Positions 1 through 64,000 of a stretch of 64,000 bases of DNA are shown one piece after another. The stretch is from Verrucomicrobiia bacterium (lineage in GTDB: Bacteria > Verrucomicrobiota > Verrucomicrobiia > Limisphaerales > UBA1319). Where the stretch lies: positions 1,920,001 to 1,984,000 of the forward strand of contig OY760937.1 of the NCBI GenBank assembly GCA_963664225.1, read 5' to 3'. A program made the position numbers and the translations under genes. The notes below the pieces were generated by a model. That model was given only the letters and a program-made list of their open reading frames with translations. It had not been told where the DNA came from and did not search any database. Every line of letters begins with the position of its first letter. Position 1 is the stretch's first letter.

Positions 1-2262
1 GCAGGTATCTATGCCTCCAAATGCACCAATTCGTGGATTGCCAACAACCTTATCATGGCGAATTTCCAGACTTCATTTCCCCTCAGCGGAAATGGCGCTG
101 CAGGGGGCATTTTTTGCGACCAATATGTCACCGGAACGATCATCAACAATACGATACTGAATAATTTGGGAGGGGCCTCAGGGCTATGGTGTGGCAGTGC
201 TCAGGTGGTGGTCCTGAACAACATTATAGCCTTTAACTCTACAGGTGTGGGAGGCATTTCAAATATCCAGTTCACAAACAACTGTGTTTACGGCAATGCG
301 ACAAATTATTATGTTAAAATCCCCGATCTGACTGGAACGAATGGCAACATTTCGCTCGATCCAAAGTTGGATGGTAACGCTCAACGTCCCGGATGGCACT
401 TGATGCCGGGATCTCCCTGCATCGGCACAGGAGACATCAGCCTGGTTTCACCCGATTGGCGAGATATCGATGGCGAGCCCCGAATCCAGGATTCGCATGT
501 GGATATTGGAGCGGATACCTTTCAGGCGGATTATTCGCCAGCACCGCCACTCATCATTTATGTCAGCCCAACAGGTGACGATCACAATGACGGGCTGAGC
601 TGGACGACAGCCTTGCGATCAGTACAGACAAGCATGGACCGGGCTGTCCTGACACCCAAGGATATCTGGGTTTCGGAAGGCACCTATCATGAGCGAATTG
701 TCATGAGGGCTTTAGTCAATTTATTCGGTGGGTTCTCTGGAGTCGAAACCAACCAAGACCAGCGGGATTGGAGCCGCAACGCCACGATTCTGGATGGCCA
801 GGGCTTGGGGAGCGTGGTCCAAATGAAATTTTTGCCCGGCTTAATCCGGCTGGATGGATTCACCATACAAAATGGCCGCGCACCTACCGGCGGTGGTGTT
901 CTTGCCCGGCTATGTTCACCGTTCATTGCTAACAGCATCATACAAAGCAATAGTACATACCCGAGTTCCGGAATAACCACCTCAGGTGGGGGAGTGCATT
1001 CCGAAAGATGCTCGTTAGTTCTGTCCAATAATCTCATCCAACGCAATGATGCACGTTCAGGGGGCGGAGTCAGCATGCGGTCCGATACAGGGGATATCGT
1101 GGTGAAAAACACCTTCGAATCGAACCGAGCCCTGCAAACAGAATCGTCGACTTATGAGGATACCGGTGGTGCGGGCCTCTGGGCGACAGAAAGTCGAACT
1201 ATGATTCTGAATAATTTGTTTCACTCAAACATTTGCACCAATCAAACGCGGTGGATGAACCTCACTGCTTATGGTGGAGCTATTTATTTTCGCCAAGGAT
1301 ATGCGAATTCTTTTGGCACCAGCACAATTTGCAATAACAGCTTTATTGGTAACAAAACCGCAAGTTGCAACGAATCCGGGGGTATTGCGTTGCGCGTAAC
1401 CATGAACACCCTGTTTGCAAACAACCTGTTCGCGTATAACTCCTCAGGAATCTATTGCAGTTCAATTACCAACATTCAATTTTTGAATAACTGCGTTTTC
1501 TCCAACACCGCCTTTAACTACAATGGCCTCACCAGTCCGACAGGCACCAACGGCAATATTTCCGTGGACCCTCTATTTATACCTGGAACATACCAACTCT
1601 CTTCGAATTCCCCATGCATCGATGCGGGTAATGATTCGGTGATCACGCCGGATATGTTGGATCTCCTGGGAGCACCGCGGCTGCAGGGAGCGCATGTGGA
1701 TATCGGGGCCTATGAGTATGCGGCGACGGGGGATTGGACGAGCTTTGTGCCGGGTGGAGAATTGGTCCATGTCACGCCGGTAACGGTCGGTGGCATCACC
1801 TATGTGCAATGGCAGTTTGAGTTTTCGGAGTCAAAGTATCGGATGATTGAGCCGGGAACCGTGAACACGGACGGCACCAATATCGCGTGCCGATTCAATC
1901 TTGAAAAATGGTCTGGAGCGGAAACTCCGGGAACGAATGTTCTCGCGGGAACGTTCGTTCTGGGGGCGTTGAGTCCGGTAGATTACACGCTGGGGGTTAG
2001 TGTGAGCGGCACCGAGGTGAAGACCGTGCCGTTCAGCATATCCGCAGAGAAGGCTTCGACTTTAAGCTGGCAGCAGCGGAGTGAAGGCGCGCTGAAGTTG
2101 CAGGTGCTCGGGGTGGCGGATGTGACCTACCGGTTGCTCTGCGGGACGAACCTGATGAATTGGGAGATTCTTTCGACACATCGCGGGGCGCCGTTTGAGT
2201 TGGAGGTGACCAATAACGCGGACATTCCCACGCTGTTTTACCGGGTGGAGATCGTGAAATAA
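1..2262 (+). CDS. Secreted right-handed beta-helix repeat protein with choice-of-anchor-Q-like motifs and C-terminal FYRV domain (5' truncated by window edge)
   Basis: Frame is open from base 1 (AGIYASKCTN...). Repeated 'NN(T/L)I..N....GGG', 'TGTNGNISxDP', 'SPCIDAG' and 'VDIGAYE' motifs; 'IYVSPTGDDHNDGLSW' (DUF1565-like); ends TLFYRVEIVK. Confidence 0.75.
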   Translation, partial: AGIYASKCTNSWIANNLIMANFQTSFPLSGNGAAGGIFCDQYVTGTIINNTILNNLGGASGLWCGSAQVVVLNNIIAFNSTGVGGISNIQFTNNCVYGNATNYYVKIPDLTGTNGNISLDPKLDGNAQRPGWHLMPGSPCIGTGDISLVSPDWRDIDGEPRIQDSHVDIGADTFQADYSPAPPLIIYVSPTGDDHNDGLSWTTALRSVQTSMDRAVLTPKDIWVSEGTYHERIVMRALVNLFGGFSGVETNQDQRDWSRNATILDGQGLGSVVQMKFLPGLIRLDGFTIQNGRAPTGGGVLARLCSPFIANSIIQSNSTYPSSGITTSGGGVHSERCSLVLSNNLIQRNDARSGGGVSMRSDTGDIVVKNTFESNRALQTESSTYEDTGGAGLWATESRTMILNNLFHSNICTNQTRWMNLTAYGGAIYFRQGYANSFGTSTICNNSFIGNKTASCNESGGIALRVTMNTLFANNLFAYNSSGIYCSSITNIQFLNNCVFSNTAFNYNGLTSPTGTNGNISVDPLFIPGTYQLSSNSPCIDAGNDSVITPDMLDLLGAPRLQGAHVDIGAYEYAATGDWTSFVPGGELVHVTPVTVGGITYVQWQFEFSESKYRMIEPGTVNTDGTNIACRFNLEKWSGAETPGTNVLAGTFVLGALSPVDYTLGVSVSGTEVKTVPFSISAEKASTLSWQQRSEGALKLQVLGVADVTYRLLCGTNLMNWEILSTHRGAPFELEVTNNADIPTLFYRVEIVK

Positions 2263-2382
2263 GATGACGCAGTTCAACCGTCGCCACGCGATGGGGCATT
2301 GCGTGCGGCGGCAATGTGTTGTTCTGGGGGGATTTTGAATTCCGAAATGATGTCCGGCTTCAAATGTCTCTGCGATACGACA

Positions 2383-2420
2383 GCCGAACCGGCTGAAGCC
2401 GGGACTCCATGCCCCGGAAC
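2383..2420. repeat. REP-like palindrome (GGAGTCCCGGCTTCAGCCGG family)
   Basis: ccggctgaagccgggactccat; the same element recurs at ~40460, 42665, 42910, 43485, 44300, 56580 and 56670. Confidence 0.7.
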
Positions 2421-2512
2421 GGCGGGGCGCGTGTGGCGGCGAACAACGCATCCATGAAGGCCGGTTGGGCCTTTTGGAATGGGGGCCTCTGTGTTTGGAC
2501 AGGCTCCGGCAG

Positions 2513-2552
2513 AAAAAGGCCCGCGTCCAATGGATTGATCGGAAGCGGGCCT
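2513..2552 (-). terminator. Intrinsic terminator after DUF1080 gene
   Basis: aggcccgc...gcgggcct stem with an A-tract on the + strand (U-tract on -). Confidence 0.5.
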
Positions 2553-2581
2553 GCATCAAAAACCTAGGTTGGACGACCGCC

Positions 2582-3634
2582 TTATTTGGTTTTTGTCCCC
2601 TTCATGCCGCCATCCTCCCCGACGGAGACGTACACCACTTTGTTGTCCCCTTCGGTCTTGAAGTCGCATTGCACGTCGGTGGATTTGGCAAAGAACTTCG
2701 TGGGGGTTTCGGCAAACAACACGAAGCGGTGACCCTGGAACAGGAGAATCAACTGGCCATTATCCTTGAGGATTTCCGCATTGTTATTGCGGCTGATTTC
2801 ATATTTGCCGACATAACTTTCGAGCAACGCATTGGCCAGCGTAAACTCCTTGTGATGCGCGGGCTGACCCAATTCGCGCACCCAGATGTTGCGGTAGCGC
2901 ACGGGATTGCCATGGTCCTGGAGGCAGATGGGCTGTTTCTCGGGATGGGGCTGATAGGGAGCGCGATCCAGCCAGCCGGTGGGACCGGTGAGTTCGACGT
3001 TGTTTTGAATTAGCACGCCATTAAGAAAGGCGGTGATGCGGGCCGGGGACAGAAGCTTCCCGGCCGCGTCGAACCGGGGTGCGGTGTAAAGGATGTCGTA
3101 GGTCTGCCATTGGCCCGGAGGACGTGTGGCATTGACCAGGGGAGGATACTGGCCATAGACGGAACCGGCGGCACCGTCCGCGTAGGTTTTGCTGTTATAG
3201 GAGTCGAGCACCTGGATTTCGTAGCGATCCATTCCCAGAAAGACGCCGCTGTTTCCCCGGCCCTGGCTGTTCCCCTCGGGCGGTGTGGGAGCGGCCCACT
3301 CCACATGCAACTGGCAATCCCCGAAATTCTGAAGGGTGCGGACGTAGCCGCTGCCGGGCACGCAAGCCATGTATCCATCTTTGGCAATCCATTTGGTGGG
3401 GCTGCCGTCCATGGAAACCCATTGGGAAACGTCCTTGCCGTCGAAGAGAACGACCGCGTCCGAGGGCGCTTTGCCGACCTGATCCTGTGTGCTGGCCAGA
3501 CCGGGATCGATGACCGGCGCCATGGGGCGTAAGCGGTCGTGGTCCACCCAATTGGGATCGGGTTGGGCCATGGAATTCAAACCGAGCGCGGCCAGGAGGA
3601 CCACCGCGCCACCGAGAGCTTTTGTGGTATTCAT
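2582..3634 (-). CDS. DUF1080 (3-keto-disaccharide hydrolase-like) protein with small C-terminal domain
   Basis: Signal peptide; 'PSDAVVLFDGKD', 'GQGRGNSG'-like 'SQGRGNSGVF', 'YEIQVLDSY', 'LQDHGNPVRYRNIW'. Start placed at MNTTKA (3634). Confidence 0.85.
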   Translation of the reverse strand: MNTTKALGGAVVLLAALGLNSMAQPDPNWVDHDRLRPMAPVIDPGLASTQDQVGKAPSDAVVLFDGKDVSQWVSMDGSPTKWIAKDGYMACVPGSGYVRTLQNFGDCQLHVEWAAPTPPEGNSQGRGNSGVFLGMDRYEIQVLDSYNSKTYADGAAGSVYGQYPPLVNATRPPGQWQTYDILYTAPRFDAAGKLLSPARITAFLNGVLIQNNVELTGPTGWLDRAPYQPHPEKQPICLQDHGNPVRYRNIWVRELGQPAHHKEFTLANALLESYVGKYEISRNNNAEILKDNGQLILLFQGHRFVLFAETPTKFFAKSTDVQCDFKTEGDNKVVYVSVGEDGGMKGTKTK

Positions 3635-3854
3635 GATGATTTTAAATTGTGACAACGTGTTGGAGGATCAGTGAATCAGGTTGGCTTAAAAAATCAACAG
3701 CCATTGAGATGCCAGATTATCAACGTGTTGACGCCTGGCCGGGTTGCGTCACTGACAGGCCCGGAGCCATTATTTGGCCATCCCTGGAAGGAAACAGGCC
3801 GCACAACCGTGATTTTGCGCTTGCGATTCCGCGTAATATTGCGATAAACACGGC

Positions 3855-5282
3855 ATGACTAACTCACAGAATAATTCCGCTCAATTGCCGTCGTACATTG
3901 CGAGCGCCGTGCCTAATCCACCTGGCAGCCGGGCTCCATGGTACAAAAACACCGCTCCAACTTATGCAGGCATCTTCCTGTGGTTCGTATTCTGGCAGGA
4001 TGCCGTGAATGCGCCCAGCCTGGGTGGTGGCCTGTCACAGGGAATCGGTTTGGCCCTCGGCAGCCTGGTTCTGGCCGCGCTGGTTTGCCATTTTCTGTTT
4101 TACCTGGTGCCGGGCATGCTGGGCATGAAGACGGGTTTGCCGCTGTATATCGTTGGCACATCGACATTTGGGGCCACGGGCGGCTTCGTGATGCCTGGTT
4201 TCATCATGGGAGTGCTTCAATTCGGCTGGCTGGGTGTGAATATTTATTTCTCCTCGAAGGCGCTCAATGAGATGATCGGCCTGGCGCACCCGGAGATTCT
4301 GATGGTACTCTGGGGTGTATTAGCCGCGTTCATGGGCCTTAAAGGCATTCAATATGTGGCCAAAGTGGCCTCCCTGCTGCCCATCATTCCATTTGCCATT
4401 TTGCTCATCCTGCTGGTCAAGACCATTGGAGGTGTCAGTTCCTTTAATCCCGCGGATTTGATCGCGAGTAATAAAATCCTCGCTCCGACCGCTCCGGCGG
4501 CTCTGGATTCGATGGGTGTTGTGGCGCTGATCCTGACCTACGTTGTTGGCTTTTTCGCGACAGCGGGCGCGGCGGGTTGCGATTTCGGTTCGGGCAATCG
4601 CGACAAGAGCGATGTGAAGATGGGCGGTCTGGTGGGTGTGGCCCTGGCCATCATCTTCACCATGGGCGCTTCCGCCCTGATCGTTGCCGGCGTTTATGGC
4701 AATCCTGAAATGCACAAGGCCGCAGTCACCGCTGCCGGCGCCAAGGGTGGTTTGATCCTGCAATCCACCGGATTGATCTCGGTGATCATGGGATCGGAAG
4801 CCGCCAAAGTCATCATGTTCCTGCTGGCGCTCACCGCGTTCCCCTCGGCCTGCTTCTCCTCGCTGATCGCGGCGAACTGCTTCAAGACCACCCTGCCAAA
4901 GGTTAATCCGTTCATCTCGGTGGGCATCGGCGCCGCCGTCAGTATCGCGCTGGCCGTCACCGGTTACGCGGGCAAAGTGGTTCCCGTATTCGTGATCATC
5001 GGCGCCTCCTTCGGCCCGATCTGCGGCGCGATGATGGTGGACTACCTGTTGTCCGGCAAACGCTGGGTGGGTCCTCGCGCGGGGCTGAATCCCGCCGGCT
5101 GGATCGCCTGGGCGCTGGGCTTCATCGTGGGCATCCTGCCCAATCTGGGCGTGGCGGTACCCGCCGCTCCCGTGATGGCCTTCATCGTGGGCGCAGTGGT
5201 TTATTTCGTCTGCGCCAAGGCGGGCCTGCAATCGGCCACGATCCCCCTGACCGGGGCCATGGCCAATGCGACCAAGGCTTAA
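3855..5282 (+). CDS. NCS1 / cytosine-permease family transporter
   Basis: About 12 hydrophobic helices; 'GMKTGLP...STFG' and 'FGPICGAMMVDY' motifs typical of the CodB-like family. Confidence 0.75.
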   Translation: MTNSQNNSAQLPSYIASAVPNPPGSRAPWYKNTAPTYAGIFLWFVFWQDAVNAPSLGGGLSQGIGLALGSLVLAALVCHFLFYLVPGMLGMKTGLPLYIVGTSTFGATGGFVMPGFIMGVLQFGWLGVNIYFSSKALNEMIGLAHPEILMVLWGVLAAFMGLKGIQYVAKVASLLPIIPFAILLILLVKTIGGVSSFNPADLIASNKILAPTAPAALDSMGVVALILTYVVGFFATAGAAGCDFGSGNRDKSDVKMGGLVGVALAIIFTMGASALIVAGVYGNPEMHKAAVTAAGAKGGLILQSTGLISVIMGSEAAKVIMFLLALTAFPSACFSSLIAANCFKTTLPKVNPFISVGIGAAVSIALAVTGYAGKVVPVFVIIGASFGPICGAMMVDYLLSGKRWVGPRAGLNPAGWIAWALGFIVGILPNLGVAVPAAPVMAFIVGAVVYFVCAKAGLQSATIPLTGAMANATKA

Positions 5283-5298
5283 GCTTAATTAGAAACAC

Positions 5299-5333
5299 AC
5301 CCCTCCCCGGCCACAAGGCTTGGGAGGGGTTTT
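5299..5333 (+). terminator. Intrinsic terminator
   Basis: acccctccc...gggaggggt followed by ttt, just after the stop codon. Confidence 0.6.
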
Positions 5334-5452
5334 CATGTACCGATGCAACACCTTTAAAAATATTTATTAAATCAGGGTTTGCCATCCGGCCCGGTAAGGA
5401 GCTATTATCACCGTCGTATCCGGCGTCTTGAAGAGTCTTAATTCTCCAAATC

Positions 5453-5896
5453 ATGTTTATGAGCGACGATCCAGAGCAAACAGCAGAGATCAAGGTGTAT
5501 GACCTCACCGAATCCGAAGCATCCTTCACGCCCAGACGCATTCTGATGCTCGAAGACGAAATCGAGTTCAGCAAAATCATCAAAGAGCTTTTGGAATCCC
5601 ATGGGTGCGTCGTGACTTGCGTTGGCAGCGGCACAGAGGGTTTCAAATGCGTCATGACTCAGGATTTTGACATCATTCTCTGTGACCTGCTCATGCCGAC
5701 CTTGCCTGGAGATATGTTTTACCTGGCGATTGAAAAAACCAGGCCCAAGCTCTGCAAGCGGTTCATTTTCATCTCGGGACACCGGGCCGATCCGCGCTGG
5801 GAGGCTTTCATCAAAAAGATCAACGGCATCATTTTGTGGAAGCCCTTCCCCACGGACGAACTTCTCGCAACCATAGATAGAGTGCTCGCATTTTAG
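5453..5896 (+). CDS. Single-domain response regulator (CheY-like receiver)
   Basis: 'ILMLEDE', phospho-acceptor in 'ILCDLLMP', 'FISG', 'KPF'. Confidence 0.85.
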   Translation: MFMSDDPEQTAEIKVYDLTESEASFTPRRILMLEDEIEFSKIIKELLESHGCVVTCVGSGTEGFKCVMTQDFDIILCDLLMPTLPGDMFYLAIEKTRPKLCKRFIFISGHRADPRWEAFIKKINGIILWKPFPTDELLATIDRVLAF

Positions 5897-6003
5897 TTTA
5901 TTCGAGATCCAACCAGTCTGGCAGCCTGTCCCTGCATCTTCCACTTACTTTCCGCTGGCCTCCATTGGCGGATTCCTTCCTGCGGCTATACCGCGCCCTG
6001 CAC

Positions 6004-8007
6004 TTAATCCAATAATTGGGCGGCGATCCGGCGGGCCTGCTCGATGAGCTTCAAATCGGTCGCCAGATTGCCAAAACGGAAGGGGGGAAGGCCGCTCTGA
6101 TGACTGCCCAAAAACTCACCTGGTCCGCGCAGCGCCATATCCTCCTCCGCAATGCGAAAACCATCGTTCGTTTCCGCCATCACTTTTAAACGCTGAATGG
6201 CCTCGGGAGTTTTGGCCTCTGCAATGAGAATGCACCAGGATGCCTGGCCGCCCCGCCCGATGCGCCCCCGCAACTGGTGCAGTTGGGCGAGGCCGAAACG
6301 ATCGGCGTTCTCGATGACCATCACCGTGGCGTTGGGCACGTCCACGCCGACCTCGATCACGGATGTGGCGAGCAGCACCCCGAGACGCCCCTCGCGGAAT
6401 TCTTTCATCACGCGCTCCTTTTCCACTGCGCTCATGCGGCCGTGCAACAATTCAACGCTGGAAGGAGCAAGGACGCGCCGTACGTTTTCCAATTCCGCGG
6501 TCACCGCCTTTAATCCGGCCACCTCCGGCGCATCGATCAAGGGATACACCACGCAAGCCTGGCGGCCTTTCGCCAATTGCTGGCGCACAAACTCCCAGAC
6601 TTTGGGGAGGCGGTCGGCCCCGCGAACGAAGGTGCGGACCTGGTTGCGGCCCAGACCCAGCCCCACACTGGGGGACTGGTCGAGCACTGTGATCTCCAGA
6701 TCGCCATAGAGCGTGAGGCCCAAGGTGCGGGGAATGGGTGTGGCGGTCATCACCAATAAATGCGGGTAATGCCCTTTGCGCAGCAGACGTTCCCTCTGGG
6801 AAACACCGAATTTGTGCTGTTCATCGATGATGACCAGTCCAAGTTTTTCGATCGTAAAGCCCTCTTCCACCAGGGCGTGCGTGCCAATGACCATCTGCGG
6901 TCGGGAGGACTCAAACAGGGTTTCCGACTCGGTTTTGATCGCACCCGTTTGCAGCAGAACTTCAATCCCCAGCGGTTCGAACCAGCGACAGAAATTATTA
7001 AAATGCTGGCTGGCCAGAATTTCCGTGGGGGCCATAAGCGCCACGTTGTAACCGCTCTCCAGAGTCATCAGCGCACAGGCGGCGGCGACCACCGTCTTGC
7101 CGGAACCCACATCGCCCTGAAGAAGTCGCCGCATCGGCTCCCCGCCAGCAAGGGCGGCCCGCAGTTCCCGCAGAACGCGCTTCTGGGCGTCGGTCAATTC
7201 AAAGCCCAAAGTGGCCAGCCAGGGTTTCATCCAATGATTATCCCCCGCGCATCGCAGGGGCGAGGCATTGCTCATGAGCTTGCGGCGGCGTCGTTGCAGG
7301 GAGAGCTGCAATTCGATGAATTCGTCCAGGGCCAGCCGTTCCCGCGCACGGCTGGCATCGGCAGATTCCGCTGGAAAATGGAGCGATTGAATGGCTTGGG
7401 CGCGGGATGGCCACCCGTTCACGTTCAATGCGGAATGCGGTTCCGGCAGAGACGCCCCGACGGATTGCACCATGCGCCAGACCAGGGAGCGGAGCGTTCG
7501 CTGTGTGAGTCCCTCGGTGAGTGGATAGACAGGGACGATGCGGCCCAAGTGGATGTTATCCGCCCCCGTATCCGCCTCGATCAATTCCGTTTCGGGATGA
7601 TCCATGGTGCGCGGTTTGACGGAAAGCGGTTTTCCAAAGACCATCACATGCTGGCCAATTTGAAAGCGATGTTGCATGAAGGGCAGATTCCACCATCGGC
7701 AATGCAGCCGGGCGGTGCCGTCGTCGATCACCATTTCAAATATCGATTGAGTGCGCTGCCGGAAATACTTCAAGCCCTGAACCACAATGGAGCCCTGAAC
7801 GATGGCGGGTTGGTCAAGGACAAGATCATGAATGGGAAGGAAATGGCGGCGATCTTCATAACGCCGCGGGCGCAAAAGCAATAAATCACCGATGGAATGA
7901 CATTTTATGCGGGCCAGCAACGATAAGCGGTCAGGCCCGACCCCGCCGACTTCGGAAAGGGGGGTGTCCACGGTCCATTGGATTGGCGTCTTTGCTGCCT
8001 CTGTCAT
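6004..8007 (-). CDS. recG: ATP-dependent DNA helicase RecG
   Basis: 'RLLQGDVGSGKT', 'APTEILA', 'IIDEQHKFG', 'MTATPIPRTL', 'RFGLAQLHQLRGRIGRG', 'RGPGEFLG'. Confidence 0.96.
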   Translation of the reverse strand: MTEAAKTPIQWTVDTPLSEVGGVGPDRLSLLARIKCHSIGDLLLLRPRRYEDRRHFLPIHDLVLDQPAIVQGSIVVQGLKYFRQRTQSIFEMVIDDGTARLHCRWWNLPFMQHRFQIGQHVMVFGKPLSVKPRTMDHPETELIEADTGADNIHLGRIVPVYPLTEGLTQRTLRSLVWRMVQSVGASLPEPHSALNVNGWPSRAQAIQSLHFPAESADASRARERLALDEFIELQLSLQRRRRKLMSNASPLRCAGDNHWMKPWLATLGFELTDAQKRVLRELRAALAGGEPMRRLLQGDVGSGKTVVAAACALMTLESGYNVALMAPTEILASQHFNNFCRWFEPLGIEVLLQTGAIKTESETLFESSRPQMVIGTHALVEEGFTIEKLGLVIIDEQHKFGVSQRERLLRKGHYPHLLVMTATPIPRTLGLTLYGDLEITVLDQSPSVGLGLGRNQVRTFVRGADRLPKVWEFVRQQLAKGRQACVVYPLIDAPEVAGLKAVTAELENVRRVLAPSSVELLHGRMSAVEKERVMKEFREGRLGVLLATSVIEVGVDVPNATVMVIENADRFGLAQLHQLRGRIGRGGQASWCILIAEAKTPEAIQRLKVMAETNDGFRIAEEDMALRGPGEFLGSHQSGLPPFRFGNLATDLKLIEQARRIAAQLLD

Positions 8008-8084
8008 GTGCTCTTGTCAAAACCAGCATGGGACAAACAAAGACGATGGCCAAGGGAATATTCCATTGGCCGCAGAACAAGAGC

Positions 8085-8324
8085 CTATTTCAACTTCGCA
8101 TGGCTGCCATCGCAGAATGGCTTTGTATTGGTGTGTTTGCAACCGCACCAAGCGACTTGTTTGCTTTCCATGATCTCGGCTTTTACGGGCGTAAATTCGC
8201 TCCCTTTATGCGAGCCGTTACAGAACGGCTGCGTGGCGGATTTGCCGCACGCACACCACCAGTAAGATCCGGGCTCCATTTTTTGAACATACGGCCCCTT
8301 TTGAGCAATGACAGGTTCAGACAT
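8085..8324 (-). CDS. CDGSH iron-sulfur domain protein (two CDGSH motifs)
   Basis: 'WCACGKSATQPFCNGSH' and 'WCGCKHTNTKPFCDGSH'; SD-like AAGGA before the ATG at 8324. Confidence 0.92.
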   Translation of the reverse strand: MSEPVIAQKGPYVQKMEPGSYWWCACGKSATQPFCNGSHKGSEFTPVKAEIMESKQVAWCGCKHTNTKPFCDGSHAKLK

Positions 8325-8721
8325 ATTATTTTCCTTTGATTTAAAACCCACCTTTCATGGAAAGCCACAAATGAACTGAGAAACAGCATAGTCCCTACGC
8401 TGAGAAAAGCAACCAGGCGGGAAACCGCCAAAATATTGCGCCCTGCTTGTTATCGGTCCGGGCTGCCTCCCTAACCCAACTTCAAGCAGGGCGTTTCTCC
8501 AGTTTCTTATGGAAAAAACCTGTGCGAGGCCGTAACGACGTACGGCCCATTGAAAATTTCTTACCCGCTACTTTCCGTATTGTCTAATGAAACCATAAAT
8601 ACCGATCCAATGTTTTCAAATCAAACGCGGAAACAACCAGCCAATTCCATAAGTAACACAGATCTTCGCGAATGCAAATGCATCCCGCGCATGTATTGGC
8701 AGGTAAAGGCACTGAGCTGCA

Positions 8722-9438
8722 TTACAGCTTTCGCCACTTGATGTTGCGAATGGCGCCAGTGGTGCACCACGTGGCCACGCCGAAGGGTTTGGAGGAATCG
8801 ACCTCCATGCGCGTGCTCATTTTGTGATCCTCGATCTTGAAATCGATAACGCGTTCCTCGTCCAGCCAGACCTGAATTTTTTCGTCCGTCACCTTAACCC
8901 GGACATGATACCACTGACCCTGTTTGAAAGACCGGAACGAGGTGGTCTGATTACTGGAGGCGTCGTTACCATCGATGCTCGAAATACCCACCACTCCCCC
9001 ACCCCAGCCACCGAGAATCAGCGAGCAGTATTCCTTTTTAACAGGAAACGTCAGGCCGCAAAAGAAATCCGAACCGTCCACGCGCATGCCGTCCAGGACC
9101 ACCTCGTATTGGGTCCGCGGCACGTCATTGGTCCAGGTGATGCCGGTCATGTTATTACCCAGACCGATAACGATGTGGTCCTTGTCCACGGTCACCTCTC
9201 CCTTGCCTGCGAAATCCGTTTCCTTCCAACCCTTGAGGGTTTTGCCGTCAAAGAGACTTTCCCACCCGTAAGTGACCTCGTCGGTTGAGGCCGTTTTGGA
9301 TGCGGCTGTCGGCGCATTGGTTTTTACAGGAACCGGCGCATTCGTGTCGTCCGCAGCCAGCGATAATCCAGCGCTCAGGCCCAGGCCGATTACCGCCGCG
9401 CAGGCCATCCGCGCCCATTGTGAAAGACTGATTTTCAT
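8722..9438 (-). CDS. DUF1080 domain secreted protein
   Basis: Signal peptide from MKISLSQ; 'LFDGKTLKGW', 'GSDFFCGLTFPV', 'GGWGGGVVGISSIDG'. Confidence 0.8.
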   Translation of the reverse strand: MKISLSQWARMACAAVIGLGLSAGLSLAADDTNAPVPVKTNAPTAASKTASTDEVTYGWESLFDGKTLKGWKETDFAGKGEVTVDKDHIVIGLGNNMTGITWTNDVPRTQYEVVLDGMRVDGSDFFCGLTFPVKKEYCSLILGGWGGGVVGISSIDGNDASSNQTTSFRSFKQGQWYHVRVKVTDEKIQVWLDEERVIDFKIEDHKMSTRMEVDSSKPFGVATWCTTGAIRNIKWRKL

Positions 9439-9537
9439 AAGTATTCCAAATTCGATTTTGCTTTTGCGTAATTTACACGGGCCGACCCCAAAAGTCAGCA
9501 CTGAATCCGCTGGCCAATTTTCGGAAATGATGTTTGC

Positions 9538-10485
9538 ATGGCGTCCATGCAACTCGTTCGGCGTGCGGTCATCGACGTTGGAACCAACTCTGTCAAGTTA
9601 TTGGTGGGGGAGGCCAATGGCGTCAAGGTGATCCCGTGTCTGGAACTGAGCCTGCAAACCCGTTTGGGGCGAGGGTTTTATCCCGCTCACAAGTTACAGG
9701 CAAAGGCCATAGCCGAAACAGCGGGCGCGGTCATGACATTCGCCCGCACCGCGCGCGATCAAGGCGCGGTCTCCACCCGGGTCATCGCCACCAGCGCCGC
9801 GCGGGACGCAGTCAACGCCGCCGACCTTATTGCCGCCATTCAAAAGTCGTCCGGTCTGGAAACTGAAATTATTTCAGGGGAGAAGGAGGCGCAATGGGCC
9901 TATCGCGGGATCGCCACCGATCCGCGCTTTGCCGGAAAACCGTTACTGGTCATTGAGGTGGGAGGCGGAAGCACACAGGTGGTCTTTGCAGATGCGGAGA
10001 ACCAACCCGTCTGCCATAGTTTCAAGTTGGGATCGGTCCGTCTCCTTGAGAAATTGTCAAAAGACGATCCGCCGCCACCCGGTGAATTAGCCGCCTGCCG
10101 GGCGCATGTGCGGGACTTCCTGAATCTTCACATGCGGCCTGCCATAGCGGACGCGCTCAAGAATTACCCCAATGGCACGATTCAGCTCGTTGGCTCCGGC
10201 GGCACCGCCAGCGTGCTCTGTTCCATGCGCCTGGGACTGACTCACTTTGACCGCGAGGCCATCGAATCGGTCACATTGCTTCGATCGGAGCTGCAAAGAA
10301 CGATGCTTCGCCTCTGGAGCCAGCCCCTGGCCGAGCGTCAAAAAGCTCCAGGTCTGCCACCGGACCGGGCGGATGTGATTCTCACCGGGATCGCCATTCA
10401 CGAAGTGTTGATGGATGCATTTGATTTCAAGACCCTGCGCGCCAGTACGCGGGGCATCAGGTTTGCCGCACTTTTGGAAAATTAA
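9538..10485 (+). CDS. ppx: Ppx/GppA family exopolyphosphatase
   Basis: 'AVIDVGTNSVKL', 'ATSAARDAVN', 'ISGEKEA', 'EVGGGST', 'RADVI'. Confidence 0.9.
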   Translation: MASMQLVRRAVIDVGTNSVKLLVGEANGVKVIPCLELSLQTRLGRGFYPAHKLQAKAIAETAGAVMTFARTARDQGAVSTRVIATSAARDAVNAADLIAAIQKSSGLETEIISGEKEAQWAYRGIATDPRFAGKPLLVIEVGGGSTQVVFADAENQPVCHSFKLGSVRLLEKLSKDDPPPPGELAACRAHVRDFLNLHMRPAIADALKNYPNGTIQLVGSGGTASVLCSMRLGLTHFDREAIESVTLLRSELQRTMLRLWSQPLAERQKAPGLPPDRADVILTGIAIHEVLMDAFDFKTLRASTRGIRFAALLEN

Positions 10486-10498
10486 ATTAACCGAGCGC

Positions 10499-12361
10499 AT
10501 GATGCCTTCCAACACAAAGGCGCACCCTCAGAAATTCCGTGTCGGCGGAAATGGCGTCGGCCTGTTCCTGTCGTTATTGGCCCTGGCCGCCAATGTTTCC
10601 GCGGAACCGCTCGCGCGGGATGGGTTTGATTACGGTGATGGTCCGCTGGTCGAAGTTTCCTCGGGACTGTGGCGGCATCACAGCGGAAGCACGACCGGCG
10701 AAGTGTGCGTGATCAACGGCGCGGTCCAACTCACTCAAGCCGCCACTGAGGATGTGAATCTTCCCTGGACGCCGCCCACGGCCACAAACAACTCCACCTG
10801 GTACGCCCGGTTTACCGTTCAATTTTCCGAACCACCCAAAGGAGCTTCCGGCGGTTATTTCGCGCATTTCAAAGATGGCGGAAATGGATTTCGGTGCCGT
10901 ATTTTTGGAACCACGAACGGCGCGGCCCCGGGCTGTTTGCGCCTGGGCATTTCCAATGGCGCGAATACCGCCACCAACCTTGCGGCCGCCGATCTGACAC
11001 TTTGGACGACGCACACCATTCTCTGCCGCTACGATGGCGGGAGCGGCGTCTCTGCGTTGTGGGTCGATCCAGCCAACGTCCCCGGTGAGCCTGTCACCGC
11101 CGGGGACACGGTAAAACCGGTGGCGCCGACGGCGTTCGCCTTGCGCCAGAGCGACGGCATTGGTGCATTGGTCGTGGACGATCTCCAATTGGCAACAACG
11201 CTCGAGGATCTGGGTTTTGCGGACGGACCGCCGGCGGCCGCGCCGCCCGCTTTTGAATTCACCAATGTTCTGGAACAACTGGTGCGTCCCGGCGAGGCGA
11301 CCACGAATACTTTTGACGAACTGGCGCTTCAACCCGGAGAGCGATGGATCATGCGAACCCGCATCTCCGGCACTCCAGGATTCGCACTGCAAGTTCAACC
11401 GCCCAATCAGCTCCCAAACGCCGCCCTGCAATGGACGGCGCAAGCCAATGGAGATTCGGAAATCGATGCCGAACTCATCTTCCAGCCTGGCGAATCCGAA
11501 TCCGGGCAGGCTTTTGAATTTTCAATTTCAGCAGATTGTGGCGGGGCCACGAACACCCAAACTGTCAGCGTGTATGTTCCAAATGTGGCGGAACGCGCGT
11601 TGGTTTTGAGCGAGTTTCTGGCCAATCCAACTTCGGACCCCGGTGCGGCGCATTTCAATCCCCTGTCCCGGGAGTTTCCCAGTGACAAACCGGCCACGGA
11701 AGATGAATTCTTGGAATGGGTCAACAACTCGGATGCACCGCTGGACCTTTCCGGATGGACCATTTCTGATGCCATCCGAACACGTCACGCTTTCCCCACG
11801 AACTTCTCTCTGGCAGCCGGCAGCGCGTTGGTCGTTTTTGGCGGCCCCACAAATAATCCGCCCCTGCTCGATATTCCCGCCCTCCCCGCCAGCGAAAGCG
11901 CTTCCGGCCTGGCCTTGAACAATACCGGCACGGAAACGATTCTCCTGCGCAACGCCCAAGGCCGACTCCTCCAGCGCGTCGTCTATGGAGACACTCAACT
12001 TTCCGATACCGGTTCCCTCTCGCGTTGGCCCGATCTCAACGGCGCCTTCCGTCCACAGAACGAACTTTTCACAAATCCCGTCACCCCCGGACGCCAATGG
12101 GATGGCACCCCTTTTGAATCCACTCCACCCACTCCGCCTCCGCAGCCAGTCTTAAAAATCAGACTCAATGAACAGCGCCAATGTGTTCTGGAGTGGGATG
12201 CAGCAACCGCGCATTCCTATCAAGTCTGGAAGGCGGGCACATTGAATGGGCCATTCGAATCCATTCAAACCGGGCTGGAATTCGGAGACGGACATGGACT
12301 GTTCATCGATCCGGACACAACCCTGGAGAACAATCAGTATTACCGCGTCAGCACGCCGTAG
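10499..12361 (+). CDS. Secreted lamin-tail-domain protein with C-terminal YYRV domain
   Basis: Signal-like segment; 'VLSEFLANP...DEFLEWVN....DLSGWTISD' (LTD motif); ends NQYYRVSTP. Confidence 0.7.
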   Translation: MMPSNTKAHPQKFRVGGNGVGLFLSLLALAANVSAEPLARDGFDYGDGPLVEVSSGLWRHHSGSTTGEVCVINGAVQLTQAATEDVNLPWTPPTATNNSTWYARFTVQFSEPPKGASGGYFAHFKDGGNGFRCRIFGTTNGAAPGCLRLGISNGANTATNLAAADLTLWTTHTILCRYDGGSGVSALWVDPANVPGEPVTAGDTVKPVAPTAFALRQSDGIGALVVDDLQLATTLEDLGFADGPPAAAPPAFEFTNVLEQLVRPGEATTNTFDELALQPGERWIMRTRISGTPGFALQVQPPNQLPNAALQWTAQANGDSEIDAELIFQPGESESGQAFEFSISADCGGATNTQTVSVYVPNVAERALVLSEFLANPTSDPGAAHFNPLSREFPSDKPATEDEFLEWVNNSDAPLDLSGWTISDAIRTRHAFPTNFSLAAGSALVVFGGPTNNPPLLDIPALPASESASGLALNNTGTETILLRNAQGRLLQRVVYGDTQLSDTGSLSRWPDLNGAFRPQNELFTNPVTPGRQWDGTPFESTPPTPPPQPVLKIRLNEQRQCVLEWDAATAHSYQVWKAGTLNGPFESIQTGLEFGDGHGLFIDPDTTLENNQYYRVSTP

Positions 12362-12377
12362 GACTTGATCGCAAAGC

Positions 12378-12406
12378 AAAAAGGTCGCAGCGGACTGCGA
12401 CCTTTT
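12378..12406. terminator. Bidirectional intrinsic terminator
   Basis: aaaaggtcgcag-cgga-ctgcgacctttt between convergent genes. Confidence 0.8.
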
Positions 12407-12457
12407 GACTTACTCAGACCAAACCTGACGGGAAGACCCTGCCCAAAGGGGCTGCGC

Positions 12458-15400
12458 TTATTCAGTCCGCACGCGATAAAATCTCGGTTCGTCTCCGACC
12501 GCATTGTCCGTATAATCCATATCCCAACCCGTTCCCTGGAGACCTGTGGCCAGGGTAACCCAGACGGGATCGGTCAGCGAGGGAGAGTATTCCATGACGT
12601 AGGCTTTGCCCGCCACACTGGGCCAGCGCAGTGTGACAGCGGCAGGAGCATCCTTGGCGTTCCTGGCGCTGTTAAGCCGCAGCGACGAATTCCGATCCAC
12701 GGGACTCGTCCCGGCGCGATATTCCTGCAGGTTGGTCATGCCATCGCCATCCGCGTCAGCGGAAGCGGCGGAAAGCAGATTCGAGATGGTACTGAAATGG
12801 CGCAGACGCCATTGATCAGGAATGCCGTCGTTCATGCTCGAAGCGCTCCGGTCTGCCAGCGTGACCAGGCCCTGTTCGAATTGATTGGGCAGAATACCCA
12901 AGCCATTCGGCGAGGCGGAGATGTGTGCAAAGGAGATCTTGTAGGCCGACTGGGCCGTGGCCGTGGCGGGAATTTTGATCACCAGAGTGCCGACCTCATT
13001 CGCACCCCACACTCCGACCGCATTATTATCCAGCCACGCGGCCCCGTATTGAGCGGGGGTGCTGGACGATGCGTAAGTCGGATTGCCCAGACCCGAGGCG
13101 GGAACAAATTGCACTGGATCGACAATCGCCGGGGAGCCGTCCATGGCCGGGACATTCAAGCTCATCATCATCACACGAATGGGATATTTCCCCGAAATCA
13201 CGGCTTTTATAGGCACGTAAACGGTCTGTCCGGGTTCTGCGCGAAAATCCCCGGCCACAAAGCGAACGGCAGGTTTATCGGTGGACTGCAGGATGGTGGC
13301 GGCCTCGGCAGGCAAGGTTGCTGAACTGGCGGAAGTGCGGGTCACTGGCGCGGCCCCCGCGTGTCCACGGAAGTTGTTTGTGGAGTATCTCCAGCTCAAT
13401 GCCCCGTTAGTCCAGTAACGATAGATCCAGTTCAGACCCGGATCGAGCGAGCGGCGAAATGTGGTGTAAACATCCGTTACATCCAGTTGACCATCCCCAA
13501 AAACAATGTTGTTGATGGAAGCATCGTTGCCATCCAACGATTGGTGTGTGCCATCGGAGGAATCCAGGGCGGCGTAAAAGTCGCTTTTCACCGGAGGCCG
13601 ATTAAGCCCGTAACCGGCAATTGAAACGCTTTGGTCGCCGAGATAAAGGTACCACATCGATTGAAATACCTGCAAAACATCGTTGTTAAGCAATGTGCCA
13701 TCACCAAAGTCCCCCGCGTTAAACCAGCGGAACGGCGCCACATCCCCGACAATGTAGCCCGGATTCTGCACCGCAACATTCTTGATCGCGTTGATCCTTC
13801 CGGCCGTCAGGGAACCATTGGTCGGGGTGTCGATATAGACATCCTGCGCAATGCCGTCAGACGTTGCGGAGGGACGCCCAAGGCGCACCTGGTAGTTGTC
13901 ATTCGATCTGGCATTCAATGGGATTTTAAAAGAGTACGCGCCAACGATGACTTTCCCATCCTTGCTTAAATACAGGTAATCGTGCGCGCTGGAGTACGTG
14001 ATCAAGTCCTGTTTGGTGGTGTCGAAGAGGTTTGTCATCGTGGCCCTCTCCAGCCAGCCCACACCGAGCAGGTTTGCGGACGCATTGGTGAACAAGAGGT
14101 TTGTGAATACATCCACCAGGCCACTATTGGTCACAAACACAGTCGTCAAATACATGGAAGGCGGTATTTTCTCAAACACTGGCGGCGTGATGCCGGGGAT
14201 GGGCCTCATCAACATGGAATCGAAAGTAAAAGCCCCGGGCTGGATGGAGGGGGCCGCGGCGACATTTGTTACGGTGGTATTGAACTGAAGCGAATACATG
14301 GTGGCGCCGGGTAGGAGCGACAGGGTCACCGGCGCCGCAAACCACTGCCCCGCCGCGCCGACAAACTGGCTGGAAGCCTCGCCATTCTCAAAGCCAAAGG
14401 AGATTCGATTCGCGGAGAACTGATTGGGAACAAATGTCTTGGTGACAATCTCGCTGGATTGATAATTATCACGGAAGGCCTGCGCATACATGGTGACTGG
14501 TTTGTCGATGTCGATGGAGGCAAACTCGCCATCCAGGAAGACCTTTGGGCTCTTGTCACGGGGAACCTCTAACTTGCCGGATGCATTGGTGATCACCCCT
14601 TCGAGGGAATAGTAGATCTGCGCGCCCACCGTGTAATCCTTGAACTGGAATGTGCCCGGGTTGTCCCCGACAATCTGCGGCGGCGCAGTGATAAACTGCA
14701 GGCGCGCCTGAACGACGGGACTGGGCCGGCGTCCCTGCTGGCTGCCAATCGCCTTGAGAGTGATATCGGTGGCATCCGAGGTTTTGCTATCCACAATGCT
14801 GCTGGGGGCTTTGTCAGGCGAGACACCATCAAAGTACGGCGGGGCGGCCTCCCCGACGACGCCCGGGCTGGGAACGGGAATCGTGTCCGATTCCGACAAG
14901 CCGGGAGTGTGTCCCTTGGTGTAGTATATGGTATTTAGCTCGCCCATAATGGCGATGATTTGATCGTTGTTGAAGACTTCATTCGTGAACGCCACCAGTC
15001 GTGTGACCTGCACTCCAATACTATTGGTCGCGATTGCCACGTAGCCGATGACCGGGGTCTGAACTTGCGGACGGGGTTGGTCGATTTGAATGCGGCGAAG
15101 CGCGTTGTTGCCCGAATCCACGATCATCCATCCACCCTCCTGATCCCGGGCCAAGGCCTGCGGAATGAAGAACCGGCTGGCTTCCACGGATCCGTCCTGG
15201 AACCCCGGATGCTGCATCGCGCCCGCATAAGTCTCAACGCTCCAATAGATATTAGGGTCGCCAATGGAAGCGAAATAGTCGTTCAAGTCCGGATCCTGAT
15301 AAATCCGGCGCAGGGCATTATTACCCGCATCCGCCACAATCAGGCCCGTGATCCCTCCGGCCCAAAGCAGCCCGCCCGGAGCGTTGAAGCGCGCGACATT

Positions 15401-16129
15401 TGCAAATAAGTCGTCGATGGCTCCCGCCTCTCCGGAAGTGCTGCCCGCCAGATGCGAAACCGTATAAGTAGTGTTGGTGCCGGTGCCCGATGGAGTGAGG
15501 GCTTTGATCGAATGGTTGCGCGTGTCCGAGACAAAAATGGTCCCGCTCGCCGGATCCAGGGCCATGCCGCTGGGCTCATTGAAACCGGAGGCAATGACCG
15601 TGACATAGTTGTTCGCATCCAGCCTGCGGATCACTCCGTTCTTGGTGTCCGCAATAAAAAGATTTTGCCCGTCGGTGGCCAGTGCCGCCGGATTGTTCAA
15701 ATGAACTTCAGACGCCTTGCCATCCGTCGGGGCGCCCTGGACATTGGTAAATCCAACCAGATTGCTCACCACGGTAAGCGCGCGGCTGGTATCGACAAAT
15801 CGAATAAGATGATTGCCCGAATCAGCGACAGCCAATCCGCCCCGGAAGGCCGCGACTCCCTTTGGGGCGTAGAATTGGGCGAACATTCCCAGGCCGTTGG
15901 TGTAGCCGGCGGAATTCTTGATGCCTGCCAGGGCCGTCAGCACGCCGGTGTTCGAGTCATACTTCAAGACGCGATGGCTGCTATCGGTCAGATAACAGAT
16001 ATTGGCCTGATCGATCGTCAACCCGTAAGGTTCAAAGAGACCGCTGTTTAGAACCGTATTGACCATGGGGCCGGCCTGCGCCAGCCAGGGCAGCAAAGCC
16101 ACTGCACAGCAAGTTAAAAATCGTTTCAT
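12458..16129 (-). CDS. Large secreted protein: NHL propeller, chitobiase/Fn3-like, cohesin-like, dockerin-like, cohesin-like, TSP3-like and FYRV C-terminal domains (paralog 3)
   Basis: Signal peptide; NHL repeats ('F..P.G.A......VADSGNH.IR'); 'VGD...DGTLLNNDV...GDGQLDVTDV'; 'DADGDGMTNLQEYRAGTSP'; ends RFYRVRTE. Confidence 0.75.
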   Translation of the reverse strand: MKRFLTCCAVALLPWLAQAGPMVNTVLNSGLFEPYGLTIDQANICYLTDSSHRVLKYDSNTGVLTALAGIKNSAGYTNGLGMFAQFYAPKGVAAFRGGLAVADSGNHLIRFVDTSRALTVVSNLVGFTNVQGAPTDGKASEVHLNNPAALATDGQNLFIADTKNGVIRRLDANNYVTVIASGFNEPSGMALDPASGTIFVSDTRNHSIKALTPSGTGTNTTYTVSHLAGSTSGEAGAIDDLFANVARFNAPGGLLWAGGITGLIVADAGNNALRRIYQDPDLNDYFASIGDPNIYWSVETYAGAMQHPGFQDGSVEASRFFIPQALARDQEGGWMIVDSGNNALRRIQIDQPRPQVQTPVIGYVAIATNSIGVQVTRLVAFTNEVFNNDQIIAIMGELNTIYYTKGHTPGLSESDTIPVPSPGVVGEAAPPYFDGVSPDKAPSSIVDSKTSDATDITLKAIGSQQGRRPSPVVQARLQFITAPPQIVGDNPGTFQFKDYTVGAQIYYSLEGVITNASGKLEVPRDKSPKVFLDGEFASIDIDKPVTMYAQAFRDNYQSSEIVTKTFVPNQFSANRISFGFENGEASSQFVGAAGQWFAAPVTLSLLPGATMYSLQFNTTVTNVAAAPSIQPGAFTFDSMLMRPIPGITPPVFEKIPPSMYLTTVFVTNSGLVDVFTNLLFTNASANLLGVGWLERATMTNLFDTTKQDLITYSSAHDYLYLSKDGKVIVGAYSFKIPLNARSNDNYQVRLGRPSATSDGIAQDVYIDTPTNGSLTAGRINAIKNVAVQNPGYIVGDVAPFRWFNAGDFGDGTLLNNDVLQVFQSMWYLYLGDQSVSIAGYGLNRPPVKSDFYAALDSSDGTHQSLDGNDASINNIVFGDGQLDVTDVYTTFRRSLDPGLNWIYRYWTNGALSWRYSTNNFRGHAGAAPVTRTSASSATLPAEAATILQSTDKPAVRFVAGDFRAEPGQTVYVPIKAVISGKYPIRVMMMSLNVPAMDGSPAIVDPVQFVPASGLGNPTYASSSTPAQYGAAWLDNNAVGVWGANEVGTLVIKIPATATAQSAYKISFAHISASPNGLGILPNQFEQGLVTLADRSASSMNDGIPDQWRLRHFSTISNLLSAASADADGDGMTNLQEYRAGTSPVDRNSSLRLNSARNAKDAPAAVTLRWPSVAGKAYVMEYSPSLTDPVWVTLATGLQGTGWDMDYTDNAVGDEPRFYRVRTE

Positions 16130-16313
16130 ATTCGCCTGTAAAATCTTTTTCTGGCCGTGTTTAATTTCAAAACCAACAACTGCGTTAAACCCACGCTTTC
16201 AATACACCGACTTCAACATAAAAAGGGACGCCCCATTCCCGGAAGCGCCCCCATGAGTTTTTCATTCAAAGAGGGCTGGACGAACTTTTCCGCCCGGCCC
16301 GTCGGAACGCATT

Positions 16314-19300
16314 TTACTGCTCGATCACCCGATAGAACAGCGTGCCGCTCGCGCCGGTATTGGTGTCCCGAACTTCCTGAACATCGTCATTGCCCGTCTT
16401 ATCGCCCAGCTTGGACCAGTCTCCAGCCTTCAGGCTGGTTGCCCGTTCCACGGTGTACTTCATTCCCAACTTGGTGAACCAGCGCAGCGAGAATTGGTGC
16501 TGCTGCAATTCGGTCGCCCATCCCGCGCCCAGGTTGTGCAAACGGAGCTTCGCGGGATTCCGGCCCGCCAGATACTCCTGAAGGTTGGTGACGCCGTCGT
16601 CATCAGGATCCGCATTCACGGCCGCCCAACGGCTGTTGAAGCTGCCGAAGTACTTGATCTTGTACTCGTCCGATATTTGCTCGGCCGGCCTTTGCGCTGT
16701 TGTGCCCACCCAGACCACGCCCGGGAAACTCTCAAAGTCATACTGCGTGTTAATGTCTCCTGCGCCGTCCACGTTCAAATAACGAATCACATAGGTCTGG
16801 CCCGCAATCGCCGTGGCCGGAACCGTGAACTGGATATAACCCAGCAAGGTCGCATTACGCATCGGATTGGCGAACATGGTGCCAGCCTGTCCATTCTGGA
16901 ACTTGAATCCCCAGGCCGCCGCCACCTGATTGATCGGCAGTTCGCCGCTGGCGCCGGGAACGTTGATCGTGGGCGCCGGCAGGTCCGCAGCCTGCACAAA
17001 TACGGCTGGCTCCAGAAGCGCCGGGGCGTTGTCCACTGTCTCAACTTCCACGCGGAATTGCAGGCCGGCCACCGCATTATTGTCTTTGGCCCTGAGATAT
17101 ACGGGGACCTTGACGAGTTGACCGGGCTGCGCATTTTCCACAGGCTGCGAGTAAATCACCGCCTGGCGAACCCAAGCGGGCCTGTCCGCGCTGACAATCG
17201 TGGTCGCAACAGGCGTCGCAGGAGCACTATTCAATATGGCTCCCGCAGTCACACGGCGGCCACCCGCGCTCCAATTACGCATCCAATTATTAGTATCCAG
17301 ACGCAGTGAGCGCATCAGGATGACCTGCCAGTCCAGAAAACGAATCTGGCCGTCACCGCCCACCGAGGAGGTCGTATCCACAGGGAAAGCATCCATGGCA
17401 TCGAATACATCGCTGAAGGAGTAGGGAGTGCGCACGCCCAACGAGGCGTAGAACGCGTTGTTCACGTCGTTGTTGTTCAAGTTGCCGTTTCCATAGTCCC
17501 CGGCGTTGTACCAACTGGCGATCGCGCTATCACCCACGGTGTAGGCGATATTGGTCACCAGGATCGTCTGCGCGGGCAGCGTGCTGAAGATTACCGGAGT
17601 CTGCATGGCGTCCGATGTGCCGGACACCTCGAGAAGCCTGATCGAATAGGTCGAGCCGCTGGCCGCTGTGGGCGGCACGGGAATCGCGAGCAGAGCCACC
17701 GTCGAGAAATCCGACGCGGAGAAGTTGGCGTTGATCCCGATGTATGCGACAGCCAGACCCCGTGTCTTATTTGTGGCGAAATAGTAGGTGCTATAGGTAC
17801 CCGTCGATTTAAGACCGTTAGTCCCGGTGCCAATGACCTTGATAAAATCGTTGGTGTCGATATCGATGGGGCGGAACTGGGCCAGAATTTCGGGCGAGCT
17901 GGTGTCCGTCGGCGCGACTTCCACCCGGAATTGCAAGGACATGAGCTTGTCGTTTTCACCCATCTTGACTTGCACCGGCACCAGGATTGTGGAGCCAATG
18001 CCGGCGTTGTAACCCTTGAGAACGCCGATGGTCGTGGTCTGGAGATCGCTGAATTTGAAGGTTTTTTGCATCACGCTGCTGGTCTCGTAACCATCCTTGA
18101 ACGCGCGCACCTGAAAATTGACATCGTTGGTGCCGGTGAGAATGGCCGGAGTCTGACCGACAAATAACGGGATGTCGTTCGTGGTCGGAGCCAGACCGTT
18201 GGTCGTGTAGTACATCCGCGCTCCCAGCGTTGCGGAATCCACGGTAAAGGTTGCCGGGTTGATCCCCAGAATATTTGGATTGGCCACTTTGAATCGGACC
18301 TGCGCAGTCACGATTCTGCTCGACTGGCGCCCGCTGGCGGTGCCGTAGGTTTTGATCACCACGTTCGTCAAAACTCTCATCCCCTCGAGAATGCTCCTGG
18401 GGGTGTAATTCGCAACTGACTGACCATCCGAGTAGATGGGCGTGCTTGGATCGTCCTTGGTGGGATCCCGCAGAGAAGCGGCGTCATTGCCAACCACGTA
18501 ATGAAATTCCGTGTCGCTTTCCGTCAGGATCACGATGTTGGTGTTATTGTAAAATGTGGCGTTAGTGATGGCCACGGCCTGCCAGACCAGATTCTGGAGC
18601 GCGTTGGTGGTCGCCACCGCCACCGCGATGATCGGCTCGGCCACCGGCGCCTGCGGCAGGGAGACCTGGATTCGAAGCAACGCGTTGCGGCCCAAATCCA
18701 CCAGGGGATAGTTGCCGTCCTTGTCAATCGCCATGCCCATGGGTTTGACCAGGCCCGCTTTGGAGGAATTGGCATAAGTAATCACCTTCGGGATGCCGGG
18801 CGTCGATTCTAATATCTCACGAATCAGGGCATTGCCCGTATCGCTCACGAGCAAGCCTGTCTTGCCGCCCACCCATAAGAGACCCGCGGGCTTGAGAAAC
18901 CGCGCATTGGTCCCGATACCATCGGCGATGCCAAATTTCACATTCGATCCGCCGCCCGCGTAAAGCACCGGCGCCGCGGCGCCATTGGTCAGCACGAGAA
19001 TGGAATGGTTCTCCGTGTCGGCAATGAACAGACGCCCGCCCGCGCCGTCATAGGCCACCGCCGCCGGCTTGAAGAGATTCGAAGCCACCGTGGTCACATT
19101 GCCCGCCACATCGAGCTTGCGAATGGCGTTATTCAACTGGTCGGCAACGTAGATATCCCCGGCGGATCCCACCGCCAGACCGGCGGGAGAATTGAAGCGC
19201 GCGGAAGCGCCATTCCCATCCGCAAAGCCGCTGCCGCCCTCCATGCTCGAAACATCGCTGCCGGCCAGCAGGGTTGAGGTCCCGTTCGTGTTCAGAAACC

Positions 19301-19604
19301 GGATGGAATTGAAACCCGCATCCGCTACGATCAGGCCGCCGCGCGCCGTTACGATTCCCCGCGGATCGAAAAAGCCATCGTTTAGAACCGACTCTGTCCC
19401 CATGTTAGAATCGAACTGCACCACGCGTCCATTGACGCTGTCGGTGAGAAAAAATTGATCCTCCACCACGGCAACGCCGTAGGGTTCGTTCAGTTGCACG
19501 ACATTGTCGGGTGCATTGGTGATGACCGTCCCTATGGTTTGGGCGGTGGCGTTCAGGCCCAACAGGCCGGATGCCAGCAGTGTCATGGCGATGCTTTTAT
19601 TCAT
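16314..19604 (-). CDS. Large secreted NHL / cohesin-like / dockerin-like protein (paralog 2)
   Basis: Same architecture; 'MYYTTNG..P', 'VPVQV...LMSLQFRVEV', 'GNGNLNNNDV...GGDGQIRFLDW', 'DPDDDGVTNLQEYLAG'; ends LFYRVIEQ. Confidence 0.75.
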   Translation of the reverse strand: MNKSIAMTLLASGLLGLNATAQTIGTVITNAPDNVVQLNEPYGVAVVEDQFFLTDSVNGRVVQFDSNMGTESVLNDGFFDPRGIVTARGGLIVADAGFNSIRFLNTNGTSTLLAGSDVSSMEGGSGFADGNGASARFNSPAGLAVGSAGDIYVADQLNNAIRKLDVAGNVTTVASNLFKPAAVAYDGAGGRLFIADTENHSILVLTNGAAAPVLYAGGGSNVKFGIADGIGTNARFLKPAGLLWVGGKTGLLVSDTGNALIREILESTPGIPKVITYANSSKAGLVKPMGMAIDKDGNYPLVDLGRNALLRIQVSLPQAPVAEPIIAVAVATTNALQNLVWQAVAITNATFYNNTNIVILTESDTEFHYVVGNDAASLRDPTKDDPSTPIYSDGQSVANYTPRSILEGMRVLTNVVIKTYGTASGRQSSRIVTAQVRFKVANPNILGINPATFTVDSATLGARMYYTTNGLAPTTNDIPLFVGQTPAILTGTNDVNFQVRAFKDGYETSSVMQKTFKFSDLQTTTIGVLKGYNAGIGSTILVPVQVKMGENDKLMSLQFRVEVAPTDTSSPEILAQFRPIDIDTNDFIKVIGTGTNGLKSTGTYSTYYFATNKTRGLAVAYIGINANFSASDFSTVALLAIPVPPTAASGSTYSIRLLEVSGTSDAMQTPVIFSTLPAQTILVTNIAYTVGDSAIASWYNAGDYGNGNLNNNDVNNAFYASLGVRTPYSFSDVFDAMDAFPVDTTSSVGGDGQIRFLDWQVILMRSLRLDTNNWMRNWSAGGRRVTAGAILNSAPATPVATTIVSADRPAWVRQAVIYSQPVENAQPGQLVKVPVYLRAKDNNAVAGLQFRVEVETVDNAPALLEPAVFVQAADLPAPTINVPGASGELPINQVAAAWGFKFQNGQAGTMFANPMRNATLLGYIQFTVPATAIAGQTYVIRYLNVDGAGDINTQYDFESFPGVVWVGTTAQRPAEQISDEYKIKYFGSFNSRWAAVNADPDDDGVTNLQEYLAGRNPAKLRLHNLGAGWATELQQHQFSLRWFTKLGMKYTVERATSLKAGDWSKLGDKTGNDDVQEVRDTNTGASGTLFYRVIEQ

Positions 19605-19661
19605 ACGTCGATGTTTTTTTAACGGCGATCTAAAACTGTTTATTGTTATTGGCGATCCGGC

Positions 19662-22658
19662 TCAATTGGCCGGGCGCACCCGGTAATACTGTGTCTGCGA
19701 AGTTCCGGAGTTATCCTGATACTCCGTGATGCGCCCCTCCCCGGTCACTATTGCCCCGGCCGCTTCCCAATGTTTCAAGTCAGGGGAGCGCTCCACCACG
19801 TATTGCTTCCCGGCTTCGGCATACCAGCGGACGGCAAAACCGCTCAACTCCATTTTGAATCGCCAATCCACCTGGGTTGGGCTGGTGCCCGAATTGAACT
19901 CCATCAGATTGGTGAAGCCGTCGTCATCCGTGTCCTTGTCGGCCGCCGCAGCAGGGTCGCTGAGAGCGCCGAAAAACTTGAGCTTCCACTCGTCGCTGAT
20001 TGTTGCGGGCGGCCTTAAGGCCCTTGTCCCCACCCAGACATCACCGGGCAACGATTGAATGTCATACTGGACATAATCGCCAAGCGTCATCGCAGCAGGG
20101 CTGGCATCAACATGCGAAAAATGGATCTGAAACGGTTGGCTGGAGCCAGCGCCATAAGGCAGCGAAAATCGCAGCCAGCCCAGAAGATTGCTGCCCTGCA
20201 GGGAGGGACTAAAGGAGGGCATCGCCCAGCCGCACAAAATATCGCTCGAAGTTGCGCCCGAAAGCGGCTCGCTCTTTGCCGGCGCCGACATGCCTGGCGC
20301 GGGCACGAAGCTCACGCTGCCGGAAATGGCCGGAGAAACCGCGGCTCGAAACATCAACCCGCTGACGTTATATCCCGGCGCCACCTTCAAATACACCGGG
20401 GCATCGACTCTTCCACCGGCCTGGGCATTTTCCACCGACAATGCGCCCAAAGTGGCTTGGCAAAACCAGGCAGCGCCTTGATCCGCTGTAACAGCCTGCC
20501 GCGTTGCCAGTCGTGCGGCACTTCCAGCCGCCGACGCCGATATCCGCACCCCGCCCGCACCCCACGTCCGATAAACCTGATCCGAGTCCAATCCCAGCGA
20601 ACGGCGTAAAATCACCATCCAATCCATGTAACGGATCATACCGTCGCCGCCCGCCGCACCCCCCGAATCCAGCGGGAAGGCGTCCATCGCGTCAAACGCA
20701 TCCGTGAATGGAAAAGGCAGTTTCACACCCATGGCGGCGTAGAAGACGTTGTTCACATCGTCGTTGTTCAGACTGCCATCCCCAAACGCGCCCGCCTCAT
20801 ACCAACGCGCGGGGGCGGTGTCGCCCACCTTGTACGTTATATTGGTCACGGTGATGTAAGTCGGCCCGTTGATTGTGAACGTCACACCCTTGTTGGCGTC
20901 GGTCGCGCCACTGGCCTGAAGAACATCGATCCGGTAACGCTGGCCCACGACCGCACCGGCGGGTACAGGCACCACCAGCATGGCCACCTGGCCGAAATTA
21001 TTCATTACAAACGCGGAATTGGTGCCAATGTAGCTGACGGTCAAACCGCGCGTGCGCCCGTACAGATACGACGCGGTGTAAAACATGGCCGGATTGGCGG
21101 CATCCGGGGAGGGACCCGCTGTGGGGATGAATGTCGAGTTCGTGATGGACAGAGCCTGGAATCCGTCTGAAATTACGGGCATATCTGCCGTTTCCGGCGT
21201 CACTTCCACACGAAATTGGAGGGAACGCAGATTTAGATTGCTCGCAAGGTTGACAATAACCGGCGCGGCTACGACCGAACCAATGCCCGCATTGAACTGG
21301 CCTGGAATGCCCATCTGACTTACAACAGGCTTAGTGCCCTGAACGACAGGACTGGCAACGCCACCCACAAAGGCAATCACTTTCAAGTCACTCAAGTCCC
21401 GGTTCGGTTCGTCCCACACAATCGTTCCCACTCCATTAATCATGGGCACCTTGAAACTGTTGGTCGTCGGCACCGATCCATCGGTCGTATAATACACCTC
21501 GGCCGCTTGGAAGAGATCGTTCGTTGGAAAATAAACTGTCACGAGTGTGCCCATCGGGAAAAAGCCGCTGGAGGGATCAATCGTGGGAACCGGGACAGTC
21601 GGCTGGCTCCCCGGAGTGGTCTCTATCGCGCCATTAAGTTTGCGGACGAGATGGTAATACACCTCGGTGTCGTAGATGACGCCGTCCGTCCCCACAGCCA
21701 CTCCCACCGGCTCCCGGCACTCGGCAAAGAGGGTACTCCCATCGGCCCAGCCCGGAAGAATGCCCGGTGCGGGAAACGTTTCCCAATCCGCCGCATCAAT
21801 ACCGCAGAGAGTCGTCACGATCCCCACGGAATTCACGAAGCGCAGCTTATGATTGTAACGGTCGGCCACGACCAGGCCTCCGCTGGGTGCCGCGGCGATT
21901 TGCTGAGGCGTGTTGAACCGGGCGATCGCCGAAGGGCCATCGGCAAAACCGGACATTCCCGCGCCGATGGTTCCCACCACAGCGCCTGTAGCCGGATTGA
22001 CTAACAAAATCACATGACCGGCACTGGAACTAACCGCCAATAAACCGCTGGTCAAGAAGGCAATGCCACGGGGTTGATTCAAACCTTCGGTGACAAGGGT
22101 CACCAGACCGCTGCTCAAAGACACCTTCTTGATCGCACCACCCGTTTCCGCCACATACAAATGATTCTGGTTGTCGGTGGTCATGGCGATCGGTCCCACC
22201 AGCAAGGCCAGAGTGGACCTATTGCCGAACCGGTCGCTTCTTATGATTTCACCCGTGCCCTGGCAGGCGATGTAGAGGTTTGAATTCGTATCCAACACCA
22301 CCGCCACCGGCTGACTCAGGTTTTTCAAAAGTGTGATGGTGCGCCCGGCGGTCAAATCCATGCGGCGAACGCTGTTATTATCGCGATCGGCAACATAGAG
22401 ATAATTTGTGCCGATGGCGCAGCCTGCCGGAGTGTGAAACTGGGATTGGCTCAGGCTCAATCCATCCTGATTGCCGTAGTTTGGACCGCCGCTCACGATT
22501 GGACCGCCACCCAAAGTGGTGACTTGCGCGCCGATCTGAGCCAGTAGAGCTGCGGGCATCATCGCCACCAGAGCACAGACTCCCACTGCCGCGCGCAATC
22601 CCAATCGGGAGGAAACCCGGCGCGGGAGAAACTGTTGAATAAATTTATAAAATGGCAT
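19662..22658 (-). CDS. Large secreted NHL / cohesin-like / dockerin-like protein (paralog 1)
   Basis: Same architecture; 'VYYTTDGSVP', 'LRSLQFRVEV', 'GDGSLNNDDV...GGDGMIRYMDW', 'DTDDDGFTNLMEF'; ends QYYRVRPAN. Confidence 0.75.
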   Translation of the reverse strand: MPFYKFIQQFLPRRVSSRLGLRAAVGVCALVAMMPAALLAQIGAQVTTLGGGPIVSGGPNYGNQDGLSLSQSQFHTPAGCAIGTNYLYVADRDNNSVRRMDLTAGRTITLLKNLSQPVAVVLDTNSNLYIACQGTGEIIRSDRFGNRSTLALLVGPIAMTTDNQNHLYVAETGGAIKKVSLSSGLVTLVTEGLNQPRGIAFLTSGLLAVSSSAGHVILLVNPATGAVVGTIGAGMSGFADGPSAIARFNTPQQIAAAPSGGLVVADRYNHKLRFVNSVGIVTTLCGIDAADWETFPAPGILPGWADGSTLFAECREPVGVAVGTDGVIYDTEVYYHLVRKLNGAIETTPGSQPTVPVPTIDPSSGFFPMGTLVTVYFPTNDLFQAAEVYYTTDGSVPTTNSFKVPMINGVGTIVWDEPNRDLSDLKVIAFVGGVASPVVQGTKPVVSQMGIPGQFNAGIGSVVAAPVIVNLASNLNLRSLQFRVEVTPETADMPVISDGFQALSITNSTFIPTAGPSPDAANPAMFYTASYLYGRTRGLTVSYIGTNSAFVMNNFGQVAMLVVPVPAGAVVGQRYRIDVLQASGATDANKGVTFTINGPTYITVTNITYKVGDTAPARWYEAGAFGDGSLNNDDVNNVFYAAMGVKLPFPFTDAFDAMDAFPLDSGGAAGGDGMIRYMDWMVILRRSLGLDSDQVYRTWGAGGVRISASAAGSAARLATRQAVTADQGAAWFCQATLGALSVENAQAGGRVDAPVYLKVAPGYNVSGLMFRAAVSPAISGSVSFVPAPGMSAPAKSEPLSGATSSDILCGWAMPSFSPSLQGSNLLGWLRFSLPYGAGSSQPFQIHFSHVDASPAAMTLGDYVQYDIQSLPGDVWVGTRALRPPATISDEWKLKFFGALSDPAAAADKDTDDDGFTNLMEFNSGTSPTQVDWRFKMELSGFAVRWYAEAGKQYVVERSPDLKHWEAAGAIVTGEGRITEYQDNSGTSQTQYYRVRPAN

Positions 22659-22675
22659 GGCGGATTTCCAAGGCG

Positions 22676-24796
22676 TTAATATTGATCCTGGATCGGTTTA
22701 TTCCAGTTCACCGGTTTGCCGCTATCCCACGGAGACGTCTTTTTGTTGCTTGAATCCGTGGCCCTGGTTTCGAGGAATTTGCTTTCCCCCAACTCCTGGA
22801 AATCCTCGCTTTTGACTATCGATGGGGTGATGAATATCAGCAGGTTCTGCTTGAGTCTTGTCTTGCTGTCCTTGCGGAAAAGCAAGCCGATACCCGGCAT
22901 GTCGCCTAGGATTGGAACTTTGGTCTGGGCTTTCGTGTTGCTGTCGCTCATCAATCCGCCCATCACCAGCGTGTGTCCGCTGGGAATGACCACATGCGTC
23001 TCGATTTTGCGAATCGCGTAAATATTGGCCACGTTGTTCTGCCCGTTGATGACCTGCTGGTCCTTGCCATCGATATTCGAAACCTCAGGCTGAACATGCA
23101 ACGCGATGCTGTTACTGCCAGAGATCCTGGGGGTCACATTGAGCCGGGTGCCCATATTGGTGTATTGGACCTGTGAGCCACCCGCCACATTCGCGGATCC
23201 GGGCGTGATTTGGAAGATAGGGAAGGCTCGCGTGACCTCAAGCGTGGCCATTTCGTTATCCAAGGTGACCGCGCGGGGTGTCGAAACGACCTCGGTATCC
23301 GAGTCCTTGTTCAGAAAAGAGAGCACCGCGTTGACACCATCGGCATTCAAAAAGGCCACATTCGGAGAAAAACCCTTGGCCGTATTCATACTCAAACCAC
23401 CGGGCAGGCTGCTGGGCAAAACGCTGCTGCTGCTGCTCCCGCCACTGCTGCCACCGCCGCTCCCGCTGCTGCCCACGGTCGTCGTGTATGTCGAGGCCGA
23501 GGAGGATCCCCCATCCCCGGTCACGGTCCGCCCACTTGGCAAAACAACGGAGGATCCCGCGCCAGGAGTGGTGGTCGTGGAAGAACTGGTGGTTTGGCCG
23601 TTGCCGAAAGAGACATGCTGGGCCTCGAGCGTGCCGGACCAGTCGATGCCTTTGACTGACTGGGGATTCTGCGAGGTCTCCAACAGGCGCGCCTCAATGA
23701 GCACCTGGCGCGTGGCAGTGTCGAGTTTCTTGATCAATGCATCGACTGCCTCCATCTCCTTCTCCGTGGCCATCACCACCAACTGACTGGTGCGGGTGTC
23801 GGGTATCACCATGCTGCGCGTGGGTGGCGTCAGAGCGGCCTTGATGATGACCACCATGTTCGTGGGATCGCTGTACTGAAGCTGGATTATTTTCGTGACC
23901 AGCGGCTCCGGTGCGGCGGGGTCCTTGATGGTGACGCGCGAAACCTGCGTTTTGGGGTCCAACACCAACTGGTAACCATAGTTATTCAGAACCGCCATCA
24001 GAACCTGGCGCGCGGTGACATTCTCCAGACGCAAACTCACCATGGGCTGGGGCACTGGTTTGCCATCCGGTCCAACCGCCGCCTGAATGCGGGGATCGAA
24101 CTGAAAATTGATTTTGGCCTGGCGGCAGAGCGTTTTGATGACATCCAACAAGGGGGCGTCCTCAAATGTCACCAGCGGCATCACCTCGGTCGCCTCTGCA
24201 GCGCCCTGGAAAGCCCCCAGATCCACCGGTCCATTAGTGTCCCCGGCACTTGCGACCACCGGTGTGCGAACCTCCTCCAAAATGAGGGATGGCGCCGGCG
24301 GGGCCGCGTTGGTCCCCGTGATCACTGCGGGAGTGATTTTGACGGCTGTGGACGCCGCGTTGGTGACTCCTGTGTCGATTGAAGGATCTTTGATGGTGAT
24401 CCGGGAAATCCCCGTGGTCATATCCGGTACCAACTGAAAACCGTGTTCAACGAGCACCACGTTCAAAACCTGGCGGGCGGTGACATTTTCCATGTTCAGA
24501 TTAACCGATATCTCAGGCCTGTCGGACGCCCTGATCACGTCCTGAACACGCGGATCAATCTGGTAGCTGATCCTCGCCTGGCGACAGAGGATTTTGATTA
24601 CTTCCATCAGCGGCGCATCCTCAAATTTCACCTGGGGCATGACCACATCCGTCAGTGGCGAAGGCTCGGTGCCCGAAGCGATCTGCCCGGGAGGCGGACT
24701 TGCGGGAGAGTTGGTTGACGCGGAGCTCGCGGCCACGGCGCTCCATGCCAATAAATTGGCGCATACACACAGAAGAATTGCATCAATTGTTTTCAT
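22676..24796 (-). CDS. pilQ: Secretin (PilQ/GspD family) with duplicated N-terminal domain
   Basis: 'D.RT..LVV.AT......V..LI..LD...RQVLIEARLLE', 'GTRLNVTPRI', 'TLVMGGLM.......KVPILGDMPGIG.LFR', 'LLIFITPSIV'. Confidence 0.88.
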   Translation of the reverse strand: MKTIDAILLCVCANLLAWSAVAASSASTNSPASPPPGQIASGTEPSPLTDVVMPQVKFEDAPLMEVIKILCRQARISYQIDPRVQDVIRASDRPEISVNLNMENVTARQVLNVVLVEHGFQLVPDMTTGISRITIKDPSIDTGVTNAASTAVKITPAVITGTNAAPPAPSLILEEVRTPVVASAGDTNGPVDLGAFQGAAEATEVMPLVTFEDAPLLDVIKTLCRQAKINFQFDPRIQAAVGPDGKPVPQPMVSLRLENVTARQVLMAVLNNYGYQLVLDPKTQVSRVTIKDPAAPEPLVTKIIQLQYSDPTNMVVIIKAALTPPTRSMVIPDTRTSQLVVMATEKEMEAVDALIKKLDTATRQVLIEARLLETSQNPQSVKGIDWSGTLEAQHVSFGNGQTTSSSTTTTPGAGSSVVLPSGRTVTGDGGSSSASTYTTTVGSSGSGGGSSGGSSSSSVLPSSLPGGLSMNTAKGFSPNVAFLNADGVNAVLSFLNKDSDTEVVSTPRAVTLDNEMATLEVTRAFPIFQITPGSANVAGGSQVQYTNMGTRLNVTPRISGSNSIALHVQPEVSNIDGKDQQVINGQNNVANIYAIRKIETHVVIPSGHTLVMGGLMSDSNTKAQTKVPILGDMPGIGLLFRKDSKTRLKQNLLIFITPSIVKSEDFQELGESKFLETRATDSSNKKTSPWDSGKPVNWNKPIQDQY

Positions 24797-24865
24797 TCCA
24801 CACGATTCGCAGTTTTTCCGCGCTCAAACGCGCGGAGTCGTCCGGACCAGGCCGGACTTCTTCCA

Positions 24866-25372
24866 CTATTCCAGCCGCATACGGAGGTTGTAACGTTCGG
24901 GCTTGCCGACGACACACACGACCACGGAGCCTTCCTTGATTTCCAGGCATTGTACGACCAGTTTGCCCCCTTCGACATTGACCTCATTGGTTTCACCCGC
25001 CGCAAAATGCCGGTTATTAATCAGAGCCAGCTTCCGATTTTCCGTGCCAGAAACGATCCCTTTCAAAAAAAGAAGCGTATTCGCTTTGGGTGCCGCCGGT
25101 TTGGCATCCTTGTTTTCGCTGGTTGCCGGCGCCGATTGCATCCGTCTTGCAGATCTCGGATAAAATGGATCCCTGTCGCCGCTGGCCACGTCATCGTGAA
25201 AGACCGACTTTGGAATGACGACAACGATCGGCGCGGAATTTGTCATGGGAGCGGCTGCCTTTTGCGGCATCGCGGCAGGCGCGGCCTGAAGCATTCCACC
25301 GCACACGGCGAACATCAGGGCCAAAGCCCGGCCGCTGTGTACCCGCAGCCAGTATTTCATCGAAAATCTCAT
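24866..25372 (-). CDS. PilP/GspC-like periplasmic protein
   Basis: Signal peptide, 'RDPFYP' motif, 'LKGIV......LALINN' beta domain; position between pilO-like gene and secretin. Confidence 0.65.
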   Translation of the reverse strand: MRFSMKYWLRVHSGRALALMFAVCGGMLQAAPAAMPQKAAAPMTNSAPIVVVIPKSVFHDDVASGDRDPFYPRSARRMQSAPATSENKDAKPAAPKANTLLFLKGIVSGTENRKLALINNRHFAAGETNEVNVEGGKLVVQCLEIKEGSVVVCVVGKPERYNLRMRLE

Positions 25373-25385
25373 TTGCGGTCAGGAG

Positions 25386-25970
25386 TCATTTGATGCCCGC
25401 GACTTTTACCAGAGCCACTATTTCCATTCTGAACTCGAGTTTCTCTGGTTCGTCGGAGTTCAATCCAGTCGCGGGACGCAATTCCACATTCTGCACCTGC
25501 ATGTACGGATAATTGTTCTCGAAATCCGCCAAAAACCTTCCGAAATCGTGGTACAACGCCGTGCCGCTAATCGAAAACGTGGCGGCCGAATAGGGAAAAT
25601 CCGGCAGAAGGCCAATCGGGCCCAACTGTGCCGGGGAATAGCTCGGAATTGAAACCCGGTAGGGGGCCTTGAACTTGTTGAGTGTCAGGATCGCCCAGGA
25701 ATACACGTCGCCCGAAGCCATGCTGTCCTCAATATCCCGCAGATTGTTGATCTTCTGGTCCAGTTCCTCCTGAATCTGGCCCGAACGGTGGATGATCGAT
25801 GTAGCGTGATCCAGATTTGCCTGGGCGGCGCTGATCTTCTTCTGCCGCTCCACAAGAGTCCCGTTCAAGCTCTGCACCAGCAGCATCCACAACGCGACAA
25901 TCACGACGCACGTGCCTGCCACAATCATGATGATGCGGTCCCGCTGCGTCCTGGTCATTCCGGGCATCAT
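25386..25970 (-). CDS. PilO/GspM-like inner-membrane assembly protein
   Basis: N-terminal TM, coiled coil, 'G..YHDFGRFLADFEN' motif; ATGA overlap with the pilN-like gene. Confidence 0.72.
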   Translation of the reverse strand: MMPGMTRTQRDRIIMIVAGTCVVIVALWMLLVQSLNGTLVERQKKISAAQANLDHATSIIHRSGQIQEELDQKINNLRDIEDSMASGDVYSWAILTLNKFKAPYRVSIPSYSPAQLGPIGLLPDFPYSAATFSISGTALYHDFGRFLADFENNYPYMQVQNVELRPATGLNSDEPEKLEFRMEIVALVKVAGIK

Positions 25971-26632
25971 CGCACCACCTCCGGAAACTGGCCCTCCAAT
26001 GTGAACAGTACAAAGGTGCGGCCCGCCTCGGCAGGATCGATCTGCGGTTGGGCCCGCGCGGTCAATCGCAGACAGTTCTCATTGGTGAGATACTTCTTGA
26101 GCAACGAATTATCCAGCATCCTTTTCTTGAATATATCGATGGTCTCCCCGCTGGACGGACCGTAGTCTCTCGCATCGATCACCATGCTGATGTTCTCCCT
26201 GGATGTTGCGGGTTTGCCCTTGACGCCTTCCTTGGCTTTGACTGCGGGTGTCAGAACATAAGTTTGTTTGGTCCGAAGACTGACCAGTTGAACATTCTCA
26301 ACTGTGCTGAATTGAAGAGCGTCCAAAAATGATCCCCACAACATCCGGTTGGTCGCCAGATCATTGAGGGCGTCGAGTTTCTGGGTGATTTCGCGGATCC
26401 GGTTCAAATTCGTGGTCACGTTGCTGTTGGTTGCTTCCAGAGAGTGCCATCGCATGTCCAGCGAGGCCGCCTCCGATTCCGCAGCCCAGCACTTGAGCCA
26501 AATGCCAAGGCTCCAGATCAGGACCACCGCCACCGCAAAGCCCGCGAGCCATACCGCGCGCTTGACGGGATCCCGCAAGCGCATTTCCTGGGCCAGTTGC
26601 TGCTCCGCGAGCAAGTTGATGCGTATCGCCAT
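25967..26632 (-). CDS. pilN: PilN-like assembly protein
   Basis: Starts MAIRINLL (the PilN 'INLL(P)' PilM-binding motif), then TM, coiled coil and 'W..FLDAL'. Confidence 0.75.
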   Translation of the reverse strand: MAIRINLLAEQQLAQEMRLRDPVKRAVWLAGFAVAVVLIWSLGIWLKCWAAESEAASLDMRWHSLEATNSNVTTNLNRIREITQKLDALNDLATNRMLWGSFLDALQFSTVENVQLVSLRTKQTYVLTPAVKAKEGVKGKPATSRENISMVIDARDYGPSSGETIDIFKKRMLDNSLLKKYLTNENCLRLTARAQPQIDPAEAGRTFVLFTLEGQFPEVVR

Positions 26633-26634
26633 AA

Positions 26635-27705
26635 CTAAAAAGCCGACAATGCGGCCCCAATCGCCACCGCAAGATCCGCGGTTGCCTGCTCGAATTCCAT
26701 GCGCTGCTGGGCTGAAAGTGCAAGCTCCAATCCCAGCACACCGGCGGGATTCCAGCTCTTGCATGGAACCATGAGTTCTGTTTGCAGCACCTGAAGCACG
26801 AACTCCGACCGCGCCGCCGCGCCGGATACCAGCACCTGGGTCACGGTCTTGTCCTGCTGATGCTCATAAAAATCGATGGAAGCCCTGAGTTCCCGGCCAA
26901 TTGGCGCGAGCAGAGGTTGAAGCGTCGATTCGACATCCTGCGGCATGCCCACCTTGATGCCCTCGGCCTCGGCATAAGTGATGTTCATCATGTCCGCCAG
27001 GCTCGCCGTCAATTTGTCTCCTCCCAGCGCGACCACCCGGTTGAGCATCAATTCCCCACGCTCAAGTATGTTGATCGACGAATGTCGGAAGCCCAAATCC
27101 ACCAATGCGATCACTTCCTTTTGAAAAATCTCCGGCTGGGCGATCTCCAAGGCGTTGGGCGGTCCGATCAGGTTGGGGACCACCATCTCCAGCGTCACTC
27201 CCGCCAACCGCGCAGCCGCCTGTAATTCGTCCAGATATGGCCGTCGCGCCCCCCCCACAATCACCTTGCATTTGGCCGGCATCTTGCCTGTTTCAGGCCC
27301 CGGAACGACCGCCTTGGGCGGCAGCGCGACACAGTCGAAAACATAGTCGGGCAAATCCTGCTGCAAATAACTTTTCGGATTCAGCTTGAGCATCGTCCGC
27401 ATGTCAGAAACCGGAACCAGCGGCATCTCAGTATGCCGCATGAGCGATTCGCCCACATCCATCGCCAGCACAGCCTGTTTGGTGCGCCCCCCCAGGCTTT
27501 GCATCACTTTGCGCAAATGCTCACCCAGCACCTCGCGCGGAATCCCTGACTCGGAGATCGGAGTTGGTTGAATCGTGAAACTCAGAAGCGCGTAGCCCTC
27601 TCCCCGGCGCTGCAAATGAATGGCCTTGGTGGCATGCGCGCCCAGATCGATAGCGGCGATCTGTTCACGCCTCTTGGGTTTAACGCTGAATCCTGAAAAG
27701 GCCAT
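26635..27705 (-). CDS. pilM: Type IV pilus assembly protein PilM (actin-like)
   Basis: 'AIDLGAHATKAI', 'ALVDLGFRHSSINI', 'GGDKLT', 'EAEGIK', 'ELRASIDFY', 'VSGAAA', 'AVAIGAAL'. Confidence 0.9.
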   Translation of the reverse strand: MAFSGFSVKPKRREQIAAIDLGAHATKAIHLQRRGEGYALLSFTIQPTPISESGIPREVLGEHLRKVMQSLGGRTKQAVLAMDVGESLMRHTEMPLVPVSDMRTMLKLNPKSYLQQDLPDYVFDCVALPPKAVVPGPETGKMPAKCKVIVGGARRPYLDELQAAARLAGVTLEMVVPNLIGPPNALEIAQPEIFQKEVIALVDLGFRHSSINILERGELMLNRVVALGGDKLTASLADMMNITYAEAEGIKVGMPQDVESTLQPLLAPIGRELRASIDFYEHQQDKTVTQVLVSGAAARSEFVLQVLQTELMVPCKSWNPAGVLGLELALSAQQRMEFEQATADLAVAIGAALSAF

Positions 27706-28204
27706 GATTGATTAGTTCTTCATTTCGCAGTAAACACTTTGACCGCACCCCGGCCCCAAATAGTCATCCTGTCATTCAATTCTGGAAACCCCTTCCCACG
27801 CTGTATGAAGGCATACCGTATTGGTTTGGGTTTTTACTGTCAAGTTTACAATTATTAATTTTAATCAGACAGACTCCCGGCTTTTTACGTTCTTGGCGCA
27901 CAACCCCACTCCCTGCATTATCGCAACCGGCACGGACACCAATCGATCCGGCCGCACTCCCTTGCAGGTTGTGCCATTTATTCGATGTGTCCTTCGCAAG
28001 CAAGTGTAATGCCATAGCGAAAGCCCCTGTCTGTTAGCAATATGCCCAGCCGCACGTTGTCTTATTTGTGGAATCGTGTCCACAAAATCCGGTCGCTCGC
28101 AGGGAGCTCTGCGATCTCCCGCAAAGTTGCGCCTCGGATTATTTTTTCTCATTTCTTTTTCGCAATCATGAGAAACATTAGCTCAAAATCAGCGCAGATT
28201 TTTT

Positions 28205-28232
28205 TTGACAGGCAACGATTATTTGTTAAATT
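28205..28232 (+). promoter_or_regulatory. Putative sigma70 promoter upstream of cysK
   Basis: TTGACA-16 nt-TAAATT with TG extended -10, about 240 nt before the cysK ATG. Confidence 0.55.
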
Positions 28233-28474
28233 ACGACAAGATTGATCGTTTATAGATTGTTGCCCGGCGATTTCCTGAACAAACTTGGGAATCGGATCAT
28301 GCGTCTTGCGCACGAATCATGCGAAGCGAATAAAGCTGGGATTAATTAACGACAACTCGAATCGACTTTACAGATTGCCTGAGGCGTCTTGGACGGGATT
28401 TTCGCGCCGTAGATTGGGATCTCCACGTCTGGCGGGAATTGGATAAATCGGTATAGTAAACGAAAAGGAAAAAT

Positions 28475-29434
28475 ATGGCACATATTTACAACGACATCAC
28501 CGAAACCATAGGCAATACTCCCCTGGTTCGGCTCAACCGCACCGCCCGCAAACATGGCGCCGTGGCGGAGATCCTCCTCAAGCTCGAGTTTTTCAACCCG
28601 CTCTCCAGCGTCAAGGACCGCATCGGCGTGGCCATGATTGATGCCGCCACCAAGGCCGGACTCATCAAGGCCGACACCGTCTTGATCGAACCGACCAGCG
28701 GAAACACAGGCATCGCCCTGGCCTTTGTAGCAGCCGCCCGGGGACTGAAGCTCATTCTCACAATGCCCGAAACGATGACGGCGGAACGCAAAAAGCTCCT
28801 GAAAATTCTTGGCGCAAAGCTCATCCTCACCGAGGGCGCCAAAGGAATGAAGGGCGCGATTGCCAAAGCCGAGGAACTTCGCGCGAAAATTCCCAACAGC
28901 ATCATCCTCCAGCAATTCTCCAATCCAGCCAATCCCGAGATTCACCGAAAGACCACCGCCGAGGAAATTTGGCGCGATACCGATGGAAAAGTGGACTTCC
29001 TCGTCGCGGGCATTGGCACGGGCGGCACCATCACCGGCGTCTCCGAAGTCATCAAATCGCGCAAACCCTCATTTAAATCCATTGCCGTGGAACCGGCAGG
29101 CTCCCCGGTCCTTTCAGGTGGCAAGCCCGGTCCCCATAAGCTCCAGGGCTTGGGCGCGGGATTCGTCCCCGATGTGCTCAACACCAAAATCCTCGACGAA
29201 ATCATTCAGGTAAAAGAGGAGGATTCCGGCCCCATCTCCAAAGAGGTCAACCAACTCGACGGCATCCCCGTGGGCATCTCGAGCGGAGCAGCCATTTGGG
29301 CCGCCCTGCAACTGGCAAAACGCCCCGAGAATAAAGGAAAACAAATCGTCGTCATCGTCCCCTCCTCCACAGAACGCTACCTCAGTTCCTGGCTCTTCGC
29401 CGATGTGAACATCGAAAGCGACAGCGCGGATTAA
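28475..29434 (+). CDS. cysK: Cysteine synthase A
   Basis: 'IGNTPLVRL', '[10 protein letters not shown]' (PLP lysine), '[11 protein letters not shown]', '[10 protein letters not shown]', 'GISSGAA'. Confidence 0.96.
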
Positions 29435-29456
29435 CCGCCTTCGCCGTTTAATTGCG

Positions 29457-29487
29457 ATGGAACGGCCCGTTTTTCGGGCCGTTCCAT
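29457..29487. terminator. Perfect hairpin after cysK (probable terminator)
   Basis: atggaacggcccg-ttttt-cgggccgttccat. Confidence 0.55.
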
Positions 29488-29582
29488 GAGCTTTGGCCCC
29501 TCCAAGCGCGCCTCATGGCGCCTGCTTGCATTCTTCCTTTGCCTTGCATTTCCCCTCGCATGGCACTCTATTGGTTACGGTC

Positions 29583-30074
29583 ATGATTAGTTTATGGTTT
29601 AAACGATTGCTTCCGGCATTGGTGTGGTCCGCGCTGATTTTCATCGGCTCCACCGATATGCTTTCGTCCAGCAACACCTCCCGGTGGCTTGTCCCCATCA
29701 TCCAGTGGGTACACCCAGGCATCAGCAATCTGGAACTCAAGCGCACCATGACGCTCATCCGCAAGGGGGGCCATGTCACCGAATACGCGATTCTCGCCAT
29801 CCTTTTATGGCGCGCCATCCCCAGGGACTCCGTCTCCGGCACGACCAAATCATTATGGCGATGGCCCGATGCCGCGATCACGCAAGGGGCCTGCGCCTTT
29901 TTCGCCATGTCCGATGAGTATCACCAATCCTTCTTCCCCTCACGCACGGCTGCATCCAGGGACGTGTTGATCGATATCGTCGGAGCGGCCATCGGCCTGA
30001 CGGTCGTTTGGTTCCTTTGTCGGCCCGGGAAAAAACGCCCCCAGCTCGTACCCATCTCCCAACCGTCAGCATAA
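29583..30074 (+). CDS. VanZ family membrane protein
   Basis: 'IRKGGHVTEYAIL', 'SDEYHQSFFPSRTAASRDVLID'. Confidence 0.88.
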   Translation: MISLWFKRLLPALVWSALIFIGSTDMLSSSNTSRWLVPIIQWVHPGISNLELKRTMTLIRKGGHVTEYAILAILLWRAIPRDSVSGTTKSLWRWPDAAITQGACAFFAMSDEYHQSFFPSRTAASRDVLIDIVGAAIGLTVVWFLCRPGKKRPQLVPISQPSA

Positions 30075-30093
30075 AGACCAACCGTATTGCGGC

Positions 30094-30606
30094 ATGGCAA
30101 CGCCCCACAAAATTTCCACTCTGCTTTACGGATTCAACGACCAGGACGAAATACTTCTGCTCCACCGCAATCGCCCTCCCAATCAGGGCCTGTGGAGTCC
30201 CTGCGGTGGAAAATTGAACACGGGCGGTGGTGAATCCCCGCATGCCTGTGCCTGCCGCGAAGCCTTTGAAGAGGCCGGGTTGCACCTCAAACCGACCGAT
30301 CTGCATCTGACAGGCCTGGTCAGCGAATATGGCTACGAAGGCCAGGCCCACTGGCTCATGTTCCTTTTCGAGATCAAACCCCGCCTCCATGCCCTGCCCC
30401 CGCCGCATGACGAAGGCGCCTTTGGCTTTTTCTCAAAAGCGGCCTTGATCAACCTGGCCCTGCCACCCACGGATCGCGACTTCATCTGGGCCCTGTTCTG
30501 GCGCAACCGTGGCGGATTCTTTGCCGCGCACTGCCACTGTCATGCGGAAGGCCATTTCACATGGACGCTGGAGCAAGGCTTTGCTCCTGAAAAATACGCG
30601 CTGTAA
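30094..30606 (+). CDS. NUDIX hydrolase
   Basis: Nudix box 'GGKLNTGGGESPHACACREAFEEAGL'. Confidence 0.88.
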   Translation: MATPHKISTLLYGFNDQDEILLLHRNRPPNQGLWSPCGGKLNTGGGESPHACACREAFEEAGLHLKPTDLHLTGLVSEYGYEGQAHWLMFLFEIKPRLHALPPPHDEGAFGFFSKAALINLALPPTDRDFIWALFWRNRGGFFAAHCHCHAEGHFTWTLEQGFAPEKYAL

Positions 30607-30658
30607 TCTCGGAGTCTGGTTCCTTTGGCGATAAATAATTAATCGGCGGCTTAAAGCT

Positions 30659-31549
30659 TCATTTCCTGCGGACGCACCGGTAGCCGTTTGAATCCATGGT
30701 CAGGCACACATCTGTCTGACCCGCCTCATCGCAATTTCGAATCCAGGATGTGCAACTGCCCGCGCTGCTGGACCACGCGCCCCCTCGGAGCACCCGCTTT
30801 TCGCCTTGCTTGGGACCGCGCGGATTGTCACCAGGACTTTCCCGATAATACTTCACTCCGTAAAAGTCGTTGCACCATTCCCACACATTGCCTGACATGT
30901 CGTATAACCCCCAGCCATTGGGCTTCCTCTGGCCGACCGGATGGGGCTTGGACTGGGAATTTCCGTCAAACCAGGCGAAGGATTTCAGCTCCTCGGGAAC
31001 GTCCCCAAAATAGAAGGGAGTGCTGCTGCCCGCCCGGCACGCATATTCCCACTCCGCTTCGGTGGGTAGCCGGTATCCACTGGCCGAAAAATCGCACTCC
31101 CAGTTGTTCGTGTCATAGCAGGGCTTCAAACCCTCCTGAACAGAACGCGCGTTGCAGAACTTCACCGCAGCCGACCATGTGACCTGCTCAACTGGATTCT
31201 TGGGATTCTTGCGCCGGGATGGATTTGTGCCAGTCACCTTCTCGTAAACTTCCTGCGTGATCTCATACTGATCCATGAGAAAACCATCCAATTTCACCTC
31301 GTGCGCCGGTTTCGCGTCGATGGGCCCCTCTTTCACTCCCATGGTGAATTGACCCGCAGGCACGGAAACCATGTCCATGCCGCACGCAGTCTTGATCAGT
31401 TGAGTGGCGACCGGTTGGGACTCTCCGGTTTGGCGATCGCAGCCGTTGAAGACACCGATCACCAGAAGTGCGACGAACAGCTTTCCAGCCGAGCCGAACA
31501 ATCCATTGTGAATCTGTTTGTTTGAATTCATACCTGTAGGTGCTCCCAT
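30659..31549 (-). CDS. Formylglycine-generating-enzyme (FGE-sulfatase) domain lipoprotein
   Basis: Lipobox-like 'VFNGC'; 'FTMG', 'RLPTEAEWEYACRAG', 'PNGWGLYDMSGNVWEW', 'RGGAW', 'GYRCV'. Confidence 0.88.
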   Translation of the reverse strand: MGAPTGMNSNKQIHNGLFGSAGKLFVALLVIGVFNGCDRQTGESQPVATQLIKTACGMDMVSVPAGQFTMGVKEGPIDAKPAHEVKLDGFLMDQYEITQEVYEKVTGTNPSRRKNPKNPVEQVTWSAAVKFCNARSVQEGLKPCYDTNNWECDFSASGYRLPTEAEWEYACRAGSSTPFYFGDVPEELKSFAWFDGNSQSKPHPVGQRKPNGWGLYDMSGNVWEWCNDFYGVKYYRESPGDNPRGPKQGEKRVLRGGAWSSSAGSCTSWIRNCDEAGQTDVCLTMDSNGYRCVRRK

Positions 31550-33888
31550 TACAGCTCAAAGAAATACAAGGTGCGACGTGATTCCCAACGGGTAGGCTGC
31601 CGCAGGACCGCGCGCGATTGATCCCAAATATATTTGGCGATCACCGCCTTTTCAGGCGAATCACCACATTTTAACGCCGCTGTTTGGGAAAGCCTCATGA
31701 CCAGCCGATTGTAACGGCGGCAAATATCATCCTGCGACCCGGCAGTGCCTCTGACGTCAAGATTGCCACAATCGAAGCCGTCTCCTTTGCCCTCCAGCAA
31801 TAGCTTCTTCATGGCCTCGATTTTCTTTTCCACTGAAGGAAGGGGCGTGGCATAAATCTCCTCGGATTGAGCCTGAGCCCCGGCGACCATCCCTTCCAAC
31901 TCGGCGATATAATCTTTCACTTCAGGATGGGCTTTCTTTTCGCTCGCAAGGTAGTCCTTCATCTGCGTGAAGAAGGTTCCGTATTGATCCACGCGACCGC
32001 GGATTTCCCGGATGAACTCAAAAAGGTGCGTGGCAAGGTCCACTCCGAGTGTCGGCTTTTCAGCGTTCTTGATCTTAGAGAGCCGCGTGGTTGTCGCGCA
32101 AACAGGCCGGTCAAAAAGGAATTGGTCTGGCGTGGAATATTTGAGCTTTCTCAACTTGTTGGCGTCGAAATCAAACAGCGCATCCGCTTTTTCCTGCCCA
32201 AGGGCTTGTGCAACTATTTCGCATGGTGAAATGAGATCCGCAGCCGCCGGTTCGAGGAAGTAAATCAGCGCCTCACCATTGGGAACGAAGGTTTTCTCAA
32301 AATGAAATACAGTGCGCGGTCCGTCGAAAAAGAAAGGGTAATGGTTCCAATCCTCGAACCAAACACCCCACATTCTCGTTTTGGCAGAGGCAATCGGAAA
32401 TGAGTATTCCATGTAGGGATTGCGGAAGGATGGTTCTCCACCTGGAGTCACGAAGAAATGACCCATCCAATGGGCCGGGAACGGACGCTCCCACTTAATA
32501 GGCACGTATTCGCCAAGCCAATCCTCGTTTAGTGTTTCCCGATGCCAGATCCCGGCGTGCTCCACCATTGAAAGCGAGAATCCATTCTTGTCTGTGGCAA
32601 TGGACAACGAATCGATCATGCGGTTTTCTCCCGCGCCCGACAGACCGAGCGAGACCGCCTGTGCGTCTGATTTCCAGGCGGCAACGAGCATGCTTTCATT
32701 CCCGTCCACCAGGCCCACAAACCATTGCGTTGAAGGGATCCGAAACTCACTGTCGGCTGACATTTTCTGAGGCGCATAACAGATATCCGTTCCAGCAAAT
32801 GACGGCAATAGGCCATAGCGGAGATGGCAATCCCGCACCTGAAACTGGGGAATCAGGGTGGCCTCAATGGTGACCAGTCCCTTGGCCGTGAACCAGACCA
32901 CGTAGGAGCGGTCCCCTGTTGCGGCACTCACACGAATCCCCGTCCGCTCCTTTTCGCTGACCACGCTGCATTTGGGCGATGCCAAGGCGGGCGACGGAGT
33001 GACAACGCATCGTTGCTTGAGTTTACCATCCTGCACGGCGTAAATGGCCACCCCCCCATCACTCTGGCGCACCACACCGGCAAGGCGGGGTCCCGCAATG
33101 GCCTGCGCCGAACTCTTGACCAACGCCCCCAGGTCTTTGGTGGACCAATCGATGTCCGCGCCGGGTTCCGATTTCCCATCCCAAGCGGTTGTCGCAAGTG
33201 ATGCGGCCTCTGAAGAAGCCTTGGGTTCGTATCGGATCAATTCGAAGTCATCGGCAATGATTGGCGAACCCATCTCCCCTTCTGTGCCATGGTAATTGCG
33301 AAATTCCTTGGATGTTCCGCCCAACGTGAGCGTCAGTGAACCGCTGCGGTCCAGCGCGCAAAAATTTTCGAGTTGAATCCATTGTCCACGGGGCACTTTG
33401 ATTTCCGCGCAATTGTATGCAGCCCAAGGACGGTCGGGATCGCGGAGAAAAAAAGTGATCGGTTGATCGGCTTCGGATTTGACCCAGCAACGAGCCAGAT
33501 AGGGTCCCGCAACCACGGAGTCAAGCTTTTGTTCAATGGCGGTGTGGGCCGGGATCGCAATCGCATTGAGCCCGCCATGCGCCACATTGTTCGTAATCAA
33601 CACTTTACAAGCGCCGTCGGCTGTGGCGGTCCAGTTCGGAGGATTGTCGAGAGAAGAGGCGGGAACTTCAAAACCGGGGTTTTTCAGGAGATTCAGGAGG
33701 TTTTGCTCTGCGGCGGAGCCACTCAATGAGCAAAGCACTGCAGCCCAGATCATTGCGACGATCCACAGCGTGGTTCTTTGAAACCAACTGTCATTCACCG
33801 ACTCTGTGATTTTCATCATAAGTTGTTCAAGGGGAAGAATATAGTGGGTTGAATTATTTTTGCCAGGATTGGAAGCGTGGGTCGGCAT
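31549..33888 (-). CDS. Large secreted hypothetical protein with N-terminal CBM4/9-like domain (true start probably near 33819)
   Basis: 779-aa ORF abutting its neighbours; signal-like segment then 'NLLKNPGFE'; helical C-terminus. Confidence 0.6.
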   Translation of the reverse strand: MPTHASNPGKNNSTHYILPLEQLMMKITESVNDSWFQRTTLWIVAMIWAAVLCSLSGSAAEQNLLNLLKNPGFEVPASSLDNPPNWTATADGACKVLITNNVAHGGLNAIAIPAHTAIEQKLDSVVAGPYLARCWVKSEADQPITFFLRDPDRPWAAYNCAEIKVPRGQWIQLENFCALDRSGSLTLTLGGTSKEFRNYHGTEGEMGSPIIADDFELIRYEPKASSEAASLATTAWDGKSEPGADIDWSTKDLGALVKSSAQAIAGPRLAGVVRQSDGGVAIYAVQDGKLKQRCVVTPSPALASPKCSVVSEKERTGIRVSAATGDRSYVVWFTAKGLVTIEATLIPQFQVRDCHLRYGLLPSFAGTDICYAPQKMSADSEFRIPSTQWFVGLVDGNESMLVAAWKSDAQAVSLGLSGAGENRMIDSLSIATDKNGFSLSMVEHAGIWHRETLNEDWLGEYVPIKWERPFPAHWMGHFFVTPGGEPSFRNPYMEYSFPIASAKTRMWGVWFEDWNHYPFFFDGPRTVFHFEKTFVPNGEALIYFLEPAAADLISPCEIVAQALGQEKADALFDFDANKLRKLKYSTPDQFLFDRPVCATTTRLSKIKNAEKPTLGVDLATHLFEFIREIRGRVDQYGTFFTQMKDYLASEKKAHPEVKDYIAELEGMVAGAQAQSEEIYATPLPSVEKKIEAMKKLLLEGKGDGFDCGNLDVRGTAGSQDDICRRYNRLVMRLSQTAALKCGDSPEKAVIAKYIWDQSRAVLRQPTRWESRRTLYFFEL

Positions 33889-35050
33889 AAATGCGTTTGG
33901 CGAGGAGTTCGTAGCCGGCGGTCAGGGGGTGGCTGGCGTCGGCGTACAACTCGCTGGGCAGGGTCTCTGGAACAATGGTTGGAATCTTGTTCTCGTTCAG
34001 CCACAACAGGATGCCATCACGGATTTTGTGGAATTCCTGCCGGTTATCCTCGGTCATGAGGTGCTCGTTGAACGGCCCCAGAACCACCAGGACGTCGTTT
34101 CCCCGAGCGTTCAACCGGTTGACCGTGCGTTGAACGGCGTGCCACTGGAGGGAGGCATCGAGTCCCACCCATTCGAAGCGGGTCGTGCCTTTTCCGTCGG
34201 TGGACCACGGTTTGTGTCGCGGGCTTTTTGGCCCGCGCTGGGGATCGTCGAGGGGTGCGGACGGGACGACCATCGTGATCTGGGCCAGTGGGTTTTTGTA
34301 GGAGTTCGGGTGGGTGGGCGGACTGCTCGTGCCATCCTCCTCAAGGGTCCAGGCGGCGATGTTCTTTTGATCGAAATAGGCGTTCTGCAGATGGCCCACC
34401 CACTGCAAAAAGCCAACCTCACGCTGAACGACCACGCTCAAGCGCTCGCTGGCGTCCGCCTTGTAGCAGGGAATGCGAGGAGTGAACTGCGGAACGAGGC
34501 TGGAATGATTGAATGCATCCTCCTTCTCGGTGCTCAGGTCCGCTTTGGGGCTGGTCATCCAAAGGACATTGCACTGCAGGATCACTTTCTGGTTTCGAAG
34601 CGCCTTGCCGTAGTAATCCAACAGACCTTCCTGTGCGAGCGGGAACATGCCATTGATCCCCATATTCACAAAACGGTTGGTGGCCCCCGCTTCCTTGTTC
34701 AAGAAATGGGACAGGGTGCCATCGGGCGCCACGTATTCGCCCCAGACGACGGAATCTCCGAGCACGATGGTCTGGTTGTGACCGACCACCTGGCCCATTC
34801 TCCGTCCATAGAGCCAGTAATCCTTGCTCAACGAATAGGGAATACGGTAGTCAGGGCCGGTATCGAACCGCTCGATGCGTTCCCATATCTTTGGGACGAG
34901 CAGCAACGCCAGGCCGACGATGAGCAACGTGGTAATCCATTGCCGACCATTGAGCCGCATCTCATTGACACCAAATGGGACCGGTGCTGGCACTCCTACG
35001 GGCTTGGCGGCGGTTTTGATCGGTTTTGGCGTTGGTGGAATAATCTCCAT
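33854..35050 (-). CDS. SGNH/GDSL-like membrane-anchored protein (AlgX/DltD-like MBOAT partner)
   Basis: TM anchor, 'VLGDSVVWG' block I, 'N.G..G', 'YADASHP' (DxxH). Confidence 0.7.
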   Translation of the reverse strand: MEIIPPTPKPIKTAAKPVGVPAPVPFGVNEMRLNGRQWITTLLIVGLALLLVPKIWERIERFDTGPDYRIPYSLSKDYWLYGRRMGQVVGHNQTIVLGDSVVWGEYVAPDGTLSHFLNKEAGATNRFVNMGINGMFPLAQEGLLDYYGKALRNQKVILQCNVLWMTSPKADLSTEKEDAFNHSSLVPQFTPRIPCYKADASERLSVVVQREVGFLQWVGHLQNAYFDQKNIAAWTLEEDGTSSPPTHPNSYKNPLAQITMVVPSAPLDDPQRGPKSPRHKPWSTDGKGTTRFEWVGLDASLQWHAVQRTVNRLNARGNDVLVVLGPFNEHLMTEDNRQEFHKIRDGILLWLNENKIPTIVPETLPSELYADASHPLTAGYELLAKRIYADPRFQSWQK

Positions 35051-35051
35051 A

Positions 35052-36653
35052 TCAGAACTGGAAGTAAATGAATGCGCCGCCGCCCGAGGAACAGACGCAG
35101 AGATAGAGCAACATACACGCCGCCAGGCTCACACGGACCAGCCCGATCGCCAGAACCTCCCTGACTTTCGATTCATACAAAAACTGGTAGAGCCAGATCA
35201 GGGCAATCAGCAGGAGCATCAGCGCCGGAATCTGCGGATCCTGCCATGCGGCGGTGAAGATGCGCCGGACGATCAGCATGGCGTCGCCCATCGAGTCCGC
35301 GCGGAAGAAAATCCAGGTAAAGGTCACGAAAAGAAACACGCCGAATTGCTTCAGGAGCTTGGGCACCCGTTCGCGATAGAATTCCGCCCGCTCGAGTTCG
35401 CGTGTGATCAGAACCCCCAGGCCATGCAGAATGCCCCAGATCATGAAGGTCCAATTGGCCCCGTGCCAGATGCCGGAAATAAAGAAGGTGATGAAGAGAT
35501 TGCGGTACGTGAGGAGAGTTCCGCCCCGGTTTCCCCCCAGGGGGATATAGACGTAATCGCGGAACCAGCTTGAAAGGCTGATGTGCCAGCGCGACCAGAA
35601 ATCGCCCAGTCCTGTCGCGAGGTAGGGATTGTTGAAATTGAGAATCAGATTAAAGCCCATCAATTTGGCGACGCCCCGGGCCATGTCGGTGTAACCGCTG
35701 AAATCGAAGAAAATCTGCCAGCCGAACGCCACGGTGGCGAGGAACAGCGCCGGTGCGCCAAAAGCACTTGGGTTGTCATAGACCCGCTCGACATAGAAGG
35801 CCAGGTAGTTGGCCAGTGCCAGCTTCTTGAACAGCCCCACGAGAAACAGGGAGGCGCCGTCCGTGAAATTTTGCATTCGCACCGGCGGGAATTGATTGAA
35901 CTGGGGCAACAGATTCCGCGCGCGCTCGATGGGACCCGCCATCAACTGCGGGAAGAAGCAAACAAAGGTGGCGAAGCGGAGGAGATTGCGCTCGCGATGC
36001 ACCTTGCCGAAATAGAAATCGATGGTGTAACTCAGCGATTGGAAGGTGAAGAAGGAGATTCCAACCGGGAGCAGGTATTGAAAACCCAAGGGCATGAGGG
36101 TCGAAGGATCGGCCAGTTTGAGCGGCAGATGCACCCACGAAAAAGCCACATTCAGGTTTTCGACAAAGAACCGGGCGTATTTGAAAAAGATAAGCAGTGC
36201 CAGGTTGTTCACGAGGCTGATCAGCAGCCAGATTTTGCGACTGCTGTAGAGGGCACCCAGCGCCATGAGCAGGACAAGCACACTGAAGCCCGCCATCGTG
36301 GGCCGTAACGTCTTTGGCCCGACCACCGCGAGGGCAAGAATCCCCAGCGCGGCCAATGCGGAACCCAGGAACGCGATCTTCAGGACCCGGTCGTCAAAGC
36401 GCAGGCGCGTGAGCCGCCCCATGACATTCACCGGTTTTCCTTCCACCGGGCAGTGGTCCATCAGCGCCACCAACCCGAAATCCAGCAGGGTGGAATAAAT
36501 GACCAGCAGCAGGTAATAGGGATTCCACCAGCCGTAAAAGAAGTAGGACGCCAGGGTGAGCCACGGCAGCCAGAGCTTTGTCTTTCGCAGGGCGAAAAAC
36601 ATCGGCAGAACGACCAGCAGGAAGATCAGGAACGGCCAGGTATGAAAGAGCAT
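35052..36653 (-). CDS. MBOAT family O-acyltransferase (AlgI/DltB-like)
   Basis: 'MLFHT..FL.F', 'ASYFFYGWW', 'LPVGISFFTFQSLSY..D', 'FFPQLMAGPIER', 'DFSGYTDMA', 'FWSRWHISLSSWFRDYVYIPLGG', 'GIWHGANWTF'. Confidence 0.93.
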   Translation of the reverse strand: MLFHTWPFLIFLLVVLPMFFALRKTKLWLPWLTLASYFFYGWWNPYYLLLVIYSTLLDFGLVALMDHCPVEGKPVNVMGRLTRLRFDDRVLKIAFLGSALAALGILALAVVGPKTLRPTMAGFSVLVLLMALGALYSSRKIWLLISLVNNLALLIFFKYARFFVENLNVAFSWVHLPLKLADPSTLMPLGFQYLLPVGISFFTFQSLSYTIDFYFGKVHRERNLLRFATFVCFFPQLMAGPIERARNLLPQFNQFPPVRMQNFTDGASLFLVGLFKKLALANYLAFYVERVYDNPSAFGAPALFLATVAFGWQIFFDFSGYTDMARGVAKLMGFNLILNFNNPYLATGLGDFWSRWHISLSSWFRDYVYIPLGGNRGGTLLTYRNLFITFFISGIWHGANWTFMIWGILHGLGVLITRELERAEFYRERVPKLLKQFGVFLFVTFTWIFFRADSMGDAMLIVRRIFTAAWQDPQIPALMLLLIALIWLYQFLYESKVREVLAIGLVRVSLAACMLLYLCVCSSGGGAFIYFQF

Positions 36654-37087
36654 TGAGCCGGAGATGATTGGGTGTGATTGCCGGAACTATTTCGAGGCCC
36701 TCAATTGTTGAAGCTCCTCCGGGGTGACGCGTTTGACATCCTTGCCGCGTTGCTCCCGGTTTGGCGGAGCCGTTACCCGACCTTCGCCGATGTGGGTGAC
36801 GAACGCCAAAAGCGTCGTCCATTTGAATGTCTCCGCTTGCATTGGTTTTGGGCCAATCTACACACGTGGGCGGCCAAATCCAGTTTAATGTCAGGCCATC
36901 GGCGGGACGGGGAAAAACCACAAAGATGGAACGGGGAATGAGAATTTAACCGCAAAGAAATCAAAGATCTCAAAGAGGGAAAAGGGATTTGGAGTTAAGT
37001 ATTTGTCATTGAAACAATTTCCGCCCGAGCCGGGTTGGGGCGTTCCATGAGCGCCAATGCCGTGCTGCCCTGTTTGATGAAAACGAC
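36546..37087. repeat. ~540 bp direct repeat, copy 1 (copy 2 at 40489-41030)
   Basis: Near-identical sequence at an offset of 3943 bp, covering the MBOAT 5' end and its upstream region. Confidence 0.92.
36687..36870 (-). pseudogene. Collapsed remnant of the TolB-like + FGE gene pair (46730-44559)
   Basis: Contains blocks matching 44559-44603, 44728-44749 and 46657-46730 in the same order. Confidence 0.8.
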
Positions 37088-37134
37088 CGCCGCGATGGGC
37101 GATATCGCCAAGGAAAAGTGGACAATACGGACCC

Positions 37135-37626
37135 CTAACTGCTTGCCCGTGAAACATAATCAACAGCATCTCTCAGCGTCCTCATCTTCTCTGCCGCTGC
37201 GTCTGGAATACTGATACCAAACTCTTTCTCGACATCCAAAATAAAATCGACAGTGGACATGGAATCTAAAGCGTCCATACGAATGTCCTCAACAATTCGA
37301 TCATCAGGGTGGAGGCCCGACAAATCCACTGAAATGTGCCGCGACATGATACTGCGGAGCTTCGATGCAACCGCAGCCTGCTCTGGTGGAAAAAACTCAC
37401 GCCCAAACTCTGCATCGGAGAGCGGCTGTCTGTCGGCCATGTAGCGCAGGGCACGCTGTTTCTCGGACTCGTCGCCCAATCGCACTTGGTATATCCTGAT
37501 GGCGATAGCGCTCAGGACGAGAGCAATCTGCGCATACCACGGAACCGGAAGCAGACGCGGCGCTATCAGCGCAATAATGAATGCTCCCGAAGAAAGCACG
37601 ACGAGTATGAACAGAATCGGACGCAT
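37135..37626 (-). CDS. Cassette gene: membrane-anchored acyl-carrier-protein-like protein
   Basis: Two N-terminal TM helices, then 'LDSMSTVDFILDVEKEFGISIPD..AEKMRTLRDAVDYV' (ACP fold with DS phosphopantetheine motif). ATG lies 4 nt after a GTTAGGC core. Confidence 0.75.
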   Translation of the reverse strand: MRPILFILVVLSSGAFIIALIAPRLLPVPWYAQIALVLSAIAIRIYQVRLGDESEKQRALRYMADRQPLSDAEFGREFFPPEQAAVASKLRSIMSRHISVDLSGLHPDDRIVEDIRMDALDSMSTVDFILDVEKEFGISIPDAAAEKMRTLRDAVDYVSRASS

Positions 37627-37630
37627 GGTG

Positions 37631-37741
37631 GCCTAACTTTGATTAAGCGACCAGCGGTCCGTATCTTGGACCGGTGAGAAAGCATTCTTAATTCGTCGCA
37701 TGTACGGGATTTAGACCCTTTTCCACTGATGGTCAACATCA
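37631..37741 (-). promoter_or_regulatory. Pc-like promoter + attI-like site, module copy 1
   Basis: Minus strand: TTGACC-17-TAAATC ... GTCGCTTAATCAAA|GTTAGGC caccATG. Resembles class 1 attI (GTCGCCCTAAAACAAAGTTAGGC). Confidence 0.7.
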
Positions 37742-37801
37742 AGGAGTTCGAGTGATGCCTTCATGGTTGTATGGCTGTTTCGTTCTGCATTGCTACATCC
37801 C

Positions 37802-37894
37802 ATCGACCGACGCGGTTCAGTGGTGGCGGAGCAAAAATGCCCAATATAAAACGGACGGCGAACCCCTCCGTCCACTGCAACCATCTTGTTCACC
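37802..37894 (-). mobile_element. attC-like site (degenerate)
   Basis: Minus: GGTGAAC..ggttgcagtggacggag...ctccgccaccactgaacc..GGTCGAT; imperfect ~93 bp palindrome right after the ORF stop. Confidence 0.6.
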
Positions 37895-37903
37895 CGACGC
37901 TTT

Positions 37904-38320
37904 CTAGACATTCCTCACGCCAATCATGGCTCGCAACTTGCCCAAGTCGGGCGAGTCTGTTGAGACCTCAAATAAATCCTCGGTGACACCTGTTGTCGTG
38001 TCTGCAATACCCACGACAAAACTCCTGCCGCACTCCCGGTTTAGGGTGCCGAGAAATCCGGCGATCGCCTCAACATCGGCAAACCATCCCTCCGACTCAG
38101 CGCCTAGTTCCGGCAACTCCAGATTGAGGCCGAAGTCCCAAAGCGGCAAATCTCCGGGGCGCGTGCATGTGTCCTGGCCGTGGCGCTGATTAACGACCCA
38201 CGCATGACCGGCGATCCAATGTCGGCTGCGAACGAAGCGCGAGAATCGTGGCGTCAACGATTCGGCGACATCTCCGATGTCCGCTCCGTCCACGTAAGCA
38301 TAAAGTGTGTGTTGTGACAT
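37904..38320 (-). CDS. Cassette gene, hypothetical protein (138 aa)
   Basis: Promoterless ORF flanked by attC-like sites. Confidence 0.7.
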   Translation of the reverse strand: MSQHTLYAYVDGADIGDVAESLTPRFSRFVRSRHWIAGHAWVVNQRHGQDTCTRPGDLPLWDFGLNLELPELGAESEGWFADVEAIAGFLGTLNRECGRSFVVGIADTTTGVTEDLFEVSTDSPDLGKLRAMIGVRNV

Positions 38321-38334
38321 GACGCGCTTAAACT

Positions 38335-38427
38335 AGCGAACGATTCAGCTCAACGACGCCGGGCCAATTGTTTCCGATTGGCAATCGAAGCGCGATCCCG
38401 GCCTTGCCTGGAGCTGGATGGTTCGAC
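38335..38427 (-). mobile_element. attC site
   Basis: Minus: GTCGAAC-cATCCAGCTC...gccggg...cccggc...GAGCTGAAT-cGTTCGCT; 93 bp palindrome with AAC/GTT cores, 3 nt after a stop codon. Confidence 0.75.
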
Positions 38428-38430
38428 CTC

Positions 38431-38745
38431 TTACTTGAGTATCTCATGGATGCTCTCTCGATACGCGTCTCGCCTGTTGGCAAGCCACACTTCATAAATA
38501 TCGTGGCTGTGCTCGTCTGCACCTCGCAGAACGCGAGCGAGGGCGTTCGTATTGCCGCTCTCGGAAAGGGACCGAAGCTCATGCACAAAATCGGCGTATG
38601 GTTGCCCCACGCCGTCGTTGCAGATGCCGTGATAGTTGTGAATCGTGCGAGCTTCCGTCATGAAAGAGACAAAATTCCACTCAGCAATCATCGCCAACAT
38701 AATGACGACACCTAGAATGACAATTGTGCGTGCCTTAATAAACAT
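38431..38745 (-). CDS. Cassette gene, small membrane-anchored hypothetical protein (104 aa)
   Basis: N-terminal TM; lies between two attC sites. Confidence 0.65.
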   Translation of the reverse strand: MFIKARTIVILGVVIMLAMIAEWNFVSFMTEARTIHNYHGICNDGVGQPYADFVHELRSLSESGNTNALARVLRGADEHSHDIYEVWLANRRDAYRESIHEILK

Positions 38746-38759
38746 GGCGCGTTTGAGTG

Positions 38760-38852
38760 GTGGAACAATCAGGATTAGTGACTCCGCGCCAGTGACGTTC
38801 GAGTTGAAACCGTGATGCTCTCGCGGGATTCACTGCATCCAGCTTGTTCGGT
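38760..38852 (-). mobile_element. attC site
   Basis: Minus: ACCGAAC-aagctggatgcagtgaatcccgcg...cgcggagtcactaatcctgatt-GTTCCAC; 93 bp palindrome. Confidence 0.72.
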
Positions 38853-38859
38853 TGGGTTG

Positions 38860-39105
38860 TCATCGCCGAAAAGTAAATCGGTCAGCAGTCTCGTCCACAT
38901 CCATCGCCCGACCACGAAGGCTGGTAACCACCAACCAAACACCTCCGATGCACATGGCGGGCAGCAATGTGAACTTCGCGAATCTGCTGCTGGCGCTGTC
39001 GCTCGCAAGATAGAAAAGAGTGACGGCGACCGCAGCGAAAAAAAGTCCAAGAAGCAGCATCACCGCCCGCTTCCGTGTTGTCGCCTTCTGTGGTTGTGAT
39101 GTCAT
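38860..39105 (-). CDS. Cassette gene, two-TM small membrane protein (81 aa)
   Basis: Two hydrophobic segments; ATG 10 nt after the core of attI-like copy 2; attC follows the stop. Confidence 0.6.
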   Translation of the reverse strand: MTSQPQKATTRKRAVMLLLGLFFAAVAVTLFYLASDSASSRFAKFTLLPAMCIGGVWLVVTSLRGRAMDVDETADRFTFRR

Positions 39106-39115
39106 ACGCGTTTAC

Positions 39116-39226
39116 GCCCACCTTTGATTAGGCGACGAGCGGTTCGTATTTTGGACCGGTAAGAAAGTATTCTTAATTCGTCGCATGTACGGGATTTAAA
39201 CCCTTTTCCACTGATGGTCAACATCA
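39116..39226 (-). promoter_or_regulatory. Pc-like promoter + attI-like site, module copy 2
   Basis: TTGACC-17-TAAATC ... GTCGCCTAATCAAA|GGTGGGC. Confidence 0.68.
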
Positions 39227-39300
39227 GACTCCCAAGCGGCAAGGTGAATGGGAAAGAAGTATGTCAAGCGGGTTTGGAGGATAAAAAGGCGGAATGGTGC

Positions 39301-39379
39301 GGGAGCGCGCCCCCCGGCGTCCGATTGGAACTGCTGGCCGACCGCGGTCCTCGTCATTGGCTCAATCCTCTGGTTCGGT
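39301..39379 (-). mobile_element. Truncated attC-like site (right arm missing)
   Basis: Minus: ACCGAAC cagaggattgagccaatgacgagg...; begins like an attC but has no complementary arm or GTT core. Confidence 0.45.
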
Positions 39380-39839
39380 TGGTGTAATATGCAGCAATGC
39401 TCTCGGCATTCTGAATGGCCTCAACATCCGCATCCAATTCCAACAACCTCTGTGCAAGCCATTCGGCCCAGACTCCAACGGCTTGGTGCGCTTTTACCCC
39501 AAGAGCTTCCAGGTTCCACCATATTTTGCCATTTTCCCGGGGCCTGAGATACCCACCCAAATAAATCCACGTTACGTCATCGTCACAATGCTCCATCATG
39601 TATACCATAATCACCGGAAGATAATAACCAACCCCTTGAGGCTTCATGTATGAAAATTCTTCAGTGTAAAGATGACCCCACCCACCTCGCGCCGCCACCT
39701 GTTCTCGAGTTAAGCCAAGATAGTTTTTGAGCACCTCTTCACCATCTATTCCGCCAGCGTCCAAGTCTCCTTCGTGCTGTGGCATCTGGAATCCGCGAAA
39801 CGCATCCTCAATCATCGTCTGGATATGCGTCTGATTCAT
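39354..39839 (-). CDS. Cassette gene, hypothetical acidic protein (161 aa)
   Basis: ATG 3 nt after the core of attI-like copy 3; 'IEDAF....P', 'F.YM.P.G..YYLP..M'; stop lies inside the attC-like sequence. Confidence 0.7.
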   Translation of the reverse strand: MNQTHIQTMIEDAFRGFQMPQHEGDLDAGGIDGEEVLKNYLGLTREQVAARGGWGHLYTEEFSYMKPQGVGYYLPVIMVYMMEHCDDDVTWIYLGGYLRPRENGKIWWNLEALGVKAHQAVGVWAEWLAQRLLELDADVEAIQNAESIAAYYTNRTRGLSQ

Positions 39840-39842
39840 ACT

Positions 39843-39952
39843 GCCGAGCTTTGATTATGCGACGAGCGGTCCGGATTTTGGACCGGATAGAATCCATTTT
39901 TAATTCGTCGCATGTACTGGATTTAGACCCTTTTCCACTGCTGGTCAACATC
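39843..39952 (-). promoter_or_regulatory. Pc-like promoter + attI-like site, module copy 3
   Basis: TTGACC-17-TAAATC ... GTCGCATAATCAAA|GCTCGGC agtATG. Confidence 0.65.
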
Positions 39953-40010
39953 GGAGGTTCTGCCCAGCCCGCTGACTGGCCGGTTTGGGAGCGTGGGAAA
40001 TGGCTGGGGG

Positions 40011-40066
40011 CTGAGGGCTGAGGGCTGAGGGCTGAGGGCTGAGGGCTGAGGGCTGAGGGCTGAGGG
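40011..40066. repeat. Heptamer microsatellite (CTGAGGG)8
   Basis: 8 perfect copies; only 2 copies at the paralogous site 42231-42244. Confidence 0.95.
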
Positions 40067-40488
40067 TTCGGGCCACCTCTCCAGGAGGAGGAACAGCGTT
40101 TGCGCGGCACTTGAAGGTTTGGACGGCGCGAATGATACCGCCGCGTGGGGTTGGCAGTGGCAGATAAATACATGGCTGGGCCGGATGGGATGGGATTTGA
40201 TTCAACGCCTACAGCGTTGGGATTTCTCTGGGGACGGAGACCCCGGGTAGCCCTCGGCGGGCAACCCGGGTCTGAATGATTTAATCCCTTCGGGATAATG
40301 AGGTGCCACCCGGGGTAGCATTTCCACGGCAACCCGAGTGTGAATGATTGCAGCCCGTTCCGGGTTGGCCGGAGGATGGGCGGCAAGGTGCAGTGCAGGG
40401 GGGATTTTGAGTTTCGAAGGGTTGCGCGAGTTCAAATGCCTCTGCGATACGGTGGCCGAACCGGCTGAAGCCGGGACTCCATACCGAG

Positions 40489-41030
40489 GGACGCCAGGGT
40501 GAGCCACGGCAGCCAGAGCTTTGTCTTTCGCAGCGCGAAAAACATCGGCAGAACGACCAGCAGGAAGATCAGGAACGGCCAGGTATTAAAGAGCATTGAG
40601 CCGGAAATGATTGGGGGTGATTGCCGGAGCTATTTCGAGGCCCTCAATTGTTGAAGCTCCTCCGGGGTGACGCGTTTGACATCCTTGCCGCGTTGCTCCC
40701 GGTTTGGCGGAGCCGTTACCCGACCTTCGCCGATGTGGGTGACGAACGCCAAAAGCGTCGTCCATTTGAATGTCTCCGCTTGCATTGGTTTTGGGCCAAT
40801 CTACACACGTGGGCGGCCAAATCCAGTTTAATGTCAGGCCATCGGCGGGACGGGGAAAAACCACAAAGATGGAACGGGGAATGAGAATTTAACCGCAAAG
40901 AAATCAAAGATCTCAAAGAGGGAAAAGGGATTTGGAGTTAAGTATTTGTCATTGAAACAATTTCCGCCCGAGCCGGGTTGGGGCGTTCCATGAGCGCCAA
41001 TACCGCGCTGCCCTGTTTGATGAAAACGAC
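40489..41030. repeat. ~540 bp direct repeat, copy 2: MBOAT 5' stub pseudogene + collapsed TolB/FGE remnant
   Basis: Matches 36546-37087; the MBOAT stub (MLFNTWPFL...) runs into a REP-like element. Confidence 0.9.
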
Positions 41031-41100
41031 TGCGGGAATGGGAAAAAGCGTCAGGGAAAAGGGGATAATACTATGGTTTGGACCCTAACTGCCCCTAACT

Positions 41101-41535
41101 CTAACTTTTAAGTCGCTTGGACTCTCTCTTGCCGTGTTGCTTCGGGTCAGCAAGCACCCGAGCCGTCTTCCAGAATCGGAACTCTCGATAGACTGTCTCG
41201 CACTTCATATCTTTATTGGGAAAGCGGAGCTTTATGTACAACAGGTGTGGCTCGATGAGGGCTTCGACCTTATTCGTCGGAGAACTTATCCACTCCCAGC
41301 CACGGTCCGTGTGGACGTAGCTGCCTGCATCGAAAGGAGGCGGGTCCACTTCAAGCCAGTAGAGTATTCGGCCTCCGGCAAACTGTACAAAATTGTGCGA
41401 AACTGCTCCCACGTCGGCGAATTCCTGAGGCACTTGATAAATTCCCGTGACTGGTCCAGCCGCGAACCATGCGCCGACGAACGCAATCCCGAACGCACAC
41501 ATGCTGCCAACTAGTATCTTATAGCGCTGCTTCAT
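41101..41535 (-). CDS. Cassette gene, exported hypothetical protein (144 aa)
   Basis: N-terminal signal/TM; lies downstream of a degenerate attC; ends at AGT-TAG. Confidence 0.65.
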   Translation of the reverse strand: MKQRYKILVGSMCAFGIAFVGAWFAAGPVTGIYQVPQEFADVGAVSHNFVQFAGGRILYWLEVDPPPFDAGSYVHTDRGWEWISSPTNKVEALIEPHLLYIKLRFPNKDMKCETVYREFRFWKTARVLADPKQHGKRESKRLKS

Positions 41536-41555
41536 AAGAATATGGTGGTCGGCGG

Positions 41556-41645
41556 CCTTGACGTCCGCGATGAGGGGCGGCGGGCCGGTGGCATTCGGAT
41601 TGCAACTGAGACGTCATCGTGGGATTCGCTGCAGCCTGATTGCTA
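41556..41645 (-). mobile_element. Degenerate or hybrid attC-like site
   Basis: Intergenic ~90 bp; left part resembles the 38760-38852 attC (gcag(c/t)gaatccc), arms pair poorly, ends GTCAAGG. Confidence 0.4.
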
Positions 41646-42077
41646 AGTGCCTTCTTCATTGTGGTGAACCGGAATCGTCACTACCTCGAATTCTTGTCCG
41701 TCTTTGCTGAAGGTGAAGATCCAGCCGGTCTGCTTGAAATCCTGCACCTCACAGGTCACGGAGTAAATCAGATCATCCGAGCCTGCCTTGAGGCTCATTC
41801 GTGCTTTTGTCGCGGCCTGTTCGAGTTTCTTCCGCTCTTTGGGTGTGAGGAGGCCAATGCCTTCGTCTTCAAGGCATGCCTCGTCGTGTGCAACACCACT
41901 GCCTAACGACGGATCAAATGGATGTCTGTTCGTGACGAAAATATGAGGACGCTCCAAGCCCCAATTCTCGTATTCCTCTTTCGACTCAGCGACCACCTGC
42001 ACGTAGCCGACGCACTGACCCTCATTCCACCAGACCAGATCGCCAAGTCGAATCGTTGAGCCATCGGGGTATCTCAT
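41643..42077 (-). CDS. Cassette gene, hypothetical protein (144 aa)
   Basis: 'MRYPDGSTIRLGDLVWW' N-terminus; ATG immediately after attI-like copy 4. Confidence 0.7.
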   Translation of the reverse strand: MRYPDGSTIRLGDLVWWNEGQCVGYVQVVAESKEEYENWGLERPHIFVTNRHPFDPSLGSGVAHDEACLEDEGIGLLTPKERKKLEQAATKARMSLKAGSDDLIYSVTCEVQDFKQTGWIFTFSKDGQEFEVVTIPVHHNEEGT

Positions 42078-42185
42078 GCCCTCTGATAATGCGACGAGCG
42101 GTCCGGATTTTGGACCGGATAGAATCCATTTTTAATTCGTCGCATGTACTGGATTTAGACCCTTTTCCACTGATGGTCAACATCA
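42078..42185 (-). promoter_or_regulatory. Pc-like promoter + attI-like site, module copy 4 (core altered)
   Basis: TTGACC-17-TAAATC ... GTCGCATTATCAGAGGGC ATG. Confidence 0.6.
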
Positions 42186-42389
42186 GAGGTTCGGCCCGCT
42201 GGCTTACCGGTGCGGCAGCGTGGGAAATGGCTGAGGGCTGAGGGAGAAAGCACGGAGGAGGTTGAGGGTTCAGACCACCTCTCCAGGAGGAGGAACAGCG
42301 TTTGCGCGGCACTTGAAGATTTGGACGGCGCGAATGATATCGCCGCGTGGGGTTGGCATTGGCAGATATATACATGGCTGGGCAGGATG

Positions 42390-44558
42390 GGGATGCGGAA
42401 TTTGATTCAACGCCTACAGAGTTGGGATTTCCTGGGGGACGGGGACCCCGGGTAGCCCTCGGCGGGCAACCTGGGGCTGAATGATTTAATCCCTTCGGGA
42501 TAATGAGGTGACACCCGGGGTAGCATTTCCATGGCAACCCGAGTGTGAATGATTGCAGCCCGTTCCGGGTTGGCCGGAGGATGGGCGGCAAGGGGGAATG
42601 CAGGAGGGATTTTGAGTTTCGAAGGGTTGCGCGAGTTCAAATGCATCTGCGATACGGTGACCGAACCGGCTGAAGCCGGGACTCCATACCGAGGGACGCC
42701 GGGTCGGGGGACACGGCCTACAAGTTGATGCGGCGGATAATATGATGATCTGACTGGCTGAAGCAGGGTGCAGACCTGATCATTTAAGCACGATTGAGGA
42801 GGATCAACGATTGCAGATTGGAAATCTGCGATACAGCAGACAGGATGTCTGCGCTACGGCTGGAAGGCTGCGAATGCTACAAGCCGCTCGATTTCATAGC
42901 GGTCCACGCAGGCTGAAGCCGGGACTCCATACCGAGGGACGCCAGGGTGAGCCGGAAGGGTGGAAACCGCTAATCCTCGGTAATTGACGCTAATAAAATG
43001 GAATTTAAGGTTCGCGCGAAGTAGTGAATAAGACAAAAAGTCAGGACGGGATGGGTTTTAACCGATGAGCAGCGATACCCGCCAACTGGTTTATCGGAGG
43101 CGTTAAGCCGACTAAAAGTCGGCGCTCCGCCGTGGGTGTTTCAACCGTCGTCACGCTATGGGCCTTTGCGTGTGGCGGAAACGAAAGGGGGAATGGACGG
43201 GATTGGGGGATGCGGAATTTGATTCAACGCCTACAGCGTTGGGATTTCTCTGGGGGGGGCGAGCACCCCGGGTAGCCCTCGGCGGGCAACCCGGGGCTGA
43301 ATGATTTAATCCCTTCGAGATAATGAGGTGCCACCCGGGGTAGCATTTCCACGGCAACGTGGGCTGAATGATTGCAGTGCGTTCCGCATAGCCCGGAGGA
43401 TGGGCGGCAAGGTGCAGTGCAGGGGGGATTTTGAGTTTCGAAGGGTTGCGCGAGTTCAAATGCCTCTGCGATACGGTGACCGAACCGGCTGAAGCCGGGA
43501 CTCCATACCGAGGGACGCCGGGTCGGGGGACACGACCTACAAGTTGATGCGGCGGATAATATGATGATCTGACTGGCTGAAGCAGGGTGCAGACCTGATC
43601 ATTTAAGCACGATTGAGGAGGATCAACGATTGCAGATTGGAAATCTGCGATACAGCAGACAGGATGTCTGCGCTACGGCTGGAAGGCTGCGAATGCTACA
43701 AGCCGCTCGATTTCATAGCGGTCCACGCAGGCTGGAGCCGGGACTCAATACCGAGGGACGCCAGGGTGAGCCGGAAGGGTGGAAACCGCTAATCCTCGGT
43801 AATTGACGCTAATAAAATGGAATTTAAGGTTCGCGCGAAGTAGTGAATAAGACAAAAAGTCAGGACGGGATGGGTTTTAACCGATGAGCAGCGATACCCG
43901 CCAACTGGTTTATCGGAGGCGTTAAGCCGACTAAAAGTCGGCGCTCCGCCATGGGTGTTTCAACCGTCGTCACGCTACGGGCCATTGCGTGTGGAGGAAA
44001 CGAAAGGGGGAATGGACGGGATTGGGGGATGGGATTTGATTCAACGCCTACAGCGTTGGGATTTCCTAGGGGACGGGGACCCCGGGTGGCTCGTGCCTCG
44101 CGACCCGGGGCTGAATGATTTAATCCCTTCGGGATAATGAGGTGCCACCCGGGGTAGCATTTCCACGGCAACCCGGGTGTGAATGATTGCAGCCCGTTCC
44201 GGGTTGGCCGGAGGATGGGCGGCAAGGGGGAATGCAGGAGGGATTTTGAGTTTCGAAGGGTTGCGCGAGTTCAAATGCATCTGCGATACGGTGACCGAAC
44301 CGGCTGAAGCCGGGACTCCATACCGAGGGACGCCGGGTCGGGGGACACGGCCTACAAGTTGATGCGGCGGATAATATGATGATCTGACTGGCTGAAGCAG
44401 GGTGCAGACCTGATCATTTAAGCACGATTGAGGAGGATCAACGATTGCAGATTGGAAATCTGCGATACAGCAGACAGGATGTCTGCGCTACGGCTGGAAG
44501 GCTGCGAATGCTACAAGCCGCTCGATTTCATAGCGGTCCACGCAGGCTGAAGCCGGGA
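42390..44558. repeat. 817-bp tandem repeat (~2.6 copies) composed of several REP-like palindromes
   Basis: 'tttgattcaacgcctaca' at 42401, 43218 and 44035; a partial copy also at ~40190-40490. Confidence 0.92.
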
Positions 44559-45491
<933 letters not shown>

Positions 45492-45545
45492 TTTACGACT
45501 GAATGCTTGGAGGTTGGGAAATGGCACAGGTTTGTTGTCCCCGGT

Positions 45546-46703
45546 TTAGCGGCGCGGCTTGAACCAGTCCGGCTCTTTGTTGCTCAAACCGTTTGTCGTG
45601 AGCATGAAGAAGTCGGCTTCGGTGCCTTGATCCAGAACCAGATTTGCGGCCCGGTCCACCTTGACCACGCAGATGTTCCAACCCTTGGCATACACGCCAT
45701 GGATTTCCGCCGCCGCCTGATGGGTTCCGGGCTTGGAGGGGTCACCGCCGCTGTCGGGTCCGCGGCTCAAGGCCAGGAACTGACCATCGGGCGACCAGTC
45801 CACATGATAGATCTTGTTGTGCTCGTCCTTGATTTTCACGCTCCAATTGCCCACCGCCGGTTCGGCCGCTTCGAGATCGATGGGTGCGGCGGCAATATCC
45901 TGGTCCTCGGCTCCCCACGCCACCATCTTTCCATCCGGGCTGAAGCAGGGACGGCAGCCGGGGATCTTCAGGTTGATGATTTTGTTCCCATGGGCCTCGA
46001 TGAGCACGATGGCATGTTCAAATCCCATTCCCGCGTGGACGGTTGAGACGATCCATTTGCCGTTCGAGGACCAATTGGGGTTGTAAAGATGATGCAGGTT
46101 GGTGCTGTTCACGTGCGGCGTGATTTTGCCGGTGGACAGGTCATAGAAATTCATCCCCTTGGTGGAAAAATCAATGATGTCGAACTTGGAAAATTCCTGC
46201 GGCAAAAAGCCGATGATCTTGCCGTCCGGGCTCCAGAAAGGCTCGCGGGCGTGATCGGCTATTGTCTTCCGGTTCTTGCCATCCACATCCATCAGGCAAA
46301 CGCTGCGCACGGTCTCCCGGCCTTCGCCAACGTCCGATACGAAGCAAATCCTGGAGCCGTCCGGCGAAACCTGCGGGTAGTGCTCCTGCTCGTTTGGCGT
46401 CTGCGTCAGATTCGTTGGATCGGAGCCGTCGCCATTCATGACGAAAATGTCCGAGCTATTCCCGACATAGCTTTCGTAGGCGATCTTGAACCCGAGAGGC
46501 CGCACCAGTTCGCGCACCGGGGTTTGCGCCGCCGCCGACGCGGTCGCCAGGGCCAGCACAACCGGGATCAACTGGAGATAGGCCGAACACGATGGCCGCG
46601 AGGAGTGGTTGCTTTTGGAGATGCTTTTGGGAAAGCATTTCATGACACCGCTGTTGGTGACGAACGCCAAAAGCGTCGTCCATTTGAATGTCTTCGCTTG
46701 CAT
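45546..46703 (-). CDS. TolB-like PD40 beta-propeller protein
   Basis: Repeated 'P..SPDG..I.F' and 'WSPDG'; 'DIFVMNGDGS', 'EPDW'. Confidence 0.85.
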   Translation of the reverse strand: MQAKTFKWTTLLAFVTNSGVMKCFPKSISKSNHSSRPSCSAYLQLIPVVLALATASAAAQTPVRELVRPLGFKIAYESYVGNSSDIFVMNGDGSDPTNLTQTPNEQEHYPQVSPDGSRICFVSDVGEGRETVRSVCLMDVDGKNRKTIADHAREPFWSPDGKIIGFLPQEFSKFDIIDFSTKGMNFYDLSTGKITPHVNSTNLHHLYNPNWSSNGKWIVSTVHAGMGFEHAIVLIEAHGNKIINLKIPGCRPCFSPDGKMVAWGAEDQDIAAAPIDLEAAEPAVGNWSVKIKDEHNKIYHVDWSPDGQFLALSRGPDSGGDPSKPGTHQAAAEIHGVYAKGWNICVVKVDRAANLVLDQGTEADFFMLTTNGLSNKEPDWFKPRR

Positions 46704-46739
46704 TGGTTTTGGCCAATCTACACACGTGGGGGAAGAGAA

Positions 46740-46952
46740 ATCAACATGGATGATCAGGATGAGAGAGGAAATGGATAATGGACAATTGAGAATGGACCGA
46801 AAAAGAAGACGAACAACAGATGGGGATAAGCATGGGCGGACATGGAAAGACAGGATTTACGGGATGGGGAGTGGATAAGCAGGGGAATCCGCAGATGGCG
46901 CTGAGAAACGCAGATTTTAAACCGCGAAGGAACGGGAATGAACGCGAAAAAT
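46740..46952. repeat. Purine-rich degenerate short-period repeat tract
   Basis: aatggataatggacaattgagaatgg, catggatgatcaggatg, ccgcagatggcgctgagaaacgcagat. Confidence 0.45.
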
Positions 46953-46996
46953 ATGAGTTTTTTAAGAAAAGGATATCATCCAACCCCAGCGCAAGA

Positions 46997-48124
46997 CTAT
47001 CGACTGGAGGCATCATAAGCCGCTCCATTGGCATCAAGACGGCGCCAGACCGTGTCCTTGTCGGGATTCGACAAAATACCGTACCGATGGGGTCTTCGAT
47101 AGGCGTTGCCCCAAATGGTTCTGGCGCGCGTGGCGCGGAGTCTCCCAAGATCGAAACGCGCCAGAAATATGCCACTGGCCTGGCCCGCGCGAACAAGGCA
47201 TTTGCCGTCTGGATCGTAAGCCGTGGAATTGCCGTTCTGATACGGCTCGGGATAATTGGCCAAGGCTGTTCCCACGCAATTCTCCCAGGCGCGGATTTTA
47301 AACTGATCGATGTGCAATTCACCCAGGCCGCATGCATTGGGCGTGAGAATGATTTCCGCCCCTTTTAACATGAGAATCCGGGCGCTTTCCGGCTGTTCGC
47401 GGTCAAAGCAAATCATGGCTCCGACCTTCACGATTCCGGCCCTGGCATCCAGGTCTCCCACGAAGAATGCATCGCCCGGCTGGGTGGCCGCCTCCATGGG
47501 AATAAAATCACAGGTGTGGACTTTCGCGTAGGTAAAGACCTCGCGGCCATGGCGGTCAAAAAGCGTGATGGCATTCCGGGGCGCCGGCGCGAACGCTTGC
47601 AGATAAGTGACGCCGATGGCCATGTCGAGTTCTTTGGCCAGGGCACTGAAATGCTGAATCTCCGGTCCATCCTTGCGCAGGGCTTTCGCCGCAAAGGCCT
47701 CGCGCGCTCCAGGCTTTTGCGCCTCAAAGCCAGAGTAGCCGATGCTCCACATCTCCGGCATCAAGGCCGCGTCAGCCCCCTGCGCCGCCGCCTGACGGCA
47801 GTATTGTTCCGCAATGGCGAGGTTTGTGGTCACGTTGTCCTTGTCAGGCTGCATTTGAAGGAGCGCCACGGTGAATGACAGGTTGGTTTCCCCGGCCAGC
47901 GCGGGGGCGTGGAAATCCGCAACAATCGCGCATGCGACAAGCACCATCGCGGCCCATGTTCGACGGCATCGTGTTGAAAAGTGCCTTGCCTGTGAGGTAT
48001 GGAATGCTGTGACGCCAGGGTCACCCGCAGGGACAAGTGAGTTGCTCATGCTGGTGAAGGATTTTAAGAGGCGCTGGGGCGTTGTCCAGCGAGTTGTGGG
48101 CCGCGGGTGCAGGGCAAAACTCAA
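46997..48124 (-). CDS. Carbon-nitrogen hydrolase (nitrilase superfamily), probably exported; true start likely downstream of 48124
   Basis: 'LMPEMW' (E), 'YAKVH' (K), 'MICFDREQPE' (C) triad. Confidence 0.88.
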   Translation of the reverse strand: MSFALHPRPTTRWTTPQRLLKSFTSMSNSLVPAGDPGVTAFHTSQARHFSTRCRRTWAAMVLVACAIVADFHAPALAGETNLSFTVALLQMQPDKDNVTTNLAIAEQYCRQAAAQGADAALMPEMWSIGYSGFEAQKPGAREAFAAKALRKDGPEIQHFSALAKELDMAIGVTYLQAFAPAPRNAITLFDRHGREVFTYAKVHTCDFIPMEAATQPGDAFFVGDLDARAGIVKVGAMICFDREQPESARILMLKGAEIILTPNACGLGELHIDQFKIRAWENCVGTALANYPEPYQNGNSTAYDPDGKCLVRAGQASGIFLARFDLGRLRATRARTIWGNAYRRPHRYGILSNPDKDTVWRRLDANGAAYDASSR

Positions 48125-48149
48125 AACTGCGGGAAGCTCCGGCCCGGGT

Positions 48150-51100
48150 CTATGGCTTTATGTCCGCCTTGAGATGGAGGGTCCAGTCGTTTGAGTCAGG
48201 CGCCCGGAATTCAGCGGAATTGCTTCGAGCGACCATGAACGGTTCGCCAAGGGTGCCATTGCGCGGGTTAAACCATCGGGCGGTTAACCGTCCATTCGCC
48301 GCGCCCAGGTCCACAGTCAATTTACCGCCGTGCGGCAGGTAAACGACATAGTCCTGACCGGGTTCCGCCAACGCGACGGCGGATTCGCCGGTGACTGCGT
48401 CAAAGGGCTGCATCCGCCAGAAAGGCAGCGTGTTGAAAAAATCATAAAGGGCGGCTAGTTGTGCGGCGGCCCCTTCGTCCCGGACCGCGAATGTGTAGCG
48501 ATTGGGCGCATCGATGCGGTTCCAGGCGTCGCTGTGGCCAATGGTGCCGTTGAAGCCGGCGGCGAAGTAACCGCCCGCGCAGACGATTCGCCAGGAGGAG
48601 CGGCGCACTTTGTCGGTGTGATGGACCTGGTTCCTTTCGGTGGGATGTCCACGAAGGTATTCGTAACCGCTCTCTGTATTGAGCACCGGTTTGTGGAAGC
48701 GGCGGTCGGCACGCAGGCTGGCGACCAGATCAGGGTCATCCCCCACCCAGCACTTTTGCTGATCGTCCCACGTGACTCCTTTGCCCGACTGGCCCGTCTG
48801 CTGCGATAACACATCCATGGCGTCGTCTTCGCCAAAGAACCCGCCGATGCGCCATGGCAGATCCAGGGGATCGCGCGGACTTGTGCCGTGCGTGCTGGAC
48901 GAGATGACCGGGTGGACGGTGACGGGGTGGCGATAGGGGTCCAGTTGCTTGATGAAGCGCGCGGTGGACCTGGCCCATTCGATGTCGCCCGGACGGTCCA
49001 GGCGATAACGACCATCGGGGTGGGTTTCGTATTCGTTGGCGAGAGTCCAGAGAAAGACATTGTTGAAGGCGCTGTAGCGAGACAGGACGTATCGCAGCCA
49101 AAGGCGTTCGCGAGCGGGGGTCCATAGCTTTGTGTCTGTGAAGGGCGGGCGATAGAAATTGAGCAGGAGCAACTCGACGTTCATCCCGCGCGCCTGCAGG
49201 TCCGTGAATAGTGCGTCCAGTCCGCGGAAGAAAGCCGGATTCAAGCGATCCAGGTCAGGTTGCGCCGGCGTGCCACCCCAGGCCCAAAATGCGGGGTCCG
49301 CAGCCGCACGCGCGTCGCTATGGCCCACGCTCATCCGTACGAAGTTGAAGCGCTGGCGACGGCGTGTCTCCAGATACTCGCGACGCAAGGCGGGCGTGAT
49401 GGGGCCATCATCGTATAGCCCGTAGCAGGTGTCTCCCATTGGAAAAAACGGCGTGCCATCCATCCAGGCGAAGGCGTATGGATTCTGCGGATGCACGCGG
49501 ATGAAGCCGTGGCCGCGAGGCGCGGTGCATTTGAACCGGCCTTCATGAAAAATGGCGACGGACCTGCCCGACAACTTGTAACGCCACTCGCCTTCCTCGT
49601 TGGGCGCGAAACGCAGGCGCCAGGTTTCCTGCCCATCGTAAAAGCCTTCCATGCGCGAGGTTTTCCCCGAGGGCGATGTGAATTCGGCTGTCAGAGCGGC
49701 ATCGAGGAAGGGGTTGTCCACCTCAGCCCGCCCGTGCAAAGTGAATTCGCGCATCTCCCACAGGGGTGTCTCCATTAGCGCGGTGTCACCCTGCGTTGTT
49801 GCGGTGGTTGCGGCGCGGCGCGGTTCGGTCAGCCCCGAAGGTTTCGCGGGCGGCCCCAACTGTTTGTCGGAAAAGTCGAGAAAGGTCTTCCAGTCTTCCC
49901 GTGTCAGCGAATGGGCGCCCGGCCGGATAAAGAATCCCAGGGCGCCATCGATCAGCCTGCCATCGGGTGGAAGTTCAGTGGCCGTAAAATCTCCAGCGCC
50001 CAATAGCCGATAGACCGGGGCCGCCTGTCGCAACACCTCAAACTGTCCTTCCGGGTTGATCCAGGTATCCAGGCGCCCGTTACTCAAGAGCACCGGACGC
50101 GGCGCACACAGAGCCACCAGGCAATGCTGATCGAATGGCAGCCGGTCAGGACGGTCATTGAACTCCTTGAAACGCGCGTTGAACCAGTGGGGGAACTGAT
50201 CGTTGATATTCCTGACTGTTTCCACCCGCATGGGAGTCGTCCAGCGGCTGGGGGCCGAACCGCCGCAGCCAGCCTGATGGGGAATCGCCAGCGCGATGCG
50301 TTCATCGAATGCGGCGGCCAGAAGCGCGGCCTTGCCCATGCGCGAATGGCCGGTGACGATAATCCGGTTGCGGTCGAGATCCGTGGTGGTCACAAGGTAA
50401 TCAACCGCCCTGCTCAATCCCCAGGCCCAGGCGGCGATTGTCCCGAAGTCGCAATTCGGATTCTGTTTGCGAAAGTACGTTTGAATGCCCCGCACGTCAG
50501 GCCGGTCGGGATCGATGTCGCCATTATAAAACGTGGCCAGGGCGTAGCCGCGATCAATCAAGTCCTCGATGCGCCAGATATCGACCCAGGTGCCGCGACT
50601 GGCTTCGGTGGCGTGGTTGTTCACGACGCCTTCGCCCCGTTCCGGCATCCAGTTCGTGGAAAGGCACACCGCCGGATCCCGCACCAGGGTATGGTTGCCA
50701 AAGTAGTTCAACGCGAGAATGACCGGCGCCGGCATTTGCCGATTGTTCGGAACAACCAGCATCAAGTGAATGGGGAGCAGTTCGGGCGGCCCAAAGGTGA
50801 TGGTCGCCTCCCTGATGGTGGCCTTGCCTCCCAATGCATTGCGGTCTTCGCGCTCGATTTTGCCGACCACCTCCCTGGGCCGCGGAGGAAGCATCCCATA
50901 CATGTAGTGCTGGAACAGGGCGAGAAGCTCGGGGCGGCGCTCATTGAACCATTGGTCCCGCGTGGTGACGCGCTGGCCGTTCAACATGACCAGGGGGTCG
51001 GGGAAACCAACTTGCGACGGAAGCGCTGAGACTGGGGGAAACACTTCGGCAGCGGCGATGGATGGTGTGAATATCAGGGAGATGGAAATGAAGACAAAAA

Positions 51101-51158
51101 CTGAGACCTTCGCGACAACACTTGCGAATCCATGCATGGCGGCGTTTTGGTTTGGCAT
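48150..51158 (-). CDS. Fusion: CE15 glucuronoyl-esterase-like domain + DUF5060/DUF4038 (apiosidase-like) + C-terminal collagen-binding-like domain
   Basis: 'AWAWG.SRAVDYL', 'GHSRMGKAA', 'LPFDQH'; then 'GFYDG..TWRLRFAP', 'DGTPFFPMGDTCY', 'WTLANE', 'E.GYE', 'RWFNPRNG'. Confidence 0.8.
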   Translation of the reverse strand: MPNQNAAMHGFASVVAKVSVFVFISISLIFTPSIAAAEVFPPVSALPSQVGFPDPLVMLNGQRVTTRDQWFNERRPELLALFQHYMYGMLPPRPREVVGKIEREDRNALGGKATIREATITFGPPELLPIHLMLVVPNNRQMPAPVILALNYFGNHTLVRDPAVCLSTNWMPERGEGVVNNHATEASRGTWVDIWRIEDLIDRGYALATFYNGDIDPDRPDVRGIQTYFRKQNPNCDFGTIAAWAWGLSRAVDYLVTTTDLDRNRIIVTGHSRMGKAALLAAAFDERIALAIPHQAGCGGSAPSRWTTPMRVETVRNINDQFPHWFNARFKEFNDRPDRLPFDQHCLVALCAPRPVLLSNGRLDTWINPEGQFEVLRQAAPVYRLLGAGDFTATELPPDGRLIDGALGFFIRPGAHSLTREDWKTFLDFSDKQLGPPAKPSGLTEPRRAATTATTQGDTALMETPLWEMREFTLHGRAEVDNPFLDAALTAEFTSPSGKTSRMEGFYDGQETWRLRFAPNEEGEWRYKLSGRSVAIFHEGRFKCTAPRGHGFIRVHPQNPYAFAWMDGTPFFPMGDTCYGLYDDGPITPALRREYLETRRRQRFNFVRMSVGHSDARAAADPAFWAWGGTPAQPDLDRLNPAFFRGLDALFTDLQARGMNVELLLLNFYRPPFTDTKLWTPARERLWLRYVLSRYSAFNNVFLWTLANEYETHPDGRYRLDRPGDIEWARSTARFIKQLDPYRHPVTVHPVISSSTHGTSPRDPLDLPWRIGGFFGEDDAMDVLSQQTGQSGKGVTWDDQQKCWVGDDPDLVASLRADRRFHKPVLNTESGYEYLRGHPTERNQVHHTDKVRRSSWRIVCAGGYFAAGFNGTIGHSDAWNRIDAPNRYTFAVRDEGAAAQLAALYDFFNTLPFWRMQPFDAVTGESAVALAEPGQDYVVYLPHGGKLTVDLGAANGRLTARWFNPRNGTLGEPFMVARSNSAEFRAPDSNDWTLHLKADIKP

Positions 51159-51524
51159 AGCTTTTTCGGGGTGACGGTTTGTTTGACGCATTCGGGTTGC
51201 CACTGATTCAGTCGGTCTCCTGGAACCCTTCACCAAACGCCGGATTAGATTGTCTTTTGCAATCAATATCTCGCGCGTCTGTCTTCATTTTTGCCTTGGG
51301 ATATGCGGAACGACCGGTGTCATTTCGGGATTCCATTCAGTTCCAATGGATCGGGATGAATGGAGAATAGCCTGACAAATCGCCAGTTATCAATGAAATT
51401 AATGTCCGTAATCGAGCAAGGGGTGCAGGAGGGTCCGCAGGCTGCCTGGTTGAGAACTAACCCGTGCGGGCCGCGGACTTTCCTGATATTGTTTCGTTTC
51501 GTCCACGTTGAGACGAGTACGAGT

Positions 51525-52562
51525 ATGCCGATCCTGTTGAAGAACCAGACCTCTGCGGAATTGCACGCCAGCCTGGCCCATGCCGGGGTGACTCCGCACC
51601 TGGCGCGTCGGCTCCTGGCGGCTGCCGTCAAGCGCGGCGAACTGCCCGCCCTGGGCGGCGAACTGGGCGCCCGGTTGCGGAATGACCTGCTCGCCTTGAC
51701 GGAGATTCCTCATTTGACGCTGGTCCGGAAAGTCGTTTCGCCGCAGGACGGATTTGCCCGGTATGTGTTTCAAGGTCGCGGAACCGGATTGTTCGAGGCC
51801 GTCCGCATTCCCCTCCTCCACCGACCGGACGATCTCAAGTATGTGGTCTGTGTCAGCTCGCAAGTCGGCTGCGCCATGGGTTGCGTGTTCTGCGCCACGG
51901 GCCGGATGGGTTTGGGCCGCAACCTCGCCGCGTGGGAAATCGTGGATCAAGTCGTGAAGATCCAGGCGGACTCGCCGCATCCGGTGCGCGGGGTGGCCTT
52001 CATGGGAATGGGCGAACCGCTTCTGAATTACGACGCCGTGATGACGGCCATCCAAATTCTATCCGAACCTTGCGGGATGGCCATCGCCGCCAAGGCCATC
52101 ACGATCTCCACGGTCGGCATCATCGCCGGCATCCGCCGTTTTACGTCCGAAGGCCACCGCACCCGGCTCGTCGTTTCCCTGACTTCGGCGGACCCGCTCC
52201 AGCGGCGGGCATTATTGCCGGTGGAACAGGGCAATCCAACGCCGGATCTCATTCAGGCGCTCCGGGAGTATCACGCCGCCAGCGGCCAGCGGGTCACGCT
52301 GGCTTGGACCATGATCTCCGGGGTGAATGTCGGCGAGGGCGACGCCCAAAAACTGGCGGACTTGACCCGCGGTCTGCCCATCAAGCTCGATCTGATTGAT
52401 GTCAACGATCCCTCGGGCCGGTTTCGTCCTCCCTCACGTGCCGAACTGGACACCTTTCGTGACGCGCTCCGCGTCAAGCTGGGCATGCCCGTGGCACGGC
52501 GTTACAGCGGCGGTCAGGATATCGATGGCGCGTGCGGCATGCTGGCAGGCGGCAGGACATGA
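51525..52562 (+). CDS. RlmN/Cfr-family radical SAM RNA methyltransferase
   Basis: 'CVSSQVGCAMGCVFCATG', 'FMGMGEPL.N', 'ITISTVG', C-terminal 'DIDGACGML'. Confidence 0.88.
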   Translation: MPILLKNQTSAELHASLAHAGVTPHLARRLLAAAVKRGELPALGGELGARLRNDLLALTEIPHLTLVRKVVSPQDGFARYVFQGRGTGLFEAVRIPLLHRPDDLKYVVCVSSQVGCAMGCVFCATGRMGLGRNLAAWEIVDQVVKIQADSPHPVRGVAFMGMGEPLLNYDAVMTAIQILSEPCGMAIAAKAITISTVGIIAGIRRFTSEGHRTRLVVSLTSADPLQRRALLPVEQGNPTPDLIQALREYHAASGQRVTLAWTMISGVNVGEGDAQKLADLTRGLPIKLDLIDVNDPSGRFRPPSRAELDTFRDALRVKLGMPVARRYSGGQDIDGACGMLAGGRT

Positions 52563-52582
52563 CCCGGCCATGAGCGCGCCCT

Positions 52583-52947
52583 TGGGCCGATTCGGATGGT
52601 GCTGCAATGCCGGATGCGAATTTGATTCAACGCCTACAGCGTTGGAAATTCTCTGGGGGATGCGCGTACCCCGGGTGGCTCGTTCCTCGCGACCCGGGGC
52701 TGAATGATTGCAATCCCTACAGGATTGCGCGGACGGAACGATTGCGGAATGCGGGTGAGGTTGATTGAGGGGCGTCCCGTTCCGGTCTGGCAGATGTGGT
52801 GGCCGCAGGCGGCCGTTGGCGTCCTTGTCCACATCCAACTCCAGCATGTCCTCGGGCCGATTTGGATGGTGCTGTAATGCCGGATGCGAATTTGATTCAA
52901 CGCCTACAGCGTTGGAAATTCTCTGGGGGATGCGCGTACCCCGGGTG
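52583..52947. repeat. Two ~95 bp direct repeats of the REP-like 'tttgattcaacgcctacagcgttgg' element
   Basis: 52583-52678 and 52854-52947; same family as the 817-bp unit. Confidence 0.75.
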
Positions 52948-53428
52948 GAAATTACGGTGGTAATGAATTCAGAAACAGATTAACGCGCGCCCTCCCCATT
53001 AACCCGAAGTGGGATGTCTTTCATTACAAGTCACTTGCATAACCACCTGGTTCAGGGGTTCAATGCGTGAAATTTCGGTTTAGGGGAATTCTCATCCTAA
53101 CCTCCCCCAAGAGAAGGAGGAGTATTGCGAGCCCTGGGTTTATTGCACGGTTTGGAGGATGCCGCCGCGCCGGATTACATGGCCCACACCGCCGACTGGT
53201 GTCCTGGCTGGGTTCGTACGGTTTAGGCTTTTACCAGCTTCCTGAATTTTGTCCTGCACCCTGTGCGCATGCGGCCCATGCACTTCCATGTCGTTTTAAA
53301 GCTTTTTCGGCATGCTGAAGAATTTTGTCGCGCACCTGATCTAAACGGAGACTGGTTGCAACAATTGGCAACATGGACGCGCAGGACTTTGAAGAATGTC
53401 AGGAGAGCGAGTAAGCGTTGGTGACCGC

Positions 53429-53467
53429 AAAAAAAGGGCTGCGGAGGAATTTAACCTCAGCAGCCCT
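53429..53467 (-). terminator. Intrinsic terminator after ThuA-like gene
   Basis: A7-gggctg..gagg/cctc..cagccct hairpin. Confidence 0.7.
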
Positions 53468-53509
53468 CATGAAAATGCGTTGCTTAATGAACGCCGTAAT
53501 TGTGGTCAA

Positions 53510-54391
53510 TCAGGGCTTGACCGGCTCGGGCGCCAGGCCAAGGGCCCACTTGATGCCGCCCAGGATGTGCTGTTGGTAGGCCAGACTGACTTCAACGGGG
53601 TTCAGGCGTTTGAAACCAGGATCGGTCTTGTCGTCCCACACATCTTCGCGATGGCCCAAGGTGGTGTAAAACACGCGACCCTCACCGTAAGACTTGCACC
53701 ACGACACAGGAATGCTCCCCGGGACCTTGGTGTTCGGATGCTTGTCCAGCGTGAGCAGTTCATGAACCTTGGTTTTATCGTAATTCTTGAGCAGATACAT
53801 TTCCTCCTGATTTATGACGAAGGATTTGCCCAATTTCGCATTGGCCGGATTGGCGGGGTCTTCGTTCATGCACTCCACGCAAGCCTGGGCGCCGTGGCTG
53901 GCGAACTCACCGCCCAGCATCTCGATGAACGTGGGCCATCCATGAAAAGTATCACTGGCGGAATGCATGCCAATGAAGGCCTTGCCGGACTTCAGCCAGG
54001 CGATGAAGGCATCACGATCGGGGACCGGCAGATCACCGGTCGTGTTGGCAAAAATGATGCCGTCGTAATTCTTCAAGGACTCGGCGCTCATCTTTTCGGC
54101 CAGCACCTTCGTGATGGCGGCCTTGATCTTTTCGTTGTCGGGTTTCTTGGTCTGCGGATCTTGAAACTCAGCCGCGCTGGGATCCACGCGCGCGTAATCC
54201 ACCGTAAACGCCTTGCTGTCATTGCCCAATCGATTGAGCACCTTTTCCGCAGTGGGGATGGAACTGTGACGGAATCCCAGGGTTGTTGACACGACGAGGA
54301 GCTTTTTGGGCTCGGCGGCGGTGGCAATCAGGCCGCTCATGAGCAGCCCAAACAGGCATTTGGAGAGCAGGTTTTTCATCTGATTTCTCAT
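53510..54391 (-). CDS. ThuA-like (class I glutamine amidotransferase-like fold) exported protein
   Basis: 'GFRHSSI', 'FANTTG', 'FIGMHSASDT', 'GEGRVFYTTLGH', 'GGIKWALG'. Confidence 0.85.
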   Translation of the reverse strand: MRNQMKNLLSKCLFGLLMSGLIATAAEPKKLLVVSTTLGFRHSSIPTAEKVLNRLGNDSKAFTVDYARVDPSAAEFQDPQTKKPDNEKIKAAITKVLAEKMSAESLKNYDGIIFANTTGDLPVPDRDAFIAWLKSGKAFIGMHSASDTFHGWPTFIEMLGGEFASHGAQACVECMNEDPANPANAKLGKSFVINQEEMYLLKNYDKTKVHELLTLDKHPNTKVPGSIPVSWCKSYGEGRVFYTTLGHREDVWDDKTDPGFKRLNPVEVSLAYQQHILGGIKWALGLAPEPVKP

Positions 54392-54516
54392 AATCTTGTT
54401 AGTTTGACTTGTTGTTAGCGAGTCGAACGTAACATCAAAATCAGTTTTGACACTACAAAAAACGGGGTGAAGCAGGGCCGCGATGACATAAGTGATTGAA
54501 AATAAGGAAGCTGGGA

Positions 54517-54593
54517 TGGCGGGAGTGGCGGGGCTCGAACCCGTAACCTTTGCCGTGACAGGGCAACGCTCTAACCAATTGAGCTACACCCCC
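54517..54593 (-). tRNA. tRNA-Asp(GTC)
   Basis: GGGGGTGTAGCTCAATTGGTTAGAGCG TTGCC CT GTC AC GGCAA ... GGGTTCGAGCCCC ... CACTCCCGCCA; 77 nt with encoded CCA. Confidence 0.95.
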
Positions 54594-54860
54594 AGCCGGG
54601 AGCGAACACATTAAGGAAACGCCTCGTGGACGTCAACAGTCATTTTGATCTCCATGTGCCTTTTTTACAAAAAAGGCGATTCGGGCAACGGACGCCAAGG
54701 AGGTGGGGGTGGGGAACCCCGCTGAAGAAACGTACCGCCACCCGAATCATTCATTTCGGTCTTCAACCTCGATATAAGTTAAAAACCGAACACCCCTTTG
54801 TCAACCGCGTAAAAAACATGCGTCGATGTACGCGATTTGAACCTGTTGCCAACAGGGGCT

Positions 54861-56246
54861 TTATGGAACCAGGATCACGCGGTAGAAGGTTTGATTGGCG
54901 GGGGATTCCACCAGGACGCGCCTTTGGGTGGTGGTGGCGGTGACGTTTGTTTCGGTCTGCCAGGGTCCGCCGAACGCGGTGACGCTCTGAATTTCGTAGT
55001 TCCTGCCCGGCACCGTTTGAAAATACAGGGCGTGCCGGCCGGGACCAATGGGGGTTTTATCCGCATCCGCCAAGTCATTGGGACGGGGCGCATTATCAAA
55101 TTTCAGAACCGAATTGGAATCGGTGGGATCGGTAGCCGCCAGCATTTCCTGGAGGTTGTTCAGACCGTCATGGTCGGCGTCATCGGATTCCCCGCTGGCG
55201 ATTGGAAACCGGTCCAGCAACCCCACGACCTGCGCCCATTCCTGGTAAGTGGGCACCCACAGCGCGGTTGGCCGCCCGGCAAAGGTGGTGTCCCAGCCCG
55301 TGGTGCCAGCGCGGTAATAAACCGTGACCTGGCTGGCACTGGAAAAAAGACCGCTGGATACCGACGTGGGCGCGTTGCCCCCAAAATAGACGCTCGCAAG
55401 TTTGCCGCAGTAGGAGAAGGCCCATACTCCCATCCGCGTGACGCTGTTGCCGATGGTCACGCTCCTCAAGCCGGTGCAACGTGAGAAGGCCCAATCGTCG
55501 ATATTGGCGACGCTGTTAGGAATCGTGATGGTCGTCAGGCCAATGCAAGACTCGAAGGCCGAATCCCCGATGTTGGTGACGCTGTTGGGAATCGTGACAT
55601 TTGTCAGGCCGGCGCAATAAGAGAATGTCTCCATTCCAATGCTGCCGATGCTGTTGGGAATCGTAACGCTGGTGAGGCCGCTGCATCCAAAGAACGCATC
55701 CGCCCCGATGGTGGTGATGCTGCCGGGAATGACGAAATTGGTGAGGCTGGAGCAGTTGTAGAAGGCCAGATCCCCAATCCTTGTGACGCCGTTGGTTAGG
55801 TTGAGCTGAGTCAGGCTGGTGCAGTTAAAGAACGCCTCGTCTCCAATAATGGCAACGCTTGATGGGATCGTGATGTTCATCAGCCGACGGCAGCCAAAGA
55901 ACGCCGAATTCCCAATGTTGGTGATGTTCGTGGCGATTGTGACATTGAGCAGGTTCGTGCAATTCTGAAACGCGCCGGTCCCGATGCTAGTGACCGGTTC
56001 GTCCAGAATGGATTCGGGAATGGTGACGTTGGTTTCGGAACCGCTGTATCTGGTGATGGTCACGGATGCGTTCGTGGCGGTGTAGGTGAAATTCCCATAC
56101 GTATCGGCCCGGGCCGGACTGATCGCGCAAAGGATGACAAGGAATATTGCGATGAGGCTTTCCTGCGAAATCGATGCGTGCCGCTTCAAGTGAGTGGATC
56201 CCGCCTTTAAAACAAATCGAAGGATGGCCATGGGTATTCCGTTCAT
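54861..56246 (-). CDS. BspA-type leucine-rich repeat (LRR_5) surface protein with FYRV C-terminal domain
   Basis: Tandem 'IP.SV..IG..AF..C..LT.VT' repeats; 'DADHDGLNNLQEMLAATDP'; ends TFYRVILVP. Confidence 0.9.
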   Translation of the reverse strand: MNGIPMAILRFVLKAGSTHLKRHASISQESLIAIFLVILCAISPARADTYGNFTYTATNASVTITRYSGSETNVTIPESILDEPVTSIGTGAFQNCTNLLNVTIATNITNIGNSAFFGCRRLMNITIPSSVAIIGDEAFFNCTSLTQLNLTNGVTRIGDLAFYNCSSLTNFVIPGSITTIGADAFFGCSGLTSVTIPNSIGSIGMETFSYCAGLTNVTIPNSVTNIGDSAFESCIGLTTITIPNSVANIDDWAFSRCTGLRSVTIGNSVTRMGVWAFSYCGKLASVYFGGNAPTSVSSGLFSSASQVTVYYRAGTTGWDTTFAGRPTALWVPTYQEWAQVVGLLDRFPIASGESDDADHDGLNNLQEMLAATDPTDSNSVLKFDNAPRPNDLADADKTPIGPGRHALYFQTVPGRNYEIQSVTAFGGPWQTETNVTATTTQRRVLVESPANQTFYRVILVP

Positions 56247-56529
56247 TATGAATCAGTAAAATCACAGCGAGGTTCGATTACAAGGCGCAAAAAAAGAGCC
56301 TCACCCCGGGAGATGGAGCAGCAAGGTGGGTCGCGGGAAAGTCGGGGCGAGTCGTAAAATGCGGCTGCGTGGGGCGGACGGGCGGCGCGCAGAGGACTGC
56401 ACGCCCTCCATCAGGGTGCGCGCGGTAATGGATGTATTGGTCGGCAACGGAAGGGAGACAGCGGCGGAAAAGACAGGGATGGGAGTTTTATTGCAGGCTC
56501 ATCCCGCGCCCATCCATCTGGCGACAGAG

Positions 56530-56710
56530 ATGGAGGGGACCCGGCCTACAAGCTGATGCGCCGGATAATGCGATCGCCGAACCGGCTGAAGCCAGGACTC
56601 CATACCCCGGAACGTCGGGTCGGGGGACGCGGCCTGCAAGGTGGTATGCCGGATATTGCGATGGCCGAACCGGCTGAAGCCGGGACTCCATACCCCGGAA
56701 CGTCGGGGCG
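56530..56710. repeat. Cluster of REP-like palindromes
   Basis: Two copies of 'gccgaaccggctgaagcc(a/g)ggactccataccccggaacgtcggg' plus a 'cggcctacaag' element. Confidence 0.75.
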
Positions 56711-56844
56711 GGGCATCCGGCCACCAATCGGAAAATGCAGCCAAACCAAGGTTGGTTGCACCCCACAATCCGAGTGCTCCATCCCCTGCCCTGCGACGCG
56801 GACGGGCCCGGCAAAAATAATTTAAGAAAAACGTTTTTCGAGGC

Positions 56845-56880
56845 TTGACGGCACTTAAGTAAGTTAATTAAGTAAACGCC
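56845..56880 (+). promoter_or_regulatory. Putative promoter with TTAAGTAA direct repeats (possible operator) before the GH51 gene
   Basis: TTGACG at 56845; TTAAGTAA at 56855 and 56868; no SD before the ATG at 56881. Confidence 0.45.
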
Positions 56881-58443
56881 ATGACAGCTTGGAAATCCAC
56901 TTTTACCGTCTGCGCGACTGCATGGATGGCCGTTGCGTTGCTCACTCCCTCCACCCAGGCCCAGGATAATGCGTCCGCCAGAAAATTGGTGATCCACGCC
57001 GACCAGCCCGGGGACACGATCAACAAGAATATTTACGGCCAATTCTCGGAGCATTTGGGTCGATGCATTTACGAGGGGCTGTGGGTCGGTGAGGACAGCA
57101 CGATTCCCAATACGCGGGGAATTCGTAACGATGTGGTGAGCGCGCTCAAACGCATCAAGGTGCCGGTGCTGCGCTGGCCGGGCGGCTGTTTCGCGGACGA
57201 GTATCATTGGAAGGACGGCATCGGGCCGCGCCAGGAGCGCCCCACGATGATCAACACCCACTGGGGCGGCGTGACGGAGAACAATGCCTTTGGCACGCAC
57301 GAGTTCATGGACCTGTGCGCCCAGCTCGATTGCCAGCCCTATATCTGCGGGAACATGGGCAGCGGCACGGTGCGCGAGATGCAGGAATGGGTCGAATACA
57401 TGACCTTCGACGGCGTGAGCCCAATGGCCGATCTGCGCAAAAAGAACGGCCAGGAAAAGCCCTGGAAGCTGACTTATTTTGGCGTGGGCAACGAAAACTG
57501 GGGCTGTGGCGGCAATATGCGTCCGGAGTATTATTCCGATCAATTCCGCCGTTACGGAACCTATGTCCGCAATTTCGGCGGGAATAACATTTTTAAGATC
57601 GCCTGCGGACCCAACGGTTCCGATTACCACTGGACCGAGGTGATGATGCGCGATGCCGGATCGCAATTGAACGGACTGGCGCTGCATTACTATTGTGGTT
57701 CAGGCAAGAACAGCCGGTCAGCCACGCAATTCAATGAACTGGACTGGTTCTTCCAGCTCAAGAACGCGCTGCACATGGAGGAGCTGGTGGTGAAGCATTC
57801 CGAGATCATGAACCGCTACGATGCAAAGAAACGCGTTGCGCTTGTGGTGGATGAATGGGGCGCCTGGCACGCGGTGGAGCCGAACACCAATCCCGGATTT
57901 CTCTACCAACAGAATTCGTTGCGCGACGCGCTGGTGGCCGGCGTGACCCTGAATATTTTCAACCGTCATTGCGACCGCGTGAAGATGGCGAACATCGCCC
58001 AGACCATCAACGTCCTCCAATCCATGGTGCTCACGCAGAAGGAAAAAATGGTGCTCACCCCGACCTATCATGTGTTCGAGATGTACACGGTCCATCAGGA
58101 CGCCACGATGCTCCCGACGGAATTGGAGACCGGCGATTATACTTACGAGCAGGATAAGATTCCCGGCCTGAACGTGTCCGCCTCCAAGGACAAGGCGGGC
58201 AAGGTGCATGTGACCCTCTGCAACCTGGATCCCAACACCCCGGCGCGCATTACGTGCCAGTTGCGCGGCGCCAAGGCGAATGGTTTGACCGGACGCGTAC
58301 TCACGGCGGACACCATGCAGGCCCACAATACATTCGATGCGCCGGAGAATGTGAAACCTGCGGATTTCAAGGCGTTCGAAGCAACGGACGATGGGTTCAC
58401 GACCACCGTGCCCGCCAAATCGGTTGTGGTGCTGGAAATGTAA
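56881..58443 (+). CDS. abfA: Alpha-L-arabinofuranosidase, GH51
   Basis: '[15 protein letters not shown]', '[12 protein letters not shown]', '[11 protein letters not shown]', 'VDEWG.W', 'MANIAQ..NVLQ'. Confidence 0.93.
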
Positions 58444-58482
58444 GCGTCGGCCGATCAGCAATGTTCCATCCGTTAACCACCG

Positions 58483-58521
58483 AAGCCCGGGGAACCTGAC
58501 CCGTATCTCCGGGCTTTTTTT
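58483..58521 (+). terminator. Intrinsic terminator
   Basis: agcccgg...ccgggc followed by T7. Confidence 0.75.
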
Positions 58522-58638
58522 GAAATATTGAAAACTGGAATAACGATGCGCTGATTTTTGATTGGCTTTGGGGTAACGACAAAACCCGCGTGCGGGGGTC
58601 TCGGGGCATTTGTAACCGTTCGATTCAATCACACCTTA

Positions 58639-59272
58639 AGCCGGTCTGGAGACCGGCGCTCCGAAGACTCAGCGCGCGAGGGCATTTGAAACCGTATGAC
58701 AAGGGGACACACAAAGCCGGTCTGGAGACCGGCGCTCCGAAGACTCAGCGCGCGAGGGCATTTGAAACCGTATGACAAAGGGACACACAAAGCCGGTCTG
58801 GAGACCGGCGCTCCGAAGACTCGGTGCGCGAAGGCATTTGAAACCGTATGACAAGGGGACACACAAAGCCGGTCTGGAGACCGGCGCTCCGAAGACTCAG
58901 CGCGCGAGGGCATTTGAAACCGTATGACAAAGGGACACACAAAGCCGGTCTGGAGACCGGCGCTCCGAAGACTCGGCGCGCGAGGGCATTTGAAACCGTC
59001 TGACAAGGGGACACACATAGCCGGTCTGGAGACCGGCGCTCCGAAGACTCGGTGCGCGAAGGCATTTGAAACCGTCTGACAAGGGGACACACAAAGCCGG
59101 TCTGGAGACCGGCGCTCCGAAGACTCGGCGCGCGAGGGCATTTGAAACCGTATGACAAGGGGACACACAAAGCCGGTCTGGAGACCGGCGCTCCGAAGAC
59201 TCAGCGCGCGAGGGCATTTGAAACCGTATGACAAGGGGACACACAAAGCCGGTCTGGAGACCGGCGCTCCGA
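58639..59272. repeat. 76-bp tandem repeat, 8 full units + 1 partial, each carrying a REP-like palindrome
   Basis: Unit agccggtctggagaccggcgctccgaagactc(a/g)g(c/t)gcgcga(g/a)ggcatttgaaaccgt(a/c)tgacaa(g/a)gggacacaca(a/t); starts at 58639, 58715 ... 59247. Confidence 0.95.
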
Positions 59273-59423
59273 CTGCCGGAGAGGGCAGTAATACGGTCCC
59301 AGGATTTGCATTGAGCCGCCACGGTTCTTAACCTATTATTTTAAAACATTGCCCGACCTCCACGAGGTGGCTGCAAACGCAGCCGCTGGAGCGCGGGTTT
59401 TATCATCACAATTGGGAGAAATT

Positions 59424-60548
59424 ATGAGAAATACAGTTCTGGCCGCCACCCTGGCCATCGGGCTGGGCGCATTTGTGGCCGCGGAGGCTTCCGCTGCCGG
59501 CACGATCGAGAAATCGGTCTTTGGAAAACTGGCCGATGGCACATCCGTCGAGCTTTACACGCTGACCAATGCCAAGGGACTTGTCATGAAGGTCATGACC
59601 TACGGCGCGGTGATGACCGAGCTGCAGGTGCCGGACCGCAACGGCAAAATCAGCGACATCACGCTCGGCTTCGATAACCTCGAGCAATACACCGGCGAGC
59701 ATCCTTATTTCGGTTCCACCATCGGGCGCGTGGCCAACCGCATCGCCAAGGGCAAATTCACGCTGGATGGCAAGGATTACACCCTGGCGGTCAACAACGG
59801 CGTCAACGCGCTGCACGGCGGCATCAAGGGCTTTAACCGCGTGATCTGGCAGGCCGAGCCGATCCAGGGCAAGAAAGAAGTCTCCGTCAAATTCAGCTAT
59901 GTCAGCAAGGACGGCGAGGAAGGTTACCCGGGCAGCGTCAATGTCACCGTCACCTACACCCTGACTGACAAGAACGAACTCAAGCTCGAATACACCGCCA
60001 CAACGGACAAGGCCACCCCGATCAATCTCACCAACCATACCTATTACAACCTGGCGGGCGAAGGCGACATCCTCGGCCATGAAATGTGGCTGAACGCGAA
60101 ATATTATACCCCGGTGGATGACACGCTCATCCCCACGGGTGAACTGGCCCCCGTCAAAGGCACCCCGATGGACTTCACCAAGCCCCATCCGATCGGCGAT
60201 CGCCTTGGCGAACTTACGAACAAACCCCAAGGCTACGACCACAACTACGTGCTCAACCGCAGGAAAAACAGCGACAACCTCATTTACGCCCTGTGCGTGC
60301 GCGAGCCCAAGAGCGGTCGCGTCATGAAAGTTTACACCACCGAGCCGGGCATCCAGTTCTACACAGGCAACTTCCTGGACGGCACGCTCAAGGGCAAAGG
60401 CGGCACGGTGTATAAGCAACATACCGCATTCTGCGTCGAAGCCGACCACTTCCCCGATGGCATCCACCAGCCGAATTTCCCGAACACGATTCTGCGTCCG
60501 GGTCAGACCTATCATCAGTTGACGGTCGAGAAATTCTCGACCTACTGA
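59424..60548 (+). CDS. galM: Aldose 1-epimerase (galactose mutarotase) with signal peptide
   Basis: 'YFGSTIGRVANRI', 'LHGG', 'EGYPG', 'NLTNHTYYNL', 'GYDHNY', 'QFYTGNFL'. Confidence 0.93.
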   Translation: MRNTVLAATLAIGLGAFVAAEASAAGTIEKSVFGKLADGTSVELYTLTNAKGLVMKVMTYGAVMTELQVPDRNGKISDITLGFDNLEQYTGEHPYFGSTIGRVANRIAKGKFTLDGKDYTLAVNNGVNALHGGIKGFNRVIWQAEPIQGKKEVSVKFSYVSKDGEEGYPGSVNVTVTYTLTDKNELKLEYTATTDKATPINLTNHTYYNLAGEGDILGHEMWLNAKYYTPVDDTLIPTGELAPVKGTPMDFTKPHPIGDRLGELTNKPQGYDHNYVLNRRKNSDNLIYALCVREPKSGRVMKVYTTEPGIQFYTGNFLDGTLKGKGGTVYKQHTAFCVEADHFPDGIHQPNFPNTILRPGQTYHQLTVEKFSTY

Positions 60549-60588
60549 GAGCGTCCGCAGAGATCGTCATTCGCGGATAAGATTCGAA

Positions 60589-60616
60589 GGGCCGGGGATT
60601 TTCCCCGGCCTTTTTT
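60589..60616 (+). terminator. Intrinsic terminator
   Basis: ggccgggga-ttt-tccccggcc followed by T6. Confidence 0.85.
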
Positions 60617-60667
60617 GTTTTTGAGGGGTCAAGGGCTGAAGGCCCGCGCCATCCGCCAAACGCCGGC

Positions 60668-62803
60668 TTAGACCACTTCCATGGGGCAATGAGGGAGGGC
60701 GTTTAGGAAGGCCTGGCCGTAGGCCTTGGCCAGGACGCGATTATCCAGAACGGCGACGATGCCCTTGTCGTCCTTGCGCCGGATGAGCCGCCCCACGCCC
60801 TGTCGGAATTTCAATATCGCCTCCGGGAGCGAATAGTCCCCAAAGGCGTTGCCTCCCCTGGCCTCGATCTGTTCGATGCGCGCCTCGATCAATGGATGAT
60901 CCGGCACCGCAAAAGGCAGGCGCGTGATGATGACGTTGGAGAGCGATTCACCGGGAACGTCCACGCCCTGCCAGAAACTGTCCGTGCCGAACAGGACGGA
61001 ATCCACGTCATCCTTGAATTTCTCGAGCATCAACGAGCGCGGCGTGCCTGTGGCCTGCACAAAACATTCAATGCCCAGTTCGTCGAATAGCGGGGCCATG
61101 CGCTCGGCCGTCCGATGCATCAGCCGCAGGCTGGTGAACAGCACGAAGGCCTTGCCGTGGGTCATTTTGACAAAGTGCCCGATCCAATAAACCAACGCGT
61201 CCTCGTATTCGGGAGCGCGGGGATCCGGCATTTTACCCGCGACAAAGAGCTTCATCTGCGTGGAATAATCGAAGGGCGATCCCACCTGCAGCATCCGCGC
61301 CTCGTCCCCACCCACGCGACGGGCCACATAGTCCAGACCGCGCGGAACGACGCGGCCCCTGCGCGCACGCGATGCGGTGGCGGGCTTGGTTTCCCCGTCC
61401 GCGGTGTTTTCAGGGCAGGTGGTGGCCAGTGTGGCGCTGGTCATGATGACCGAGGTATCCGCGCCAAATAAACGCGCCTTTAAAAACGGCGCCACGTCGA
61501 TGGGCGCGGCGTTGAGCGAAAGGTTCTGCCGGTTCTTCCCGGACCGCTCCACCCAATACACGTTCTCCGGGTCGGACTGGCTCAAAAACACCGCCACTTC
61601 CTCGCGCAACTCGGCCAGGCGGCGGTTGCACTCGGCCAGTTCCTCGCCTGTGTCCTTATCCTCGGACCCCTTGATCATCGCGCTGATTTCCTCGCGCAAT
61701 CGCTGGATCGGCAGCGTCACCGTGTCCTGTGTGAGGTCCGGCTGGCGAATCCGCAACTCGGTCCAGTCCCGTCCGGTGGTCGAGGCGCCCGTGCCCGGTT
61801 TTGCGGATCGCGCGGAAGAACGCGCGAGCGGTTCGCAGGCCTCCTCGATGCGGGAGAAAAAGTCATCGGCCTGATGCAGCAAATCCACGACCAGGGGAAC
61901 CGTCTTGCCCTTGCCCAGGCTTGAGAGCAGGCCCTTGCCCGTGTGCTCGTTCCAGAGCCGCTGGAGGGCAAAGCGCATCTGTCCGCTGGAGACGTTCACG
62001 CCGATATGACGCGAAGCGACGTTCTCGAGCGTGTGCGCCTCGTCGAAGATGACAAAGTCGTTTTTGAAGAGAATGCCTTCGCGCGCGTTTTCCTCCAAAC
62101 CGCCCAAATGCGTAAAAAACAGGGTGTGGTTGAGCACCAGCACGTCCACGGTCAGAATCCGGCTGCGCACTTTTTGGAAAAAGCAGGAGCCGTGGTCTTT
62201 GGCAAAATCCGAGGGCGCGCCGCACAGCTTGGGGGAACACAGACCGCGCTCGGAACAGACCTGCGCCCAGACCTTGGGATCCGGTTCGGCGTCGAAATCC
62301 GAGAGGCTGCCGTCCTTCGTTGTCCTGGACCACTCGTAAATCCGGTGCAGCTCCTGGACTTCCGGGGAGGTGAACAATCCATCCGCATGCTGCATCGCGC
62401 GATGGAGCCGCCGCGTGCAAAGGTAATTCTGCCGCCCCTTGAGCATGGCATATTCGAAGCGCACCGGCAGCGCATGCGCGAGAACGGGCAGATCCTTGCA
62501 AATCAGTTGCTCCTGCAAATTGATCGTGTGCGTGGAGATGATCGCCTTTTTCTTCTGCGCCACCGCATACAGAATGGCGGGAACCAGATAGGCGAAACTC
62601 TTGCCCACGCCCGTGCCCGCCTCCACGATCAAATGCTCCTTGCCCTCCAGCGCGCGCGCCACCGCCACGGCCATTTGCTGCTGCTGGGGGCGATATTCAA
62701 AATTGGGGGACTTGGATAAAACCCCTGTCGGGGAGAAAATTTCCTCCACTTGGGCAATCAAATCCGTGCCCTGCCCCGCTGTCTGGTCGAGAAAGCCGAT
62801 CAT
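60668..62803 (-). CDS. DinG/YoaA-family ATP-dependent helicase
   Basis: 'RPQQ', 'EAGTGVGKS', Fe-S cysteines, 'DEAH', 'TSATL', 'FWQGVDVPG', 'RLPF', 'QGVGRLIR'. Confidence 0.92.
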   Translation of the reverse strand: MIGFLDQTAGQGTDLIAQVEEIFSPTGVLSKSPNFEYRPQQQQMAVAVARALEGKEHLIVEAGTGVGKSFAYLVPAILYAVAQKKKAIISTHTINLQEQLICKDLPVLAHALPVRFEYAMLKGRQNYLCTRRLHRAMQHADGLFTSPEVQELHRIYEWSRTTKDGSLSDFDAEPDPKVWAQVCSERGLCSPKLCGAPSDFAKDHGSCFFQKVRSRILTVDVLVLNHTLFFTHLGGLEENAREGILFKNDFVIFDEAHTLENVASRHIGVNVSSGQMRFALQRLWNEHTGKGLLSSLGKGKTVPLVVDLLHQADDFFSRIEEACEPLARSSARSAKPGTGASTTGRDWTELRIRQPDLTQDTVTLPIQRLREEISAMIKGSEDKDTGEELAECNRRLAELREEVAVFLSQSDPENVYWVERSGKNRQNLSLNAAPIDVAPFLKARLFGADTSVIMTSATLATTCPENTADGETKPATASRARRGRVVPRGLDYVARRVGGDEARMLQVGSPFDYSTQMKLFVAGKMPDPRAPEYEDALVYWIGHFVKMTHGKAFVLFTSLRLMHRTAERMAPLFDELGIECFVQATGTPRSLMLEKFKDDVDSVLFGTDSFWQGVDVPGESLSNVIITRLPFAVPDHPLIEARIEQIEARGGNAFGDYSLPEAILKFRQGVGRLIRRKDDKGIVAVLDNRVLAKAYGQAFLNALPHCPMEVV

Positions 62804-63111
62804 GCCTCCACAAACCGGCGCATGCCGCTCCCCAAAGGCTCATTGAAAACAAAACGGAATTCTCCGCAGGTTTCTGTTCTCAAGCGGGCTCTTAATTCAA
62901 ATATGTTTTTTGCACGGACCATCGAGCCCGGACACTATCCCAACCCGCCCCCCGCGTCCAGTGTCGCGCAAAAGGGTGTCGCAAAAGGGATAGAGGAAGA
63001 CGACGCACAATTTTCAATTCAATCAGACAGGACAATTTTCAGATCAGCCCACACGAAAATTATCCGATCAACTCACACGACAATTCCAACGAGGCGAAGT
63101 GCGCAGTGTAA

Positions 63112-63196
63112 GCAGGCTGGAAGCCTGCGATACGGCAGGTTGGAAACCTGCGCTACGAGGAAGGGGGACGATGCGGGGTTGGCAACCTGCGCTACT
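63112..63196. repeat. REP-like palindrome doublet (GTAGCGCAGGTTTCCAACCTGC family)
   Basis: gcaggctggaagcctgcgatacggcaggttggaaacctgcgctac. Confidence 0.7.
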
Positions 63197-63221
63197 CGCC
63201 TGGCTTGACCCTGGAAATCTG

Positions 63222-64000
63222 TCACAGTTTCATGAAACCGGTGTTATCGAAATACCATCTAAAGTCGGTGTTACGGCCCACGGCGTCGAATGGCTTGCTG
63301 GCCGGATAACCCTTTGTGGTGACGGGATAAATGCTCGTCGGGCTTCGCCACTTGTGGATTTCCGCGTGGCCATCTACAAAAGCGAAACCGGTGCCGCCGT
63401 TGTGATAAGTGGCGGGAATATCCGACCATCCGGTGGCTGTGGCACTATTGACAAAAAAGCCGTCGTTAATCGTATCGGCGTGTTCGTCGATGGTGACCCA
63501 AGTCTTGGAGGGGATGCGCGGCTGGGTGGCTTTTAGAAATTGGACGTAACCTTCATTGCCCCAGCTTTTACCCTGGGCGGTGACATCGTTGCCGTTGCTG
63601 AAGCGGCCAAACAAGGAATTCATCGAAATGCTCCGGCGACGTTCCCTGAAACCGGCGGCTTTCTGTTCCGCGGAAAGGTATTTGTCGGCAAGACACTTAT
63701 AGACCCCGAGGGAGCGTCCAACATAGGGGGCCAGGACACCATTTTTGACCAGGGCCTCATTGGTCACGCTCTGACCATCGACACCAGTGGTGATCCAGTT
63801 CATGACGTTGTTGACCCAGTTACCATAACGCCGGGTATTGATCTCGTCGAGAGTCTCGGCGACACCATAGTTATTCGCGACGCGCTCGTTGAAATCGAGG
63901 GTGTAGAGATGCCAGCCGGTCATGAGCTGGCGCAAATTATTGATGCAACCTATGGACAGGGTCTTGCTCTTGGCTTTACTGAGCGCGGGCAAAAGCATTC
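63222..64000 (-). CDS. Prepilin-type N-terminal / H-X9-DG domain protein (5' truncated)
   Basis: 'MLLPALSKAK....C.NNLRQL' and 'HNGGTGFAFVDGHAE'. Confidence 0.88.
   Translation of the reverse strand, partial: MLLPALSKAKSKTLSIGCINNLRQLMTGWHLYTLDFNERVANNYGVAETLDEINTRRYGNWVNNVMNWITTGVDGQSVTNEALVKNGVLAPYVGRSLGVYKCLADKYLSAEQKAAGFRERRRSISMNSLFGRFSNGNDVTAQGKSWGNEGYVQFLKATQPRIPSKTWVTIDEHADTINDGFFVNSATATGWSDIPATYHNGGTGFAFVDGHAEIHKWRSPTSIYPVTTKGYPASKPFDAVGRNTDFRWYFDNTGFMKL

Follow-up and report, generated by a model that had tools for sequence, protein, structure and literature searches.

Integron cassettes located away from an integrase have been described in several forms. CALINs, as characterized in the cited account, comprise at least two attC sites with a single cassette orientation and no intI nearby (PMC4889954); 95% of them had no recognisable intI pseudogene in the vicinity (Cury et al. 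2016, PMC4889954), and the attI sequence is given in that account as unknown for most integrons. Small cassette clusters scattered along a chromosome, away from any integrase, have also been reported in connection with attG sites and SALINs, where expression depends on a nearby promoter and the attG sites are presented as unrelated sequences with only GWT in common (bioRxiv 10.1101/2022.09.11.507474). Internal attI and ΔattI sites have been described from integrons of classes 1 and 2, mostly as 14-18-nt remnants with one 244-nt ΔattI2 among them, and the cited parts of the same source describe one natural case of an ORF flanked on each side by a full 65-bp attI1, as well as 100% excision of attI1-aadB-attI1 by IntI1 (PMC12901181); attI-ORF-attI layouts should therefore persist only without the enzyme. 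Finally, complete chromosomal integrons are present in relatives of the organism studied here (for example G006 and L100).

The locus described below lies in a 64,000-nt stretch of a Verrucomicrobiia bacterium genome (the window, the whole stretch of DNA that was analysed) and resembles each of these systems in part. With three attC sites at 37802-38852 in a genome without IntI, it corresponds to a CALIN, but CALINs are defined without attI in the cited account, whereas most of the small clusters here start with a conserved module that combines an attI with a promoter-like part. As in the ΔattI-type and attI1-ORF-attI1 cassettes, attI recurs within the array, downstream of an ORF or an attC site, and both the ΔattI1 minimal consensus AAACAAAGTTRRRY and the ΔattI-type core ...AAACAAAG|TTRRRY are close to the module's AATCAAAG|TTRRRY; those sites, however, are described from plasmid-borne integrons that keep their IntI (PMC12901181), while the present ones are full 110-nt chromosomal units with a promoter-like half and no IntI. 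The scatter of the clusters recalls SALINs, except that one conserved module homologous to a true attI takes the place of the unrelated attG sequences. The relatives' integrons share the attC family (50-85 bits with model R1, introduced below, vs 35-65 bits here), the attI family (at L100, G144 and G131) and the cassette complementarity rule; they differ in that intI lies divergent beside attI, whereas this genome has no intI and many attI. We consider it very probable that the module is an attI joined to a promoter-like region, of an integron type common in the order, which became detached from intI and multiplied to 11 full copies.

A repeated module that ends at the crossover

An nhmmer search recovered all four minus-strand copies of a ~110-bp module that a sequence-only reading of the window had reported (genome coordinates 1957632, 1959117, 1959844 and 1962080; Table 1), and a repeat search of the window returned one family, with four copies of 117 nt at 82-100% identity to the reference copy. 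Across the whole genome (5.78 Mb, a single contig), 11 copies of the module were full and 3 were partial; the full 110-nt units lie on the chromosome at 7 loci, or 8 counting partial copies. Since nhmmer E-values at these 14 places ranged from 1.6e-34 to 9e-4, chance is excluded. Copy 1 has an orthologue in metagenome contig L052, with 93.9% identity across the surrounding 1252 nt.

Alignments of the 14 copies showed that the module, which stands at the array head, is alike up to CAAAG|TT and not beyond, so that the G|TT crossover is where conservation stops. Each window copy then leads into a different ORF, as had been noticed earlier. Copies 1-3 end in ...GTCGC-N-TAATCAAAG; copy 4, whose altered core had also been recognised, ends in ...ATTATCAGAG followed by GGCATG, and in the window copies an ATG comes 4-17 nt later. 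GTT was kept at 9 of 13 module junctions and lost at the other 4, three of them among the four window copies, a loss that fits decay after integrase loss at least as well as the active design implied by the earlier, speculative suggestion that the layout avoids an expression gradient. The 5′ boundary was sharp and adjoined at least five different upstream contexts, neither of which is predicted by a simple fixed attI. Modules 3 and 4 share an upstream extension with six other genomic copies, which terminates in heptad repeats, (CCCTCAG)n, spanning 40002-40073.

A conserved promoter-like part and nested inverted repeats

TTGACC-17 nt-TAAATC, which had been claimed for each copy, was indeed present in all four window copies (in copy 1, TTGACC at 37736-37731 and TAAATC at 37713-37708). 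Genome-wide, TTGACC and TAAA were invariant in 14/14 copies at a spacing of 17 nt, and the aligned place in relative G131 reads TTGACA-17-TAATCT. None of the modules received a promoter call in a sigma-70 consensus scan, owing to the final C of the -10 hexamer; the module promoter is best regarded as conserved but putative, with a -10 hexamer that is not canonical.

The internal hairpin proposed for every copy was borne out for half of them, GCGACGA/TCGTCGC and CGGTCC/GGACCG being perfect in copies 3 and 4 only, with mismatches in copies 1 (TGGTCGC) and 2 (GAACCG). Two nested inverted repeats in a conserved stretch of ~75 nt, from the promoter-like hexamers to the ORFs, could point to a structured RNA (a small RNA, or a leader acting in cis on gene regulation) whose resemblance to attI would be incidental. 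Yet covariation was absent across the 14 copies (85.3% of cells paired vs 84.7% after shuffling, with 102 of 500 shuffles reaching the observed value), pair 84-126 was broken in 8 and pair 109-119 in 6 of the 14, and Rfam returned no match at gathering score and 0 at E<=1. Such an RNA would also leave the homology to intI-adjacent sequences unexplained, and the genes downstream of the modules are mutually unrelated; we consider it extremely improbable.

Cassettes and attC sites behind the modules

A covariance model (R1), built only from 15 attC sites in IntI-adjacent arrays of six relatives, matched three sites in the window at 34.7-46.3 bits, on the strand of the ORFs; the next-best window match, at 15 bits, was the reverse strand of one of these three. 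They are the three window palindromes, each exactly 93 nt on the minus strand, and they are confined to the sub-array behind module copy 2, with none behind copies 1, 3 and 4. Sites of this class are imperfect palindromes (R''-L''...L'-R', with AAC/GTT) that have extra bases on the L'' arm and an unpaired spacer. Judged by this model, the ~93-nt palindromes noted earlier are true attC sites, and the module runs are genuine integron cassettes with attC sites at their close. The site of the 104-aa cassette, whose 5′ arm exceeds the 3′ arm by 2 nt, clearly resembles in sequence an attC that relative G014 carries in its array beside the integrase (L045 5361-5453).

Genome-wide (E<=0.01), R1 gave 20 matches; 13 of them shared the strand of a module and lay no more than 1.6 kb downstream of it. 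With focused scans this count became 20 of 29, and the chance fraction is 0.24%. Ten of the 14 modules have a same-strand attC downstream at a distance of up to 2 kb, and 4 have no attC in that interval. Behind module 4, the 107 nt between the two 144-aa ORFs failed the attC model. No attC follows the 163-aa ORF behind module 1; this ORF, upstream of the MBOAT gene at 35052-36653, is possibly a resident gene rather than a cassette. A close relative's metagenome contig, L053, also has the 138-aa cassette, there behind a module and three other cassettes; different cassettes stand ahead of the shared one, which points to cassette turnover.

Table 1 Features of the module-headed runs, in window positions.
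Feature	Position	Strand	Description
ORF, 163 aa, behind module 1	37135..37626	-	acyl-carrier (PP-binding) domain, PF00550, 28.1 bits
Module copy 1	37632..37741	-	nhmmer + sequence model, 114.3 bits; crossover G 37637, then TTAGGC
attC of 138-aa cassette	37802..37894	-	R'' GGTGAAC, degenerate R' GGTCGAT; R1 34.7 bits, E 1.7e-6
Cassette ORF, 138 aa	37904..38320	-	no Pfam family
attC of 104-aa cassette	38335..38427	-	R'' GTCGAAC, R' GTTCGCT; R1 46.3 bits, E 1.9e-9
Cassette ORF, 104 aa	38431..38745	-	no Pfam family
attC of 81-aa cassette	38760..38852	-	R'' ACCGAAC, R' GTTCCAC; R1 43.6 bits, E 9e-9
Cassette ORF, 81 aa	38860..39105	-	predicted membrane protein; Pfam: nothing above cutoff
Module copy 2, heads three-cassette run	39117..39227	-	112.6 bits; crossover G 39122, then GTGGGC (degenerate core)
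ORF, 161 aa, between modules 3 and 2	39354..39839	-	weak DUF6714 match, under cutoff
Module copy 3	39844..39953	-	111.7 bits; crossover G 39849, then CTCGGC (degenerate core)
Upstream extension, modules 3 + 4 + six other genomic copies	39954..40073	-	repeat families D7, D12; ends in heptad run
144-aa ORF, second after module 4	41101..41535	-	run ends at GTTAGGG
ORF, 144 aa, directly behind module 4	41643..42077	-	no Pfam family
Module copy 4	42080..42186	-	107.8 bits; ends CAGAG (G at 42081), then GGCATG; altered core

The 161-aa ORF is flanked by modules 3 and 2 in an attI-ORF-attI layout, and module 1 starts 60 nt past the attC of the 138-aa cassette. Both arrangements would also be produced if the modules within runs were the downstream sites of "attI-type" cassettes, owned by the upstream ORF and with no expression role implied, the layout arising incidentally from events of the attI x attI and attI x attC kinds; attI-ORF-ΔattI, attC-ORF-ΔattI and one attI1-ORF-attI1 are among the arrangements documented to recombine with IntI1 (PMC12901181). 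However, eight module places have the common non-coding heptad-repeat extension upstream and no ORF, REP-like repeats lie near several of these eight, and the 5′ 70 nt carrying the invariant hexamer bases, conserved in all 14 copies, are unneeded for a bare recombination site. We regard ownership by the upstream ORF as very unlikely. The two readings overlap, differing only in the gene that owns the site and in its relevance to expression.

Complementarity between junctions and attC sites

Over 23 junction-to-next-attC pairs, the outer four R'' bases matched the preceding junction at a mean of 2.87 of 4 positions, vs 1.94 +/- 0.16 when the same pairs were permuted, and none of 20,000 permutations was as high. 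Module junctions alone (n=8) gave a mean of 2.5 (p ~0.013), and one module matched at 7/7 on a non-consensus core (GTTATGT / ACATAAC). The complementarity of R'' to a cassette's own first bases (G|TTNNNN) was thus found here, and the first downstream attC tends to complement the CAAAG|TT module junction. Like the different cassettes behind a module in the close relative, these base matches are indirect evidence that a cognate IntI would recombine the module with attC.

No integron integrase in this genome

Neither the window nor the whole genome encodes a protein that reaches the TIGR02249 cutoff of 265 bits taken to define a complete integron. The best score was 130.4 bits, for a protein whose XerD score is 297 bits; the best recombinases of the genome are XerC/XerD-like, and the IntI of relative G006, used as a control, scored 446.8 bits. 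The search covered a one-contig assembly that is 96% complete, and a plasmid outside the assembly is possible. No intI remnant was found within 1.5 kb upstream of the modules anywhere in the genome (best tblastn E 0.31). The absence of an integrase noted for the window therefore extends to the genome, which holds no candidate enzyme for loading in trans, and the proposal that the sub-arrays are loaded by an IntI elsewhere is unsupported for this genome.

The module end is homologous to attI beside intI in relatives

The last 41 nt of the module, ...ATACGRACCG...GTCGC-N-TAATCAAAG|TT, belong to a family that in relatives lies immediately before intI, on the opposite strand and at the head of attC arrays. 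One of the abutting intI genes is intact (279.8 bits) and the others are stubs or frameshifted. A sequence model of the module (R2), searched in 150 genomes of the order, gave two matches outside this genome, which head arrays with 5 and 4 attC sites, and both adjoin divergent intI remnants: a 161-aa ORF whose sole NCBIfam matches are to integron integrase (TIGR02249 positions 2-115, 62.6 bits) and a stub of 36 aa that matches IntI residues 39-64 (BLASTP E 2e-6). At 19-20 bits (E 0.003-0.006 per genome, 150 genomes), the cross-genome R2 matches are weak alone and become convincing only because of their position. In 14 further loci (88.7 kb), chosen for carrying relatives of that IntI stub, 5 of 6 R2 matches sat on the strand opposite to intI, 0-18 nt upstream of its start.

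Sequence of the attI family accordingly lies by intI at L100, L098, G144 (four heads) and G131, and at L100 the intact IntI is accompanied by a cassette and attC behind the attI site, with a junction-attC fit of 7/7. The promoter-like 5′ 70 nt have a counterpart in G131 only, and a weak one. BLAST with the module gave no match in 40 relatives, and nhmmer found none beside the IntI of relatives (29 loci, L022-L050; best E = 1). An attI adjacent to and divergent from intI is thus seen for the homologous sequence in relatives and not in this genome, so the suggested link of the module to intI holds for its 3′ 41 nt there and for none of the copies here. Since the module also heads cassette runs genome-wide, the earlier recognition of repeated attI modules without an integrase stands.

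These homologies bear on whether the module is instead a resident repeated promoter element ("mobile promoter" or MITE-like) with no integron platform, beside which cassettes landed because its end is by chance a good attG-type target in the genome and supplies expression. Such an element would account for sharp boundaries on both sides in several upstream contexts, for the 6/7 inverted match of the module ends (CTCTGAT / ATCAAAG) and for the lack of an intI remnant near any copy, and integrases are reported to insert cassettes at GWT sites outside att, with expressed insertions near resident promoters (bioRxiv 10.1101/2022.09.11.507474). It does not predict that the 3′ 41 nt abut intI, including one intact IntI, or that the G131 stretch from intI stub to crossover aligns to R2 model positions 18-114; moreover, no copy was seen within an otherwise intact gene or attC, and no target-site duplication was noted on reading the flanks. 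We regard a resident element as very unlikely.

Extra attI heads without an intact intI alongside are also present in three relatives. In G006 the genome's own attI recurs once more, at 90% identity; this extra copy ends in G|TT and stands at the head of two attC sites, away from any intI. G014 has a second attI copy (76% identical), and G144 has four heads that each combine an intI stub with attI.

Discussion

Under the detached-attI explanation, attI x attC recombination would have placed cassettes at each module at a time when an IntI was present, either in an ancestor or from an outside source, and the conserved TTGACC-17-TAAATC would drive the genes that follow each head, one to three in number. 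The heads may have spread via IntI-made circles carrying attI, as attI-type cassettes, or by ordinary duplication. Loss of IntI would then have rendered the attI-ORF-attI layout stable, with the module cores now probably decaying. The system would represent an unusual, scattered form of integron gene capture, in which each attI copy heads its own short cassette string.

A wider reading is possible but doubtful: the integron head of this lineage (attI plus cassette promoter, sometimes with an intI stub) may itself multiply and seed satellite micro-arrays, making this genome the extreme case, an integron distributed over 11 docking sites that each have a promoter, lacking its own integrase and loaded only when an outside IntI arrives. 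If so, every cassette would lie no more than three genes from a promoter, and the usual expression gradient would therefore not arise; given efficient excision of attI-ORF-attI by the integrase, each head with its genes would constitute a ready-made mobilisable unit.

attC sites and repeated modules in the window

The covariance model of attC used here (R1; pairing R''/L''/L'/R') was built from 15 aligned palindromes, detected by arm alignment in the integrase-linked arrays of six relatives, and the window's own genome contributed no sequence to it. Tested against R1, the window's three palindromes passed as attC sites on the ORF strand with 34.7–46.3 bits. The next-best match in the window reached 15 bits, on the reverse strand of 38335-38427, all others had E ≥ 0.5 with filters off, and none touched a module. 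The sequence-only reading had described further ORFs separated by such palindromes; this held behind module 2, but the runs behind modules 1, 3 and 4 held no attC, and the 107 nt separating the pair of 144-aa ORFs failed R1 on the ORF strand. The cassette ORFs of the window had no assigned family.

Reading the minus strand over 36800-42600, a repeat search recovered the module as a family of four copies of about 117 nt with 82–100% identity to a reference copy, and a profile placed all four, which bore out the repeated module proposed earlier. Across the genome, the profile found 14 places. Of these, 11 were full-length, one was a 5' half only and two were 3' halves. In an alignment of the 11 genomic and three metagenomic full-length copies, TTGACC, followed 17 nt on by TAAA, was kept in 14/14. 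A consensus promoter scan did not call the TTGACC/TAAATC hexamers in the modules, owing to the C at the end of the -10. Overlapping the -10-like hexamer, at 37708-37720 and at the same place in every module, is a near-palindrome, GGGTTTAAA(T)CCC, of which the module at genome position 338184 has a perfect 12-mer version, GGGTTTAAACCC; it could be a candidate operator for a regulator.

The nested inverted repeats described for the module were present, but imperfect in copies 1 and 2. Two pairs were broken in 8/14 and 6/14 copies, and the repeats showed no covariation (85.3% of cells paired versus 84.7% in shuffles). This lack of covariation, together with an Rfam search of the module region that returned no match even at E ≤ 1, ruled out a riboswitch or small RNA. 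The module was likewise ruled out as an attC, given that R1, run with filters off, matched none of the window's four modules even at E ≤ 10, that an R''-like GAAC stood upstream in some copies only, and that there was no end-to-end folding.

Coordinates and scores of the features in the window and in loci of relatives
Feature	Location	Strand	Evidence
attC	38335-38427	minus, ORF strand	93 nt; R1 46.3 bits, E 1.9e-9
attC	38760-38852	minus, ORF strand	93 nt; R1 43.6 bits, E 9e-9
attC	37802-37894	minus, ORF strand	93 nt; R1 34.7 bits, E 1.7e-6
Module copy 1	37632-37741	minus	module profile
Module copy 2	39117-39227	minus	module profile
Module copy 3	39844-39953	minus	module profile
Module copy 4	42080-42186	minus	module profile
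R2 (sequence model of the module) match	G131, model positions 18-114		20.3 bits
R2 match	G144, model positions 73-113		19.3 bits
581-aa ORF	L088 (locus of G144), 7156-8901		transposase, PF21804, 540 bits
581-aa ORF	L091 (locus of G144), 4392-6137		same length as the L088 transposase

Surroundings of the modules

The 5' boundary of the module was sharp, with at least five upstream contexts; about 60 nt more, plus heptad repeats, was common to eight genomic module places. Runs of the heptad CCCTCAG (minus strand), unequal in length, lie upstream of modules 3 and 4 at 40002-40073 and 42215-42244, and the related heptads CCCTCCG and CCCTGCG stand ahead of other copies in the genome. A REP-like repeat of about 110 nt is dispersed over the genome (window 40184-40333 and 42389-42538; about 100 genome places, 102 BLAST pieces). 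It often stands 100–250 nt upstream of a module; elsewhere it is arranged in tandem clusters, the periods being about 191, 237, 297 and 615 nt, and one such cluster is the eight copies at genome 1734251-1736442 just before a module.

Repeated duplication has reshaped the sequence upstream of the modules. Three tandem units of about 817 nt occupy 42389-44479, and a duplication of about 600 nt (36546-37130 and 40489-41100) takes in the last codons of an FGE-sulfatase gene, intergenic sequence and the first ~36 codons of an MBOAT gene; the truncated MBOAT starts all break off at one 43-nt repeat (family D5). Behind module 1, the minus strand over 30659-37626 carries an acyl-carrier-like ORF (37135-37626), the MBOAT acyltransferase gene (35052-36653), an FGE-sulfatase-like gene and two more ORFs of 398 and 779 aa without Pfam family; this set resembles a Dlt-like acylation operon, which the module would now feed. 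Rfam matched the window at one place only, a tRNA gene at 54520-54593 (minus, 65.4 bits).

Modules head cassette runs across the genome

A genome-wide R1 scan, in which 150 of 1934 candidates were scored, gave 20 sites at E ≤ 0.01, and 13 of these followed a module of the same strand at a distance of 265–1526 nt. With filter-free scans of 12 chosen regions added, 20 of 29 sites were downstream of a module, against a chance fraction of 0.24%, in a list biased towards the regions chosen. Ten of the 14 modules had an attC within 2 kb downstream, which for module 3 means the sites of module 2's run. The recurring map was a module followed by one to three small ORFs with an attC closing each, and often by a second module 1.5–2 kb further on (339928/338184, 847758/846121, 1756494/1754612 and the window's four). 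Outside the window, 17/22 ORFs behind modules had no Pfam family, the others matching Prok-JAB, DUF4279, PQQ propeller, Imm33 and DUF3592. Elsewhere, genome 4118065-4119441 holds four attC sites (16.9–65.1 bits) with no module at their head, and single or paired sites occur at 1306951, 2833417, 3107882 and 5221612.

The module end as a probable crossover point

Likeness between the module copies ended at ...TAATCAAAG, with a different ORF downstream of each, and the bases following were TTAGGC, GTGGGC, CTCGGC or, in the altered copy 4, GGCATG. GTT was kept in 9/13 module junctions, in the window by copy 1 only. In integrons, the R'' of an attC is complementary to the first bases of its own cassette. 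Among 23 pairs of a junction and its next attC in this genome, the outer four bases matched at a mean of 2.87, versus 1.94 ± 0.16 when permuted, and no permutation out of 20,000 reached the observed mean. Restricted to the eight module junctions, two of which duplicate each other, the mean was 2.5 (p about 0.013). The clearest case was the module at 338184, where GTTATGT faces ACATAAC in the R'' of the first attC. The crossover lies at G/TT of the module (slash, crossover).

Sequences homologous to the module's last 41 nt front intI in relatives

Direct searches with the module were negative: BLAST gave 0 matches in 40 relatives, nhmmer nothing better than E = 1 against the loci around relatives' IntI (L022-L050), and an exact-pattern scan 0 among genome contigs, with hits in three contigs of one metagenome only. 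Over 150 genomes of the order, the sequence model R2 gave two weak matches outside this genome, in the relatives G131 and G144. Their E of 0.003–0.006 per genome means that about one false match is expected over 150 genomes, and context therefore decides. Downstream of both, on the same strand, lay attC arrays (five and four sites, 42–72 bits), and ahead of each stood an intI remnant in divergent orientation. In G144 the remnant was a 161-aa ORF whose NCBIfam matches were to integron integrase only (TIGR02249 positions 2-115, 62.6 bits) and which matched the IntI of the relative G006 at a BLASTP E of 1e-17; in G131 it was a 36-aa stub corresponding to IntI residues 39-64 (E 2e-6).

A search with the G144 stub led to 80 loci, and R2 was run on the closest 14 (88.7 kb). 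Six matches were obtained at E ≤ 1. Five of them stood 0–18 nt ahead of the start of intI, in the opposite orientation, and each of these five corresponded to the module's last 41 nt; the sixth (L097), 1.7 kb from intI, is probably chance. Locus L100 carries an intact IntI (320 aa, 279.8 bits) and, behind its attI-like site, a 167-aa ORF and an attC, while the intI of L098 is frameshifted and the G144 copies are stubs. Complementarity between the junction and the first attC was 7/7 in L100 and G144 and 6/7 in G131. The common sequence is roughly TCCAA-N-ATACG(A/G)ACCG-N3-4-GTCG-N-ATAATCAAAG/TTAGGC, and the word ATACGAACCG occurs two or three times over in G131 and G144. The module's 5' 70 nt had its sole counterpart, a weak one, in G131, where TTGACA-17-TAATCT stands at the position of TTGACC-17-TAAATC. 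The check proposed in the sequence-only reading, whether some copy of the module abuts intI, came out positive in relatives for its last 41 nt, but not for the copies of this genome, where no intI remnant was found within 1.5 kb upstream of any module.

No integron integrase in this genome

Searching the whole genome with TIGR02249 gave 13 weak matches, the best single stretch at 82 bits and none at the 265-bit cutoff. Scanned whole, the best six proteins scored as XerD (297 bits), XerC (296 bits) or generic recombinase, the highest score against the IntI model being 130 bits. A divergent IntI among the genome's tyrosine recombinases was ruled out, as all scored best as XerC, XerD or generic recombinase. 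Loading of the arrays in trans by an IntI encoded elsewhere, as the sequence-only reading had proposed, thus finds no enzyme in this genome by the TIGR02249 scan. Among the relatives searched, 22/60 had an IntI above cutoff, and 6/9 of those in the same family matched IntI at E ≤ 1e-30.

Extra attI heads in relatives and differences between strains

Extra attI heads were present in 3/5 genomes examined. G006 carries, on another contig, a 90% identical second copy of the 121 nt fronting its intact intI; this copy begins about 35 nt inside the intI coding region, ends at G/TT and is followed by two attC sites (49.8 and 65.4 bits), with no IntI in the 3.1-kb locus. A 76% identical second attI copy in G014 also ends at the crossover, with no attC behind it in 3.1 kb. 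G144 has four heads made of an intI stub plus attI, three with attC behind them; beyond the stub at two of the four lies a 581-aa ORF, a transposase in L088 and an ORF of equal length in L091, and insertion sequences may have cut intI there. No second copy was found in G059 and G001.

The three metagenome contigs (L051-L053) are 88–94% identical to this genome where aligned. L052 is collinear with attC 37802-37894, module 1 and a 163-aa ORF, with the core GTC. L053 has in common with this genome a 138-aa cassette, together with the R' side of the attC that precedes it. Further upstream, L053 carries three other cassettes, three attC sites (41–50 bits) and a module whose own upstream flank differs again; the set of cassettes behind a module has therefore changed since the strains diverged. 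In L051, the module at 3311-3419 adjoins the region beside a miaA-like gene. The corresponding place here, genome 3751143-3753415, has no module and holds a 166-aa ORF and, in divergent orientation to it, a 393-aa tyrosine recombinase, which is not an IntI (TIGR02249 55.7 bits).

Discussion

This genome carries real cassettes and attC sites headed by an attI-family sequence and encodes no IntI, and the repeated attI-head layout is a real feature. In the usual description, an integron has a single integrase, a single attI and a single promoter, with a long, largely silent array behind them. In the literature searched, we found no description of a chromosome that lacks an integrase and carries numerous full attI-plus-promoter heads. 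Insertion by attI x attC recombination would once have used each module as a docking site, and the few genes behind a module would be driven by its promoter-like half, judged by the sequence of that half; the heads may have spread inside integrase-made circles or by duplication.

One arrangement here, module 3, ORF161 (a 161-aa ORF) and module 2, would amount to an attI-ORF-attI layout. In class 1 tests, attI-ORF-attI was 100% excised by IntI1, and the authors of that study explain the rarity of the layout there through this excision (PMC12901181). By analogy, the persistence of module 3-ORF161-module 2 would fit an absent IntI, and decay is consistent with the mutated cores, which read GGT, GCT and GGG in the window and GTC in L052. 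Mobile integrons are known to contain internal ΔattI remnants and, in one case, a complete duplicate of attI1 (PMC12901181).

The origin of attC clusters without an integron integrase (CALINs) is debated between remnants and fresh insertions at genomic sites. CALINs are common, 95% having no intI pseudogene nearby, and attI is unknown for most integrons (PMC4889954); genomic attG sites also take cassette insertions (bioRxiv 10.1101/2022.09.11.507474). The attI family described here is definable by sequence and, judged by its copies (11 heads here, four in G144, second copies in G006 and G014), seems to multiply independently of the integrase. Satellite arrays seeded by copied attI heads are thus a third possible origin for small CALINs, and copied heads a possible way for cassettes to stay near a promoter. 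With a defined attI, defined attC sites and the intact IntI of a relative, a system is at hand for asking if units that bear an attI are mobilised and if layouts with several attI persist only where integrase is absent.
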